NCBI RefSeq assembly: GCF_024502345.1
Contig: NZ_JALDNN010000001.1
Length of the DNA: 64,000 nucleotides
Origin: Escherichia coli
GTDB lineage: Bacteria > Pseudomonadota > Gammaproteobacteria > Enterobacterales > Enterobacteriaceae
Direction: 5' to 3' (one strand)
Part shown: positions 1 through 64,000 of the stretch, piece by piece
Numbering within the stretch: position 1 is the stretch's first letter
Layout of the letters: each line of letters starts with the position of its first letter
Notes under the pieces: model-generated
Told to the model about the DNA's origin: nothing
The model's input: the letters and a program-made list of their open reading frames with translations, nothing else
The model's database searches: none
Made by a program: the position numbers and the translations under genes

Positions 1-1063
1 AGCAACGCCGTTTGCCCTTCAAGCTGAAGTGCCATGCGACTTAAGACATGACGCATAAGGGGCTGTTGGATCAATGGATTACCAAAAACATGGCGTTGAT
101 GTGCATGATAAATCGCCAGCGAAAATGCACGGCGCATCATGGCATGGCTACCCAGGGCGCAATCAAAACGCGTCATCCCCCCCATTTTCAGGATCAGACG
201 AATTCCTTCCCCTTCCTGCCCCAATAACCAGCCAATGGCATCCTGAAACTCCACTTCACAACTGGCGTTAGAGCGATTACCCAGCTTATCTTTCAGCCGC
301 TCGAGGCGAATCGCGTTGCGTTGCCCGTCAGGCAAAAAGCGCGGCACAAAAAAGCAGGACAGACCGCCCGCGGTCTGCGCCAGCACCAGATGCGCATCGC
401 TTTGCGGCACCGAGAAAAACCATTTATGCCCCACCAGCCGATAAGAGCCATCTTCCAAACGCTCTGCACGGGTGGTGTTGCTCATGACATCGGAACCGCC
501 CTGCTTTTCCGTCATTCCCATGCCAATCAACAAACCGCGTTTTTGCCCACCTGGCAATAAGTGAGAATCGTAGCGATCGCTCAGCAGCGGCGTGGTCCAG
601 TCCTGAAACGGCGTGGGTAACATCTGTAACAACAATGGCGTGGCGGCAAAGGTCATCGTTATTGGACATAACGACCCAGCCTCAACCTGCGCATGTAACA
701 TAAAACGCGCCGCGCGCGCCACAAATGCGCCGGAGCGAGCGTCTTCTTCCCAGGCAAGATTGTGCACCCGATTGGTACATAGCGCCTGCATCAGCAGGTG
801 CCAGGCGGGGTGAAAACGCACATCGTCCAGACGGCGTCCTTGCGCATCGTAGCGCAATAATTCAGGCGGATTCACATTCGCCAGCCGCCCCAGTTCAAGG
901 GATTCAGCCGTTCCTAACTGCTGACCAATACTGGCTAGAAAATCGCTATCCCAGCCAGCACCTTCACGCGTTAACGCTTCGCAGAGCGCGCCATCAGACA
1001 GGTATAAGTTGCTGTTATTTAATGGTATAGGTTGATTAAAAACGGTGTGAGTTTGCCAGTGCA
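1..1063 (-). CDS. aidB: AidB, isovaleryl-CoA dehydrogenase-like adaptive response protein (5' part only; runs off left edge)
   Basis: Minus-strand translation from a GTG at 1061-1063 reads VHWQTHTVFNQPIPLNNSNLYLSDGALCEALTREGAGW, matching the AidB N-terminus as I recall it; no stop before the window edge. Confidence 0.8.
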
Positions 1064-1147
1064 CTGTGTCTCCCTCCATCAATGGCAGTCACCATTAGTA
1101 TGGTCACTGCCACGGATTCCTGACAGAAAGAGATTGCTAAAACATTC

Positions 1148-2311
1148 TTAGCCAGCAATGTAATGCGGAACAAAACGCGAAGTGTCTTTAGTGATCAGCG
1201 TGTTATCTTCGCGGATACCCATACCGCACGCTTCATCATCGACAATCCAGCTACCAATCAGCGTATAACTATCGCCAAATCGCGGTAGCGGTTGAAACGC
1301 CTGGTAGATCATCGGTTCATCGGCGTAATCACCATCAGCGTGGTCAACAACGTTATTCTTGCCGTCAAAAATGGTGACGTTGCCGCCTTCGCGCGAATAG
1401 ATTGGTTTACGCACATAGCTTTCGCCAGCGGCAATCTGCGGTTTCTCGCCATCGAACCAGGACGCAAGAAGATTAGGATGACCAGGAAAGAAGCGCCAAA
1501 GCAGCGGCATTAACCCTTTGTTGCTCAAAATACTTTTCCATAACGGTTCCACCCATTGCTCGCGACGCTTGCGCAGCAGCGGACCGTTATCGTCACGCAT
1601 CATCCACTCCAGCGGATACAGCTTAAATGCACGCTGGATGACATTATCATCAAGATCGGTCAGTACGCCGCCGACGCCCAAACCGAGATCTTCAATGTAG
1701 ATAAACCGCGACTCCTGCCCTGCCTGCTGGGCGCAGTCCTGCAAGTACAGCACGGTACTCCTGTCTTCATCGGTGTCCTGACAGCAGCAAAAATAAAACG
1801 GTTCCCGACTGTAAAGCTCGCTAAAGCGTGAAATCAGGCGTTCCTGAATAGCATTGTACTGATCGGCATCACGCGGAATAATGCCGCTGCGCCGGGCATC
1901 CTCCAGCCACAGCCACTGGAAATAAGCCGACTCGTACAATGAAGTTGGCGTATCGGCGTTGTACTCCAGCAGCTTCACCGGCGCATTGCCACACCAGGCA
2001 AAATCCATCCGTCCATACAGCGAAGGATCGCGGGCGCGCCAGCTTTCAGCGATCACATCCCAGTACAACGGCGGGATCGCCAGTTGCGTCAGGATCTCTT
2101 CATCTTTTACCGCGCGATCCACCACCTCAAGGCACATCTGATGCAGTTCCGCAGTCGGTTTTTCGATCTGCTCTTCAATCTGGCGCAGAGTAAAGCGGTA
2201 AGCCCGACTCTCATCCCAATAGATTTCATTGTCGATGATATGAAAGTCGAAACCGTTGTCAGCAGCGATCTGGTCCAGATCCCGTCGCACAGGAACGTTG
2301 TGTCTCAGCAT
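1148..2311 (-). CDS. yjfC: Glutathionylspermidine synthase-like ATP-grasp protein
   Basis: ORF 1148..2326; start set at the internal Met (MLRHNVPVRRDLDQ...) giving 387 aa; synteny next to yjfM. Confidence 0.8.
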   Translation of the reverse strand: MLRHNVPVRRDLDQIAADNGFDFHIIDNEIYWDESRAYRFTLRQIEEQIEKPTAELHQMCLEVVDRAVKDEEILTQLAIPPLYWDVIAESWRARDPSLYGRMDFAWCGNAPVKLLEYNADTPTSLYESAYFQWLWLEDARRSGIIPRDADQYNAIQERLISRFSELYSREPFYFCCCQDTDEDRSTVLYLQDCAQQAGQESRFIYIEDLGLGVGGVLTDLDDNVIQRAFKLYPLEWMMRDDNGPLLRKRREQWVEPLWKSILSNKGLMPLLWRFFPGHPNLLASWFDGEKPQIAAGESYVRKPIYSREGGNVTIFDGKNNVVDHADGDYADEPMIYQAFQPLPRFGDSYTLIGSWIVDDEACGMGIREDNTLITKDTSRFVPHYIAG

Positions 2312-2313
2312 GA

Positions 2314-2952
2314 TTAGCCTCCCCAATGCCCACGGGCGCTGGAAGAACGACCATAGCCGCCGCGAGAAACGGTTGACGCTTTTTTGGTGGTAAAGCCGCC
2401 TGAAGAGTAAGACTCTTTTTTGCCAGAACCGGAGCGCCAGGAGTAATCACCGGAAGTGTTGCGCCAGACGGGGCGGGAAGCAAATGAGGATCCGCCGCTG
2501 TTATAGACGAACGGCTCATCGCGATCTTTACGAATAACCCGGCTTAACAAAAATCCAGAAACGACCGGGATCCAACTCTGTTCAACATTGTCGTAGTAGC
2601 AATTTTCGTACTTAGACTGACAGTTCTGCTGAGTCATATTCTTCGGAACATCGGCATAAAATGCCGCTTTGGCGTTGTTCCAGCCACGCGCGCAAATGTC
2701 GGCATTATTACCGTCATCAATACAATCCTGCACTGTCGAATAAAACGTTCCGTCGCCGTCGTTATCGACATCGCCACTATCGCCACAACCTTTCAATACA
2801 AAAAAAGCGGCACCGCCCATTAGCGCCAACGTTAAGTATTTTTGTGCGTAGCGATTGCGACGCGGTTCAAAAGGATTATTCGGTCTACCAATGCGACTGA
2901 TCGCCCCGTGACCAATTTTACTGTTATTTCTTGATTTGCGTTTTCTGGCCAT
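2314..2952 (-). CDS. yjfM: Conserved protein YjfM (Gly/Ser-rich C-terminus)
   Basis: 212-aa ORF; position in the yjfI-yjfC cluster. Confidence 0.75.
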   Translation of the reverse strand: MARKRKSRNNSKIGHGAISRIGRPNNPFEPRRNRYAQKYLTLALMGGAAFFVLKGCGDSGDVDNDGDGTFYSTVQDCIDDGNNADICARGWNNAKAAFYADVPKNMTQQNCQSKYENCYYDNVEQSWIPVVSGFLLSRVIRKDRDEPFVYNSGGSSFASRPVWRNTSGDYSWRSGSGKKESYSSGGFTTKKASTVSRGGYGRSSSARGHWGG

Positions 2953-2961
2953 GATCGTCCA

Positions 2962-3360
2962 TTACCATGTCATACAGGCTGCGTTAAAAATACCGCCAGC
3001 CAGTGCGGCGGTTCCCATAAACATTCCTGCAGCGGTATTGTGATTAATAATTTTTTCGCTTAATGCGGGCATATAAAGTCTGACACCAGCAAAAACGAGT
3101 AACTGAATCACCAGTGCAATCCCGCCCCAGGCGAAATAGTCTGGAATACTCACCGCATTGATTGCCGCACTGGATAAGGGGATCACGTAACCCAACAATG
3201 TACCGCTGAATGCCAGTGACGCCGCGGTATTATTGTTTTTGATTAATTGCCATTCGTTGTGCGGTGTAATTTTGGAGTAGATAAACAGAAAAATAATCAC
3301 CATAGCCACGCCAATAAAAAAATAGGCACTAAAGGCAAGAAGTGAATCCAGTATATGCAT
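2962..3360 (-). CDS. yjfL: Small inner-membrane protein YjfL
   Basis: ORF 2962..3441; start at MHILDSLLAFSAYFFIG gives 132 aa; hydrophobic. Confidence 0.75.
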   Translation of the reverse strand: MHILDSLLAFSAYFFIGVAMVIIFLFIYSKITPHNEWQLIKNNNTAASLAFSGTLLGYVIPLSSAAINAVSIPDYFAWGGIALVIQLLVFAGVRLYMPALSEKIINHNTAAGMFMGTAALAGGIFNAACMTW

Positions 3361-3377
3361 TGTAAACGTCCTTGTAA

Positions 3378-4037
3378 TTAACCAATAATATGAAGTGATG
3401 TCAGCGGGATATCGACACCCAACGCGCGCGAAAATAACCACTCTGGCTCGCCGAGATCGTTAAAAGATTCCTCACCATTTAATAGCAAATATTCGTAAGT
3501 ATCTTCAGTCACTTGCCGTTGGTAGCCCATGGTAAAATTATGGAGCTCCCATTTAGCATGATTTTGATTTTCTACTTTTTCCAGCATGTAGACGGGTTCG
3601 ATATTTCCCGGTTCTTCGCTGTTAAAAAATCGCTGCCAGCGTTTTTCCTGCCAGTTTAAGGTCATTGCCCCCATCGTTTTGGCGTTGATCGCCTCGCGCC
3701 AGTGACTCTCTTTACTGATACCGTAGCTCTCTTCATAGACAAAGAGCTTGATATCATCAATGTCATCAATATCTTCGCCGCCGGTGGTATTGATTTGCAG
3801 AAACTCATCGCCTGAAGTGTAGTAGCGGAAAATCTGACTACCGCCGCCCAGATCGATGTGGCTGACAGCGGCTACCGTAAATTCCTCACCCGGCAGCGCA
3901 ATCAGCAATTCATCTTCCAGCAAACGAAACGCTAACGTGTCGAGCGTAAAGCCACTATTGAGATGAAGTCCCAGCGGACCGCGAGCGATAGCAGGCTTAT
4001 TATCCTTGCCAAACAGACGCTGGAAAAAACCAGACAT
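3378..4037 (-). CDS. yjfK: Conserved protein YjfK
   Basis: 219-aa ORF, synteny. Confidence 0.75.
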   Translation of the reverse strand: MSGFFQRLFGKDNKPAIARGPLGLHLNSGFTLDTLAFRLLEDELLIALPGEEFTVAAVSHIDLGGGSQIFRYYTSGDEFLQINTTGGEDIDDIDDIKLFVYEESYGISKESHWREAINAKTMGAMTLNWQEKRWQRFFNSEEPGNIEPVYMLEKVENQNHAKWELHNFTMGYQRQVTEDTYEYLLLNGEESFNDLGEPEWLFSRALGVDIPLTSLHIIG

Positions 4038-4086
4038 ATTTTATCCTTAAAATAGTTACCAGCCTTGCAGTGAGGCTGGCAAAAAA

Positions 4087-4785
4087 TTACTCGCCCTGTT
4101 GGCGTTGCAGTCTTGCTAATACATCCTGGGCGCTACTTTTATTGCTACCGCCAATTCCGGCTTCCGCCAGCTTTTCGTCAAGGTCGCGACCGTCTGCGAC
4201 TTTCTCCAACCGTGCGGCAGCATCCAGGCGAGCCTGACGTTCGGCCTGACGCGTTTGCAGGCGTTTTAAGGATTCTGCCGCTGTCGAAACGCTGGAAGAT
4301 GCGCCAACGGTAGAGGTTGTTACAGCCTGTTGTGCACGCTGCATGGCTTCAGTGGCTTTAACGACTTCCATTTGCTGCTCAAACTGAGCGATACGCTGCG
4401 CTGTCGCTGTAACTGCTTTTTCCACGCCATCACGGGAGACTTCCAGATTCGACAACACTTGCTCTTCAGCGGTAATGAGATTCTCAAGGCGCGCGATTTC
4501 TTCAGCAACTTCGTTAATCAACGACGGATTAACGTTCTTGCTTAACGCTTCCAGCGCACGGGCTTCCAGACTGGCTTTGCGCTCACGTAAATCTTTCAGC
4601 TTATCGTGACTTAATTTCACCCGCGCCAGCAGATCAACGCGAGATTTTCCGGCTTTATCGAGTTCAGCTTTAGCGTCACGAATATGCTGTTCCAGCATGC
4701 GCACACCCTGGGTTTCTTCAATGGACTCTTCCGCCTGGGAGATAAACGATTTCCCCAGCGTAAATAAACTTTTTAAAATTCCCAT
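4087..4785 (-). CDS. yjfJ: PspA/IM30-family coiled-coil protein
   Basis: 232-aa ORF, coiled-coil-rich sequence, synteny. Confidence 0.8.
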   Translation of the reverse strand: MGILKSLFTLGKSFISQAEESIEETQGVRMLEQHIRDAKAELDKAGKSRVDLLARVKLSHDKLKDLRERKASLEARALEALSKNVNPSLINEVAEEIARLENLITAEEQVLSNLEVSRDGVEKAVTATAQRIAQFEQQMEVVKATEAMQRAQQAVTTSTVGASSSVSTAAESLKRLQTRQAERQARLDAAARLEKVADGRDLDEKLAEAGIGGSNKSSAQDVLARLQRQQGE

Positions 4786-4803
4786 AAATACCCGTCCTTG
4801 TAA

Positions 4804-5205
4804 TTAGTGTGAATATTCTTCTGTAATTTCAGCCAGATCCAATGCGTTATCTACCAGCGAGGTTATCTCAAGCAGGATATCTTCAAGAGAAGATTTAAGC
4901 GATAACGCCCCGAAAACAATGTAATACTCTTCCTGTTGCACGCTGGAGATTCCTACCGATGACAACGGCATCATCTTCTGATTTCTTAATAAGAAGGTAT
5001 TAAATTCATCTGGATTTCTGATACTACTTACCGGACAAATAAAGGTTTCGATAATCATTTGGCGGGAAGTAAAAAGAATATTGATTTGCAAATCGCCATA
5101 ATCATTCATTTTAATAATTAATGCGTTCTCGCTATTTGTTACATCAATATTTTGTTCAGGTACAGTTTGCAGCGCCGTCGCCAGCGCCAACGGATTCCAT
5201 GTCAT
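4804..5205 (-). CDS. yjfI: Conserved protein YjfI
   Basis: 133-aa ORF, synteny. Confidence 0.75.
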   Translation of the reverse strand: MTWNPLALATALQTVPEQNIDVTNSENALIIKMNDYGDLQINILFTSRQMIIETFICPVSSIRNPDEFNTFLLRNQKMMPLSSVGISSVQQEEYYIVFGALSLKSSLEDILLEITSLVDNALDLAEITEEYSH

Positions 5206-5331
5206 ATATTATTCCATATAGATTAAGTTTAAATATTAATAAAATGAATATTTGCAATACGTAATTATCTTACCAGCTATAGACAAAAAAAAACCATCCA
5301 AATCTGGATGGCTTTTCATAATTCAGAGGAA

Positions 5332-6063
5332 CTAGCTGCGCTGACGAACCGCTTCAAATAAGCAAATTCCGGTTGCAACCGAAACGTTCAGAGAAGAAAC
5401 ACTTCCTGCCATTGGGATGCTGATCAACTCATCGCAATGTTCACGGGTCAGGCGACGCATACCTTCACCTTCCGCGCCCATCACCAGCGCCAGGCGTCCG
5501 GTCATTTTGCTCTGATAGAGTGTATGATCCGCCTCACCTGCCGTACCGACGATCCAGATATTCTCTTCCTGCAACATACGCATGGTGCGCGCAAGGTTAG
5601 TCACCCGAATCAGTGGAACGCTTTCTGCCGCGCCGCAGGCTACTTTTTTCGCCGTGGCGTTGAGCTGTGCGGAGCGATCTTTCGGCACAATCACCGCGTG
5701 AACGCCAGCAGCGTCCGCGCTACGCAGGCACGCGCCGAGGTTGTGCGGATCGGTTACACCGTCGAGGATCAGCAGGAACGGTTGATCGAGCGAAGCGATC
5801 AGATCCGGCAGATCGTTTTCCTGATACTGACGTCCTGGCTTCACGCGGGCGATAATGCCCTGATGCACGGCACCGTCGCTTTTCTCGTCGAGATATTGGC
5901 GGTTTGCCAACTGGATAACCACGCCCTGAGACTCAAGGGCGTGAATCAGCGGTAACAGACGTTTATCTTCACGGCCTTTTAAAATAAAGACTTCCTGAAA
6001 ACGTTCAGGGGCGCGCTCCAGCAGGGCCTGCACTGCGTGGATGCCGTAAATCATTTCGCTCAT
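5332..6063 (-). CDS. rlmB: 23S rRNA (guanosine-2'-O-)-methyltransferase RlmB
   Basis: 243-aa ORF, SpoU/TrmH-type sequence, immediately downstream of rnr. Confidence 0.9.
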
Positions 6064-6087
6064 TAATGTACTCGTTGTTTACGTTTT

Positions 6088-6188
6088 GCCTGATGCACTA
6101 CGTTTATCCGGCCTACATGATCCCTGCAATATATTGAATTTGCGTGATTATGTAGGCCGGATAAGGCGTTCACGCCGCATCCGGCATG
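6088..6188. repeat. REP/BIME palindromic elements
   Basis: Inverted copies of the gcctgatgc...ttatccggcctaca REP consensus between rlmB and rnr. Confidence 0.7.
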
Positions 6189-6243
6189 AACAAAGCGCAT
6201 TTTGTCAGCAATCTAACCCTCTTCTGTTTGAAGAGGGTAATGA

Positions 6244-8685
6244 TCACTCTGCCACTTTTTTCTTCGCCGCACGCTTCGCTTTGGTCGCTGCGGCTATTTT
6301 CTGCGTTTTCGCCGATGGCTTTTTCGCTTTTCTCGCGTCTTTCTTCGCTGCTTTCGGCTTCGTTTTTTTCTCACCGCGGAAGGCGCTGTCTGGCTCAAAG
6401 TTTACCTTTTTACCGACCTGACGACGCTTGCCGCTTTTTTTGCCTGCATCGCCTTTTTTCGCTTTCTCGCGCGCCGTTTTACCGACGTTGCGCGGTGCGC
6501 GTTCGCTGGAGATCAGGCTAAAGTCGATTTTGCGCTCGTCCATATTAACCGCTTCGACGCGAACTTCCACGCGATCGCCCAGACGATAAGTCTGGCCGCT
6601 GGATTCACCCATCAGCCGTTGCCCTACCTGGTCAAAGCGATAGTAGTCATTGTCCAGCGAAGAGACATGGACCAGACCATCAATGAATAAGTCGTCCAGA
6701 CGGACAAAGAATCCAAAGCCAGTGACGCTGGAAATTACGCCTTTAAAGACGTTACCTACCTGGTCGAGCATGAAGTCACACTTCAGCCAGTCAGCCACAT
6801 CGCGCGTTGCTTCGTCGGCACGACGTTCCGCCATCGAACAGTGCTGACCCAGTTGCAGCATTTCTTCCATCGAATAATGGTAGCCGCCGGTTTCAGTGGT
6901 GTTGCCCTGATGCCCCTGCTCTTTCGCCAGCAGATATTTAATGGCGCGGTGCAGCGTCAGGTCTGGATAACGACGAATCGGCGAAGTAAAGTGCGCATAG
7001 GACTGCAATGCCAGGCCAAAGTGACCACGGTTTTCTGGATCGTAAATCGCCTGTTTCATCGAGCGCAGCAGCATGGTTTGCAGCATTTCTGCATCAGGAC
7101 GATCGGCAACCGACTCCAGCAGCTCCGCGTAGTCACGCGGTTCCGGCTTGTTACCGCCCGGCAGTTCCAGCCCCAGCTCCGCCAGTACTGAACGGAAAGA
7201 GGTAATCGCTTCGGTGCTCGGCTTGTCGTGAATACGGAACAATGCTGGTTCTTTGGCTTTCTCAACGAAACGCGCCGCCGAGATATTCGCCAGAATCATG
7301 CACTCTTCAATTAACTTGTGTGCGTCGTTACGCTGAGTCTGTTCGATACGCTCAATACGGCGTTCAGCGTTGAAAATAAACTTCGCTTCTTCGCTCTCAA
7401 ATGAGATCCCGCCACGTTCTTCACGGGCTTTATCCAGCACTTTATAGAGGTTATGCAACTCTTCGAGATGCTTAACCAGCGGAGCGTACTGCTCGCGCAG
7501 ATCCTGATCGCCCTGCAGAATATGCCAGACTTTGGTGTAGGTCAGACGCGCGTGAGAGCTCATCACCGCTTCGTAGAATTTGTAGCCCGTCAGGCGGCCT
7601 TTCGACGAAACCGTCATCTCGCACACCATACACAGGCGGTCTACCTGCGGATTGAGCGAGCACAGACCGTTAGAGAGCACTTCCGGCAGCATCGGGATAA
7701 CCTGCGAAGGGAAGTACACCGACGTACCACGATTACGCGCTTCTCTATCCAGCGGCGTTGGCGGACGCACATAGTAGCTGACGTCGGCAATCGCGACCCA
7801 TAAACGCCAGCCGCCGCCGCGTTTTTTCTCGCAGTAAACCGCATCGTCAAAGTCACGGGCGTCTTCGCCATCAATGGTGACCAGCGGTAAATCGCGCAAA
7901 TCGACACGGCCCGCTTTTGCTTCTTCCGGCACTTCTTCTTTCAGCCCGGCAACCTGTTGCTCAACAGCCTGCGGCCAGATGTACGGAATTTCATGGGTAC
8001 GCAGAGCGATATCAACCGCCATGCCGGTGCCCATATTGTCGCCCAGCACTTCGACGATTTTACCCACCGCTTTGGTACGGCGAGTCGGGCGTTGGGTCAG
8101 TTCAACAACCACCACAAAGCCCATCCGCGCGCCCATGATCTGATCGGGCGGGATTAAGATATCGAAGCTCAGACGGCTATCGTCAGGAACCACAAAGCCG
8201 ACGCCCGCTTCGGTAAAGTAGCGACCAACAATCTGGCTGGTTTTTGGCACCAGTACGCGGACAATACGCGCTTCACGACGACCTTTACGGTCAGCACCCA
8301 GCGGCTGAGCCAGCACCTGATCGCCATGAATGCAGGTTTTCATCTGCTCGCTGGAGAGATACAAATCATCTTTACGCCCTTCAACCCGCAGAAAGCCGTA
8401 GCCATCACGGTGGCCAATAACGGTACCTTTCACCAGGTCGAGGCGTTCCGGCAGCGCATAGCACTGACGACGAGTGAAGACCAGTTGACCATCGCGCTCC
8501 ATCGCGCGCAGGCGGCGACGCAGGCCTTCAAGCTGCTCTTCGCCTTCAATGTGCAGTTCTACCGCCAGCTCATCACGGCTGGCCGGTTTTTCACGTTTGG
8601 TTAAATGTTCGAGGATAAATTCCCGACTAGGGATGGGATTCGCGTATTTTTCAGCTTCGCGTTCCTGGAAAGGATCTTGTGACAT
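6244..8685 (-). CDS. rnr: Ribonuclease R
   Basis: ORF 6244..8727; start set at [23 protein letters not shown] (813 aa); S1 domain and Lys-rich C-terminal tail. Confidence 0.9.
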
Positions 8686-8723
8686 CTCGGTTCCTCCGTT
8701 GTCATCTCTGATGAAGATTTTCG

Positions 8724-9149
8724 TCACTCCACCAGCAATAATTTATAAAGCGGTTGATTCTCTTCAACCAAATCGGCAAGCGTGTAGTTATCCAGTTCCG
8801 TAAGAAAACTTTGCACGGCCTTAGAAAGCGCCTGTTTCAACCGACAGGCAGGTGTAATGTGGCAAAACTCACTGCTGCAATTCACCAGCGATAAGGGCTC
8901 CAGCTCGCGCACCACATCACCAATACGTATCGCACTCGCCGGTTTACCCAGGCGAATGCCGCCATTTTTTCCACGAACAGCAGTCACGTAGCCGGCACGA
9001 CTAAGTTGATTGATTATTTTGACCATATGATTACGGGAGACGCCGTAGACGTCAGTCACTTCAGAAATACTGGTCATCCGCCCTTCTGGCAATGACGCCA
9101 TGTAGATCAGCGCACGTAATCCGTAATCAGTGAAACTCGTTAACTGCAC
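8724..9149 (-). CDS. nsrR: Nitric-oxide-sensing transcriptional repressor NsrR (Rrf2 family)
   Basis: 141-aa ORF beginning [18 protein letters not shown]; stop overlaps the rnr upstream region. Confidence 0.9.
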
Positions 9150-9353
9150 ATCAACCTCAAAAGGGAAATCGGGAAAAAATACATTTATATTGATGATAAA
9201 CCAGCCACAAGCTGTGTCGCTAATTTATTTCAGTTCGGGGAAGGAAAAAAGCGAGGATTTAACACTGTGTCGGATAGCGTAATGGCTTAACCGACACAGC
9301 AATGTATCACACTGTTAGCCCGGCAGGCAAAATATCTGCCAGGCGTACCAGAA

Positions 9354-10655
<1,302 letters not shown>

Positions 10656-10755
10656 TCAAAATCACCGTTTGCTTAAAAATGGATTCTACCATCGCTTTTT
10701 CAGAGTTACAGCACTTTTTGCACTCAAAAATGACCTCGATCAGTCTGTTTTTTGT

Positions 10756-10953
10756 TCAGCCAATCGTTTTCCTCAACATGTAGTAGACCACAACGCCCGC
10801 AACCACAAGTCCACCGCCAAAACGACGTAAAATATTATCGGGCAAATTGGTCATCGCAGAGATCATCTTCTTCCATGCCTTCGGGTAAAGCATCGGCCCT
10901 AAACCTTCCAGTACCAAAACCAGGGCAAGCGCCAGCCAGATTGTCGAATTCAT
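10756..10953 (-). CDS. yjeT: Small membrane protein YjeT
   Basis: 65-aa hydrophobic ORF between purA and hflC. Confidence 0.75.
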   Translation of the reverse strand: MNSTIWLALALVLVLEGLGPMLYPKAWKKMISAMTNLPDNILRRFGGGLVVAGVVVYYMLRKTIG

Positions 10954-11034
10954 TCATTATCCTTATAGAAAAAGAAAACCACCGACATCCCTGAGGATGC
11001 GGTGGCTTTATTGACCTGTACCGCAGTCGTTATA

Positions 11035-12039
11035 TTAACGCGTTGCGGAAGTCGGCGTCTTCATATAGCGGAAGAAATCGCTATCCGGGCTCATGACCAT
11101 CACGTCCTGATTGCCAGAGAAGCTGTTCTCATAAGCACGCAGGCTACGGATGAATGCGTAGAAGTCCGGATCTTTACTGAATGCATCAGCAAACAGTTTG
11201 GCTGCTTCGGCATCGCCTTCACCACGCATGATACGGCCCTGACGCTCAGCTTCTGCCAGCGTTCTGGTCACTTCATAGTCGGCAGTCGCGCGCAGTTTTT
11301 CCGCTTCTTCCTGACCTTGTGAACGGTGACGACGCGCTACCGCTTCACGCTCGGCGCGCATACGGTTGTAGATCGCTTCAGACACTTCGGTCGGCAGGTT
11401 GATCTGCTTGATACGCACATCGACAACTTCAATACCCAGCGCCGCCATACTGTTCGGGTTGATGACCGGAACTTTGCCCTTCGTCTCAGCCGTTACGCGC
11501 TCTGCCGCTTCGGCAATGGCGTTATCTGCCGCCGGGGTAGTAACTTCATCTTCTGTACCCGCAGAACCGGAGTTCAGCGCGTCACGTACTTCGAGGGTCA
11601 GACGACCACGGGAATCAGTGACGATATCTTTCACGTCCAGGCGACCAATTTCAGAACGCAGACGGTCAGAGAACTTACGTTTCAACAGCACTTCCGCTTG
11701 CGAAATGTCGCCACCACCCGTTGCCAGGTAGTAACGGCTGAAATCGCTGATGCGCCATTTGATGTAAGAGTCGACGATCAGGTCTTTCTTCTCTTTGGTC
11801 ACAAAGCGGTCGGCCTGGTTGTCCATGGTCTGAATACGTGCGTCGAGCATTTTCACCGTTTCAATGAACGGTATCTTGAAATGCAGACCCGGCTCATAAA
11901 CCAGAGGTTTGTTGTCATCGTCACGCAGTACCTTACCAAAACGCAGCGTAATACCGCGCTCACCTTCTTTGACGACAAAGACAGACATGTAAAGCACTAC
12001 CAGCACGATGATGATAATCGCGATAACTGACTTACGCAT
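11035..12039 (-). CDS. hflC: FtsH protease modulator HflC
   Basis: 334-aa ORF, SPFH/band-7 type sequence, operon with hflK. Confidence 0.9.
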   Translation of the reverse strand: MRKSVIAIIIIVLVVLYMSVFVVKEGERGITLRFGKVLRDDDNKPLVYEPGLHFKIPFIETVKMLDARIQTMDNQADRFVTKEKKDLIVDSYIKWRISDFSRYYLATGGGDISQAEVLLKRKFSDRLRSEIGRLDVKDIVTDSRGRLTLEVRDALNSGSAGTEDEVTTPAADNAIAEAAERVTAETKGKVPVINPNSMAALGIEVVDVRIKQINLPTEVSEAIYNRMRAEREAVARRHRSQGQEEAEKLRATADYEVTRTLAEAERQGRIMRGEGDAEAAKLFADAFSKDPDFYAFIRSLRAYENSFSGNQDVMVMSPDSDFFRYMKTPTSATR

Positions 12040-12041
12040 CG

Positions 12042-13301
12042 TTATTCCCCCTGACGCTGGTAGTCGTTACGCTGCGCGTTGGCGCGGCGTTGGTCCATAA
12101 TATCGCCCTGACTGGTGGACGACGTGTTGCTTGCTCCACTGGTTGTGGAGGAAGAGGCTGGCGGCAGACGCAGCAGATTGCTGGCACCGTTATCGCTCTT
12201 CGCTGCAGGGGCGTTACCACCTTTCAGCATCTGGTCTAACGGCAGAACCATCAGGTTGCCACCTTTATCGTTAACCAGCACTTTGCGGGTGTTGCCCAAC
12301 ACTTTTTCCATCGTCTCGATATACAGACGCTCGCGAGTAATTTCCGGCGCGGCTTTATATTCCGGCAGAAGTTTAGCAAAGCGCGCCACTTCACCCTGGG
12401 CTTCCAGGATGGTCTGGGCCTTGTACGCACGCGCCTCTTCGAGGATACGTTGCGCCTGACCGTTCGCACGCGGCTGAACTTCGTTGGTATACGCTTCTGC
12501 TTCACGAATGTATTGCTGTTCGTTTTCACGCGCGGCAATCGCATCGTCAAACGCCGCTTTTACTTCTTCCGGTGGACGAGCAGCCTGGAAGTTGACGTCC
12601 AGCAGCGTGATACCCATGTCATACGGACGAATCGTCTCTTCCAGTTCGCGCTGAGTATCGCTACGAATCACGGTACGACCTTCCGTCAGAATGCGGTCCA
12701 TGGTGTATTTACCGATAACTCCACGCAGGGCGCTGTCGGTAGCCTGACGCAGGCTGTCATCCGGGCTGGTCACGCTATACAGATATTTTTCCGGATTGGT
12801 GACGCGGTACTGCACGTTCATCTCAACGCGCACTACGTTCTCGTCCGACGTCAGCATCACACCAGAAGCGGCCAGTTCACGCACGGCTTCCACGTTCACC
12901 GGTTTGACTTCGTCGATAAACGTCGGTTTCCAGTTCAGACCTGGCTCAACCAGATGGCTGAATTTACCAAAGCGTGTTACCACGCCGCGTTCGGCTTCTT
13001 TAATGGTATAGAAACCACTGGCCGCCCAGATAATGACAATCGCTGCCGCTGCGATGGTAACGACACGACCGCCAAGCTGCGGGCGCGGGCCTTGCGATGA
13101 ACTGCCACCGCCAGATCCGGTGCCTTTACCGCCGCCCAGACCACCGAGCTTTTTGCTCAGTTTGCGGAAGATATCATCTAAATCAGGTGGCCCTTGATCG
13201 CGACCGCCTTTGTTTCCATTTCCCTCAGAGTTGCCGCCAGGTTTGCTGCTTCCCCACGGGTCGCGGTCTTGTCCGTTATTACCGGGCTGATTCCACGCCA
13301 T
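12042..13301 (-). CDS. hflK: FtsH protease modulator HflK
   Basis: 419-aa ORF with Gly-rich N-terminus; ends 3 nt before hflC start. Confidence 0.9.
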   Translation of the reverse strand: MAWNQPGNNGQDRDPWGSSKPGGNSEGNGNKGGRDQGPPDLDDIFRKLSKKLGGLGGGKGTGSGGGSSSQGPRPQLGGRVVTIAAAAIVIIWAASGFYTIKEAERGVVTRFGKFSHLVEPGLNWKPTFIDEVKPVNVEAVRELAASGVMLTSDENVVRVEMNVQYRVTNPEKYLYSVTSPDDSLRQATDSALRGVIGKYTMDRILTEGRTVIRSDTQRELEETIRPYDMGITLLDVNFQAARPPEEVKAAFDDAIAARENEQQYIREAEAYTNEVQPRANGQAQRILEEARAYKAQTILEAQGEVARFAKLLPEYKAAPEITRERLYIETMEKVLGNTRKVLVNDKGGNLMVLPLDQMLKGGNAPAAKSDNGASNLLRLPPASSSTTSGASNTSSTSQGDIMDQRRANAQRNDYQRQGE

Positions 13302-13386
13302 GTTTGTGCTCCATATTTGTTATGCGGTGATCCCTGTTGTCTTTCGACGCCAGAGGATATGACTCCACGCTTCAGACGCTACGCCG

Positions 13387-14667
13387 TTAGATCAGGTAAT
13401 CGATCAACGCCGGTTCTTGTTTACAGAGGCGACGCCAGTCAACGATCGGCATACGAACTTGCAGACTTACGCTGCCGTCCTCCTCCATCCACTCTTTTTC
13501 TATTGCCTGAAGCTGATAAAAACGACTTCTCAGACGCCCTTCCTGCGGTGGCAGACGCAATGTATGCTGCGCCACCTCGCCGGAAAGCCGCTCCGTCAAA
13601 GCCTGAAAAAGCTGTGGTATCCCCGCTCCGGTCTGTGCGGAAAGCCAGACACGGATCGGTTTGTTCTCTTCGTCCCGATCAATACGCGGTTCGAAATCTT
13701 CCAGCATATCGATCTTGTTCATCACCAGCAGGGTTGGGATCTCGTGAGCGTCGATCTCTTCAAGAACCGTATTCACCGCTTCGATGTTTTCTTGTACACG
13801 CACATCCGCCGCATCAATGACGTGCAGCAGTAATGTGGCTTGCCGCGTCTCTTGTAACGTGGCTTTAAATGCTGCCACCAGATCGTGCGGCAGGTGGCGA
13901 ATAAACCCTACGGTATCTGCAAGTACGGTTTCACCGACATCTGCAACGTCAATACGCCGCAACGTCGGGTCGAGGGTGGCAAACAACTGGTCTGCCGCGT
14001 AGACCCGCGCTTCGGTGATGCGATTGAAAAGGGTAGATTTACCGGCGTTGGTATATCCCACCAGCGAAACAGTAGGAACGTCGGCTTTGATACGCGATTG
14101 CCGCCCCTGCTCACGCTGCTTTTCAACTCTTTCCAGGCGCGACTGTATCTGCACGATGCGATTACGCAACAAACGACGGTCGGTTTCGAGCTGGGTTTCA
14201 CCCGGACCACGCAAACCAATCCCGCCTTTCTGTCTTTCAAGGTGGGTCCAGCCACGCACCAGGCGCGTAGCCAGATGGCGCAGCTGCGCCAGCTCAACCT
14301 GCAACTTACCCTCATGGGTACGCGCACGTTGGGCGAAAATATCTAAAATAAGGCCGGTGCGGTCGATAACACGACACTCGCACAAACGCTCCAGGTTACG
14401 CTCTTGCGCCGGGCTCAGGGCATGGTCAAAAAGAACGACCGAAGCACCCGTCGCTTTGACAGCTTCCGCAATTTCAACTGCTTTACCTTCACCTACAAAA
14501 TACTTTGGGTGCGGCGCTTTACGGCTACCGGTAATCACCTGCAATGCTTCGACACCGGCGGAAGAGACCAGAGATTCAAACTCCTGGAGGTCTTCCATAT
14601 CTTTGTCTTGCGTAAAATAGATGTGTACCAGTACCGCCTGCTCACCAGCATCATAACGGTCAAACAA
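13387..14667 (-). CDS. hflX: GTPase HflX
   Basis: 426-aa ORF containing a G-domain P-loop (GYTNAGKST). Confidence 0.9.
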
Positions 14668-14743
14668 GCGTATAACCCTCTAAATAGATCAGCGGGGAAC
14701 GCAGGATCGCTAGCTCCCCGTGTAAAAAAAACAGCCCGAAACC

Positions 14744-15064
<321 letters not shown>

Positions 15065-15137
15065 TTATATGCTTATTTGTACTTTGAACCTTTCGATTCT
15101 GAAAAAATTGCGCACGATACGTCTCAATTGTACACAT

Positions 15138-16088
15138 TCAGCCTGCGATAGCACCAACAACCTGTAATACTTCGTCACGCGCCTGTTCTGGTTTTTCACT
15201 ATCAAGCCAGTGAACCCCTTCCCAACCACGCAGCCAGGTTATCTGCCGCTTCGCCAACTGTCTCGTGGCGCAAACACCTCGATAAACCATTTCATCGTAT
15301 GAGATTTCGCCTTCAAGGTAAGACCACATCTGGCGATAACCCACGCAACGAATGGAAGGCAAGTCCGTATGCAAATCTCCTCGGGCAAAAAGCGCCCGGA
15401 CTTCTGCTTCAAAACCTGAAGCCAACATCTGATGAAAACGCTGCTCAATGCGTTGATGGAGCAGTTCACGGCTCGCCGGGGCGATGGCGAACTGATGCAC
15501 CTGATACGGTAGAGCGTCTCCTGACGTTTGCGTCAGTTCCGTTAAAGTTTTACCCGAAATGAAAAAAACTTCCAGTGCCCGGGAAAGCCTTTGTGGATCA
15601 TTTGGATGAATCCTTGCTGCCGCAACCGGATCGATCTCCTGAAGTTGACGATGCAATGACTCCCAACCTTGCTCTGCCGCCTGTTGCTCAATTCTGGCCC
15701 GTACTTCCGGGTCTGCCGACGGTAGCGGCGACAACCCTTCCAGCAATGCCTTGAAATACAACATCGTACCGCCCACTAACAGTGGGATCCGCCCCGCCGC
15801 GGTGATATCGGCCATTTCCGCCAGCGCATCGCGGCGAAAATCAGCAGCCGAGTAAGCCTGCGACGGATCGCGAATATCCAGCAATCGGTGCGGCGCGGCG
15901 AGTAACTCTTCAGCGTTCGGCTTCGCCGTCCCGATATCCATCCCTTTGTAAATAAGGGCAGAATCAACGCTTATCAACTCTACTGGTAAAATTTTACGCA
16001 GCTCAATGGCTAACGCCGTTTTACCGGAGGCCGTCGGCCCCATCAAAAAAATCGCCTTAGGCAGGCTCGCCTTACTGATATCACTCAT
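15138..16088 (-). CDS. miaA: tRNA dimethylallyltransferase MiaA
   Basis: 316-aa ORF with P-loop (GPTASGKT). Confidence 0.9.
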
Positions 16089-17928
16089 CTTTCAGGGCTT
16101 TTATCGCCGGATGTAAATCAACAGATTGTAACAGACCACCCGGCGGCGTTTTCACAAGTTGCGGACATAACCGTTCCACGTCCGCCAGCAGGGTTATGGC
16201 CTGTGCCATTGACCACTGCGCATGTTCGCTCATCAGATTTCGTGCAATCCACTGCGCAATATTGCCAGGTTCGAATACGGACTGCTTCGCCAGGTAGCCT
16301 ATCAGTTCAGGAATCAAGATTTGTAAATTTTGTTGGCGTAAGGGTAAAGGCACGGCCCTGATGGTCACATGCTGTGCATCTGACTGGAAATCAATACCCA
16401 ATTCCGCCAGGGCAGACTGCGCTTTTTCTAATGCCGATTTTTCTTCGCCAGAAACTTTTAGCCGCAACGGAATCAGCAGCGGCTGGGCGCAAACGGGCGC
16501 TTCACCCGGCGTCAGTTGTACCTGACGCAGCCAACGTTCTGCCACTGGCAAGGCTAAAAGTGAAATGTTGCCGTCGCGCTCCAGCAACGCACAGTCGGAA
16601 TGGACGATAGTCAGTACCCGACCAAAACTCTGACTGTTCGCCGCAAGTGCAGGTTCCTGCGGTTCCGGCGCTTTTGGTTTTTGCATCGGCGCGGGCGTTT
16701 GCAAAAGCTGGCGATACACTTCACCTTGCTGTTTCTGGTAGCCTGGCTGCGCATTCGGCCAGGGGGCAGCCGGACGACTGCCTGAGGCGGGCGCAGGAGA
16801 GTAGCGCGGAGCTACCGGCTCACGAGCTGCCGGTTCTGCAAAGTGATTGCGCCCCGCCGCCACGCGGTTTTCCGGAATGGGACGCGGTGCAGGTTGGGGT
16901 TCATCGTCCAGCGGTAGCGGCGTTTCCAGTTGCTGTTGTAGCACGCTCAGCACGCCCTGATAGATAAAATCATGCACCAGACGCGACTGATGGAAACGCA
17001 CTTCGTGTTTGGCGGGGTGTACGTTGACGTCCACCTGATGCGGGTCGATCTCCAGATACAACACAAATGCAGGTTGTTGATCGGCCCCCAGTTTGTCTTC
17101 GCAGGCCTGGCGGATCGCGTGATTGATCAGGCGATCGCGCATCATGCGACCGTTCACGTAGCAATACTGAATTTCTGCCAGTGCGGGCGTGGTGTGATTT
17201 GGATCGGCCACCCAGCCGCGCAGGGTGAGATCGCCGTGTTGCCATTCAATCGCCAGCGCTTGTTCGAGAAAAGCGGTGCCACAAATCGCGCCTAAGCGCC
17301 GTTCTTTTTGCCCGCCTTCCGGCACTGCGCGGTACTGACGCACAATTTTACCGTTATGCGACAGGTTGATCGTGACGTCGAAACGCGCCAGCGCAATGCG
17401 GCGGATGATTTCATCGATATGGTTAAATTCGGTTTTCTCGGTGCGCAGGAATCTGCGCCGCGCCGGGGTGTTGTAGAACAGATCCAGCACCTCCAGCGTC
17501 GTTCCCACCGGATGCGCCGCCGGTTTAACCGTCACGTCCATATCGCGTCCTTCGGCATAGGCCTGCCAGGCTTCCTGCTGTTCTGCGGTGCGTGAAGTGA
17601 GCGTCAGGCGGGAAACCGAACTGATACTCGCCAGCGCCTCACCGCGAAAGCCCAGGCTGATAATGGCTTCGAGATCGTCCAGAGAGGCGATTTTACTGGT
17701 GGCATGACGAGCCAGCGCCAGCGCCAGCTCATCTTTTTTGATACCGCAGCCGTTATCACGAATGCGGATAAGTTTCGCCCCACCGCGTTCGATATCAATA
17801 TCGATACGCGTCGCACCTGCATCGAGGCTGTTTTCCACCAGTTCTTTGACTACCGACGCAGGTCGCTCGACCACCTCACCTGCGGCAATCTGGTTCGCCA
17901 GTTGTGGCGGTAAGACCTGAATTGGCAT
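16081..17928 (-). CDS. mutL: DNA mismatch repair protein MutL
   Basis: ORF 16081..17931; start at [23 protein letters not shown] (615 aa); 3' end overlaps miaA start by 8 nt. Confidence 0.9.
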
Positions 17929-17937
17929 CAATCGTCC

Positions 17938-19272
17938 TTAGTTTGGCAGCGTGCGATCTGGCGTTGTCACCGTACTGGCCGTTTGTGCCGTTGCCCCCTG
18001 CGGCGCAGATTGCATCGGATGCGCAAGGAAATAATTGCGCAGGCCTTTGTAAATGGCTTCTGCCAGCTGTTGTTGGTAATCGTCGCTCGCCAGCAAACGT
18101 TCTTCACTGTTATTGCTGATAAAACCGGTTTCGACCAGTACTGACGGGATATCCGGCGAACGCAGAACGCCTAGACTAGCGTGTTCTGGCCGACGTTTAT
18201 GAATTTCGCCAATGCGTTGCAACTGACTGATCATACTGGTCGCTACATCATACCCTACCCGCTGGGAATGACCGAACTGTAAATCCAGCACCGCCTGGCT
18301 TAAATAGGGGTCAGACTGACTGTTCGCCAGCACATCACCCGCCCCACCCAGCAGCTCCGACTGTTTCTCGTGCTGCTCCAGCCAGCTGGCCATTTCGCTG
18401 TTGGCGCGACGGTTAGAGAGCACCCATACGGAAGCGCCAGTCGCACTGCGGTTCGGTGCGGCATCAGCGTGAATCGACACGAGGAAATTGGCGTTTTGCT
18501 TACGTGCCACATCACTGCGCCCCATCACCGAGATAAAGTAATCCCCGTCACGGGTTAAAACGCCCTTAAACATCGGATCGTCATTGAGCAAAGTACGCAA
18601 TTTACGCGCGATGGCGATGGTGACATTTTTCTCCCGCGTACCACCGGGGCCGATAGCGCCAGGGTCCTGACCGCCGTGTCCGGCATCAATAGCGATGATA
18701 ATTTTATCGCCAGTGTTAGCCGTCGCGCGCGCTGCCGGACGCGTTACCGTATTACTGCTGATAACACCCGTAGTGCGGTTACTTTCCGTTTTAAACGGAT
18801 TGCGCGCCGGTTCGCTGACGCGCGGTGCGACAACCGCAGGCGTTTCAACGCGTTTCGCAACCACGGGCGGCGGGGGAGGAGGTGGCGGCGCATCGGCGTT
18901 AATCGTAAAGACGACAGTGTAATTGCTGCCATTCTGCCGCTTCACCGCTTCGGTTTTACCGTTTTCGGTAAGATCGACCACCAGCCGTAGCGTTTGTGCA
19001 TCTTTAGGCGTTCCAGAGCGAATCGCCTTCACCAGATTATTGCCGCTGAACAACAACGGCAGTCCCTGAATCACGCCCGTTTGTTTGATATCGAGCGCCA
19101 CGGTGCGTTTGCTTTGATGGCTAAACGCATAATCAGGATCGCCAATAAAACTCAACGTTATCCGCGCCTGTTGATTACCGTTAGAAACCTGAATATCAGA
19201 GAGCGTCGCGGCACCCACCGGCGTGCACAGCAGCAGCGTCGCTACCAACCAATTTCTGATGCGATACATCAT
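17938..19272 (-). CDS. amiB: N-acetylmuramoyl-L-alanine amidase AmiB
   Basis: ORF 17938..19287; start at [15 protein letters not shown] (signal peptide). Confidence 0.85.
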
Positions 19273-19290
19273 CCCGCCACCTTTCAAAGG

Positions 19291-21269
<1,979 letters not shown>

Positions 21270-21271
<2 letters not shown>

Positions 21272-22409
21272 GTCAGAGCCCCTCGATCTCAATCAGTTAG
21301 CGCAAAAAATTAAACAGTGGGGGCTGGAACTGGGCTTTCAGCAGGTAGGTATTACCGATACCGATCTCAGCGAGTCCGAGCCCAAACTGCAAGCATGGCT
21401 GGACAAACAATACCACGGCGAAATGGACTGGATGGCACGTCACGGTATGCTGCGCGCTCGCCCTCATGAGTTATTGCCCGGTACGCTGCGCGTGATCAGC
21501 GTGCGGATGAATTACCTTCCTGCTAACGCCGCATTTGCCAGCACGCTGAAAAACCCCAAACTCGGCTATGTTAGCCGTTATGCGCTGGGCCGTGACTATC
21601 ACAAACTTCTGCGCAACCGACTCAAAAAGCTGGGCGAGATGATTCAGCAACATTGTGTTTCGCTGAATTTTAGACCGTTTGTCGATTCTGCGCCTATTCT
21701 CGAGCGCCCGTTAGCTGAAAAAGCTGGGCTCGGCTGGACAGGTAAGCACTCACTTATCCTCAATCGCGAGGCCGGTTCGTTCTTCTTTTTAGGCGAATTG
21801 CTGGTCGATATTCCGCTGCCCGTGGCTCAACCAGTCGAGGAAGGATGCGGCAAATGCGTGGCCTGTATGACGATTTGCCCGACCGGTGCCATCGTCGAGC
21901 CATATACCGTCGATGCTCGCCGCTGTATCTCTTATCTCACCATCGAACTGGAAGGGGCGATCCCGGAAGAGTTGCGACCGTTAATGGGAAACCGTATTTA
22001 CGGTTGCGATGACTGCCAGCTTATCTGCCCGTGGAATCGCTATTCACAACTCACTACAGAAGACGATTTCAGCCCGCGTAAGCCGCTACACGCACCGGAA
22101 CTCATTGAGTTATTCGCCTGGAGCGAAGAGAAGTTTTTAAAAGTCACGGAAGGTTCGGCGATTCGCCGTATAGGTCACCTGCGCTGGCTGCGTAATATCG
22201 CCGTGGCATTAGGCAATGCGCCCTGGGATGAAACGATTCTGGCGGCGCTGGAGAGTCGCAAAGGTGAGCACCCACTTCTTGATGAGCACATAGCGTGGGC
22301 GATGGCGCAGCAAATCGAGAGGCGAAATGCGTGCATAGTCGAAGTGCAATTGCCGAAAAAACAGCGTCTGGTTCGGGTAATTGAAAAAGGGTTACCGCGT
22401 GACGCCTGA
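21270..22409 (+). CDS. queG: Epoxyqueuosine reductase QueG
   Basis: ORF 21162..22409; start at MSEPLDLNQLAQKIKQWG (379 aa); Cys-rich 4Fe-4S motifs (CGKCVACMTICP, CDDCQLICP). Confidence 0.85.
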
Positions 22410-22678
22410 TTCATCCACAGCTTGTGAATAAAAATAAAAACGCATTGCAATTCAAGACGAATAAAATCGTCAAGTGATCGACTCGACAAAACGAAATCTT
22501 AATTTTTAACTTATCTATCAATAGGTTAAAAAAATACTATTCACCGTGCGAAGTTTCTTTGAAATTAAGATTACAGCCTGAGGCTGTGGATAACTCTGTT
22601 TACAAGAGTTTGTCAGAGACAACAAAAACCAGCAATAACGCATCGCGTCGCTGTGGATATTTTATTGAGAGAAGAATT

Positions 22679-22754
<76 letters not shown>

Positions 22755-22789
22755 TTGGGTGGTCTGTGCCTTACAGCACTTTCAAATTT

Positions 22790-22865
<76 letters not shown>

Positions 22866-22901
22866 TTGGGTGGTCTGTGCTTTGCAGCACTTTTCAAATT
22901 T

Positions 22902-22977
<76 letters not shown>

Positions 22978-23187
22978 GTACTACTTAATTTTGCTTTCGT
23001 AATTTTCGCATTTCTGCGTCGTTACGGGAGGCGCATTATACGAGAAATCTTTCCCTCTGCAACCCCCCTAAAAAATTTTTTTTGAGTTTTTATCTCAAGT
23101 GCTGAAATTATCGGCAAGACGTTCAATTTAGCGTCAAAATCACGCCGCCGCAAGTGGATTCCGGCGCTTACGTGACCAGCAAAAATT

Positions 23188-23733
23188 TTACAGCTTGATA
23201 AAATGCTCGCGGTAGTAAGCCAGCTCCGCCACCGATTCACGGATATCATCCATCGCCTGATGCGTCCCCTGCTTGGTAAAACCATCCAGAATTTCCGGCT
23301 TCCAGCGGCGCGCCAGCTCTTTCAGGGTGCTGACATCGAGATAACGGTAGTGGAAGTAGGCTTCCAGCTCCGGCATGTATTTAAACAGGAAGCGACGATC
23401 CTGGCCGATGCTGTTACCGCAAATCGGCGATTTTCCCGCAGGCACCCACTGTTTTAAGAATTCGAGCGTTGCCAGTTCAGCTTCACGATCGCCCATCGTG
23501 CTCGCTTTCACGCGCTCTACCAGCCCGCTGGCGGTATGGGTGCGCACGTTCCAGTCATCCATCAGCGCCAGCTGTTCATCAGACTGGTGTACTGCAATGG
23601 TCGGCCCTTCTGCCAGAATATTCAGGTTGGCATCGGTCACCAGCGTGGCAATCTCAATAATGCGATCGCGCTCGGGATCCAGACCGGTCATCTCAAGATC
23701 GATCCAAATCAGGTTGTTTTCATTGGCACTCAT
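23188..23733 (-). CDS. orn: Oligoribonuclease
   Basis: ORF 23188..23877; start at [23 protein letters not shown] (181 aa); DEDDh exonuclease motifs. Confidence 0.9.
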
Positions 23734-23827
23734 GCTATTTTCCACCCATTCACAGTGACTATATTGATCCACAATTGCGTGTATCATAGATGTTTTGCCC
23801 ATCAGGGGCGACCAGGAGTCTGTACGA

Positions 23828-24880
23828 TTGAGTAAAAATAAACTCTCCAAAGGCCAGCAGCGCCGCGTGAACGCCAATCACCAGCGTCGTCTTAAAACGT
23901 CTAAGGAGAAGCCCGACTACGACGACAATCTGTTTGGCGAGCCTGATGAAGGTATCGTCATCAGCCGCTTTGGTATGCACGCTGATGTGGAATCCGCCGA
24001 TGGCGACGTTCACCGCTGCAATATTCGCCGTACCATCCGTTCGCTGGTGACCGGCGACCGCGTAGTCTGGCGTCCGGGTAAACCGGCGGCGGAAGGCGTA
24101 AATGTCAAAGGGATCGTGGAAGCGGTGCATGAGCGCACCTCGGTGTTGACGCGTCCGGATTTCTACGACGGCGTGAAACCTATTGCCGCCAACATCGACC
24201 AGATTGTCATTGTCTCCGCCATTTTGCCGGAGCTGTCGCTCAATATTATCGACCGTTACCTGGTGGCCTGCGAAACCTTGCAGATTGAGCCGATTATTGT
24301 GCTCAATAAGATAGACCTGCTGGACGACGAAGGCATGGCGTTCGTCAACGAGCAGATGGATATCTACCGCAATATCGGTTATCGCGTATTGATGGTTTCC
24401 AGCCATACTCAGGATGGGCTAAAACCGCTGGAAGAGGCGTTGACCGGGCGCATCAGCATTTTTGCCGGGCAGTCTGGCGTTGGTAAATCCAGCCTGCTGA
24501 ACGCGTTGCTGGGGCTGCAAAAAGAGATCCTGACCAACGATGTCTCTGACAACTCGGGTCTCGGTCAACACACCACGACCGCCGCACGCCTGTATCACTT
24601 CCCGCACGGCGGTGATGTGATTGATTCCCCTGGTGTGCGTGAGTTCGGCCTCTGGCACCTGGAGCCGGAACAAATCACTCAGGGCTTTGTCGAATTCCAT
24701 GACTATTTAGGTCTGTGTAAATATCGCGATTGCAAACACGATACCGATCCGGGCTGCGCTATCCGGGAAGCGGTTGAGGAAGGGAAAATCGCGGAAACCC
24801 GTTTCGAAAACTATCACCGTATTCTGGAAAGCATGGCGCAGGTAAAAACGCGTAAAAACTTTTCTGATACGGATGACTGA
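23828..24880 (+). CDS. rsgA: Ribosome small-subunit-dependent GTPase RsgA
   Basis: ORF 23795..24880; canonical 350-aa product begins at the TTG at 23828 ([12 protein letters not shown]...); contains [12 protein letters not shown]. Confidence 0.8.
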
Positions 24881-24976
24881 CAATTAAGCTAACCGTCGTT
24901 AGAATCGTCCCCTTTTTTTCAGGATCCGGCATGCAGGCCGGATCAGGAACGACAAAACAATGGCCTGGAGGCTACC

Positions 24977-25945
24977 TTGTTAAATTCATTTAAACTTTCG
25001 CTACAGTACATTCTGCCGAAACTATGGCTTACTCGGCTGGCGGGTTGGGGCGCAAGCAAGCGGGCAGGATGGCTGACAAAACTGGTTATCGATCTGTTCG
25101 TTAAATACTACAAGGTCGACATGAAAGAGGCGCAAAAGCCGGACACCGCCAGCTACCGCACCTTTAACGAATTCTTTGTCCGTCCGCTGCGTGACGAAGT
25201 ACGCCCAATCGATACCGATCCGAATGTCCTGGTTATGCCTGCCGATGGCGTTATCAGCCAGTTGGGTAAAATCGAAGAAGATAAAATCCTGCAAGCCAAA
25301 GGCCACAACTACAGCCTCGAAGCCCTGCTGGCAGGCAACTATCTGATGGCGGACCTGTTCCGCAACGGTACGTTTGTGACCACTTACCTCTCCCCGCGTG
25401 ACTACCACCGCGTACACATGCCGTGCAACGGTATTCTGCGTGAAATGATCTACGTGCCGGGCGATCTCTTCTCCGTTAACCATCTCACGGCTCAGAACGT
25501 GCCGAATCTGTTTGCCCGTAACGAACGCGTGATCTGCCTGTTCGATACCGAATTTGGCCCAATGGCGCAGATTCTGGTCGGGGCGACGATTGTAGGCAGC
25601 ATTGAGACTGTCTGGGCGGGCACCATTACGCCGCCGCGCGAAGGCATCATCAAGCGCTGGACCTGGCCTGCCGGGGAAAACGACGGTTCTGTGGCACTGC
25701 TGAAAGGCCAGGAAATGGGTCGCTTTAAACTCGGTTCCACCGTTATCAACCTGTTTGCACCAGGTAAAGTGAATCTGGTTGAGCAACTGGAAAGCCTGTC
25801 TGTCACGAAAATTGGCCAGCCGCTGGCAGTATCTACCGAAACCTTTGTTACGCCAGACGCTGAACCCGCCCCGCCTCCTGCTGAAGAGATCGAAGCAGAA
25901 CACGACGCCAGCCCATTGGTTGACGATAAAAAAGACCAGGTCTAA
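24977..25945 (+). CDS. psd: Phosphatidylserine decarboxylase proenzyme
   Basis: 322-aa ORF containing the LGST self-cleavage motif ([11 protein letters not shown]). Confidence 0.9.
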
Positions 25946-25966
25946 TCCATCAAAGGAAACGCTGAC

Positions 25967-28900
25967 GTGCGCCTGATTATCACTTTTCTGATGGCCTGGT
26001 GCCTCAGTTGGGGGGCGTACGCCGCGACGGCCCCCGATAGCAAACAAATCTCACAAGAACTGGAGCAGGCAAAAGCGGCGAAACCCGCACAGCCGGAAGT
26101 CGTAGAGGCGCTCCAGTCTGCCTTAAATGCGCTTGAGGAACGAAAAGGTTCCCTTGAGCGCATCAAGCAATATCAAGAAGTTATTGATAATTATCCGAAA
26201 CTCTCCGCGACTCTTCGCGCGCAGTTAAACAACATGCGTGACGAGCCGCGCAGCGTGTCGCCGGGGATGTCTACCGACGCGCTGAATCAGGAAATTCTCC
26301 AGGTCAGCAGTCAGTTGCTGGATAAAAGCCGTCAGGCCCAGCAAGAGCAGGAGCGCGCCCGCGAGATTGCCGATTCGCTGAATCAACTGCCGCAACAGCA
26401 AACCGACGCCCGCCGTCAGTTAAACGAGATCGAGCGCCGCCTGGGAACGCTTACCGGCAATACTCCGCTCAATCAGGCACAAAATTTCGCGTTGCAGTCT
26501 GACTCTGCACGTCTTAAGGCGCTCGTTGATGAACTGGAGCTGGCGCAGCTGTCTGCCAATAACCGCCAGGAATTAGCGCGCTTGCGCTCTGAGCTGGCTG
26601 AAAAAGAGAGCCAGCAACTGGATGCGTATTTGCAGGCCTTACGTAATCAATTAAACAGCCAACGTCAGCTTGAGGCGGAGCGGGCGCTGGAAAGTACCGA
26701 ATTGCTGGCAGAAAACAGTGCCGATTTGCCGAAAGACATCGTCGCGCAATTCAAAATTAACCGCGAACTGTCGGCGGCTTTGAATCAACAGGCGCAGCGG
26801 ATGGATCTCGTTGCCTCGCAACAGCGTCAGGCTGCCAGCCAGACGTTACAGGTCCGGCAGGCGTTGAATACGCTGCGTGAACAGTCGCAATGGCTGGGAT
26901 CGTCCAACCTGCTCGGTGAAGCGTTGCGGGCGCAGGTGGCACGGCTGCCGGAAATGCCGAAACCACAACAGCTTGATACCGAAATGGCGCAGTTGCGTGT
27001 GCAACGGTTACGTTATGAGGATCTGCTTAATAAACAGCCGCTGCTACGGCAAATTCATCAGGCCGACGGTCAGCCGCTGACTGCCGAGCAAAACCGTATT
27101 CTCGAAGCACAGCTACGCACTCAGCGTGAGTTGCTGAACTCATTGTTGCAGGGTGGCGACACGCTACTACTGGAACTGACCAAGCTGAAAGTCTCCAACG
27201 GGCAACTGGAGGATGCGCTGAAAGAGGTGAACGAAGCGACGCACCGCTATCTGTTCTGGACCTCTGACGTGCGCCCGATGACCATCGCCTGGCCGCTGGA
27301 AATCGCCCAGGATCTGCGTCGTCTCATTTCGCTGGACACCTTCAGTCAGTTGGGCAAAGCCAGTGTGATGATGCTGACCAGCAAAGAGACGATTTTGCCG
27401 CTGTTTGGCGCGTTGATTCTGGTCGGTTGCAGTATTTACTCGCGCCGCTATTTTACCCGTTTTCTCGAACGTTCGGCGGCGAAAGTCGGCAAAGTGACTC
27501 AGGATCACTTCTGGCTGACGTTGCGCACTCTTTTCTGGTCGATTCTCGTCGCGTCACCGCTGCCGGTGCTGTGGATGACGCTGGGTTACGGCTTGCGCGA
27601 GGCGTGGCCTTATCCGCTGGCGGTCGCGATTGGCGATGGCGTAACAGCCACCGTGCCGCTGCTGTGGGTAGTGATGATTTGCGCTACTTTTGCCCGCCCG
27701 AACGGCTTGTTTATCGCTCATTTTGGCTGGCCGCGCGAACGTGTTTCTCGTGGGATGCGCTACTACCTGATGAGCATCGGGCTTATTGTGCCACTGATTA
27801 TGGCGCTGATGATGTTCGATAACCTCGACGACCGCGAATTTTCCGGTTCGCTGGGACGGCTTTGCTTTATCCTCATTTGCGGTGCGCTGGCGGTGGTCAC
27901 CCTCAGCCTGAAAAAGGCCGGGATACCGCTGTATCTCAACAAAGAGGGCAGCGGCGACAACATTACCAACCATATGCTGTGGAACATGATGATTGGCGCG
28001 CCACTGGTTGCCATTCTGGCGTCGGCGGTGGGTTATCTGGCAACGGCGCAGGCACTGTTAGCGAGGCTTGAAACCTCGGTTGCCATCTGGTTCCTGCTAC
28101 TGGTGGTTTATCACGTTATCCGCCGCTGGATGCTGATCCAGCGCCGCAGGCTGGCGTTTGACCGGGCGAAGCATCGCCGGGCAGAGATGTTAGCGCAACG
28201 CGCGCGTGGCGAAGAGGAAGCGCATCATCACAGTAGCCCGGAAGGGGCAATTGAAGTCGATGAAAGCGAAGTCGATCTCGATGCCATTAGTGCGCAATCC
28301 TTGCGGCTGGTGCGCTCAATTTTGATGTTGATCGCCCTGCTTTCGGTCATTGTGCTGTGGTCAGAAATCCATTCCGCTTTCGGCTTCCTCGAAAATATTT
28401 CGCTGTGGGATGTCACCTCCACGGTACAGGGCGTAGAAAGTCTGGAGCCAATTACCCTCGGTGCGGTGCTGATTGCCATTCTGGTGTTTATCATCACCAC
28501 GCAACTGGTGCGCAACCTGCCCGCGCTGCTGGAACTGGCGATTTTGCAGCACCTGGATTTAACGCCGGGTACGGGTTACGCCATCACCACCATCACCAAA
28601 TATCTGCTGATGCTGATTGGCGGGCTGGTCGGCTTCTCAATGATTGGTATTGAGTGGTCGAAATTGCAGTGGCTGGTTGCCGCGCTCGGTGTTGGTCTCG
28701 GTTTTGGTTTGCAGGAAATTTTCGCCAACTTTATCTCTGGCCTGATCATCCTGTTCGAAAAACCGATTCGCATTGGCGATACGGTAACGATCCGCGATCT
28801 TACTGGTAGCGTGACAAAAATTAACACCCGCGCCACCACCATCAGCGACTGGGACCGTAAAGAGATAATCGTGCCGAACAAGGCGTTTATTACCGAGCAG

Positions 28901-29290
28901 TTTATCAACTGGTCGCTCTCTGACTCGGTCACGCGCGTGGTATTGACGATTCCGGCCCCTGCCGATGCCAACAGTGAAGAAGTGACGGAAATCCTGCTCA
29001 CCGCAGCGCGTCGCTGCTCGCTGGTGATCGACAACCCGGCACCGGAAGTCTTCCTGGTGGATCTGCAACAGGGGATTCAGATTTTCGAGCTGCGTATTTA
29101 CGCCGCTGAGATGGGTCACCGTATGCCGCTACGCCATGAGATCCACCAGCTGATTCTGGCTGGCTTCCATGCCCACGGTATCGATATGCCATTCCCGCCC
29201 TTCCAGATGCGTCTGGAAAGCCTCAACGGTAAACAAACGGGGAGAACGCTGACGTCTGCGGGCAAAGGTCGTCAAGCGGGAAGTTTGTAA
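25967..29290 (+). CDS. mscM: Miniconductance mechanosensitive channel MscM
   Basis: 1107-aa ORF; N-terminal coiled-coil region, multi-TM region and MscS-like C-terminal domain. Confidence 0.9.
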   Translation: MRLIITFLMAWCLSWGAYAATAPDSKQISQELEQAKAAKPAQPEVVEALQSALNALEERKGSLERIKQYQEVIDNYPKLSATLRAQLNNMRDEPRSVSPGMSTDALNQEILQVSSQLLDKSRQAQQEQERAREIADSLNQLPQQQTDARRQLNEIERRLGTLTGNTPLNQAQNFALQSDSARLKALVDELELAQLSANNRQELARLRSELAEKESQQLDAYLQALRNQLNSQRQLEAERALESTELLAENSADLPKDIVAQFKINRELSAALNQQAQRMDLVASQQRQAASQTLQVRQALNTLREQSQWLGSSNLLGEALRAQVARLPEMPKPQQLDTEMAQLRVQRLRYEDLLNKQPLLRQIHQADGQPLTAEQNRILEAQLRTQRELLNSLLQGGDTLLLELTKLKVSNGQLEDALKEVNEATHRYLFWTSDVRPMTIAWPLEIAQDLRRLISLDTFSQLGKASVMMLTSKETILPLFGALILVGCSIYSRRYFTRFLERSAAKVGKVTQDHFWLTLRTLFWSILVASPLPVLWMTLGYGLREAWPYPLAVAIGDGVTATVPLLWVVMICATFARPNGLFIAHFGWPRERVSRGMRYYLMSIGLIVPLIMALMMFDNLDDREFSGSLGRLCFILICGALAVVTLSLKKAGIPLYLNKEGSGDNITNHMLWNMMIGAPLVAILASAVGYLATAQALLARLETSVAIWFLLLVVYHVIRRWMLIQRRRLAFDRAKHRRAEMLAQRARGEEEAHHHSSPEGAIEVDESEVDLDAISAQSLRLVRSILMLIALLSVIVLWSEIHSAFGFLENISLWDVTSTVQGVESLEPITLGAVLIAILVFIITTQLVRNLPALLELAILQHLDLTPGTGYAITTITKYLLMLIGGLVGFSMIGIEWSKLQWLVAALGVGLGFGLQEIFANFISGLIILFEKPIRIGDTVTIRDLTGSVTKINTRATTISDWDRKEIIVPNKAFITEQFINWSLSDSVTRVVLTIPAPADANSEEVTEILLTAARRCSLVIDNPAPEVFLVDLQQGIQIFELRIYAAEMGHRMPLRHEIHQLILAGFHAHGIDMPFPPFQMRLESLNGKQTGRTLTSAGKGRQAGSL

Positions 29291-29440
29291 TGCATGAAGC
29301 TGCCAAATGATGTCAACGTGGCTCATTTAGCAGCTTAACATCATCTTCAGTTATCACCGGCCCTGGAGAGTATCATCCATACGCATTACTTCCTGACAAC
29401 TCATCGCCGGAGAGACGATGAGTTGCAGGATTTCATATGA

Positions 29441-30943
29441 TCAGTCGAGAGCTAACTCAGGTTTATTCGCCATGCGACTGCAATAGTTCTGGTAAATCGC
29501 CATCGCTAACAGCGAGAAGAAGACAGGGCCGCCAATCATCCACAATGTGCTGTCCCAGTCTCCGGCTTCAACCACAGGCTGAATAATGGTGAAGACGTTC
29601 GCAAATGTCACCACCAGAACGACAACCACCGTCGCAATCATTGCCGACATACGCGTATTGAAAATCACAAACGGTCTGTCGAGATCCTGACGTGCTTTAA
29701 AGAATGGGAAAGCCAGCGCGAGGAACAGGTAAGGAAGCGTCATAGACACGTTCGCCATCAGCGTCAGCTTGTTAAAGAACGCCGATGCGGTACCGCCACC
29801 AAACGAAACCAGCAGGATGAAGACAGTAACCAACCCGCACTGCATCCACATGGCGATAGACGGCATCCCCATCGCATTCAGGCGCGTCATCGGTTCCGGC
29901 CACAACGCTTTCGGCGTTCCCTGGATGATGGCTTTCAGCGGTGAATAGCAAAGCGTAAAGAACGCACCGGTATAAGCGAGGAACATCGAAAGTCCGGTAA
30001 TACGCGCAAACCATACGCCCAGCGACAATGACGCTTCAGGAGACAAATGCAGTGCGTTACCCAGCGTCACCCCGAGGCTCTTCATCAGCACATAGGTAAT
30101 ATTGCCGAGGTTAACGGAACCATTACTTAATACCTGCTGCCAGTTTGTGCTGACGCCCCATAAAAATATTGCCAGCGAATAACCGATTGAAATAACAATA
30201 GCGGCAAAAACAATACCTTTGGCAAAGTTCTTTTCTGGATTTTCCGTTTTATCGACCAGACCACCAACCGCTTCAATTCCGCCATAGGCAAAAATAGCAA
30301 ATACCACAAACGATAGCATTGCCAGACCGGACTGATAACCCGGGTTCGGTGATGCAAGGAAATTAATATCCTGCGCGAAATGCCCACCATTTAATAACAA
30401 AATAGTAATGCTTACTAACAGCAATACTAAATTCAGACACATTACTGCAATACCGCCCACCGCAGTAATGCGGGCAATTTTATTAATCCCCTTTGAAGCA
30501 ACGACGGTGACCAGAATCATCCATGCCACTGCCAGCAGACCAACCACCTGCGTAGGCTCCAGTCCGGCAATACGCCAGTGCTGGGTCATGTCGCTACCAT
30601 AGAGGAATGTTGAGAACGGTACCCAAACTTTCGCGGAGGTGCTCACCATCCAGATGATATAAGAGGAAAACCACATAAACGTACCAATGAAGGCAAAACG
30701 TGGTCCGACACTATTATTCATCCAGGAATAGATACCGCCTTCTTCTTTGCGATAAGCAGCTCCCATTTCAGCCATCATTAAGGCGAATGGAATAAAGAAT
30801 AACAATGCAGAAAATATATAAAAGGGAATCGCACTATAACCCATTAAGTAATAAGCCGATGGGCTATTGGCAAATCCAAATACGGAAGTAAAGATCATCA
30901 ATATGAGTCCTATCAGACTCATCTTTTTTATCGTGTGAGGCAT
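29441..30943 (-). CDS. yjeM: APC-superfamily inner-membrane transporter YjeM
   Basis: ORF 29441..30985; start placed at MPHTIKKMSLIGLILMIF (500 aa); polytopic. Confidence 0.8.
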   Translation of the reverse strand: MPHTIKKMSLIGLILMIFTSVFGFANSPSAYYLMGYSAIPFYIFSALLFFIPFALMMAEMGAAYRKEEGGIYSWMNNSVGPRFAFIGTFMWFSSYIIWMVSTSAKVWVPFSTFLYGSDMTQHWRIAGLEPTQVVGLLAVAWMILVTVVASKGINKIARITAVGGIAVMCLNLVLLLVSITILLLNGGHFAQDINFLASPNPGYQSGLAMLSFVVFAIFAYGGIEAVGGLVDKTENPEKNFAKGIVFAAIVISIGYSLAIFLWGVSTNWQQVLSNGSVNLGNITYVLMKSLGVTLGNALHLSPEASLSLGVWFARITGLSMFLAYTGAFFTLCYSPLKAIIQGTPKALWPEPMTRLNAMGMPSIAMWMQCGLVTVFILLVSFGGGTASAFFNKLTLMANVSMTLPYLFLALAFPFFKARQDLDRPFVIFNTRMSAMIATVVVVLVVTFANVFTIIQPVVEAGDWDSTLWMIGGPVFFSLLAMAIYQNYCSRMANKPELALD

Positions 30944-31161
30944 GAAACCATCCTTCATTTCAGCGCGTGTATAAAACGCGCCCACTGAACTGCACTGCCC
31001 AACATTGAGCGGGCAGCGTAAAAACCAATACAGAATTGATACCTGGATGATATCAAATATCCAGTCTTAAATTGTGGCCTTTAGCGGAAAAATGAAAACA
31101 TATGCTACAGAATGGCGCTTATCACGCCATTCTTCGCTGTTAATTCAGTAATTTTTCAGAA

Positions 31162-32139
31162 TTATGCCCGGTCAACGCTAAAGGCGATGACTTCAGCCAG
31201 TGTCTCCGCACCCAGCGCCAACATAACCAGACGATCAACGCCTAATGCCACGCCGGAACAGTCAGGCATACCGACTTTCAAGGCTTCAATCAGATTCTGG
31301 TCAATGGGGTGCTGCGGCAAACCGCGCGCCGCGCGCTTACGGTTATCTTGTTCAAAGCGTTGTTGCTGCTCACGGGCATCCGTCAATTCATGGAAACCAT
31401 TCGCCAGCTCAATACCTTTATAATAAACCTCAAAGCGTTCAGCGACCCGATGATCTTCGGTACTGATTTGCGCCAGTGATGCCTGGCTGGCTGGAAAGTG
31501 GTACACAAAGGTCGGTTTTTCTTTACCAATATTTGGCTCTACGCCAAAGGTAAACAGCAATTGTAGCAACGTGTCGCGGTCTTCTTCGGTATCTGCAACG
31601 TTGCTCAAATCCAGTTTCGCTGCCACTTCCCGCAGTTGCGTTTTGTCGGCAGAGAGCGGGTCAATTTCCAGATAACGCAAGAAAGCTTGTTGATAAGAAA
31701 GGCTTTCTGCTGCCGGGCAGTCCAGCACCTGTTGTAAGAGATCGTCCACCTCGTTCATCAACCGGTACATATCATAGTGCGGTCGATACCACTCCAGCAT
31801 AGTGAACTCAGGGTTGTGATAACGCCCCATCTCTTCATTACGGAAGCTGCGGCACAGCTGGAATACCGGCCCACAACCGGCAACCAGCAGGCGTTTCATA
31901 TGGTATTCCGGGCTGGTCATTAACCAGAGATTCATCCCCTGCGAATGCCCGGGGCCAACGAAACGTGTCTCAAACGGGACCAAATGAATATCGGTTACCG
32001 TCGCCTGGCTCATACAAGGCGTCTCCACCTCCAGCACTCCACGATCGGCAAAGAAACGACGGATCTCCGCCATAATCGCCGCGCGTTTTAATAAGTTAGG
32101 AATGGATGCGCTCGGCTGCCAGGATGCCGTTTCGCTCAT
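31162..32139 (-). CDS. epmA: EF-P-lysine lysyltransferase EpmA
   Basis: ORF 31162..32184; start at [30 protein letters not shown] (325 aa); class II aaRS-like. Confidence 0.9.
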
Positions 32140-32463
32140 AGTTAAATCTCCAGTTTTTGACAAGGGCACGAAGTCTACTCGCAACGCGACGGCGAGACAA
32201 ATTTTACGCAGGAATCAAACAACGGTGGGCAGTGACTAAAAAAAGCACGATCTGATGGTTTAGTAATTAAATTAATCATCTTCAGTGATAATTTAGCCCT
32301 CTTGCGCACTAAAAAAATCGATCTCGTCAAATTTCAGACTTATCCATCAGACTATACTGTTGTACCTATAAAGGAGCAGTGGAATAGCGTTCGCAGACCG
32401 TAACTTTCAGGCACTTACCCTGAAGTACGGGGCTGTGGGATAAAAACAATCTGGAGGAATGTC

Positions 32464-34264
32464 GTGCAAACCTTTCAAGCCGATCTTGCCATTGTAGGCG
32501 CCGGTGGCGCGGGATTACGTGCTGCAATTGCTGCCGCGCAGGCAAATCCAAATGCAAAAATCGCACTAATCTCAAAAGTATACCCGATGCGTAGCCATAC
32601 CGTTGCTGCAGAAGGGGGCTCCGCCGCTGTCGCGCAGGATCATGACAGCTTCGAATATCACTTTCACGATACAGTAGCGGGTGGCGACTGGTTGTGTGAG
32701 CAGGATGTCGTGGATTATTTCGTCCACCACTGCCCAACCGAAATGACCCAACTGGAACTGTGGGGATGCCCATGGAGCCGTCGCCCGGATGGTAGCGTCA
32801 ACGTACGTCGCTTCGGCGGCATGAAAATCGAGCGTACCTGGTTCGCCGCCGATAAGACCGGCTTCCATATGCTGCACACGCTGTTCCAGACCTCTCTGCA
32901 ATTCCCGCAGATCCAGCGTTTTGACGAACATTTCGTGCTGGATATTCTGGTTGATGATGGTCATGTTCGCGGCCTGGTAGCAATGAACATGATGGAAGGC
33001 ACGCTGGTGCAGATCCGTGCTAACGCGGTCGTTATGGCTACTGGCGGTGCGGGTCGCGTTTATCGTTATAACACTAACGGCGGCATCGTTACCGGTGACG
33101 GTATGGGTATGGCGCTAAGCCACGGCGTTCCGCTGCGTGACATGGAATTCGTTCAGTATCACCCAACCGGTCTGCCAGGTTCCGGTATCCTGATGACCGA
33201 AGGCTGCCGCGGTGAAGGTGGTATTCTGGTCAACAAAAATGGCTACCGTTATCTGCAAGATTACGGCATGGGCCCGGAAACTCCGCTGGGCGAGCCGAAA
33301 AACAAATATATGGAACTGGGTCCACGCGACAAAGTTTCTCAGGCCTTCTGGCACGAATGGCGTAAAGGCAACACCATCTCCACGCCGCGTGGCGATGTGG
33401 TTTATCTCGACTTGCGTCACCTCGGCGAGAAAAAACTGCATGAACGTCTGCCGTTCATCTGCGAACTGGCGAAAGCGTACGTTGGCGTCGATCCGGTTAA
33501 AGAACCGATTCCGGTACGTCCGACCGCACACTACACCATGGGCGGTATCGAAACCGATCAGAACTGTGAAACCCGCATTAAAGGTCTGTTCGCCGTGGGT
33601 GAATGTTCCTCTGTTGGTCTGCACGGTGCAAACCGTCTGGGCTCCAACTCCCTGGCGGAACTGGTGGTCTTCGGCCGTCTGGCCGGTGAACAAGCGACAG
33701 AGCGTGCAGCAACTGCCGGTAATGGCAACGAAGCGGCAATTGAAGCGCAGGCAGCTGGCGTTGAACAACGTCTGAAAGATCTGGTTAACCAGGATGGTGG
33801 CGAAAACTGGGCGAAGATCCGCGACGAAATGGGCCTGGCAATGGAAGAAGGCTGCGGTATCTACCGTACGCCGGAACTGATGCAGAAAACCATCGACAAG
33901 CTGGCTGAGCTGCAGGAACGCTTCAAGCGCGTGCGCATCACCGACACTTCCAGCGTGTTCAACACCGACCTGCTCTACACCATTGAACTGGGCCACGGTC
34001 TGAACGTTGCTGAATGTATGGCGCACTCCGCAATGGCACGTAAAGAGTCCCGCGGCGCGCACCAGCGTCTGGACGAAGGTTGCACCGAGCGTGACGACGT
34101 CAACTTCCTCAAACACACCCTCGCCTTCCGCGATGCTGATGGCACGACTCGCCTGGAGTACAGCGACGTGAAGATTACTACGCTGCCGCCAGCTAAACGC
34201 GTTTACGGTGGCGAAGCGGATGCAGCCGATAAGGCGGAAGCAGCCAATAAGAAGGAGAAGGCGA

Positions 34265-34272
<8 letters not shown>
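32464..34272 (+). CDS. frdA: Fumarate reductase flavoprotein subunit
   Basis: GTG start; 602 aa beginning [20 protein letters not shown] (FAD-binding fold). Confidence 0.95.
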
Positions 34273-35405
<1,133 letters not shown>

Positions 35406-35415
35406 GGAGCCTGAG

Positions 35416-36971
<1,556 letters not shown>

Positions 36972-37059
36972 AATTTCATCGGGTCCGAATTTTCGGACCT
37001 TTTCTCCGCTTTTCCTTGCTGTCATCTACACTTAGAAAAAAACCAGTAAGGAAACATTT

Positions 37060-37593
37060 ATGCGCCTGCTCCCTCTCGTTGCCGCAGCGACAGCTGCATT
37101 TCTGGTCGTTGCCTGCAGTTCTCCTACGCCGCCGCGTGGCGTGACCGTAGTGAATAATTTCGACGCTAAACGCTATCTCGGTACCTGGTATGAGATTGCC
37201 CGTTTTGATCACCGCTTTGAACGTGGACTGGAAAAAGTCACCGCAACATACAGCCTGCGTGATGACGGCGGCCTGAATGTCATTAATAAAGGCTATAACC
37301 CTGACAGAGGAATGTGGCAGCAGAGTGAAGGGAAAGCGTACTTTACCGGCGTACCAACTCGCGCTGCGCTGAAAGTGTCATTCTTTGGTCCTTTCTATGG
37401 CGGTTATAACGTCATTGCACTTGATCGGGAATACCGCCATGCGCTGGTTTGCGGCCCGGACCGCGACTACCTGTGGATACTCTCCCGCACGCCAACCATT
37501 TCTGACGAAGTGAAACAGGAGATGCTGGCAGTCGCGACCCGGGAAGGGTTTGATGTCAGTAAGTTTATTTGGGTACAGCAGCCCGGTAGTTAG
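37060..37593 (+). CDS. blc: Outer-membrane lipocalin Blc
   Basis: 177-aa ORF with lipobox (VVACSS). Confidence 0.9.
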
Positions 37594-37907
37594 TGAGTGC
37601 TGAGTTTCAGACCAATAATCCCCAATACGATTAACGCCAGACTCGCCAGGCGCATCGGGTTAGCGGACTCACCGAGCAGTACAATGCCGGTGATGGCCGC
37701 GCCGACTGCGCCAATACCCGTCCACACGGCATAAGCCGTCCCTACTGGTAACGATTTCATCGCCCAGGCAAGTAGCGCCATACTGACAATCATCGCCGTC
37801 ACAGTAATAACACTCGGCGTCAAACGACTAAAGCCGTGGGTATATTTCAGGCCAACGGCCCATACCACTTCCAGCAGACCAGCAATAACTAAGATAATCC
37901 AGGACAT
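37590..37907 (-). CDS. gdx: Guanidinium exporter Gdx (SugE, SMR family)
   Basis: ORF 37590..38057; canonical 105-aa product starts at [26 protein letters not shown]. Confidence 0.9.
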
Positions 37908-37929
37908 ATCAGGCTCCGGAGAATTGGGG

Positions 37930-37985
37930 CCGTCCCCGGTGAAAAGACGCGTTTGCAGGTCGTCCTGCAAAGCTGATGGTTGAAC
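37930..37985 (-). ncRNA. Guanidine-II (mini-ykkC) riboswitch in the gdx leader
   Basis: Minus strand carries two short GC stems with ACGR tetraloops: UUGCAGG-ACGA-CCUGCAA (37963-37980) and GGGG-ACGG-CCCC (37936-37947), just upstream of gdx. Confidence 0.7.
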
Positions 37986-38082
37986 GGATATTTTGCCAGG
38001 TGGCAGGGGAATTTCAACTATTACCTTTGTGACTATCGCAGAGAAAACAAACGGCACGACACAGCTGTCGTACCGTTATTGC

Positions 38083-38229
38083 TTATTGCTGCGCTTTCGT
38101 TGCTGCACCAGAAATCGCGTTACCGCCATCAGAAATGTCTTCACCAACGCCACGCGTGGTGTTGCAGGCAGTTAATACTGTTGAAAGCACCAGAACAGAA
38201 AAGATCGCTGCAATTGTCTTCTTCACCAT
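38083..38229 (-). CDS. ecnB: Entericidin B lipoprotein
   Basis: Manual minus-strand translation gives [48 protein letters not shown] (48 aa) then TAA. Confidence 0.85.
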
Positions 38230-38275
38230 AACGTCTTCCTTTTAGGTAATGTTATTTATGTTTGCCTATAGCAAA

Positions 38276-38464
38276 TTAATAATAGACAACATCGCCAAAA
38301 ATGACGGAAATCTGATGATTTTTCGGAAGAGAAGAAAAATAGCTGGCAGCGCGAGAGATGGAGTTGCCGAGATGTTTGATGTCTTCGCCGAAACCGCGAG
38401 CGGTGTTACAGCCCGTGAGCAGCGTGCTGGCAAGCAAAACAAGAACGATAAGGCGTTTCATCAT
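38276..38464 (-). CDS. ecnA: Entericidin A lipoprotein, apparently C-terminally extended (62-aa ORF; canonical end would be at 38342)
   Basis: ORF begins MMKRLIVLVLLASTLLTGCNTARGFGEDIKHLGNSISRAAS and continues with a TAT codon where I expect a stop. Confidence 0.7.
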   Translation of the reverse strand: MMKRLIVLVLLASTLLTGCNTARGFGEDIKHLGNSISRAASYFSSLPKNHQISVIFGDVVYY

Positions 38465-38515
38465 CTCTGACCTGAATAAGTGATGGTGCAGCCTGCAGGC
38501 CGCACCATAACCGCA

Positions 38516-39082
38516 TTACTTCACGCGAGAGACGTATTCACCAGAGCGGGTATCCACTTTGATGACTTCGCCGATTTGTACGAACAGCGGAACTTTAACC
38601 ACAGCGCCAGTAGACAGGGTAGCCGGTTTGCCGCCAGTACCTGCGGTATCACCTTTCAGGCCCGGATCGGTATCAACGATTTCCAGTTCAACGAAGTTCG
38701 GCGGAGTAACGGAGATCGGCTGACCATTCCACAGAGTTACGATACACTCTGCCTGATCCAGCAGCCATTTAGCGTTATCGCCAATTGCTTTTGCATCAGC
38801 AGACAGCTGCTCGAAAGTTTCGTTGTTCATGAAGTGCCAGAACTCACCGTCGTTGTACAGGTAAGTCAGGTTCATATCGACAACATCAGCGCCTTCAGCG
38901 GAATCAGTAGATTTGAAGGTTTTTTCTACGCGAGTACCGGTCAGCAGACGACGCAGTTTAACGCGAGCAAATGCCTGGCCTTTACCCGGTTTTACGAATT
39001 CACTCGCTTCAACCGCGTAAGGTTCGCCGTCTAACATGATTTTAAGACCAGCACGAAAATCGTTGCTATAGTACGTTGCCAT
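38516..39082 (-). CDS. efp: Translation elongation factor P
   Basis: 188-aa ORF beginning [42 protein letters not shown] (Lys34 modification loop). Confidence 0.95.
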
Positions 39083-39123
39083 AAGGCCCTCTGAAATTTG
39101 TTAATTGGTAGCTAAGCCACAAA

Positions 39124-40152
39124 ATGGCGCATATTGTAACCCTAAATACCCCATCCAGAGAAGATTGGTTAACGCAACTTGCCGATGTTGTGACCGATCC
39201 TGATGAACTTCTGCGTCTTTTGAATATAGACGCGGACGAAAAACTGTTGGCCGGACGCAACGCCAAAAAGCTGTTTGCCCTGCGTGTGCCCCGCTCATTT
39301 ATCGATCGCATGGAGAAAGGCAATCCGGACGATCCGCTTTTGCGTCAGGTACTTACCTCGCAAGATGAGTTTGCCATCGCGCCCGGATTCTCCACCGACC
39401 CGCTGGAAGAACAGCACAGCGTAGTGCCTGGTTTGTTGCATAAATACCACAACCGGGCGCTTTTGCTGGTCAAAGGCGGCTGCGCGGTAAATTGCCGTTA
39501 TTGCTTCCGTCGCCACTTCCCTTATGCCGAAAATCAGGGCAACAAGCGTAACTGGCAAACTGCACTTGAGTATGTTGCTGCGCATCCGGAACTGGACGAG
39601 ATGATTTTCTCCGGCGGCGATCCGCTGATGGCGAAAGATCACGAGCTGGACTGGTTGCTCACACAACTGGAAGCCATCCCGCATATCAAACGTCTGCGGA
39701 TTCACAGCCGTCTGCCGATTGTGCTCCCGGCACGCATCACAGATGCGCTGGTTGAACGCTTTTCACATTCTACGCTGCAAATCTTGCTGGTGAATCACAT
39801 CAACCATGCCAATGAGGTAGATGAAACATTCCGGCAGGCGATGGCTAAGTTGCGCCGTGTCGGTGTCACCCTGCTTAACCAGAGCGTTCTGTTACGTGGT
39901 GTGAACGATAACGCACAAACGCTGGCAAACCTGAGTAATGCGTTGTTCGATGCCGGCGTGATGCCGTATTACCTGCATGTGCTCGATAAAGTACAGGGCG
40001 CGGCGCATTTTATGGTGAGTGATGACGAAGCACGGCAGATTATGCGTGAGTTGCTGACACTGGTGTCGGGATATCTGGTGCCGAAACTGGCGCGAGAAAT
40101 TGGCGGCGAACCCAGCAAAACGCCGCTGGATCTCCAGCTACGCCAGCAGTAA
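39124..40152 (+). CDS. epmB: EF-P beta-lysylation protein EpmB (lysine 2,3-aminomutase-like radical SAM)
   Basis: 342-aa ORF with radical-SAM CxxxCxxC (CAVNCRYCFR); divergent from efp. Confidence 0.9.
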   Translation: MAHIVTLNTPSREDWLTQLADVVTDPDELLRLLNIDADEKLLAGRNAKKLFALRVPRSFIDRMEKGNPDDPLLRQVLTSQDEFAIAPGFSTDPLEEQHSVVPGLLHKYHNRALLLVKGGCAVNCRYCFRRHFPYAENQGNKRNWQTALEYVAAHPELDEMIFSGGDPLMAKDHELDWLLTQLEAIPHIKRLRIHSRLPIVLPARITDALVERFSHSTLQILLVNHINHANEVDETFRQAMAKLRRVGVTLLNQSVLLRGVNDNAQTLANLSNALFDAGVMPYYLHVLDKVQGAAHFMVSDDEARQIMRELLTLVSGYLVPKLAREIGGEPSKTPLDLQLRQQ

Positions 40153-40184
40153 CTGATTAAACAGGGAAGTCAAACATTAAAATT

Positions 40185-40293
<109 letters not shown>

Positions 40294-40546
40294 TACGCAA
40301 GTACAGCAACCTGTCATTAAACTGGGAAATTTAATCTTTGCCCGTTGCATAACCTTTAATTATTCATATACATTGCTGTTGTTACTCTTTATATAGCTAA
40401 CACCAATAATTAACCTTTCTTTTCTGTTTATATAGAGTGAGCACGGCTACTTATGTTATTTTAACAACTATTATTACCAAGCCCATTCATCTGGCTTATA
40501 AATTAAAATTAATTATTTAATTGAGAAATGGTTAGGGAGAACCTAC

Positions 40547-41416
40547 ATGGCCATAAGCATCAAGGGTGTTAATACCGGTGTTATTCGCAAGAGTAATAAT
40601 TTCATTGCACTGGCGCTGAAAATTAAGGAACCTCGCAATAAAGAATCGTTGTTCTTTATGTCTGTCATGGAACTGCGCGACCTGCTGATTGCGCTGGAAA
40701 GTCGTCTGCATCAAAAGCATAAACTGGATGCTGCTGCACGCCTTCAGTATGAGCAAGCTCGCGATAAAGTCATTAAGAAAATGGCAGAAAATATCCCAGA
40801 AATTCTGGTTGATGAGCTTAAAAATGCCGATATTAATCGTCGGGTTAACACGCTGGAACTTACCGATAATCAAGGCGAAAATCTTACCTTCGTATTAACG
40901 CTACATGACGGTAGCAAATGTGAGTTAGTCGTCAATGAGTTGCAGATTGAAATGCTGGCGCGAGCAATCATTCATGCAATTAATAATGCAGAAATGCGCG
41001 AACTGGCATTACGTATTACCTCACTGTTAGATTTCCTGCCGTTATACGACGTTGACTGCCAGGAAAATGGCAATCTGGAATATGACACCTATTCCCAACC
41101 GGAATGGAAACATAACTTGTTCGACCATTATCTGGCGGTGCTTTACCGCTTTAAAGATGAAAGTGGCAAAGAACAATTTAGCGGCGCAGTGGTGAAAACG
41201 CGTGAAGCAACGCCGGGTAAAGAAATAGAGGCGATCACTCGCCGAATGCTTGATTTCAGCCCACGACTGAAAAAACTCGCGGGTGTGCCATGTCAGGTCT
41301 ATGTTCGCACCGTAGCGGCGAATAACGCCCAACCGCTAACCCAGGATCAATGCTTACGCGCGCTGCATCACTTACGTGTTCAATCCACCAGCAAAACTGC
41401 ACCACAGGCGAAATAA
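40547..41416 (+). CDS. yjeJ: Conserved protein YjeJ
   Basis: 289-aa ORF; AT-rich upstream region; synteny. Confidence 0.75.
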   Translation: MAISIKGVNTGVIRKSNNFIALALKIKEPRNKESLFFMSVMELRDLLIALESRLHQKHKLDAAARLQYEQARDKVIKKMAENIPEILVDELKNADINRRVNTLELTDNQGENLTFVLTLHDGSKCELVVNELQIEMLARAIIHAINNAEMRELALRITSLLDFLPLYDVDCQENGNLEYDTYSQPEWKHNLFDHYLAVLYRFKDESGKEQFSGAVVKTREATPGKEIEAITRRMLDFSPRLKKLAGVPCQVYVRTVAANNAQPLTQDQCLRALHHLRVQSTSKTAPQAK

Positions 41417-41485
41417 TCTCATCTTTGCTAATGCGAGGCTGGAGCCATCCAGCCTGAAATGACTGATAACGTGATCGTTGGTCAT

Positions 41486-41580
<95 letters not shown>

Positions 41581-41608
41581 TGGCAATTATACGTTTGTCA
41601 CCATCACA

Positions 41609-41962
41609 TCAGTTCGGACACTTATATACCTGGCCGATAATCTGGCTATCCGTCGGGACAAAACTGGACAACATTCCCTGCGACGGGCTACTGATGCCAT
41701 AAATCACGTTACCGCCCATTGCAGCCGCCTGGTTGCGCAGATCGTTTGCTGCGCCGCGCATAGAACCACCTTCTTCTCCGTGTTGCCCGGAAAGCCAGTT
41801 GCTTTGCTTACCTGTCGCAGTACCAATCAGCTGGCACTCTGCGCCTGGCTGCTCGTCCACAATGCGTACACTCTGACCGGCAGCACTCAATTCGTTGCTG
41901 GAGCTACAACCCGCCATCAGTAGCGCGGCACCGACAATCCCTGCTAAGTATTTTACGTGCAT
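41609..41962 (-). CDS. yjeI: Lipoprotein YjeI
   Basis: ORF 41609..41995; start at MHVKYLAGIVGAALLMAGCSS (lipobox), 117 aa. Confidence 0.8.
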   Translation of the reverse strand: MHVKYLAGIVGAALLMAGCSSSNELSAAGQSVRIVDEQPGAECQLIGTATGKQSNWLSGQHGEEGGSMRGAANDLRNQAAAMGGNVIYGISSPSQGMLSSFVPTDSQIIGQVYKCPN

Positions 41963-42042
41963 GTTATTCCCCATAATCAATGAGCTGGACGCCACTCGCG
42001 TCGTCCGTGTCTGAATCTTATACTAGAAAGATGACCAAAAGA

Positions 42043-42078
42043 AAAACCCCCAGACATTTCTGCCCGGGGGTTTGTTTA
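42043..42078 (-). terminator. groESL rho-independent terminator (bidirectional hairpin)
   Basis: Minus strand reads cccccgggcagaaatgtctggggg followed by ttttt just after the groEL stop. Confidence 0.75.
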
Positions 42079-42099
42079 TTTCTGCGAGGTGCAGGGCAA

Positions 42100-43758
<1,659 letters not shown>

Positions 43759-43789
43759 TTAAATTCGTATGTTCAGTGTCGTGCGAGGA

Positions 43790-44134
<345 letters not shown>

Positions 44135-44159
44135 TTACGTGGTTTCCCGGCTGGTGACT

Positions 44160-44195
44160 AGAGAAATGGGGATGAGGATTCGCCCCTTCAAGGGG
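44160..44195 (-). promoter_or_regulatory. Sigma-32 heat-shock promoter of groESL
   Basis: Minus strand carries CCCTTGAA (-35, 44187-44194) and CCCCATTT (-10, 44164-44171), matching the sigma-32 consensus upstream of groES. Confidence 0.65.
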
Positions 44196-44358
44196 GAAAA
44201 AGAAAAAAAATTCTGATCAGCACAAAATCGGGTGAAAACCCTGATTCACCTCACATTTCATCGCAATTTCTTCATCGCCGTCATAAGCGAATCTGATTGT
44301 GCTACCATCGAAAATCTACGCAGTTGCCCAAAATTTGGGCGCAATCGGATATCAACCC

Positions 44359-45615
44359 ATGAGTGGACTCAAACAAGAACTGGGGCTGGCCCAGGGCATT
44401 GGCCTGCTATCGACGTCATTATTAGGCACCGGCGTGTTTGCCGTTCCTGCGTTAGCTGCACAGGTAGCAGGCAATAACAGCCTGTGGGCGTGGCCCGTTT
44501 TGATTATCTTAGTGTTCCCGATTGCGATTGTGTTTGCGATTCTGGGTCGCCACTATCCCAGCGCAGGCGGTGTCGCGCACTTCGTCGGTATGGCGTTTGG
44601 TTCGCGGCTTGAGCGAGTCACCGGCTGGTTGTTTTTATCGGTCATTCCCGTGGGTTTGCCTGCCGCGCTACAAATTGCCGCCGGGTTCGGCCAGGCAATG
44701 TTTGGCTGGCATAGCTGGCAACTGTTGTTGGCAGAACTCGGTACGCTGGCGTTGGTGTGGTATATCGGTACTCGCGGTGCCAGTTCCAGTGCAAATCTAC
44801 AAACCGTTATTGCCGGACTTATCGTCGCACTGATTGTCGCTATCTGGTGGGCGGGCGATATCAAACCTGCGAGTATCCCCTTCCCCGCGCCAATAAATAT
44901 CGAACTTACCGGGTTATTTGCTGCGTTATCAGTGATGTTCTGGTGTTTTGTCGGTCTTGAAGCATTTGCCCATCTTGCCTCGGAATTTAAAAATCCAGAA
45001 CGTGATTTTCCTCGTGCTTTGATGATTGGTCTGCTGCTGGCAGGATTAGTCTACTGGGGCTGTACGGTAGTCGTCTTACACTTCGACGCCTATGGTGAAC
45101 AAATGGCGGCGGCAGCATCGCTTCCAAAAATTGTAGTGCAACTGTTCGGAGTAGGAGCGTTATGGATTGCCTGCGTGATTGGCTATCTGGCCTGCTTTGC
45201 CAGTCTCAACATTTATATACAGAGCTTCGCCCGTCTGGTCTGGTCGCAGGCGCAACATAATCCTGACCACTACCTCGCACGCCTCTCTTCTCGCCATATC
45301 CCGAATAATGCCCTCAATGCGGTGCTCGGCTGCTGCGTGGTGAGCACGCTGGTGATTCATGCTTTAGAGATCAATCTGGACGCTCTTATTATTTATGCCA
45401 ATGGCATCTTTATTATGATTTATCTGTTATGCATGCTGGCAGGCTGTAAATTATTGCAAGGACGTTATCGACTACTGGCGGTCGTTGGCGGGCTGTTATG
45501 CGTTCTGTTACTGGCAATGGTCGGCTGGAAAAGTCTCTATGCGCTGCTCATGCTGGCGGGGTTATGGCTGTTTTTGCCAAAACGAAAAACGCCGGAAAAT
45601 GGCATAACCACATAA
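44359..45615 (+). CDS. yjeH: APC-family amino-acid exporter YjeH
   Basis: ORF 44299..45615; start at MSGLKQELGLAQGIGLLSTSLLG (418 aa); polytopic. Confidence 0.85.
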   Translation: MSGLKQELGLAQGIGLLSTSLLGTGVFAVPALAAQVAGNNSLWAWPVLIILVFPIAIVFAILGRHYPSAGGVAHFVGMAFGSRLERVTGWLFLSVIPVGLPAALQIAAGFGQAMFGWHSWQLLLAELGTLALVWYIGTRGASSSANLQTVIAGLIVALIVAIWWAGDIKPASIPFPAPINIELTGLFAALSVMFWCFVGLEAFAHLASEFKNPERDFPRALMIGLLLAGLVYWGCTVVVLHFDAYGEQMAAAASLPKIVVQLFGVGALWIACVIGYLACFASLNIYIQSFARLVWSQAQHNPDHYLARLSSRHIPNNALNAVLGCCVVSTLVIHALEINLDALIIYANGIFIMIYLLCMLAGCKLLQGRYRLLAVVGGLLCVLLLAMVGWKSLYALLMLAGLWLFLPKRKTPENGITT

Positions 45616-45630
45616 TCCGGCGTTTCGACA

Positions 45631-46107
45631 TTAATCCTGGCGATCGTCTTTATGATCAAGGCGGTCGCGGTCATCATCCTTTCGCTGGTACTCACCATCA
45701 AAAGTATTACCGCCACCGGTCCCGGCGCTAAAACCGCCGCCTGGCATACGAGAAAAGCGCAAATGCGGCATCAACTTCACTGTCAGATGCTTTTGCACCG
45801 GCGGCAATAAAAGCAGAAGACCGAGGAAGTCGGTGAAAAAGCCCGGTAATAAAAGCAGCAAACCGGCAATGATCAGCGAAACACTTTTAATCATCTCCGC
45901 CGCTGGGTTTTCACCCGCCGCCATTTTTTGCTGCATCAGCACGAAATTCTTAAAGCCCTGGTTACGTACCAGTGACATACCGATAACTGACGTGAATATA
46001 ACCAGCACGAGGGTCAGCAATACCCCCAATACATGGGCAACCTGAATAAAGATTGAAATCTCAATATAGACATAAAGGAAAATGGCAATAAAAGGTAACC
46101 AGCGCAA
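45631..46107 (-). CDS. fxsA: Inner-membrane protein FxsA
   Basis: 158-aa ORF, synteny upstream of aspA. Confidence 0.85.
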   Translation of the reverse strand: MRWLPFIAIFLYVYIEISIFIQVAHVLGVLLTLVLVIFTSVIGMSLVRNQGFKNFVLMQQKMAAGENPAAEMIKSVSLIIAGLLLLLPGFFTDFLGLLLLLPPVQKHLTVKLMPHLRFSRMPGGGFSAGTGGGNTFDGEYQRKDDDRDRLDHKDDRQD

Positions 46108-46443
46108 AGGTTTCTCCTGTAATAGCAGCCGGTAAAACCCGGCTACCTGAATGGGTTGCGAATCGCGTTCAGCTTATATTGTGGTCATTAGCAAAATTTC
46201 AAGATGTTTGCGCAACTATTTTTGGTAGTAATCCCAAAGCGGTGATCTATTTCACAAATTAATAATTAAGGGGTAAAAACCGACACTTAAAGTGATCCAG
46301 ATTACGGTAGAAATCCTCAAGCAGCATATGATCTCGGGTATTCGGTCGATGCAGGGGATAATCGTCGGTCGAAAAACATTCGAAACCACATATATTCTGT
46401 GTGTTTAAAGCAAATCATTGGCAGCTTGAAAAAGAAGGTTCAC

Positions 46444-47880
46444 ATGTCAAACAACATTCGTATCGAAGAAGATCTGTTGGGTACCAGGGAAGTTCCAGCT
46501 GATGCCTACTATGGTGTTCACACTCTGAGAGCGATTGAAAACTTCTATATCAGCAACAACAAAATCAGTGATATTCCTGAATTTGTTCGCGGTATGGTAA
46601 TGGTTAAAAAAGCCGCAGCTATGGCAAACAAAGAGCTGCAAACCATTCCTAAAAGTGTAGCGAATGCCATCATTGCCGCATGTGATGAAGTCCTGAACAA
46701 CGGAAAATGCATGGATCAGTTCCCGGTAGACGTCTACCAGGGCGGCGCAGGTACTTCCGTAAACATGAACACCAACGAAGTGCTGGCCAATATCGGTCTG
46801 GAACTGATGGGTCACCAGAAAGGTGAATATCAGTACCTGAACCCGAACGACCATGTTAACAAATGTCAGTCCACTAACGACGCCTACCCGACCGGTTTCC
46901 GTATCGCAGTTTACTCTTCCCTGATTAAGCTGGTAGATGCGATTAACCAACTGCGTGAAGGCTTTGAACGTAAAGCTGTCGAATTCCAGGACATCCTGAA
47001 AATGGGGCGTACCCAGCTGCAGGACGCAGTACCGATGACCCTCGGTCAGGAATTCCGCGCTTTCAGCATCCTGCTGAAAGAAGAAGTGAAAAACATCCAA
47101 CGTACCGCTGAACTGCTGCTGGAAGTTAACCTTGGCGCAACAGCAATCGGTACTGGTCTGAACACGCCGAAAGAGTACTCTCCGCTGGCAGTGAAAAAAC
47201 TGGCTGAAGTTACTGGCTTCCCATGCGTACCGGCTGAAGACCTGATCGAAGCGACCTCTGACTGCGGCGCTTATGTTATGGTTCACGGCGCGCTGAAACG
47301 CCTGGCTGTGAAGATGTCCAAAATCTGTAACGACCTGCGCTTGCTCTCTTCTGGTCCACGTGCCGGCCTGAACGAGATCAACCTGCCGGAACTGCAGGCG
47401 GGCTCTTCCATCATGCCAGCTAAAGTAAACCCGGTTGTTCCGGAAGTGGTTAACCAGGTATGCTTCAAAGTCATCGGTAACGACACCACTGTTACCATGG
47501 CAGCAGAAGCAGGTCAACTGCAGTTGAACGTTATGGAGCCGGTCATTGGCCAGGCTATGTTCGAATCCGTTCACATTCTGACCAACGCTTGCTACAACCT
47601 GCTGGAAAAATGCATTAACGGCATCACTGCTAACAAAGAAGTGTGCGAAGGTTACGTTTACAACTCTATCGGTATCGTTACTTACCTGAACCCGTTCATC
47701 GGTCACCACAACGGTGACATCGTGGGTAAAATCTGTGCCGAAACCGGTAAGAGTGTACGTGAAGTCGTTCTGGAACGCGGTCTGTTGACTGAAGCGGAAC
47801 TTGACGATATTTTCTCCGTACAGAATCTGATGCACCCGGCTTACAAAGCAAAACGCTATACTGATGAAAGCGAACAGTAA
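46444..47880 (+). CDS. aspA: Aspartate ammonia-lyase
   Basis: ORF 46399..47880; start at [24 protein letters not shown] (478 aa); fumarase/aspartase GSSxMPxKxN motif. Confidence 0.95.
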
Positions 47881-47906
47881 TCGTACAGGGTAGTACAAAT
47901 AAAAAA

Positions 47907-47933
47907 GGCACGTCAGATGACGTGCCTTTTTTC
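47907..47933 (+). terminator. aspA rho-independent terminator
   Basis: Hairpin ggcacgtcagatgacgtgcc followed by ttttttc. Confidence 0.75.
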
Positions 47934-47997
47934 TTGTGAGCAGTAACTTAAAAATAACAATCTAATATCAACTTGTTAAAAAACAAGGAAGGCTAAT

Positions 47998-49299
47998 ATG
48001 CTAGTTGTAGAACTCATCATAGTTTTGCTGGCGATCTTCTTGGGCGCCAGATTGGGGGGAATAGGTATTGGTTTTGCAGGCGGATTGGGGGTGCTGGTTC
48101 TTGCCGCTATTGGCGTTAAACCCGGTAACATCCCGTTCGATGTCATTTCCATTATCATGGCGGTTATCGCCGCTATTTCTGCCATGCAGGTTGCTGGCGG
48201 TCTGGACTATCTGGTTCATCAGACAGAAAAGCTGCTGCGCCGTAACCCGAAATACATCACGATCCTCGCACCGATCGTGACCTATTTCCTGACTATCTTT
48301 GCTGGTACTGGCAACATCTCTCTGGCGACACTGCCAGTTATCGCTGAAGTTGCGAAGGAACAAGGCGTTAAACCTTGCCGTCCGCTGTCTACTGCAGTGG
48401 TATCCGCGCAGATTGCGATCACCGCATCGCCAATCTCAGCGGCAGTGGTTTACATGTCTTCCGTGATGGAAGGTCATGGCATCAGCTACCTCCATCTGCT
48501 CTCCGTGGTCATCCCGTCCACCCTGCTGGCGGTTCTGGTGATGTCCTTCCTGGTCACTATGCTGTTCAACTCCAAACTCTCTGACGATCCGATTTATCGC
48601 AAGCGTCTGGAAGAGGGCCTGGTTGAACTGCGCGGTGAAAAGCAGATTGAAATCAAATCCGGTGCAAAAACGTCCGTCTGGCTGTTCCTGCTGGGCGTAG
48701 TTGGCGTGGTTATCTATGCAATCATCAACAGCCCAAGCATGGGTCTGGTTGAAAAACCGCTGATGAACACCACCAACGCAATCCTGATCATCATGCTCAG
48801 CGTTGCAACTCTGACCACTGTTATCTGTAAAGTTGATACCGACAACATCCTCAACTCCAGCACCTTCAAAGCAGGTATGAGCGCCTGTATTTGTATCCTG
48901 GGTGTTGCGTGGCTGGGCGATACTTTCGTTTCCAACAACATCGACTGGATCAAAGATACCGCTGGTGAAGTGATTCAGGGTCATCCGTGGCTGCTGGCCG
49001 TCATCTTCTTCTTTGCTTCTGCTCTGCTGTACTCTCAGGCTGCAACCGCAAAAGCACTGATGCCGATGGCTCTGGCACTGAACGTTTCTCCGCTGACCGC
49101 TGTTGCTTCTTTCGCTGCGGTGTCTGGTCTGTTCATTCTGCCGACCTACCCGACGCTGGTTGCTGCGGTACAGATGGATGACACGGGTACTACCCGTATC
49201 GGTAAATTCGTCTTCAACCATCCGTTCTTCATCCCGGGTACTCTGGGTGTTGCCCTGGCCGTTTGCTTCGGCTTCGTGCTGGGTAGCTTCATGCTGTAA
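47998..49299 (+). CDS. dcuA: Anaerobic C4-dicarboxylate transporter DcuA
   Basis: 433-aa polytopic ORF downstream of aspA. Confidence 0.95.
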   Translation: MLVVELIIVLLAIFLGARLGGIGIGFAGGLGVLVLAAIGVKPGNIPFDVISIIMAVIAAISAMQVAGGLDYLVHQTEKLLRRNPKYITILAPIVTYFLTIFAGTGNISLATLPVIAEVAKEQGVKPCRPLSTAVVSAQIAITASPISAAVVYMSSVMEGHGISYLHLLSVVIPSTLLAVLVMSFLVTMLFNSKLSDDPIYRKRLEEGLVELRGEKQIEIKSGAKTSVWLFLLGVVGVVIYAIINSPSMGLVEKPLMNTTNAILIIMLSVATLTTVICKVDTDNILNSSTFKAGMSACICILGVAWLGDTFVSNNIDWIKDTAGEVIQGHPWLLAVIFFFASALLYSQAATAKALMPMALALNVSPLTAVASFAAVSGLFILPTYPTLVAAVQMDDTGTTRIGKFVFNHPFFIPGTLGVALAVCFGFVLGSFML

Positions 49300-49308
49300 T
49301 GACCAATC

Positions 49309-49335
49309 GCGGGGCGTTCACGCCCCGCTTTCTTT
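49309..49335 (+). terminator. dcuA rho-independent terminator
   Basis: Hairpin gcggggcgttcacgccccgc followed by tttcttt. Confidence 0.75.
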
Positions 49336-49414
49336 CCCGCCGACTAACATCCTTCCCCCGTCCGTTGTATAGTGACCTCTCTCTTGCGGTTCCATCTGTT
49401 CTTGCGAGGTGTTT

Positions 49415-49753
49415 ATGCTTGATGAAAAAAGTTCGAATACCGCGTCTGTCGTGGTGCTATGTACCGCACCGGATGAAGCGACAGCCCAGGATTTAGCCGC
49501 CAAAGTGCTGGCGGAAAAACTGGCGGCCTGCGCGACCTTGATCCCCGGCGCTACCTCTCTCTATTACTGGGAAGGTAAGCTGGAGCAAGAATACGAAGTG
49601 CAGATGATTTTAAAAACTACCGTATCTCACCAGCAGGCACTGCTGGAATGCCTGAAGTCTCATCATCCATATCAAACCCCGGAACTTCTGGTTTTACCTG
49701 TTACACACGGAGACACAGATTACCTCTCATGGCTCAACGCATCTTTACGCTGA
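49415..49753 (+). CDS. cutA: Divalent-cation tolerance protein CutA
   Basis: ORF 49409..49753; start at [21 protein letters not shown] (112 aa). Confidence 0.9.
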
Positions 49754-51426
49754 TCCTGCTACTTTGCAGCACTTCCGTTTTTGCCGGATTATTCGACGCG
49801 CCGGGACGTTCACAATTTGTCCCCGCGGATCAAGCCTTTGCTTTTGATTTTCAGCAAAACCAACATGACCTGAATCTGACCTGGCAGATCAAAGACGGTT
49901 ACTACCTCTACCGTAAACAGATCCGCATTACGCCGGAACACGCGAAAATTGCCGACGTGCAGCTGCCGCAAGGCGTCTGGCATGAAGATGAGTTTTACGG
50001 CAAAAGCGAGATTTACCGCGATCGGCTGACGCTTCCCGTAACCATCAACCAGGCGAGTGCGGGAGCGACGTTAACTGTCACCTACCAGGGCTGTGCTGAT
50101 GCCGGTTTCTGTTATCCGCCAGAAACCAAAACCGTTCCGTTAAGCGAAGTGGTCGCCAACAACGCAGCGCCACAGCCTGTGTCTGTTCCGCAGCAAGAGC
50201 AGCCCACCGCGCAATTGCCCTTTTCCGCGCTCTGGGCGTTGTTGATCGGTATTGGTATCGCCTTTACGCCATGCGTGCTGCCAATGTACCCACTGATTTC
50301 TGGCATCGTGCTGGGCGGTAAACAGCGGCTCTCCACTGCCAGAGCATTGTTGCTGACCTTTATTTATGTGCAGGGGATGGCGCTGACCTACACGGCGCTG
50401 GGTCTGGTGGTTGCCGCCGCAGGGTTACAGTTCCAGGCGGCGCTACAGCACCCATACGTGCTCATTGGCCTCGCTATCGTCTTTACCTTGCTGGCGATGT
50501 CAATGTTTGGCTTGTTTACTCTACAACTCCCCTCCTCGCTGCAAACGCGCCTCACGCTGATGAGCAATCGCCAACAGGGCAGCTCACCCGGCGGAGTGTT
50601 TATTATGGGGGCGATTGCCGGACTGATCTGTTCACCATGCACCACCGCACCGCTTAGCGCGATTCTGCTGTATATCGCCCAAAGCGGGAACATGTGGCTG
50701 GGCGGCGGCACGCTTTATCTCTATGCGTTGGGCATGGGCCTGCCGCTGATGCTAATTACCGTCTTTGGTAACCGCTTGCTGCCGAAAAGCGGCCCGTGGA
50801 TGGAACAAGTCAAAACCGCGTTTGGTTTTGTGATCCTCGCACTGCCGGTCTTCCTGCTGGAGCGAGTGATTGGTGATATATGGGGATTACGCTTGTGGTC
50901 GGCGCTGGGTGTCGCATTCTTTGGCTGGGCCTTTATCACCAGCCTACAGGCCAAACGCGGCTGGATGCGCGTGATGCAAATAATCCTGCTGGCAGCGGCA
51001 TTGGTTAGCGTGCGCCCACTTCAGGATTGGGCATTTGGTGCGACGCATACCGCGCAAACTCAGACGCATCTCAACTTTACACAAATCAAAACGGTAGATG
51101 AGTTAAATCAGGCGCTCGTTGAAGCCAAAGGCAAATCGGTGATGTTAGATCTTTATGCCGACTGGTGCGTCGCCTGTAAAGAGTTTGAGAAATACACCTT
51201 CAGCGACCCGCAGGTGCAAAAAGCGTTAGCAGACACGGTCTTACTTCAGGCCAACGTCACGGCCAACGACGCACAAGATGTGGCGCTGTTAAAGCATCTT
51301 AATGTCCTTGGCCTACCGACAATTCTCTTTTTTGACGGACAAGGCCAGGAGCATCCACAAGCACGCGTCACGGGCTTTATGGATGCTGAAACCTTCAGCG
51401 CACATTTGCGCGATCGCCAACCGTGA
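49729..51426 (+). CDS. dsbD: Thiol:disulfide interchange protein DsbD
   Basis: ORF 49648..51426; start at [19 protein letters not shown] (565 aa); C-terminal thioredoxin CVAC motif; overlaps cutA 3' end. Confidence 0.9.
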
Positions 51427-51462
51427 ACGACACTTGCAGTGGGAAAGACGGAGGAAAATAGC

Positions 51463-52038
51463 GTGCAACGTGAAGATGTACTGGGAGAAGCCCTGAAATT
51501 ATTAGAATTACAAGGGATTGCCAACACCACGCTGGAGATGGTTGCTGAACGTGTGGATTATCCACTGGACGAGCTGCGCCGCTTCTGGCCAGACAAAGAG
51601 GCAATCCTCTACGATGCGCTGCGTTATCTTAGCCAACAGATAGATGTCTGGCGTCGTCAGCTGATGCTGGACGAAACGCAAACCGCCGAACAAAAGCTGC
51701 TGGCACGTTATCAGGCGTTATCGGAGTGCGTTAAAAACAACCGCTATCCGGGCTGTCTATTTATCGCTGCCTGTACGTTTTATCCCGATCCTGGCCACCC
51801 TATTCATCAACTGGCCGATCAGCAAAAAAGCGCGGCCTACGATTTCACCCACGAACTGTTAACCACGCTGGAAGTTGACGATCCGGCGATGGTAGCAAAG
51901 CAGATGGAACTGGTGCTGGAAGGATGCCTGAGCCGGATGCTGGTGAATCGTAGCCAGGCGGATGTCGACACTGCACATCGGCTGGCGGAAGATATCCTGC
52001 GCTTCGCCCGCTGCCGCCAGGGTGGCGCATTGACCTGA
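51463..52038 (+). CDS. yjdC: TetR-family transcriptional regulator YjdC
   Basis: ORF 51439..52038; canonical 191-aa product from the GTG at 51463 ([30 protein letters not shown]). Confidence 0.8.
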
Positions 52039-52144
52039 CAGAAACACAGAAAAGAAGCGATTTGCCGCAATCTTAAGCAGTTGAATCGCTTTTACTGAAA
52101 TTAGGTTGACGAGATGTGCAGATTACGGTTTAATGCGCCCCGTT

Positions 52145-52220
52145 GCCCGGATAGCTCAGTCGGTAGAGCAGGGGATTGAAAATCCCCGTGTCCTTGGTTC
52201 GATTCCGAGTCCGGGCACCA
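52145..52220 (+). tRNA. pheU: tRNA-Phe (GAA)
   Basis: GCCCGGATAGCTCAGTCGGTAGAGCAGGGGATTGAAAATCCCCGTGTCCTTGGTTCGATTCCGAGTCCGGGCACCA, 76 nt with GAA anticodon. Confidence 0.95.
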
Positions 52221-53071
52221 ATATTCATAAGGCCTCGCTGCAAAGCGGGGCTTTTTCCTTTTCTGGCTACGGTAGATTTCTGGTCGTTGCGGCACGTTAT
52301 TTGTTTGCTGGATTTCTCGCCATTTTCGCAGTTGTTCGTTACTTTTAGACACCTCAACATCCTTTGATGTACCTTTTCCTAACCTCACAGCTACGGTCTT
52401 TCTACGGTCCTCTACGATTCCTTTCTCTCAGAGCATTCATAATAAAGTAGAAAATACGGGGAAAACGGGGGAATTATCATTTCGCCCTAATCCGCAGGTC
52501 TTAACGTGATTTTGTCGCGGGGAATAAGGTGGGGAAATCCCCAATAGCAAGCGGGGAAATCTGGCAGCATACCCCCTCCACCATTCACATGGGGATCTTC
52601 ACCAGTCCGTCCACCTACAACAAGCTCTTCTTGCCCTTTCACTTCTTACCGTTTTCAGAATCCCCCGTTCTCCACGCCATCATAAAATGATTTATCCGTA
52701 AGCTTAACGTAATGGACTGTTGAACCTGAGTGTCCGCTGTGAGCGAAAAGCGGAACTTCTCACATAGGTAATGAAGCGTTTCCTAACGTCAGGGTGTACT
52801 AATCAACGAAGAGCAGGTCAGAGGACTCGAACCGCTTTCCTCTTCCATCTACGTAGAATTCCAAGAATTTATGTGCTTTCCAGTTACAATTTAGCCATGC
52901 TAAGTTAGAAAAAGCATTGAGTACCTTAGGATTGTATCGATGATACTCTAAGGATCTTGGAGGCTTGTGAGGCGTAAGGTTCAAAGCCAATAGTTTATTA
53001 ATAGTCACACAAGTGGCTCTATTTTTCGCCTACAAACCTATATTTTTCATACAAATAAAAGAAGTGTATTT

Positions 53072-54490
53072 ATGAATACTCAGCAAATTAAGGTTGGCAG
53101 TGTACCTGAAATTATTGAGCTATTACCAAACTCTAGCGAGCAGGCTGATTCTCATCCTTTCATCCTATCGGCAAACAGTGCATGGGGTGAACAGGGAGCA
53201 GAAATATCAATAGAGAGATTACGCCAAAATATCGAGCCTTGGCTAACAGCTCTCTTCCAATCCGAACATTTAAATTTATTGATAGGTGCGGGTTTAAGCA
53301 CGTCTATTCAAATATCGGCTACAGATTCACCTCCAGCTGGAATGGGTTGGATCAGCGATCTAGCCGTATGTAAAAGTGAAATAGATGCATTTTCTACTCT
53401 GGCTGCCAAAGCTGCAGGTCGCGATAACGGAAATATAGAAGATCAAATTAGAGCTATTAATGAACTTATTAAAGGGCTTGAAATTCTGACAGTGTTGAAT
53501 ACCCCTCAACCTGAAAATCCTCCAGCTCCTCATGCTGCTTATAGAAATCTAAAAACGGATTTAGAAATACTCAAGGGAGAGCTTTCTCGCTGCCTAGGTG
53601 AGTTTTCAAGATCTGTGAGTGCCGGAGAATACTTGATTAAAACTGCTGAACCAAAGCGTAAAGAGGAAACTTTCAACTATCTAGTTAGTTTCTTGATGAG
53701 CTTTGCAAGTAGGACCGCTACTCGCGATAGGTTGCATATTTTTACAACAAACTATGATCGCATTATTGAAGTAGGTGCTGAGCTTGCTGGTTTGAGACTT
53801 ATAGATCGCTTTGTAGGAAGTATCGCTCCAGTGTTTCGATCTTCAAGATTGGAGGTTGATTATCACTATAATCCTCCAGGAATTCGTGGCGAACCAAGAT
53901 ATTTAGAAGGCGTAGCGCGTTTTACTAAGCTTCATGGATCCCTTGATTGGCATGAACAAAATAGCGCGATTAGGCGCTTTGGTTTACCTTTTGGAGCACG
54001 TTCTGTTGAACCTTTTTTAGAAGCTGAAGGCCATCAAAGCAACAGCTTTGAACAACTTATGATTTACCCTAACTCAGTAAAAGATAGAGAAACTGCCGAG
54101 TACCCTTATGTTGAGCTATTTCGAGATCTAGCCGCAGCAACTAGCCGCCCAAATAGCACATTAGTCACCTATGGCTATAGCTTTGGTGATGAGCATATCA
54201 ACAGGGTAATTGAAGACATGCTTACAGTGCCTTCGACTCATGTAGTCATAATTGCCTTCGGAGATCCGCTTGGAAGAATCATAAATTTCATTAATAAGAG
54301 TGGAAGAAAAGCACAGATCACCCTATTAATGGGAGACCATTTAGGAGACCTCAAGACTTTAGTTGATAACTATTTACCTAAACCAGCTATTGATAAAGCA
54401 TCAATAAAAATGACTGAATTGCTTAAGCAAAGAGGATTTATCCAGCCCAAAGAATTAGGTAATTCAACTGGCTCCGAGGTATCACAATGA
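53072..54490 (+). CDS. SIR2-like NAD-binding protein (candidate NADase effector of a SIR2-HerA defence pair)
   Basis: 472-aa ORF with Rossmann GAGxS (LLIGAGLSTS), a sirtuin TQNID-like motif (FTTNYDRIIE) and a catalytic-His motif (FTKLHGSLDWHE); AT-rich. Confidence 0.7.
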   Translation: MNTQQIKVGSVPEIIELLPNSSEQADSHPFILSANSAWGEQGAEISIERLRQNIEPWLTALFQSEHLNLLIGAGLSTSIQISATDSPPAGMGWISDLAVCKSEIDAFSTLAAKAAGRDNGNIEDQIRAINELIKGLEILTVLNTPQPENPPAPHAAYRNLKTDLEILKGELSRCLGEFSRSVSAGEYLIKTAEPKRKEETFNYLVSFLMSFASRTATRDRLHIFTTNYDRIIEVGAELAGLRLIDRFVGSIAPVFRSSRLEVDYHYNPPGIRGEPRYLEGVARFTKLHGSLDWHEQNSAIRRFGLPFGARSVEPFLEAEGHQSNSFEQLMIYPNSVKDRETAEYPYVELFRDLAAATSRPNSTLVTYGYSFGDEHINRVIEDMLTVPSTHVVIIAFGDPLGRIINFINKSGRKAQITLLMGDHLGDLKTLVDNYLPKPAIDKASIKMTELLKQRGFIQPKELGNSTGSEVSQ

Positions 54491-56520
54491 GTTACTTACC
54501 AATAGAAAGATTAGAACAATTAAGAATTGGATCTGTTGGATTTGTATCACCTAATGAAATTAGAGTTTCTTTAGAGATTGACTCCCCTGATTCAGTGTCA
54601 CTTCAAGGCGGTTCCCCCCGCAATTTTCCTCGAATAAATAGTTATGTACTGATCAGTAGCGATGATGGATTTCTCGTCGGACAGGTTGAATGGATTGCCG
54701 TAGAACACTCTCCATACCCCAAAAGAAGAGGCTTACAAGATTTTGGCTTGATAGATCTTCCTTTTCCACTTAAAAAGCTCAGTATCAATCCCGTTGGTAC
54801 TTTGAGAGTCGATAGAAAAAACGAAGATTACAAGTTCACAAGAGGAACAGATGCTTTTCCCTCGGTTGGTGACTCCGTGCTCCTGCCTACTGACCGGCAA
54901 TTAAAATCAATAATAGAATCAGGTGACAATAGAAGAGTAAAAATAGGGGACAGCCCCCTAGCTAACAATGCGGAAATAAAAGTGGACCCTGATAGGCTTT
55001 TTGGACGACATTTAGCTGTTTTGGGCAATACAGGTAGTGGTAAATCATGCTCGGTTGCGGGGTTAATTCAATGGTCTTTAGATGCTGTTTTACAACAGGG
55101 ACAGATTCCAAATGCTCGGTTCATAATACTTGATCCAAATGGAGAATACAGTAGGGCATTCGGCCCAGAATCAAAATACAAGGGTAAGCTATTACGTGTA
55201 GAAGCTAACACTGGTGCTGAAGAGATAGATCTTAAAGTTCCGTCATGGTTATGGAATAGCTCTGAGTGGGGTGCTTTCACTCAAGCGAGTTCAAAAGTTC
55301 AACTTCCTTTACTACGCCGAGCTTTGAGGGCGATGAGAAATGATGTTTTATCAGAAGATGATGTGACAATCCAAGCGAAACACTTCTGCGGTATCCTACT
55401 CGTATCCATACGACAATTATCAAGCCAAGGCCAGATATATGTGAATGGCGGCCATGCCAAAGGTTTCGTTGATAGTTTAACGTCTTGGAATAATAGCCTG
55501 TCCACATTAAACGACAAAATCGATAACAAACCTTTCGATAATCTAATAAACACGATGAATGTGTATCTTTCCTCTCGTATAGGAATAAAATGGCCTGAAA
55601 AACCTGAAGTTTCAGATACTGATCAGTTGATTAATGAATTAAAAAATGCATATGAAACGCTTGGAGGTGATGAACAAGGACTTCTTCCAAAAAGTGAAGA
55701 TTCGCCTATTCGTTTTAAAGGGGATGATTTTGTCGCATACCTAGAAGCTCTAGCTCAAGAGACAGGCACAGAGCAATTCGTTGAATTCCTTTTGACTCGT
55801 ATTCGAACAATGCTAGGTGACACCCGTATAAGTGCAGTAACAAATGATTCGGAACAGCCTATCAGTTTAACTAATTGGTTAGACACTTTTCTCGGTAGAG
55901 ATGGACAAGGTTCCATAACTGTTATCGATTTATCGCTAGTCCCTAATGAAATAATACATTTGGTAACTGCTGTAATTTCCAGAGTAACTTTTGAAGCATT
56001 ACAACGTTATCGAAGACTTAAGGGGAAACCACTACCAACAGTTATGGTTGCAGAAGAAGCGCATACATTTATTAAACGCTACAAAGAAGATAGTGAGGGT
56101 CAGTCAGTCTCTGACGTATGCTGCAAAGTGTTTGAAAAGATCGCACGTGAAGGCAGGAAATTTGGGTTAGGTCTTGTAGTTTCTTCCCAACGACCCTCAG
56201 AGCTATCTCCGACTGTGTTATCTCAATGTAATACTTTTTTGTTGCACAGGATTAGTAATGATAGAGATCAAGAGCAAGTCCATAGACTTGTTCCCGATAA
56301 CATGAGGGGGTTGTTGAGGGAGTTGCCATCGCTACCATCTCGGCATGCCATTCTACTAGGATGGGCTTCTGAACTTCCGGTTTTAGTTAGAATGAAAGAG
56401 CTTACTGAAAAACAAAGACCACAATCTGACGATCCCGATTTTTGGGATGTGTGGTCTAACACTACAGAAGAGCCTCGCGAAGTTAATTGGCAACCAATAG
56501 CTGATGATTGGCAAAGTTAA
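54487..56520 (+). CDS. HerA/FtsK-like P-loop ATPase (candidate partner of the SIR2-like protein)
   Basis: 677-aa ORF; Walker A LAVLGNTGSGKS, Walker B VMVAEEAHTF, downstream VVSSQRPSEL motif; ATG overlaps the upstream stop (ATGA), consistent with translational coupling. Confidence 0.75.
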   Translation: MSYLPIERLEQLRIGSVGFVSPNEIRVSLEIDSPDSVSLQGGSPRNFPRINSYVLISSDDGFLVGQVEWIAVEHSPYPKRRGLQDFGLIDLPFPLKKLSINPVGTLRVDRKNEDYKFTRGTDAFPSVGDSVLLPTDRQLKSIIESGDNRRVKIGDSPLANNAEIKVDPDRLFGRHLAVLGNTGSGKSCSVAGLIQWSLDAVLQQGQIPNARFIILDPNGEYSRAFGPESKYKGKLLRVEANTGAEEIDLKVPSWLWNSSEWGAFTQASSKVQLPLLRRALRAMRNDVLSEDDVTIQAKHFCGILLVSIRQLSSQGQIYVNGGHAKGFVDSLTSWNNSLSTLNDKIDNKPFDNLINTMNVYLSSRIGIKWPEKPEVSDTDQLINELKNAYETLGGDEQGLLPKSEDSPIRFKGDDFVAYLEALAQETGTEQFVEFLLTRIRTMLGDTRISAVTNDSEQPISLTNWLDTFLGRDGQGSITVIDLSLVPNEIIHLVTAVISRVTFEALQRYRRLKGKPLPTVMVAEEAHTFIKRYKEDSEGQSVSDVCCKVFEKIAREGRKFGLGLVVSSQRPSELSPTVLSQCNTFLLHRISNDRDQEQVHRLVPDNMRGLLRELPSLPSRHAILLGWASELPVLVRMKELTEKQRPQSDDPDFWDVWSNTTEEPREVNWQPIADDWQS

Positions 56521-56941
56521 TTAACTTAACTAATTTTTAGTAGTGTTATAAGTAGTGGCTTATATCTGACATGACAGTTTAGGTTAGTAGTTTCAATCTA
56601 ACAGTAAGTGTCCACGGTGACGTTTTCATACTCAAATCTCCTGAAATGTGGGAGATTTGAGTATGGTTGTCCCTTATGAGCGAGGAGCGGAAGTTCTGCT
56701 TTAAGTGTATCAAACCCTCCAGCAAAGATGTTCTTGAATGTAATGCCATAATTTCCCTAACATTCCAGCACAAATCAATTAACTCTCAGTCCATAGTGTA
56801 TTTTACTTAAATTAAAATCAAATACTCTAGGAATTAAAATAACAAGATCACTTGCGATTATGCTATTTTAAATTAATATTTTTGTTTTTACTGGGGAACC
56901 TTCAAAACACGGAGCCAGATTTCTTCGTAGCTACCCTGTTG

Positions 56942-57766
56942 CTAGGGTTTCAAGTATTCCCCTAAAGGAAAGAAATTTTTTGACAACTTTTGGGATTCAG
57001 CAATTTTAACCAAATAAATATAGAATCCCAACAGAGCACTGTTCTCGCTTTCCCCCCTCGAATAGTGAACATGCCCAGGCACCTTCCGGATGAGGAAACC
57101 ATTATTTTTTACCAAATAATACCCTCTATCTAAAATTGTAATTACATCAGGCATATCATCTAAATCGATATTATTTCCAGTCATGTAATTAAACAGCGAA
57201 TCTCGTAAGGTACTTTCCTCTGGACCTTGGAAGGCTAGTAGTAAGAATGGTGTTTTTCTCAAGGTTGCACACATCCCTGAGATTTCCTCTACTAATTGCA
57301 CTGTATTTTGGGGAATATTTTCTTTCATAAAATAACCATCGTCAATACCGATTGGATTGATTCTTACCAAACCTTTTGACCTAACGCAAGCATCTAAGGT
57401 TGTCTTAAGGTTTGAAGCTCCTTCGGTCATTGAGCCAGTGTTTAATGAAGATTTACATTCAATTAACGCTAAAGCTGAATCGACAGGGACCATACACTGA
57501 TCTTTATCATAACTAAGTTTTAAAGAATGTTTCGAGTATATGATAATATCCATCTGACTTGAGAGATTATCCTTAGAGTCAAAAACCTGTCCTGATGTAA
57601 TATCTAAATTACTAGGGAGATTTGCTTTTAAAAATTCCCTTATTACAATTTCTCTAGCACTTCCTTTGCTACTCCCGTTCGTCGTTATGGATGACAAATT
57701 AAATGCTGAAACCAAAGATGCCGTATGGTTTTTTAAGTGTTTCTGGATTAATTTCATAAAGCTCAT
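56942..57766 (-). CDS. Hypothetical protein, possible PD-(D/E)xK-type nuclease
   Basis: 274-aa AT-rich ORF convergent with the SIR2/HerA operon; contains D...ExK-like residues (QMDIIIY ... ALIECK); start codon uncertain. Confidence 0.4.
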   Translation of the reverse strand: MSFMKLIQKHLKNHTASLVSAFNLSSITTNGSSKGSAREIVIREFLKANLPSNLDITSGQVFDSKDNLSSQMDIIIYSKHSLKLSYDKDQCMVPVDSALALIECKSSLNTGSMTEGASNLKTTLDACVRSKGLVRINPIGIDDGYFMKENIPQNTVQLVEEISGMCATLRKTPFLLLAFQGPEESTLRDSLFNYMTGNNIDLDDMPDVITILDRGYYLVKNNGFLIRKVPGHVHYSRGESENSALLGFYIYLVKIAESQKLSKNFFPLGEYLKP

Positions 57767-58194
57767 TCCATTTTAATTTATCTACATCGCTTAAAGGCAA
57801 ATGATGCCACCGGCTACCAATTAAAAATTATCTCAACCTGAGAGATTTTTCCAGACTCCAAACGAAAATAAAAAACTACTCGTCACGTCCCTCCTGGCAC
57901 ATAGCCGACACCAAAACCAGCAACATATGGACAACGGTCCCTGCCCTGATGGCAGGTAATTGTATCAGACTTAAACACATATTATTTCTGTGAACTCCCC
58001 CCAACGGCAGTCCTTTCCTCTGAAGACCAGAACCAGACCGTAAAGCCTGCTCTTTCTGCATTTCCCGTATTAATTCATACCATGTGGCACCAGCATTCCC
58101 TTCGCCACACCAGAAAATCAATTCCCCAATAAAAAAGTGCCGTGCCGGGGATGGGTCAACCCTGACGTTCTTTACACCAGTCACAGGAGGTTAT

Positions 58195-59379
58195 ATGTCC
58201 ACCCCCAAACGCTTCCGTTTTACTAATCAGCTCATTAAATCCCTGCCCCCTAACACATCCGATGCACGCAGTACCGATGCCGAATACAGCGACACCGAGA
58301 TTTCCGGCCTCAAGTGTCTGGTCAGCAGAAGAGAAGGTCGTAAAAAGTTTTTGCTACGCTACCTTTATCATGGACGAAAACGCGCCATCGCCATTGGTCA
58401 CTGGCCTGAAGTGGACGTCAATCTTGCTCGTCAGATTGCCATAGAACACAAACGTTCCCTTGCCACCGGCACTGACCCTAAGCAGGAGCGTGAAAACAAG
58501 AGAATGGAGCTGACGTTCGATGAACTCTTTAATCAGCATTATCTGCCATGGGCAAAATCCGCTAAACGCAGTTGGGGAAAGGATGTTCAGCGCTACCGCG
58601 ATCATATCCGTCCCGCCATTGGTCAGAGGCTGCTGAGCGATATCACACCAGCGAGCATTCTGCGCCTTCAGCAGACGTTAAGTACTTCCCTGTCAGCAGC
58701 TACCTGTAACCGTGTCATCGTACTCATTAAAGCCGTCTTTACATGGGCCGGAAGGCAAAGCATGACCTCTGTCCATCCGGCAAGGGTGGTACAGCTTCTC
58801 AGGGAGAACAACGCCCGACAGCGCTATTTCACCGAGGACGAAATTCGTCGTATTTTTCTCTCCGCCGATAACGATACCAGCCCCGTCGCGGCCCGCTATG
58901 TCAAACTGTTGTTACTGACCGGCCTTCGTCGTGATGAGCTGCGTCTGGCTAAGTGGGAGCATGTTGACCCGGTTAAACGCACCCTGTGGCTCCCGGAAAC
59001 CAAGAATGGCTATGGGCGGATTGTTCACCTTAACTCACTGGCGATGGACGTAATCAGAACGCTGCCAACGCAGCGGGGAAATCCGTGGTTGTTTATCGGT
59101 AAAAAACAAGGAATGCCGCTGAATAACCCCGTTAAAGCCTTTCAGCGTATCGTTCGTCGGGCGGGAATTTTCGACCAGGAAGTGTGTATTCATACCTGCC
59201 GCCATTCGGTTGCCGCCCTCATCGTGTCCTACGGCGGAACACTGTATGACGTTCAGGCTCAACTGGGGCACCGCAGCAGTCAGTCTTCACAACGTTATGC
59301 GCATCTTCACCCTCAGCGCTTACAAAACACCAGTCAGTTACTGGCGGAAAGGATAACGGCTCAGCTACCGTCCTTGTGA
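58195..59379 (+). CDS. Tyrosine recombinase / phage-type (P4-like) integrase
   Basis: ATG at 58195 preceded by AGGAGG; 394 aa; C-terminal catalytic R..HxxR..Y signature (HTCRHSVAALIVSYGG ... LGHRSSQSSQRYAHL). Confidence 0.85.
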   Translation: MSTPKRFRFTNQLIKSLPPNTSDARSTDAEYSDTEISGLKCLVSRREGRKKFLLRYLYHGRKRAIAIGHWPEVDVNLARQIAIEHKRSLATGTDPKQERENKRMELTFDELFNQHYLPWAKSAKRSWGKDVQRYRDHIRPAIGQRLLSDITPASILRLQQTLSTSLSAATCNRVIVLIKAVFTWAGRQSMTSVHPARVVQLLRENNARQRYFTEDEIRRIFLSADNDTSPVAARYVKLLLLTGLRRDELRLAKWEHVDPVKRTLWLPETKNGYGRIVHLNSLAMDVIRTLPTQRGNPWLFIGKKQGMPLNNPVKAFQRIVRRAGIFDQEVCIHTCRHSVAALIVSYGGTLYDVQAQLGHRSSQSSQRYAHLHPQRLQNTSQLLAERITAQLPSL

Positions 59380-59389
59380 TAACAGAAAA

Positions 59390-59418
59390 GCAGAGGCAAG
59401 TGCCCCTGCTTTTTTTTT
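59390..59418 (+). terminator. Rho-independent terminator between convergent genes
   Basis: Hairpin gcagaggcaagtgcccctgc followed by a run of nine T. Confidence 0.6.
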
Positions 59419-59434
59419 ACTGTTCAGCCATCAG

Positions 59435-59791
59435 TCAGAACGGGATGGCCCCATATTCTTCATCCGGCACCCGGTTATCATCAAATCTGTTATAGAGTTC
59501 ACGAGCACACTCGCGCGCGTCTTTAATAGACATACGAGGGAACCTGCCGAGGGGTTCATAATAGCAGGCCCCTTCAAGCGTATAACGAGCCAGGAATTTA
59601 ATCTCACCGTTGGCAATGACGGCCCGGAGCGCAGGCTCGCTGCCATCGAAGATTTCACGAGAAATGCCGTGATAAAGGCACTCCGCCAGTGTGTTAACCA
59701 GAGCGTAATCATTGAATGAGGTTTTTTCTTCATTTTCGCTGCTGATAGCGTGAGGAAAACCGTCATAGTACTGGTCTGATTCAAAAATCAT
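59435..59791 (-). CDS. Hypothetical protein
   Basis: 118-aa ORF downstream of the replication-like gene; no recognisable motif. Confidence 0.35.
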   Translation of the reverse strand: MIFESDQYYDGFPHAISSENEEKTSFNDYALVNTLAECLYHGISREIFDGSEPALRAVIANGEIKFLARYTLEGACYYEPLGRFPRMSIKDARECARELYNRFDDNRVPDEEYGAIPF

Positions 59792-59840
59792 ACATCACCT
59801 TCTATTGGTTGTTATTCAGTCAAAATGGTTTTATTCAGGG

Positions 59841-61769
59841 TTAAAATTCGGTCATCACATTGCATTTCAGAAACGCTTTTTTGACCTGGTAGTAAGACTG
59901 CGCCATCGTCTTCAGCGCTCTTTTTTTATAGTGTCCGGCACTTTCGCCAAGCAGATAACCGGAACGCTCTAACGGTCTGGCCACATCAACGGTCTTAAGT
60001 CCCTTTTCAGAACAGAGCTTTTCAAACACCGATTCATAAATCAGGAAGTCGCCGGTTTTGTAATGGACGAATCCCCACATATCTCCCGGGCATCGGGCAT
60101 GTTCGTCACGCAGGGTGATAAAGTGCCTGCTGCTTTTTGTCACCAGCGTCAGCTGAAGCTCCTCCAGCATGTTACGCACCGGGTTATACTGATTCTGGTT
60201 ATCATCCAGCCAGCGTCGTGCAGCGGACATAACGGATTCAGCCACCGCATCGCTTTCGAAAGGTAAAAGGCCATATTTCAGCGCCTTCTCTCCTGCCAGC
60301 CATACCAGCGCAAATCTTTTCAGTCCGCGCCGCTGAACGCGGGTAATATCACGCCCCTCATCCCTCAGGGCCTCTTCCAGTGCGTTACAGCAATCATCTG
60401 TCTGTTCCTGGAGCCAGGATGAAAACTCTGCGTAGGTGCGAAGACCGCCAGCCGTATTTTTCCCGGATAACAGTTTGCCGATAAATGCAGGCCCGGCATG
60501 ACCATAAGCCTCTGCCAGCCCCGTCTTCAGTGCATCTGCACGGGCACGTGTTTCTGATACCGGTTCATCCGGTTTTTGAGCATCCTCAGGCAACAGTTCC
60601 ATACTGATGGCCCTGTGCTCCTGCCCTCCCTGTAACACGGCTTTCTGTTCAGCCAGCTTTTCGGAGATTGACATCTCACCGGTGGAGAGAATAAACATGC
60701 GCCATTTAAACGGCTCATCTGCCGTCAGGCCACGGTTCAGGCGCTCTTTTGCCGTACCTGACGTAATGTTGTAAAGCAGTGAGGAAAGTTGCTTATGATT
60801 ACTCGCACCCAGTTCATCGACGCAGGCGACCAGACCGGAATAGTCAGCGAGAAGGCGCTCCATCGCGTTAGGCGTGGTATTCCAGCGAATAATATTTACA
60901 TTCCCCCCACTACCCGGCTCGCTGCCATCACCATGGACCGATGCAGCCAGCATCAGGAGAAGCGTTTTACCGGTGGTGGATACGCCGTGAAAATGAAACA
61001 TGCCCACATCCATACCGGCAGGAACCAGAAGCATCGAAGCAAAGGACGCACTCAGTGCAAAGGTCTGCGCCCAGCCATGGACATTTTCCCGGATGAGGTT
61101 AATCCACTCCTCCAGGGCCCCACCTTTGTGCAGTCCGGGACGCACGCGGAATCCCGGCAGTAGATAATCAAACCCGGTCAGAGAGGTCACAACGGGCTCA
61201 TGACCATGTAAAAAGGCCATATCCTCCGAAACGAATCCCATCGCATCTGCCATCAGATAGACAGGCAGCGGTAAACTCCGGCAGCGCTGAAGAAAACGGT
61301 CAAAAAGGGCAAACTGCTGTGGAGAGGAGCCAACACAAAATCCACGATCTGCCAGTTTGCCTACTACCTGAGCACCGCTCTGAACAATATCCTCAAAGCG
61401 TACCAGGGCCTTAACATACTTACCCAGCCCGTTACCGGTCATCAGGCTGATCCCAAGACCGGACTCCTTATCTTTTCCACAAAACAGGGCGACAGGCACA
61501 ACTGGCGTGGTGCAAACCTGCACAGGTTTCTGTCCACCGATGTAGAAAAGGCCATTAGCCGTATTCACATAATGCCGTGGCAGCCCATCACCAATACCGA
61601 GTGAAGCGATATCATCTTCACCGACCTCAGTGTTTTCAGCACGCCTGATAATTGCTTCCGACATTTTGTTGAAATTTTTATCGCGGTCAGCAAAAGCGCG
61701 AATACGCTTAATCCCGGAAACCTTAGGAACATTAGTTGTCACTTTTTTATTCATGTGTATTACCATCAA
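59841..61769 (-). CDS. P-loop NTPase, putative primase/helicase-like replication protein of an integrative element
   Basis: 642-aa ORF with Walker A (HGVSTTGKTLL) and a DE box (VACVDELG); immediately downstream of an integrase; start codon uncertain. Confidence 0.5.
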   Translation of the reverse strand: MMVIHMNKKVTTNVPKVSGIKRIRAFADRDKNFNKMSEAIIRRAENTEVGEDDIASLGIGDGLPRHYVNTANGLFYIGGQKPVQVCTTPVVPVALFCGKDKESGLGISLMTGNGLGKYVKALVRFEDIVQSGAQVVGKLADRGFCVGSSPQQFALFDRFLQRCRSLPLPVYLMADAMGFVSEDMAFLHGHEPVVTSLTGFDYLLPGFRVRPGLHKGGALEEWINLIRENVHGWAQTFALSASFASMLLVPAGMDVGMFHFHGVSTTGKTLLLMLAASVHGDGSEPGSGGNVNIIRWNTTPNAMERLLADYSGLVACVDELGASNHKQLSSLLYNITSGTAKERLNRGLTADEPFKWRMFILSTGEMSISEKLAEQKAVLQGGQEHRAISMELLPEDAQKPDEPVSETRARADALKTGLAEAYGHAGPAFIGKLLSGKNTAGGLRTYAEFSSWLQEQTDDCCNALEEALRDEGRDITRVQRRGLKRFALVWLAGEKALKYGLLPFESDAVAESVMSAARRWLDDNQNQYNPVRNMLEELQLTLVTKSSRHFITLRDEHARCPGDMWGFVHYKTGDFLIYESVFEKLCSEKGLKTVDVARPLERSGYLLGESAGHYKKRALKTMAQSYYQVKKAFLKCNVMTEF

Positions 61770-61838
61770 ATTACGCCACCGTCAGAAAACGGGTGCATCA
61801 GAACCATAGTTAAAAACCATACCGTTGAGTGAAGGTTG

Positions 61839-63251
61839 TTACCCCATCGCCCGGTTAACGACTTCGTGGTAACGCGCCGGGGAAGCGTGCAAGTAAAGCT
61901 CCGTTACTTTGATAGTGCTGTGACCCAATAAGTCTTTGACGGTGTGAATGTCGGCCCCGCTCTCAATGAGCTTTGTCGCAAAGGTATGACGCATCTCATG
62001 GATGGTGAACGGTGGAATACCCGCAGCCTCACAAAGTCGTTTTTGCAGGCGACGCGGCTCAGCAACCGGATTGTCGGTTCCCTTGCCCGGAAATACCCAG
62101 CCTTCATCACCCAGATGCTGACGCTGTTCTGTCAGAAGAACGAAAGCCTTATCACATACCGGTACACGGCGTAGTTTGCCGTTTTTGGTATGGCGAAGGG
62201 TGATAACCTTGCGGCTCCAGTCCACATCTTCAAGACGAAGGTGACGGGTTTCCCCCAGACGCAGCCCCGTCAGGGCAAGGAACATGAGAAGAGCAAGGGC
62301 TTCATGATCGGGTTTACCATTACGCCAGCGCTCACAGACGTCCATCCAGCGCTGAAGCTGGGAGTCATCCATGGCACGGCGATCTGACGTCACTTCAGGC
62401 AGCGCTTTGATATAAAGCGCCGGAGAGCGGCTGATGTATCCCATGCGTATAGCCCAGGTAAACACCGCTTTAATGAGCGCCAGATGGCGGTTGCGGGTGG
62501 CAGGCTTGAGATCGAGATTATGCAGATAGCTCAGAATATCTGCCTCCGTCATACCTGCCAGCTTTTTGTCACCGAGAAGAGGGCGCAGGTATTTACGGAT
62601 CTTAGAAAGGTCGGTGTTAGCTGAACGCTTAACGCCCGTGCTGAGTACGCTTTTCTCATACTCATCCACAAGCTCATTAAACGTCATTTTACTGTGAGTA
62701 AGAAAACGCTCACCGTAAGCCTCAACGGCGGTCTTGAGCTCCTGAATTATTTTAAAGGCATGCTCCCTTGCATCTTTAATTGAAATTTCCGGGTAGCCTC
62801 CTACGGCAACGTAGATATTCTTTCCGCGAATACTTTTGCGGACAATAAATTTAATGCGACCTGATGGATAGAATATTGCCTTAAGTCCGGTTAACTTCTT
62901 ATCGCTGGTCTCGATTGTTTGTGCAGCTTGTACTGCACGGATTTTATATTCATCAAAAAGGGCTTTAGTAAAAACACCTCCAGTATTTTTAGGTGCAACC
63001 CCTGGATATTCTACAACATCAGATACTCCAGAGTCGGAATACCCCTGAGCTTCCACATCTACATTGAAGGAATTTTTATGAGCAGCTGTGATGCTCTTTT
63101 CATCCAGCACTTGCGTTATTTTATTTAAAGGGTAATTAACTTTCATAATATGTACATGGTCCTCTGAAAATTCAGATGATAATGAGTAATTTAATATGTC
63201 GGCCAACAATGGGATAAGCTTATTTATTCGTGGCATCACTTTCAAGCCCAT
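61839..63251 (-). CDS. Tyrosine recombinase / integrase (second copy, distinct sequence)
   Basis: 470-aa ORF; catalytic signature RLGETRHL ... HEMRHTFATKLIESG ... LGHSTIKVTELYLH. Confidence 0.8.
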   Translation of the reverse strand: MGLKVMPRINKLIPLLADILNYSLSSEFSEDHVHIMKVNYPLNKITQVLDEKSITAAHKNSFNVDVEAQGYSDSGVSDVVEYPGVAPKNTGGVFTKALFDEYKIRAVQAAQTIETSDKKLTGLKAIFYPSGRIKFIVRKSIRGKNIYVAVGGYPEISIKDAREHAFKIIQELKTAVEAYGERFLTHSKMTFNELVDEYEKSVLSTGVKRSANTDLSKIRKYLRPLLGDKKLAGMTEADILSYLHNLDLKPATRNRHLALIKAVFTWAIRMGYISRSPALYIKALPEVTSDRRAMDDSQLQRWMDVCERWRNGKPDHEALALLMFLALTGLRLGETRHLRLEDVDWSRKVITLRHTKNGKLRRVPVCDKAFVLLTEQRQHLGDEGWVFPGKGTDNPVAEPRRLQKRLCEAAGIPPFTIHEMRHTFATKLIESGADIHTVKDLLGHSTIKVTELYLHASPARYHEVVNRAMG

Positions 63252-63479
63252 GAAAAATCAGCTCTTACATGCCCATTGACATTTAATACTCAAGTCAGAA
63301 AGACCATGATGATTCATCAGGAGTACTCCTGCTCAGGGAAAAGGGAAAATAGCGTTAAACCCTATAAAAAAATTGTGTTCCGGATGCATCGCCCAAAGTA
63401 AGTCAACTTTTGAGGCCCTGAAGGGCTTTGTTGAATAAATCAGATTTCGGGTAAGTCTCCCCCGTAGCGGGTTGTGTTT

Positions 63480-63884
63480 TCAGGCAATACGCACGCTTTC
63501 AGGCATACCTGCTTTCGTCATTTTGTTCAGCGCTCGTACCAGGGCCATAGCCTCCGCAACCTGACCATCGTAGTCACGCAGCGTCAGTGAACCCCCGAAC
63601 AGCTGTTTTACCCGGTACATCGCCGTTTCCGCTATCGAGCGACGGTTGTAATCTGTTGTCCATTTCCACCGCGCATTACGCTGATTAGCCACTGCACGGT
63701 TACGGTCTGCATATTCACCGGGCCAGTAACCCGCACCTTTTCGGGGAGGGATAAGCGCGCTGATTTTCTTACGCCGCAGTTCATCGTGACAGAGCCGGGT
63801 GTCGTAAGCGCCGTCTGCCGATGCTGCCCTGATTTTTCTGTGAGTCTGCCGGATAAGACCCGGGAAGGCTTCTGAGTCCGTCAC
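63480..63884 (-). mobile_element. IS5-family DDE transposase, C-terminal fragment (truncated or frameshifted)
   Basis: 134-aa ORF with DGAYDT and RSIAETAMYRVKQLFG (IS5-type D..E region); reading frame breaks upstream. Confidence 0.55.
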
Positions 63885-64000
63885 ATTGTTCAGCGACAGG
63901 TCAGCGCAGATGATTTCATGTGTTTTACTGTCAACGGCGAGATGCAGCTTACGCCAGATACGGCGGCGTTCCTGGCCATGCTTTTTGACTTTCCACTCGC

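Follow-up and report, generated by a model that had tools for sequence, protein, structure and literature searches.

A mobile single-gene DUF6602 module in a pheU island of Escherichia coli probably encodes a cA3-independent nuclease of the NucC fold

The DUF6602 gene described here is located in a 64-kb window of Escherichia coli DNA (the whole stretch analysed, 64,000 nucleotides), where it shares the cargo slot of a pheU island with a SIR2/HerA pair. The gene is probably an autonomous, cA3-independent nuclease of the NucC fold that functions in phage defence as a single gene, like the Damona system. NucC serves as the textbook example of a signal-activated nuclease in CBASS and type III CRISPR immunity. 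According to sequence and structure predictions, the DUF6602 protein keeps the scaffold and the active site of NucC without its cA3 sensor, and the gene is mobile on its own. The features discussed below are compiled in Table 1.

Table 1. Features of the pheU island and of the DUF6602 gene and protein (coordinates of the window)
Feature	Position	Strand	Remark
tRNA-Phe (pheU)	52145-52220		Island integration site
Variable cargo slot of the pheU island	52,759-57,886		Between conserved ~540-bp leader and integrase
SIR2/HerA module	52889-56572	+	SIR2 53072-54490, HerA 54487-56520
Separable segment	56,915-57,794		880 bp, gene plus ~28 bp on each side
DUF6602 gene, most likely CDS	56942-57757	-	271 aa plus stop
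Open frame of the DUF6602 gene	56942-57766	-	9 nt more upstream, to ATG 57766; 274 aa
C-terminal segment, residues 259-267 (QKLSKNFFP)	56966-56992	-	Putative equivalent of the NucC SGTVPMID pocket wall (T226/V227)
Gate-loop-equivalent region, residues 132-173 (GLVRINPIGIDDGYFMKENIPQNTVQLVEEISGMCATLRKTP)	57248-57373	-	
Putative catalytic core	57449-57664	-	Counterpart of the NucC IDx30EAK motif
K105	57452-57454	-	
E103	57458-57460	-	
D96	57479-57481	-	
D73	57548-57550	-	
G35, R38, E39	57650-57664	-	
Integrase	58084/58195-59379	+	
NucC R53 aligned to N53			R in 6/108 relatives
NucC Y81 aligned to S81			Y in 4/108 relatives
NucC T226 aligned to S262			Conserved in the close subfamily only
NucC H136/Y141 aligned to I/A (MAFFT) or I/G (hhalign)			Relatives mostly aliphatic or gaps

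The initial annotation had described an AT-rich open reading frame of 274 aa that lies tail-to-tail with the SIR2/HerA pair, and these points were all recovered: the frame was found at exactly 56942..57766 on the minus strand and contains both QMDIIIY and PVDSALALIECK, the GC content of the gene is 35.9% versus 50-58% in the flanking core genes, and 421 bp lie between the gene and the HerA stop codon. A tract of 35-43% GC, extending from ~53 to 58 kb, encloses the gene. The true start is probably ATG 57757 rather than 57766, because Met4 of the frame (MKLIQ...) is the start in all 19/19 close homologues as well as in a 100% identical protein of 271 aa from Enterobacter asburiae (UniProt/AFDB A0AB36F7X4), an entry under which the protein is already catalogued as a 'DUF6602 domain-containing protein'. 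Full-length homologues form 20 clusters with 51-91% identity (Pseudomonas, Shewanella, Motilimonas and metagenomes), and a wider search with the protein as query collected ~1,800 representative clusters at a cut-off of E ≤ 1e-3. The dN/dS ratio was 0.07-0.17 in comparisons with the five homologues that had measurable dS. On account of the homologue clusters, the identical UniProt protein and the low dN/dS, the frame is a real and intact gene under purifying selection and not a chance ORF, and it has been acquired horizontally. Simple scans detected no convincing sigma-70-like promoter upstream of the gene and no convincing terminator downstream. The divergently oriented integrase ORF was listed from GTG 58084 (431 aa), but in related genomes it is annotated with 394 aa (1185 nt). 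The actual start is therefore probably close to 58195, which would leave a divergent intergenic region of ~430 bp shared with the DUF6602 gene.

In the index of the assembly collection, 174 blocks contain exactly this protein, yet none of 5,426 complete E. coli genomes has it. Peptide-pattern scans for the close family found no relatives in 100,044 species-representative genomes or in IMG/VR, and no close relatives were present in the phage and plasmid collections, where the plasmids contained only seven distant DUF6602 matches. The taxa of the subfamily include Enterobacterales, Pseudomonas, Shewanella, Motilimonas and Vibrio alginolyticus.

The initial annotation saw no obvious family for the protein, which was wrong: residues 25-122 match Pfam DUF6602 (PF20247, E=1.3e-20) over profile positions 4-100 of 104, and PF20247 is present in all homologues of the protein. 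Genuine NucC proteins also carry PF20247, which makes DUF6602 a NucC-like superfamily. The best PADLOC match was the Cas-associated PD_DExK model PDLC01495 (E=5.8e-27, residues 7-121), two NucC effector models also matched (2e-15 and 7.5e-14), and all PADLOC matches fell within the N-terminal ~115 residues. The match to PDLC01495 spans nearly all of this 123-position profile; however, the profile covers only the N-terminal half of the protein, and no CRISPR-Cas genes were seen around the DUF6602 gene, either in the window or in the homologue neighbourhoods examined. NucC structures were the only sequence matches in the PDB. In PHROGs, only a weak match (E=0.004) was obtained, to a family whose function is not known, and the missing NCBIfam match is uninformative, since a genuine NucC (P0170) was also unmatched.

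The remote-homology search and structure prediction that had been proposed to check the nuclease reading were carried out, and the predicted structure has a restriction-endonuclease-like core within a complete NucC fold. The AlphaFold2 model (pLDDT 94.6, pTM 0.92, from a 108-sequence alignment) contains the alpha/beta core with a D...(D/E)xK triad that characterizes PD-(D/E)xK or restriction-endonuclease-like fold nucleases; the top 14 Foldseek matches against the PDB were all NucC chains, with E values down to 1e-15. In a profile-profile comparison (hhalign), the family aligned with a NucC alignment over 231 columns with 99.4% probability (E=1.4e-21). Because of the profile, AlphaFold2/Foldseek and profile-profile results, the DUF6602 protein is assigned by prediction as a full-length NucC homologue, beyond a generic PD-(D/E)xK domain.

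The active motif of NucC is IDx30EAK (D73, E104 and K106), and a D73N mutation abolishes its activity (bioRxiv 10.1101/694703). These three residues align to D73, E103 and K105 of the DUF6602 protein, in which D73 is part of QMDIIIY while D96, E103 and K105 lie in PVDSALALIECK. Among 108 relatives, G35, E39, D73 and K105 are invariant (108/108), E103 is found in 105, and 104 have an acidic residue at position 96. The residues of the D...(D/E)xK signature flagged in the initial annotation (D73, E103 and K105) thus correspond to the conserved site of NucC, and since they are catalytic equivalents that are near-invariant among the relatives, the nuclease reading is supported. From these alignments, every catalytic residue (E39, D73, D96, E103 and K105) is retained, and the protein combines the full-length NucC fold with the counterpart of the IDx30EAK active site.

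NucC is switched on by cyclic tri-AMP (cA3), which binds in a three-fold pocket with contacts to R53, Y81 and T226, and the ligand is covered by a gate loop for which H136 and Y141 form the latch; mutation of any of these five residues leads to loss of activation (bioRxiv 10.1101/694703). In the comparison set, R, Y and T occupy the cA3-contact columns in 24/24 NucC sequences. The cA3-binding residues R53, Y81 and T226 are all replaced in the DUF6602 protein, and its gate-loop region is without the latch residues H136 and Y141. According to the alignments and the AlphaFold2 model, this region is ~24 aa longer than that of NucC, with a helical insertion of 17-24 aa, and forms two predicted helices. 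Where NucC has SGTVPMID, LSxNFFP stands in the DUF6602 protein and is conserved within the subfamily. Other strongly conserved motifs of the close subfamily are RINPIGID (in the gate-loop region), TGMC and MPDxIxVLDxGYYLVKNNGF. Judged from these residues, both cA3 binding and gate-loop latching have probably been lost, and the protein is probably cA3-independent. S262, a conserved Ser at the position of NucC T226, leaves room for a different nucleotide ligand.

The genomic setting also differs from that of NucC. The effector endonuclease NucC of CBASS and type III-B CRISPR systems (PDB 6p7p, 6q1h, 7zgv), with which the DUF6602 protein shares only 18% identity and whose cA3 contacts R53 and Y81 and latch residues H136/Y141 are not conserved in it, sits with a CD-NTase or Cas10; the DUF6602 gene was never next to either in ~13 contexts. 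No cyclase or CD-NTase, type III CRISPR locus or Cas10 was found in the 64-kb window or in the ~13 homologue neighbourhoods, so the gene belongs to neither a CBASS operon nor a type III CRISPR locus in these settings, and the window outside the island is collinear E. coli core. As to the oligomeric state, an AlphaFold2 prediction of three linker-fused copies (12-sequence alignment) gave a best model with pTM 0.75 and pLDDT 74, the other four having pLDDT values of 41-62; this one model of five weakly hints at a compact homo-oligomer.

The neighbourhoods of the homologues differ every time and include prophage moron slots as well as integrase/resolvase defence islands. The gene was found in a metabolic locus in P. 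moorei, in a P. aeruginosa island of the integrase/resolvase type that also carries a PDC-S28 helicase and a BsuBI/PstI R-M system, beside a transposase in Shewanella, in a lambdoid prophage immediately behind the Q antiterminator, in a P2-like prophage directly after a tail-fibre assembly gene, in islands whose other genes were PIN-TPR and KAP NTPase, SLATT+RT and bSEFIR, serine recombinases and RT, or SacI R-M, and flanked by IS21 and AAA_13. An all-against-all comparison of the neighbouring ORFs revealed no universal partner. Only three loci (L004/L005, L016 and L017) share a resolvase-type backbone with a small serine recombinase, which suggests a resolvase-type mobile element family carrying the DUF6602 gene in Pseudomonas-like hosts. 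DNA similarity from locus to locus ends within ~30-70 bp of the DUF6602 CDS, and what moves from one anti-phage hotspot of prophages and integrative islands to another is a module the size of the gene.

Several further features of these neighbourhoods were observed. Loci L004 and L017 additionally have in common HTH_17 and two proteins of 179 and 349 aa, with the DUF6602 gene as cargo beside the resolvase. In L014, L015 and L021 (~6410-12471 in L014 coordinates), genes for a bSEFIR/TIR protein of 356 aa, an unannotated 339-aa protein, the DUF6602 protein and a 726-aa SEC-C-motif protein follow one another on the same strand; the 339-aa protein gene lies 98 bp upstream of the DUF6602 gene and has no homologue near other family members. 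Two loci have a small unannotated ORF close to the DUF6602 gene (L010 9247-9465 and L016 8523-8861; 45% identity over 60 aligned residues), on differing sides and strands.

In the window, the cargo slot holds SIR2/HerA and the DUF6602 gene, and in other E. coli strains it is occupied by an anti-phage dCTP deaminase, by a restriction endonuclease accompanied by ADH and LysR genes, or by a DUF3825 protein. The slot thereby behaves as a defence hotspot with exchangeable cargo between the attachment site and int. Within 52-64 kb, direct repeats of the tRNA-Phe 3' end were not found, and an Rfam scan of the same region gave nothing beyond the tRNA. The island backbone further encodes, both on the minus strand, a DUF927 protein (59841-61769) that resembles the replicative helicase Cch1 of SCCmec (E=2e-22), and a second tyrosine recombinase of 470 aa (61839-63251). 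An IS903-like element at 63,422-64,000 (94.6% identical to the IS903B of strain cS33a, with an IS5-family transposase fragment at 63480-63884) starts where the island similarity ends and interrupts the island ~5.6 kb from the DUF6602 gene.

All eight of the island copies listed (L023-L030) represent the same island, being 99.1-99.6% identical to positions 52,062-63,422 of the window and arranged in the order int, DUF927 helicase, small protein, int, DUF6602, HerA and SIR2. They stand beside at least three different chromosomal flanks: one is dsbD/cutA with only 72-76% identity to E. coli, another is a DUF554/decarboxylase locus, and a third resembles E. coli (92%). This indicates recent inter-species spread of the island. 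As copies of one spreading island, they count as one evolutionary event and provide no independent support for a linkage with SIR2/HerA. In the near-identical islands of E. coli cS33a and fM51a, the place of 56,915-57,794 is taken by a 1057-bp IS903B, whose flanks are 99.9% (left) and 97.5% (right) identical to the window; the element (cS33a L001 7816-8872) has intact inverted repeats and no 9-bp target-site duplication. This fits an IS-associated deletion and/or a recombination breakpoint that removed the DUF6602 gene and left SIR2/HerA intact. Owing to this IS903B-associated deletion in two related strains, the DUF6602 gene is separable and dispensable. In cS33a, the second integrase is shortened and followed by ISEc52.

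The sole published precedent is Damona, which according to Darracq et al. is a single-gene DUF6602 anti-phage system from a superintegron cassette of V. cholerae N16961; it showed anti-phage activity on expression, and its homologues, some of them near integrases or in prophages, were mostly from integrons of Vibrio and prophages of Acinetobacter (bioRxiv 10.1101/2024.07.02.601686). Damona and the present gene are alike in being a single gene with a DUF6602 domain and cross-matches to the Cas PD_DExK and CBASS small-endonuclease profiles, and the present gene thus falls within a Damona-type module. Compared by reported taxa and description only, it probably belongs to a different subfamily. 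No relevant literature was found on 'NucC-like' or standalone NucC defence proteins.

In the mechanism that we propose, the DUF6602 protein would act as a Mg2+-dependent DNA endonuclease, probably assembled into a NucC-like homo-oligomer, and would be held harmless until phage infection by dependence on some trigger distinct from cA3. This trigger may be sensed by the altered parts of the protein, the gate loop and the C-terminal region with the motifs RINPIGID and LSxNFFP; gating might alternatively come from a different ligand, from a phage component, or from substrate specificity as in type IV restriction. Cutting of DNA would then stop phage replication, and SIR2/HerA would represent a second, separate defence module in the slot of the pheU island.

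Another reading, which we consider unlikely, is that the protein is a solitary restriction-type endonuclease that is always active and substrate-specific, cutting modified phage DNA or a rare site. Unlike type IIP restriction enzymes of the Cfr10I/NgoMIV/Kpn2I/SgrAI/PspGI group, the gene has no cognate methyltransferase, and the protein has NucC-type embellishments and no evidence of a recognition sequence. No methyltransferase gene was found in the cargo slot (52,759-57,886), where the other ORFs of at least 60 aa are short and the two tested had no family match; type II R-M systems are defined by an adjacent cognate methyltransferase, and none is a conserved neighbour of the homologues. The R-M genes near the DUF6602 gene in L004 and L017 are complete RE+MTase pairs of their own.

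The initial annotation had left open an independent single-gene defence or an accessory of the neighbouring system. The independent part is favoured by the gene's own mobility and its differing neighbours, and the accessory part, in which the DUF6602 protein would be an accessory or second effector of SIR2/HerA (e.g., recruited by HerA or activated by a NAD-derived SIR2 product), has a low probability. PADLOC matched SIR2 and HerA with 2.7e-154 and 2e-252, respectively. In favour of the accessory reading, the DUF6602 gene lies tail-to-tail with HerA at the distance given above, the cargo of the three genes is carried as a unit in 8/8 listed island copies from several hosts, and HerA pairs with nuclease effectors in DUF4297-HerA systems (PMC12198126). 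In another locus, a bSEFIR/TIR gene is found two genes ahead of the DUF6602 gene; this and a second, distant co-occurrence with a divergent SIR2/HerA in L010 point the same way. However, convergent genes are not co-transcribed, which departs from the conserved co-occurrence and co-orientation expected of a third SIR2-HerA component, the nearly identical island copies count only once, and SIR2-HerA is functional, and treated in published work, as a complete two-gene system (PMC12198126). Moreover, this SIR2/HerA pair is present in 19 of 5,426 complete E. coli genomes, none of which (0/19) has the DUF6602 gene: 17 carry the pair in other loci and two show the IS903B-associated loss. The SIR2/HerA stretch is 84-88% identical to a copy in a P2-prophage hotspot between ogr and tail genes, where the DUF6602 gene is absent. 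In the opposite direction, SIR2/HerA is near the DUF6602 gene in only 2 of ~13 independent contexts, and SIR2/HerA is missing from no fewer than 10 other contexts in which the family occurs, among them that of the 84%-identical homologue.

In L010 (5605-15140), the genes for NA37 and RelA_SpoT (a weak PDC-S33 match), DUF6602, Septu PtuA/PtuB, SIR2/HerA and an integrase are arranged in a row; SIR2/HerA is again convergent with the DUF6602 gene, ~3 kb away, and a complete Septu separates the two. There, the SIR2/HerA proteins are 31-35% identical to the pair in the window and the DUF6602 proteins 72%. Co-inheritance of SIR2/HerA and the DUF6602 gene in L010 was ruled out by these unequal identities and by the Septu between them. 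The two co-occurrences exceed the naive chance expectation for so small a sample. Taken together, SIR2/HerA and the DUF6602 gene are separate modules sharing a cargo slot, and a functional link between them has correspondingly little probability. The P2-like copy of SIR2/HerA mentioned above is that of E. coli HSP60 (L002, 5044-8492), a pair of 85-88% identity between an ogr-like gene and tail genes. A DUF6602 homologue was seen in another P2-like prophage, where it immediately follows the gene for tail-fibre assembly (L013); the SIR2/HerA and DUF6602 modules use different P2 cargo slots independently. A 64-aa ORF at 56579-56773 was also considered as a partner and rejected: it has no family match, it lies in the spacer that cS33a keeps though it has no DUF6602 gene, and no small downstream ORF is conserved across the loci.

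It is improbable, to a slightly greater degree, that the NucC architecture was kept and the pocket rebuilt (RINPIGID insert, LSxNFFP tail, S262/N264) for a NAD-derived product of SIR2/HerA or TIR/SEFIR, or for a nucleotide made by the phage. If this were true, the protein would be a signal-gated nuclease listening to other defences of the island, and its adjacency to SIR2/HerA would reflect functional cross-talk.

An orphan NucC effector, activated with cA3 by a CBASS cyclase or type III CRISPR system elsewhere in the genome, is very improbable. The full-length NucC fold, the matching PADLOC NucC effector models and the Ser at the equivalent of T226 would agree with it, but R53 and Y81, which are essential for the cA3 activity of NucC, are changed to N and S in this protein and vary within the family, the latch residues are absent, the gate loop is a longer helical insert, no cyclase was seen in any neighbourhood or in the window, and the identity to NucC is low. 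A selfish or mobile-element function, in which a homing-type or addiction nuclease aids its own spread or maintenance, is equally far from probable, since the CDS-sized mobile unit with almost no conserved flanks, its position beside resolvases, integrases and IS elements and its loss through IS activity in related strains are set against the lack of a conserved partner antitoxin or immunity gene and of a homing-site signature, insertion sites that are classic anti-phage cargo slots shared with recognised defence systems, and the phage protection reported for the DUF6602 single gene Damona (bioRxiv 10.1101/2024.07.02.601686).

The autonomous, cA3-independent NucC-fold nuclease proposed here would stand for a group of NucC relatives (~1,800 clusters) that are almost unstudied, in which the scaffold and the active site are kept, the cA3 sensor appears to have been discarded and the genes are solitary in phage-defence hotspots. 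For annotation, the analysis separates two defence modules that a reading by neighbourhood would lump together, and it presents the cargo slot of the pheU island in Enterobacterales as a defence hotspot with exchangeable contents. Identification of the switch would reveal the way in which an allosteric effector of immunity can be turned into a sensor and effector in one, and the mechanism would extend to the 'Damona'-type DUF6602 defences.

What the first reader, a model, noticed from the sequence alone, without database searches (positions are those of the whole stretch)
58195..63251. Two different tyrosine recombinases in opposite orientation suggest a composite or tandemly accreted island
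One integrase (58195-59379, plus strand) has a P4-like N-terminus. The other (61839-63251, minus strand) is unrelated in sequence and is followed by a large P-loop replication-like protein and a small ORF, an integrase-plus-replication module reminiscent of satellite-like integrative elements. Neither integrase is adjacent to the tRNA, which is unusual; the defence cassette occupies the tRNA-proximal position.
Basis: partly seen in the sequence, partly recalled or inferred. Interest (0 to 1): 0.5.

Follow-up and report, generated by a model that had tools for sequence, protein, structure and literature searches.

The report
Two-integrase, pipolin-like defence island
The two integrase genes are not remnants of two islands joined end to end; they are the conserved core of one small mobile island at a tRNA-Phe gene that carries anti-phage genes and is a relative of 'pipolins' with a helicase in place of the pipolin DNA polymerase.

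Summary
Int1 (58195-59379, +) and Int2 (61839-63251, -) are intact tyrosine recombinases. They flank a Cch/SaPI-Rep-like DUF927 helicase and a small arm-domain ORF, downstream of pheU tRNA-Phe and a SIR2-HerA cassette. They are not 'unrelated': 31% identity over 352 aa, with the same domain order.

Tandem accretion is not supported. No internal att copy exists. In intact relatives a single perfect 49-bp repeat of the tRNA-Phe 3' part flanks the whole 14-21 kb island. The arrangement int1 / (arm ORF) / DUF927 / int2 / R1-R2-DUF2787-LRAT is kept in every lineage examined, down to 39% DUF927 identity. It occurs at pheU and pheV in 133 of 5426 complete E. coli genomes and in other Enterobacterales.

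The backbone (Int1, two orphans, DUF2787) is homologous to the gammaproteobacterial pipolin core, and pipolins also carry two integrases. No piPolB is present, so this is a piPolB-less, pipolin-like island.

The int2-DUF927 segment behaves as an exchangeable ~4.3 kb cassette: Int2 56% and DUF927 46% identical where Int1 and the backbone are 92-99%.

Inferred: Int1 performs tRNA-Phe integration. Int2 serves the replication module; its exact role is unknown. Ordinary in kind, a new variant in detail.

The parts
52145..52220 (+). tRNA-Phe (pheU, downstream of yjdC/dicD). Its 3' 49 nt (52172-52220, anticodon stem to CCA) form the attL identity block.
   Evidence: ARAGORN and Rfam. The same 49-nt block recurs as attR in L003, L011 and L013, and as 43 nt in L004.
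52221..52758 (+). Conserved attL-proximal arm of the island (the putative P' arm of attP). It holds repeated motifs: CTACGGT x4, CGGGG(G)AA x6-7, and GGTAGATTTCTGGT, which is shared with the attR arm.
   Evidence: Alignment of 9 islands. attR arm alignment. Extent of conservation.
52759..57887 (.). Variable cargo slot, 37-41% G+C. In this window it holds SIR2 (53072-54490, +), HerA (54487-56520, +) and a PD-(D/E)xK/NucC-like gene (56942-57766, -).
   Evidence: PADLOC and NCBIfam. Slot boundaries from blastn against 7 islands. Composition. Other islands carry other cargo here, or none in L011.
57888..58194 (+). Conserved int1 upstream region with the operator-like motif ACACATATTATTTCTGTG at 57975-57992.
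   Evidence: Alignment of 13 islands. The motif recurs upstream of R1 in L003.
58195..59379 (+). int1: tyrosine integrase of P4/IntSXT type, 394 aa. Inferred to be the tRNA-Phe integrase.
   Evidence: It is 42% identical to the att-adjacent integrase of an enterobacterial pipolin, E=4e-108.
59380..59417 (.). Hairpin-plus-T-run terminator shared by the convergent genes. It marks the left boundary of the exchangeable cassette.
   Evidence: (I2).
59435..59791 (-). Small ORF of 118 aa: a stand-alone Int2-like arm-type DNA-binding domain. It is an accessory gene, present in four of the nine further lineages examined.
   Evidence: Pfam Arm-DNA-bind_3, E=1e-4. RefSeq name. It is 40% identical to the Int2 arm domain. 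Orthologues are 37-71% identical.
59841..61769 (-). DUF927 P-loop helicase with a C-terminal Cch-type HTH. It is the putative replication initiator-helicase and the most variable core gene.
   Evidence: Variability.
61839..63251 (-). int2: second tyrosine integrase, 470 aa as the longest ORF. The N-terminal ~93 aa are variable and possibly not translated.
   Evidence: Its best pipolin match is the polymerase-adjacent integrase: 29% identity, E=2e-44.
63252..63423 (.). Remaining 172 bp of the int2 upstream intergenic region, which is AT-rich and lineage-specific. It is cut by an IS.
63424..64000 (-). IS903-like (IS5 family) element inserted upstream of int2. It runs off the window and hides the rest of the island.
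   Evidence: Terminal inverted repeat visible at 63424. IS5-family transposase.

Best explanation
Both integrases belong to one mobile element. It is a ~14-21 kb integrative island that targets the anticodon-stem-to-3'-end part of tRNA-Phe genes (pheU and pheV). Anti-phage cargo sits at both ends around a conserved core. The core is a mosaic that has become fixed. One part is a pipolin-type backbone: an IntSXT/P4-like Int1, two orphan genes, DUF2787, LRAT, a small HTH protein and a WYL-type regulator. The other part is an 'integrase + replication' module: Int2, a Cch/SaPI-Rep-like DUF927 helicase, and in some lineages a stand-alone arm-binding protein. This module occupies the role that IntP2-excisionase-piPolB has in pipolins. 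Shown here: the single att pair, the conserved architecture, the homology to pipolin core genes, the absence of piPolB, the cassette-like exchange of the int2-DUF927 segment, the variable defence slot between the attL arm and int1, and intact catalytic residues in both integrases. Inferred: Int1 carries out integration and excision at tRNA-Phe, using the conserved arm sites. After excision the circle is replicated by the DUF927 helicase from an origin inside the cassette. Int2 acts on a cassette-specific site rather than on the tRNA att, for example to resolve replicated multimers or to provide a second, cassette-linked recombination function. Transfer between cells must depend on a helper, because no packaging or conjugation genes are present.
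For: Single element. There is no second copy of the tRNA 3' end in the window or in L001/L002, allowing up to 3 mismatches. A perfect 49-bp direct repeat encloses both integrases in L003 (21.4 kb), L011 (13.7 kb) and L013 (16.7 kb).

Conserved architecture. Nine further lineages, with DUF927 at 39-82% identity, keep the order int2 > DUF927 > (small ORF) < int1 next to R1-R2-DUF2787-LRAT. In six of them a tRNA-Phe gene lies on the fetched DNA. The block is found in Enterobacter, Kluyvera, Buttiauxella and Mixta at 93-96% identity. It matches 133 of 5426 complete E. coli genomes, always on the chromosome.

Pipolin relationship. Against a tRNA-Leu pipolin, Int1 is 42% identical, R1 30%, R2 42% and DUF2787 42% to the att-adjacent integrase, orphans and DUF2787. 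Int2 is 29% identical to the polymerase-adjacent integrase. The pipolin core, and 'piPolB-less pipolin-like islands', are described in PMC11551731.

Cassette exchange. In L013, Int1 is 95% and R1-R9 are 87-99% identical, but Int2 is 56% and DUF927 46%. The boundaries lie just after the int1 terminator and ~45 bp upstream of R1. In L019, Int2 is 80% but DUF927 47%.

Int1 as the tRNA-Phe integrase. The att arms are conserved (82-88% nucleotide identity, shared motifs) together with the Int1 arm domain (80-98%). The Int2 arm domain is only 27-50% identical between lineages. In the cargo-less L011 the attL arm runs straight into int1, 747 bp from the tRNA.

Active enzymes. R-K-H-R-H-Y is invariant in 10 Int1 and 10 Int2 sequences.

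Replication role. The helicase has DUF927 + HTH_56, matches PDB 5dgk and 8tch, and has distant homologues on small plasmids and phages annotated as helicase or primase.
Against: No excision, circular form or replication was observed. A search for the predicted attP junction found nothing in viral or metagenome contigs. The assignment of Int1 to the tRNA att rests on co-variation only, and integrases 56% identical can still share a site. No origin, Int2 target site or recombination directionality factor was identified; repeat and promoter scans of the cassette were uninformative. In this window an IS903-like element cuts the island 172 bp upstream of int2. The right half (R genes, second cargo zone, attR) is not visible, so this copy may be truncated and immobile. 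Gene order differs from true pipolins, and Int2 resembles the pipolin second integrase only weakly.
Confidence: 0.6

Rival explanations
1. Tandem accretion. Two independent islands, each with its own integrase, integrated one after the other at tRNA-Phe, and the internal att site was later lost.
For: Tandem arrays at tRNA-Phe do occur. In L011 a third integrase starts 177 bp after attR of this island, and L022 has a CP4-like island upstream of an int1 remnant. The core is evolutionarily a fusion of two module types.
Against: There is no internal att in any copy. The same layout is conserved in every lineage, including those with Int1 70% and Int2 53% identical. int2 points towards the tRNA and lies in the middle of the element. 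The int2-DUF927 block has no att-like repeats at its ends. True tandem neighbours are delimited by att copies with the integrase beside them.
Confidence: 0.07
2. Nested element. The int2-DUF927(-arm ORF) block is a separate minimal integrative, replicative element. It inserts by Int2 into a specific site between int1 and R1 of the host island, and different variants replace one another there.
For: A ~4.3 kb block is replaced with sharp boundaries inside otherwise 92-99% identical islands. Integrase plus replication protein is a typical minimal element. In L018 and in pipolins the IntSXT-type integrase is directly followed by the orphan genes, as if the site were unoccupied, and the int2-HTH_17-DUF927 block sits elsewhere.
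Against: There are no direct or inverted repeats at the block boundaries. Breakpoints differ between lineages: in L019, Int2 is 80% but DUF927 47%, which fits homologous recombination better. The block was never seen without int1 in the sampled rows of the 133 matching E. coli genomes. No empty-site version of the tRNA-Phe family was found.
Confidence: 0.18
3. Reversed roles. Int2 is the tRNA-Phe integrase and Int1 is accessory, for example acting in cargo capture next to the variable slot.
For: Int2 is co-transcribed with the replication gene, as in int-rep satellites. The variable slot abuts the int1 upstream region.
Against: The att core and arms stay conserved while the Int2 arm domain drops to 27-50% identity. 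Int1 co-varies with the att arms. Int1 is the homologue of the att-adjacent, always-present pipolin integrase. No recombination-site-like repeats flank the cargo.
Confidence: 0.1
4. Obligate pair. Int1 and Int2 work together on the same att site as a heteromeric recombinase, in the manner of XerC/XerD.
For: The two genes always co-occur, and both keep their catalytic residues.
Against: Int2 is exchanged independently of Int1: 56% against 95% in L013. That is hard to reconcile with a co-evolved heterotetramer acting on an unchanged site.
Confidence: 0.05

Closest known systems
Gammaproteobacterial pipolins of the IntSXT + IntP2-excisionase group (PMC11551731)
   Same: Small tRNA-integrated islands flanked by direct repeats, with defence cargo in two zones and no transfer genes. 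They carry two tyrosine recombinases in opposite orientation: one beside the att site and followed by orphan genes and DUF2787, the other beside the replication gene. A WYL-type regulator is present. Homology was measured here: Int1 42%, R1 30%, R2 42%, DUF2787 42% and Int2 29% identity to the corresponding pipolin proteins.
   Different: There is no piPolB; a DUF927/Cch-like helicase takes its place. No excisionase follows int2 in this lineage. The target is tRNA-Phe rather than tRNA-Leu. The int2 module lies between int1 and the orphan genes, and a cargo slot lies between the tRNA and int1. The pipolin authors mention 'piPolB-less, pipolin-like islands' with different arrangements but do not describe them.
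SCCmec Cch helicase and SaPI Rep replication modules
   Same: The DUF927 + P-loop + C-terminal Cch HTH architecture matches. The protein aligns by sequence with PDB 5dgk ('Active helicase') and 8tch ('Pathogenicity island protein'), and with NCBIfam SCCmec Cch1. In both cases the replication gene is carried by an integrative island next to its recombinase.
   Different: SCC elements use serine recombinases (Ccr) and the orfX site. SaPIs carry packaging-interference genes and a single integrase. Identity is low and limited to the ATPase core.
P4-like satellites and PICIs (int-alpA-primase/rep islands with defence hotspots)
   Same: They share an integrase-plus-replication module, tRNA integration and defence genes in a variable hotspot. 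L018 even has the order int-HTH_17-DUF927.
   Different: No psu/delta/sid/cos, terS, capsid or AlpA genes were detected with PHROGs or NCBIfam. This island has two integrases.
GI-pheV / GI-pheU islands with a P4-type integrase (PMC11537424)
   Same: They use the same tRNA-Phe loci and a P4-type integrase reading away from the tRNA.
   Different: Those islands have 19-23 bp repeats, intP4 immediately beside the tRNA, sizes up to 110 kb and virulence cargo. Here the repeat is 49 bp and reaches the anticodon stem, cargo lies between the tRNA and int1, and there is a second integrase and a helicase.
Multi-integrase or integrase-only defence islands of the E. coli pan-genome, including GInt/Tn6571 (PMC10121019)
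   Same: These are defence-carrying islands whose only recognisable mobility genes are integrases, with unclear means of mobilisation.
   Different: GInt has three integrases plus a small protein and behaves as a transposon. This island has two integrases, a helicase and a tRNA att site.

Membership tests
Pipolin | Primer-independent family-B DNA polymerase (piPolB), the hallmark gene | tested here: not met
   tblastn with two piPolB proteins (L025, L026) against the window and all family loci gave no hit at E<=0.01. No such gene is annotated in the complete islands L003 and L004.
Pipolin | IntSXT-type tyrosine recombinase near the integration site | tested here: met
   Int1 has Arm-DNA-bind_3. 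It is 42% identical (E=4e-108) to the tRNA-Leu-adjacent integrase of pipolin L026 and 33% identical to that of Vibrio pipolin L025. Formal classification with the published recombinase HMMs was not done.
Pipolin | Second (IntP2-type) recombinase next to the replication gene, usually followed by an excisionase | tested here: inconclusive
   Int2 lies next to the replication gene, and its best pipolin match is the polymerase-adjacent integrase, but only at 29% identity (E=2e-44), against 27% for the other integrase. No excisionase homologue is present in this lineage. The relative L018 has an HTH_17 gene in that position.
Pipolin | DUF2787 gene and two orphan genes in synteny with the att-side integrase; WYL regulator | tested here: met
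   This holds in relatives of the window island: R1, R2 and DUF2787 are 30-42% identical to the pipolin genes and in the same order, and R8 has weak WYL/HTH hits. It is not visible in the window itself, where the region lies beyond the IS903-like insertion and the window end.
Pipolin | Integration at the 3' end of a tRNA gene with flanking direct repeats | tested here: met
   A 49-bp repeat of tRNA-Phe flanks L003, L011 and L013. Only attL is visible in the window.
Tandem island array | An att copy between the component islands, each with its integrase beside an att site | tested here: not met
   Searches found no internal att. A true tandem neighbour in L011, by contrast, is delimited by attR.
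P4-like satellite / PICI | Capsid-redirection or packaging genes (psu, delta, sid, cos; terS, ppi, capsid) and AlpA | tested here: not met
   PHROGs and NCBIfam scans of all core proteins found only integrase, primase/helicase and unknown-function families.
SCC-type element | Cch-like helicase together with Ccr serine recombinases | tested here: not met
   The helicase feature is met. The recombinases here are tyrosine type.
Active tyrosine recombinase (each of Int1 and Int2) | Catalytic R-K-H-R-H/W-Y residues | tested here: met
   All six residues are present in the window proteins and in 9 orthologues of each. Enzymatic activity cannot be tested with these tools.
GInt / Tn6571 | Three consecutive integrase genes plus a small helix-loop-helix gene | not tested
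   No GInt sequences were compared. The gene count and layout differ: two integrases, convergent, with a helicase between them.

The most novel reading that the evidence does not exclude
The int2-DUF927 block may be a self-contained replication-recombination cassette that circulates among a family of polymerase-less, pipolin-like defence islands. Under this reading labour is divided between the two integrases: Int1 handles chromosomal integration at tRNA-Phe, and Int2 (with the stand-alone arm-domain protein as its modulator) handles a cassette-specific site. The extreme diversification of the helicase and of the Int2 arm domain would then reflect selection for replicon or helper specificity. 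This would define a new kind of replicative hitcher element that shuttles anti-phage systems between Enterobacterales.
Probability: 0.25. Interest if true: 0.65.

Novelty: new variant of a known kind. Interest (0 to 1): 0.42.

Why it matters
Many anti-phage systems in E. coli sit in 'integrase-only' islands whose means of movement is unknown. This case gives such an island a defined anatomy: one att pair, long conserved arms, a cargo slot between the attL arm and the integrase, and a swappable integrase-helicase cassette. It also ties the island to pipolins by measured homology. That suggests the pipolin backbone can operate with different replication genes, and that a second integrase is a regular part of the design rather than debris. 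The slot has held at least five kinds of defence cargo. One is a dCTP deaminase in strain AW1.7, a strain from which such a gene was shown experimentally to protect against phage. The family is therefore a practical place to look for new systems and a tractable model for how they spread.

Tried and rejected
Internal att copies. The 25-nt tRNA 3' end, allowing up to 3 mismatches, matched only the tRNA itself in the window, L001 and L002. Repeat searches of whole islands found only the terminal 49-bp (or 43-bp) pair.

Repeats at the cassette boundaries. No direct or inverted words of 9 nt are shared between the two ends, so site-specific insertion of the cassette is unsupported.

Origin or Int2 site. 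Repeat, promoter and terminator scans of the cassette and of the int2-R1 intergenic regions of eight lineages gave only lineage-specific inverted repeats and an AT-rich tract, nothing decisive.

Excised circles. A degenerate 68-nt pattern spanning the predicted attP junction gave 0 hits in viral contigs and 0 in metagenome contigs.

Phage or plasmid origin of the helicase. Only homologues below 31% identity were found.

Structured RNAs. Rfam found only the tRNA.

Small ORF as a decayed third integrase. Rejected, because intact orthologues of 113-145 aa exist in four diverged lineages.

Shared motif upstream of int1 and R1 as a recombination site. I considered this reading. A shared operator or promoter is more economical, because conservation simply starts at the promoter and a similar motif precedes the pipolin integrase.

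Wider distribution. The genome-collection scan with the helicase returned only six close relatives, so deeper lineages had to be reached through protein search and contig look-ups.
Full report
**Observation**

The window is an Escherichia coli pheU region. A TetR-type gene (yjdC/dicD) is followed by tRNA-Phe at 52145-52220. Downstream lie, in order:
- SIR2 (53072-54490) and HerA (54487-56520), both very strong PADLOC matches
- a PD-(D/E)xK/NucC-like gene (56942-57766, minus strand)
- int1 (58195-59379, plus strand)
- a 118-aa ORF (59435-59791, minus)
- a 642-aa DUF927 protein (59841-61769, minus)
- int2 (61839-63251, minus)
- a partial IS5-family element

Both integrases have the domain order Arm-DNA-bind_3 / central domain / Phage_integrase. 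Both keep all six catalytic residues.

One statement is wrong. The two proteins are not unrelated: they share 31% identity over 352 residues, E=2e-41. The small ORF is a stand-alone arm-type DNA-binding domain, closest to the N-terminal domain of Int2.

**One island or two?**

The 3' end of tRNA-Phe has no second copy in the window, even allowing 3 mismatches. The window cannot show the right end of the island. An IS903-like element begins at 63424, 172 bp upstream of int2, and runs off the window.

Relatives show the full picture. The int1-to-int2 block matches 133 of 5426 complete E. coli genomes. All copies are chromosomal, at pheU or pheV. In strain 2018-01-1CC a perfect 49-bp direct repeat encloses a 21.4-kb island that contains both integrases, with no third copy. 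The repeat runs from the anticodon stem to the CCA end. The same holds for 13.7-kb and 16.7-kb islands of two other lineages.

Real tandem neighbours exist at this tRNA, and they look different. In L011 another integrase begins 177 bp after the attR of this island.

**Conservation of the two-integrase layout**

Right of int2, intact islands carry a conserved set of genes: two small orphans (R1, R2), DUF2787, an LRAT-like gene, a 79-aa HTH gene, DUF3944, and a WYL/HTH regulator. A second cargo zone follows, with DUF262, type I or IIG restriction-modification systems and others.

Homologues of the DUF927 protein at 82, 59, 47, 46, 45, 43 and 39% identity were traced to their contigs. In every case the order is int2, DUF927, optional small ORF, then a convergent int1, with the R genes on the other side. 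Wherever the contig reaches far enough, tRNA-Phe is present.

Near-identical copies (93-96%) occur in Enterobacter, Kluyvera, Buttiauxella and Mixta. This indicates recent transfer between genera. The pairing of the two integrases is therefore ancestral to a family. It is not an accident of this genome.

**Modularity**

The island is nevertheless modular.

*Left cargo slot.* The segment between a conserved ~540-bp attL-side arm and a conserved ~300-bp int1 upstream region is a variable slot (window 52759-57887, 37-41% G+C against ~50% for the core). The slot holds different cargo in different islands:
- SIR2-HerA in this window
- another SIR2-HerA subtype plus a PtuA-like pair
- PDC-M01
- a dCTP deaminase in strain AW1.7. 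A dCTP deaminase gene cloned from that strain protects against phage. That this is the same gene is likely but was not checked.
- an 'ABC-three-component' set
- an EAL-domain gene
- nothing at all in L011, where int1 starts 747 bp from the tRNA

The cargo-less form explains why int1 is not adjacent to the tRNA here. The ancestral arrangement has it adjacent, and cargo has been inserted between the arm and the gene.

*Integrase-helicase cassette.* The int2-DUF927(-small ORF) segment, together with the int2 upstream region (~4.3 kb), is exchanged as a unit. In L013, Int1 is 95% and R1-R9 are 87-99% identical to the reference, but Int2 is 56% and DUF927 46%. High identity stops just after the int1 terminator and resumes ~45 bp before R1. 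No repeats mark these boundaries. Breakpoints differ elsewhere: in L019, Int2 is 80% but DUF927 47%. I therefore favour homologous recombination over site-specific insertion.

**Which integrase does what (inference)**

The att core and both arms are conserved across lineages at 82-88% nucleotide identity. They share repeated motifs, including GGTAGAT(A/T)TCTGGT in both arms.

The arm-binding domain of Int1 is conserved in step with them: 80-98% in the lineages whose att arms were aligned. That of Int2 is the most divergent part of the protein, at 27-50%, while its catalytic domain stays at 69-78%. Int1 also lies next to the attL arm in the cargo-less form.

I therefore assign tRNA-Phe integration and excision to Int1. 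Int2 would act on a site that varies with the cassette, most plausibly in the AT-rich, lineage-specific int2 upstream region.

The DUF927 protein combines DUF927, a P-loop and a Cch-type HTH. It matches the solved SCCmec Cch helicase and a staphylococcal pathogenicity-island protein. Its distant homologues are replication proteins of small plasmids and phages. An excised circle that replicates would need multimer resolution, which is one concrete job for Int2. None of this was observed directly.

**Comparison with known systems**

The closest described family is the gammaproteobacterial pipolins. Their core is piPolB, an IntSXT-type integrase near the att site, a second IntP2-type integrase with an excisionase near the polymerase, DUF2787, two orphan genes and a WYL protein, with defence cargo in two modules (PMC11551731).

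I retrieved a Vibrio pipolin and an enterobacterial tRNA-Leu pipolin and compared the proteins.

| Protein here | Pipolin counterpart | Identity |
|---|---|---|
| Int1 | att-side integrase | 42% (E=4e-108) |
| R1 | orphan | 30% |
| R2 | orphan | 42% |
| DUF2787 | DUF2787 | 42% |
| Int2 | polymerase-side integrase | 29% (E=2e-44) |

The R1, R2 and DUF2787 counterparts lie in the same order as in this island. In the pipolin the two integrases are also in opposite orientation.

The hallmark gene is absent: no piPolB in the window or in any family locus. This island is therefore not a pipolin. It fits what the pipolin authors mention in one sentence as possible 'piPolB-less, pipolin-like islands' with other arrangements. 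[quoted passage not shown] It is not a P4-like satellite or PICI, because it has no packaging or capsid-redirection genes. It is not SCC-like beyond the helicase.

**Verdict**

The tandem-accretion interpretation is not supported.

The finding is a new variant of a known kind: a tRNA-Phe, helicase-bearing relative of pipolins. Its value lies in a clear anatomy and testable roles for the two integrases, not in a surprise of principle. This particular copy is cut by an IS, and its right half is unseen.

Noticed in passing
window 52221-52758: The conserved attL-side arm is packed with short repeats: CTACGGT x4, and CGGGG(G)AA x6-7 plus an inverted copy. The second motif is tandemly expanded in the Enterobacter island L013. 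GGTAGATTTCTGGT recurs in the attR arm of complete relatives. These are candidate arm-type sites, but nothing shows which protein binds them.
   Followed up: partly
window 57975-57992; L003 27378-27395: The motif ACACATATTATTTCTGTG, ~205 bp upstream of int1, recurs with 3 mismatches ~45 bp upstream of R1, next to a CATGTAA word in both places. A similar sequence precedes the att-side integrase of a pipolin (end of L026). It probably marks a shared operator or promoter. Both variable segments end at this motif.
   Followed up: partly
window 56942-57766 (-): A third cargo gene lies beside SIR2-HerA: a 274-aa protein whose N-terminal ~120 residues match PD-(D/E)xK / NucC-type nuclease models (PADLOC E=6e-27). 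In the closest relative (strain fM51a) IS elements occupy this position instead. Whether it works with SIR2-HerA is unknown.
   Followed up: no
window 63424-64000: An IS903-like (IS5 family) element is inserted 172 bp upstream of int2 and separates int2 from most of its native upstream region. The window ends inside it, so the rest of the island (R genes, second cargo zone, attR) is unseen.
   Followed up: partly
window 62972-63251 (int2 codons 1-93): The N-terminal ~93 codons of the longest int2 ORF, and the DNA upstream, exist in at least two unrelated versions among otherwise 95% identical islands. Homology between Int2 lineages starts at about residue 94. The real start codon may lie further downstream.
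   Followed up: partly
L023 (E. coli NT1N25, pheV) 9741-10847; L022 (E. coli YZ_2_2) 12095-14731: Decayed copies exist. In L023 the DUF927 gene is deleted, leaving the arm ORF directly next to a shortened int2. In L022 int1 is followed directly by fragments of the WYL and DUF262 genes and by IS1.
   Followed up: no
L018 (metagenome-assembled contig) 2259-10078: A distant relative has the pipolin-like order int1-orphan-orphan-DUF2787, and further on int2-HTH_17-DUF927, all on one strand. It sits next to an acyltransferase gene and no tRNA was detected on the contig. It may represent the unrearranged ancestor or a family with a different target.
   Followed up: partly
window 22679-22977: Three tandem tRNA-Gly(GCC) genes (glyVXY) lie ~30 kb upstream. 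This fits the E. coli K-12 map around pheU and is unrelated to the finding.
   Followed up: no
window 30001-31000, 40001-41000, 46001-47000: Further 1-kb bins with low G+C (0.42-0.45) lie outside the island. They were not examined.
   Followed up: no

Follow-up and report, generated by a model that had tools for sequence, protein, structure and literature searches.

What stands at the distal end of this stretch of Escherichia coli DNA, and is the transposase gene found there broken or simply cut by the edge of the sequence analyzed? The initial annotation of the window (the whole stretch of 64,000 nucleotides considered here) placed a truncated IS5-family transposase at 63480–64000, whose reading frame was said to break upstream; this was taken to indicate IS decay or a programmed frameshift and to mark a likely rearrangement point of the surrounding island. 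The feature is an already known element, IS903B, visible in part owing to the window boundary. Very probably, the window holds one end of an IS903B copy inserted upstream of an integrase gene in the island at pheU, with the window edge cutting through the transposase gene.

A typical IS903B measures 1,057 bp; it has 18-bp inverted repeats and a single gene, for a 307-residue DDE transposase, and is flanked by a 9-bp target duplication. The transposase binds both terminal repeats, excises the element, and pastes it into the target via 9-bp staggered cuts. Positions 63424–64000 of the window are the right-hand 577 bp of this element (IS5 family, IS903 group; minus strand), cut by the end of the 64-kb window. 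The reference for comparison is the 1,057-bp IS903B of E. coli 13C1065T (NZ_CP019259.1, 2809167–2810223; L002 1501–2557), whose flanks form a perfect 9-bp duplication, CCTGCAGAG. The alignment of the two copies contains 577 identical bases out of 577 and a single 12-bp gap, or 98.0% identity to the named element with the gap counted. They also share the 18-bp repeat, gene orientation, stop codon, D193, E259 and Y-R-E-K motif; the window copy differs in lacking codons 239–242 (MTGS), and only 55% of the element is visible. Apart from this 12-bp in-frame deletion, the sequence is that of the commonest E. coli IS903B allele, and RefSeq labels matching records ‘IS5-like element IS903B family transposase’. 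The initial assignment to the IS5 family is therefore correct, and can be refined to IS903B in the IS903 group. The element is widespread: megablast against 5,426 complete E. coli genomes finds it in 1,628, and at least 5,000 plasmids contain it too. Since it carries no point substitutions in 577 bp, the window copy appears to be young.

The end of the element that lies beside the 3′ end of the transposase gene is formed by an 18-bp terminal inverted repeat, GGCTTTGTTGAATAAATC, at 63424–63441 (plus strand). The same repeat bounds full-length 1,057-bp IS903B copies, and it is the sole match in the 64-kb window at up to three mismatches (0.04 expected by chance). Because this repeat sits at 63424–63441, the true element boundary is 63424, not 63480. 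The search for terminal inverted repeats that the initial annotation had suggested thus returns, within the window, one perfect 18-bp repeat just outside the interval it had delimited; both this repeat and the 12-bp deletion, at 63678/63679, had been overlooked. A second IS903B, or a composite transposon, was considered for the window and rejected, because the terminal repeat matches at one place in the 64 kb and 52000–64000 is free of long repeats.

The transposase frame occupies 63480–63998 on the minus strand and encodes residues 132–307 without 239–242 (numbering of the 307-residue IS903B protein), followed by a stop codon at 63480–63482. Translation yields 172 sense codons and one terminal stop, and the frame stays open as far as the window reaches; the other two minus-strand frames of the same interval are full of stops. 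The 134-residue ORF at 63480–63884 begins at the first GTG past the window edge, not behind a stop. Because no frameshift or stop codon is visible, the apparent truncation is a window-edge artifact, and the upstream frame break reported earlier is not there. The identification of the C-terminal part of a DDE transposase was sound: the 172-residue fragment scores 186.1 bits against NCBIfam NF033579 (IS5 family transposase; cut-off 140) and 93.8 bits against Pfam PF01609 (DDE_Tnp_1; cut-off 23). Two catalytic residues lie inside the window, D193 (63813–63815) and E259 (63627–63629), along with the motif residues Y252, R255 and K266; the codon for D121 is expected about 11 codons past base 64000, outside the window. 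In an alignment of 90 relatives at 34–82% identity, D121, D193, E259 and K266 are invariant, and Y252 and R255 are invariant or nearly so.

The 12-bp in-frame deletion relative to IS903B is placed by alignment at 63678–63679, with a boundary ambiguity of 1 nt. On the coding strand, CAGCG[AATGACCGGGAG]TAATGCG becomes CAGCGTAATGCG, and the protein changes from ..ANQR-MTGS-NARWKW.. to ..ANQRNARWKW.., with the loss of M239–S242 (MTGS). A slipped-strand origin was considered and rejected, as the boundaries share 1 nt of microhomology and no clear direct repeat. The loss of M239–S242 is absent from the 120 best close cluster representatives and from 13 further relatives down to 70% identity. Megablast does not find the deletion allele in 5,426 complete E. 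coli genomes or among the best 5,000 plasmid matches, although a carrier would rank first; no genome or plasmid match exceeds a gapped identity of 98%. The exact deleted junction has no hits in GTDB representative genomes, JGI metagenomes or IMG/VR; as a positive control, the undeleted sequence was found in 38 IMG/VR stretches. None of eight reconstructed full-length transposases without MTGS is on record by exact look-up. Because the copy appears young and carries no point substitutions, the deletion is probably recent, and it seems private to this copy among the public sequences searched.

How the deletion bears on the protein can be judged from conservation and from a model. The spacing between the invariant R230 and the near-invariant W246 is 14–24 residues in the 90 relatives, 15 in IS903B and 11 in the window copy. 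This spacing, shorter than the range in the relatives, suggests a possibly impaired copy. Of the 90 relatives, 72 retain G241 and 59 lack residue 242; 242 is the only naturally length-variable position, so some shortening at this spot may be tolerated by the protein. The AlphaFold model of the IS903B transposase (pLDDT 94, pTM 0.89) has a helix at 225–240, a turn at 241–243, a helix at 244–249, and a helix at 252–269 bearing Y252, R255, E259 and K266. On this model, the deletion would take away the last residues of one helix together with the turn that precedes the catalytic helix. Fold matches to the model (E ~1e-5) include the ISCth4 transposase (6xgx), piggyBac (6x67) and retroviral integrases, but these share 10–13% identity with the IS903B transposase at TM-scores of 0.3–0.45, the likeness of a generic DDE fold. 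A sequence search of solved structures with the IS903B transposase gave noise only and no sequence-related structure, and for this reason the solved DDE structures are uninformative on the loss of 239–242. A literature search on these residues returned features of the IS903 group only. We infer that the deletion probably weakens or abolishes the activity of the element’s own transposase, leaving a largely immobile copy. The argument for IS decay in the initial annotation is not supported; the in-frame deletion of conserved residues is a weak point in its favor, set against an intact visible end and the lack of any stop, frameshift or substitution in 577 bp.

The insertion lies upstream of an integrase gene, in an intergenic region of ~600 bp of which the window retains 63147–63423. 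IS903B and the annotated start of this gene, which encodes a 435-residue integrase, are 277 bp apart, and the transposase and integrase genes run in the same direction. In strain MB15 and 10 loci with an identical integrase, 599 bp separate the integrase gene from a divergent gene of 117 residues. Eleven related islands, all with the identical integrase, are uninterrupted at the site and read ...GCCCTGAAA/TAAGAAAATGG..., with TAAG after the slash, and the match of the window to strain MB15 is exact through 63422. None of the 10 loci encoding the identical integrase has an IS at this site, and neither does any contig encoding an identical copy of the island’s DUF6602 protein (all at most 16.5 kb). 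When 61000–64000 was compared by megablast with complete E. coli genomes, the top matches, with 81% coverage, stop at 63423, and the junction occurs in none; the exact junction pattern likewise has no hits in GTDB genomes or JGI metagenomes. The IS is thus a strain-specific insertion between divergent genes, within the island and away from its border. In a scan of 63000–64000, candidate promoters and terminators were no more numerous than in shuffled sequence. Since IS903-group elements in Paracoccus are reported to carry outward-reading promoters (PMC3281130), effects of the insertion on integrase expression are possible.

A single base at the junction departs from a textbook simple insertion. 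The nine bases abutting the element, GCCCTGAAG (63415–63423), would be one copy of the target duplication if the insertion was simple. At 63423 the window has G where 11 of 11 uninterrupted relatives have A, the sole difference in the last 224 bp; such a mismatch is not predicted by a textbook simple insertion. In the 56 flanks of 28 duplicated IS903B sites, the base touching the element is most commonly G (25 of 56) and most rarely A (3 of 56). Because G is common and A rare beside duplicated sites, the simplest reading of the G at 63423 is a pre-existing A-to-G polymorphism that made a better target. Alternatively, cleavage may have been off by one, or the GGG run may have been misassembled. 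The two origins predict different sequences past the far end of the element: a 9-mer reading GCCCTGAAG if the G was a pre-existing target polymorphism, and GGCCCTGAAATAAG if the element carried one extra G.

The island itself follows tRNA-Phe (pheU, 52145–52220), and the flanking dcuA-cutA-dsbD-dicD-tRNA-Phe segment matches E. coli chromosomes at 97–99.5% identity. Three tandem tRNA-Gly(GCC) genes at 22679–22977, about 29 kb from tRNA-Phe, are arranged as in the E. coli glyVXY-pheU region and represent ordinary chromosomal context. Between tRNA-Phe and the first island integrase stand the genes for SIR2, HerA and DUF6602 (53072–57766). PADLOC scores of 512 bits for SIR2 and 838 bits for HerA identify the pair at 53072–56520 as a SIR2-HerA anti-phage system. 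The convergent DUF6602 gene (56942–57766) encodes 274 residues, the N-terminus of which resembles NucC/PD-DExK nucleases. A conserved module at 58084–63146 comes next, made up of an integrase, an Arm-domain protein, a DUF927 protein and a second integrase. The latter is the 435-residue tyrosine integrase upstream of which IS903B lies (61839–63146, minus strand; Phage_integrase domain); it is intact and is not part of the IS, and 350 blocks of the collection contain exactly this protein. The 5.4-kb module (58084–63251), with two tyrosine integrases flanking Arm-domain and DUF927 proteins, is found at pheU in many enterobacterial genomes at 97–99.6% identity, and GCA_024451485.1 has it twice, at two chromosomal sites.

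IS elements have struck the pheU island family many times. In E. coli cS33a, an IS903B without target duplication (L003 21916–22972) replaces 869 bp containing the DUF6602 gene (window 56916–57784), a replacement that resembles a deletion associated with the IS. The closest related island (L005, GCA_053008245.1) is 99.56% identical over 5.4 kb. It bears a different IS903-group allele, ~91% identical and without target duplication, at L005 927–1983, as well as two IS3-family insertions (L005 15390–21308), one splitting the DUF6602 gene and the other between the SIR2 and HerA genes. The L005 IS903-group copy was considered as being the same IS copy as that in the window: it stands ~7.7 kb further along the island, in a backbone that is 99.56% identical. 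The idea that an adjacent deletion, carrying along one flanking G, brought it next to the integrase was rejected, as the L005 allele differs at 98 of 1,057 positions from the allele that the window copy matches exactly.

These observations fit a reconstruction in which IS903B would have inserted into the intergenic region upstream of the integrase gene, within the island at the tRNA-Phe gene pheU. The window ends inside the transposase gene, so that only residues 132–307 are visible, uninterrupted by a stop or frameshift. If otherwise complete, the copy would be 1,045 bp long and would end near 64468. A complete copy would carry the second inverted repeat, GATTTATTCAACAAAGYC, near 64451–64468, reading GATTTATTCAACAAAG(C/T)C at the far end, and, for a simple insertion, GCCCTGAA(A/G) and then TAAGAAAATGGTAATAG would follow directly after this repeat. 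The completeness of the window copy is a prior and not an observation, since the 5′ 45% of the element lies beyond base 64000. Among complete E. coli genomes, 2,208 records contain at least 80% of the 577-bp end and 2,172 contain at least 80% of the whole 1,057 bp.

Other accounts of the same sequence differ mainly in what they place beyond base 64000. The element could be full-length and stand at a rearrangement joint, produced by an IS-mediated deletion or inversion or by recombination between two IS903B copies, in which case the sequence past its far end would be something other than the continuing island. This comes closest to the rearrangement point proposed by the initial annotation, and we regard it as possible, though rather doubtful. 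In a sample of 40 full-length IS903B copies, 28 are flanked by a perfect 9-bp duplication, none by a duplication with a single mismatch, and 12 by no duplication at all; the first group are simple insertions and speak against a joint, whereas the last group makes one conceivable. Two of the 12 without a duplication, those of cS33a and L005, are in closely related pheU islands, and the mismatched 63423 is unexpected for a clean simple insertion. Yet IS-mediated deletions join the exact IS end to the target, which leaves the odd base unexplained here too, and the window contains no second IS903B copy or repeat. It is unlikely that the copy is a real 5′-truncated remnant, cut beyond base 64000 by another insertion or deletion and devoid of a complete gene and a second end. 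Partial matches to IS903B do occur in E. coli records (e.g. with 12–50% of the element covered), and the 12-bp deletion is at least one lesion that this copy has already suffered. However, the 577 bp carry no substitution against the commonest allele, which implies a young copy; near-full-length copies are present in nearly as many E. coli records as this end, and no sign of truncation is seen inside the window.

Two further accounts concern the peculiarities of this copy. That assembly or sequencing errors account for the deletion, the junction G or both, and that the true copy is a plain IS903B, is decidedly unlikely: a 12-bp gap that is clean, in frame and perfectly flanked is atypical for a base-calling error, and the rest of the copy and the flank are error-free relative to the references, even though multi-copy IS elements are prone to assembly errors, 63423 lies within a GGG run, and the deletion allele was found nowhere else in the collections searched. 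It is very improbable that both peculiarities are biologically meaningful, with the transposase lacking 239–242 being a naturally arisen variant with altered behavior (e.g. an inactive copy that fixes the element beside the integrase) and the junction G the outcome of an unusual insertion chemistry, such as off-by-one donor cleavage that carries one flanking G. Expression of the transposase through programmed ribosomal frameshifting from two overlapping frames has next to no probability. It derives from the initial impression of a frame break, to which nothing in the window corresponds; all 172 visible codons lie in an open frame, which is colinear, codon for codon, with the single uninterrupted 322/307-codon ORF of the reference IS903B, and IS903-group elements have been described as single-ORF elements of ~1,050 bp with 9-bp duplications (PMC3281130). 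The preferred reading remains one end of an IS903B copy upstream of the integrase gene, cut by the window edge.

A comparison with known elements supports the assignment to IS903B and sets the copy apart from frameshifting insertion sequences. Programmed frameshifting is used by some IS5-family subgroups (the IS427 and IS1031 groups) and by other families such as IS1 and IS3, and involves two overlapping frames and a slippery site. All of these encode DDE transposases in small insertion sequences, like the window copy, but the latter has one continuous frame. IS903 of Tn903 and IS102, which belong to the IS903 group, are closer, with lengths of ~1,050–1,057 bp, ~18-bp repeats, one transposase ORF and a 9-bp duplication; the ~91% identical L005 allele is of this kind. 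Dozens of positions distinguish these alleles from the window copy, whereas the IS903B allele matches it exactly.

The biological weight of this copy is small, as few insertion sequences are commoner than IS903B in Enterobacteriaceae, and the private deletion and the junction base are minor curiosities. For annotation, the locus teaches that an ORF touching the edge of a window is no evidence of truncation. For the island, the IS903B copy split the regulatory region between the integrase gene and its divergent neighbor, and this insertion could affect island excision or integrase expression. At the level of the family, IS903-type elements have repeatedly remodeled these pheU defense islands.
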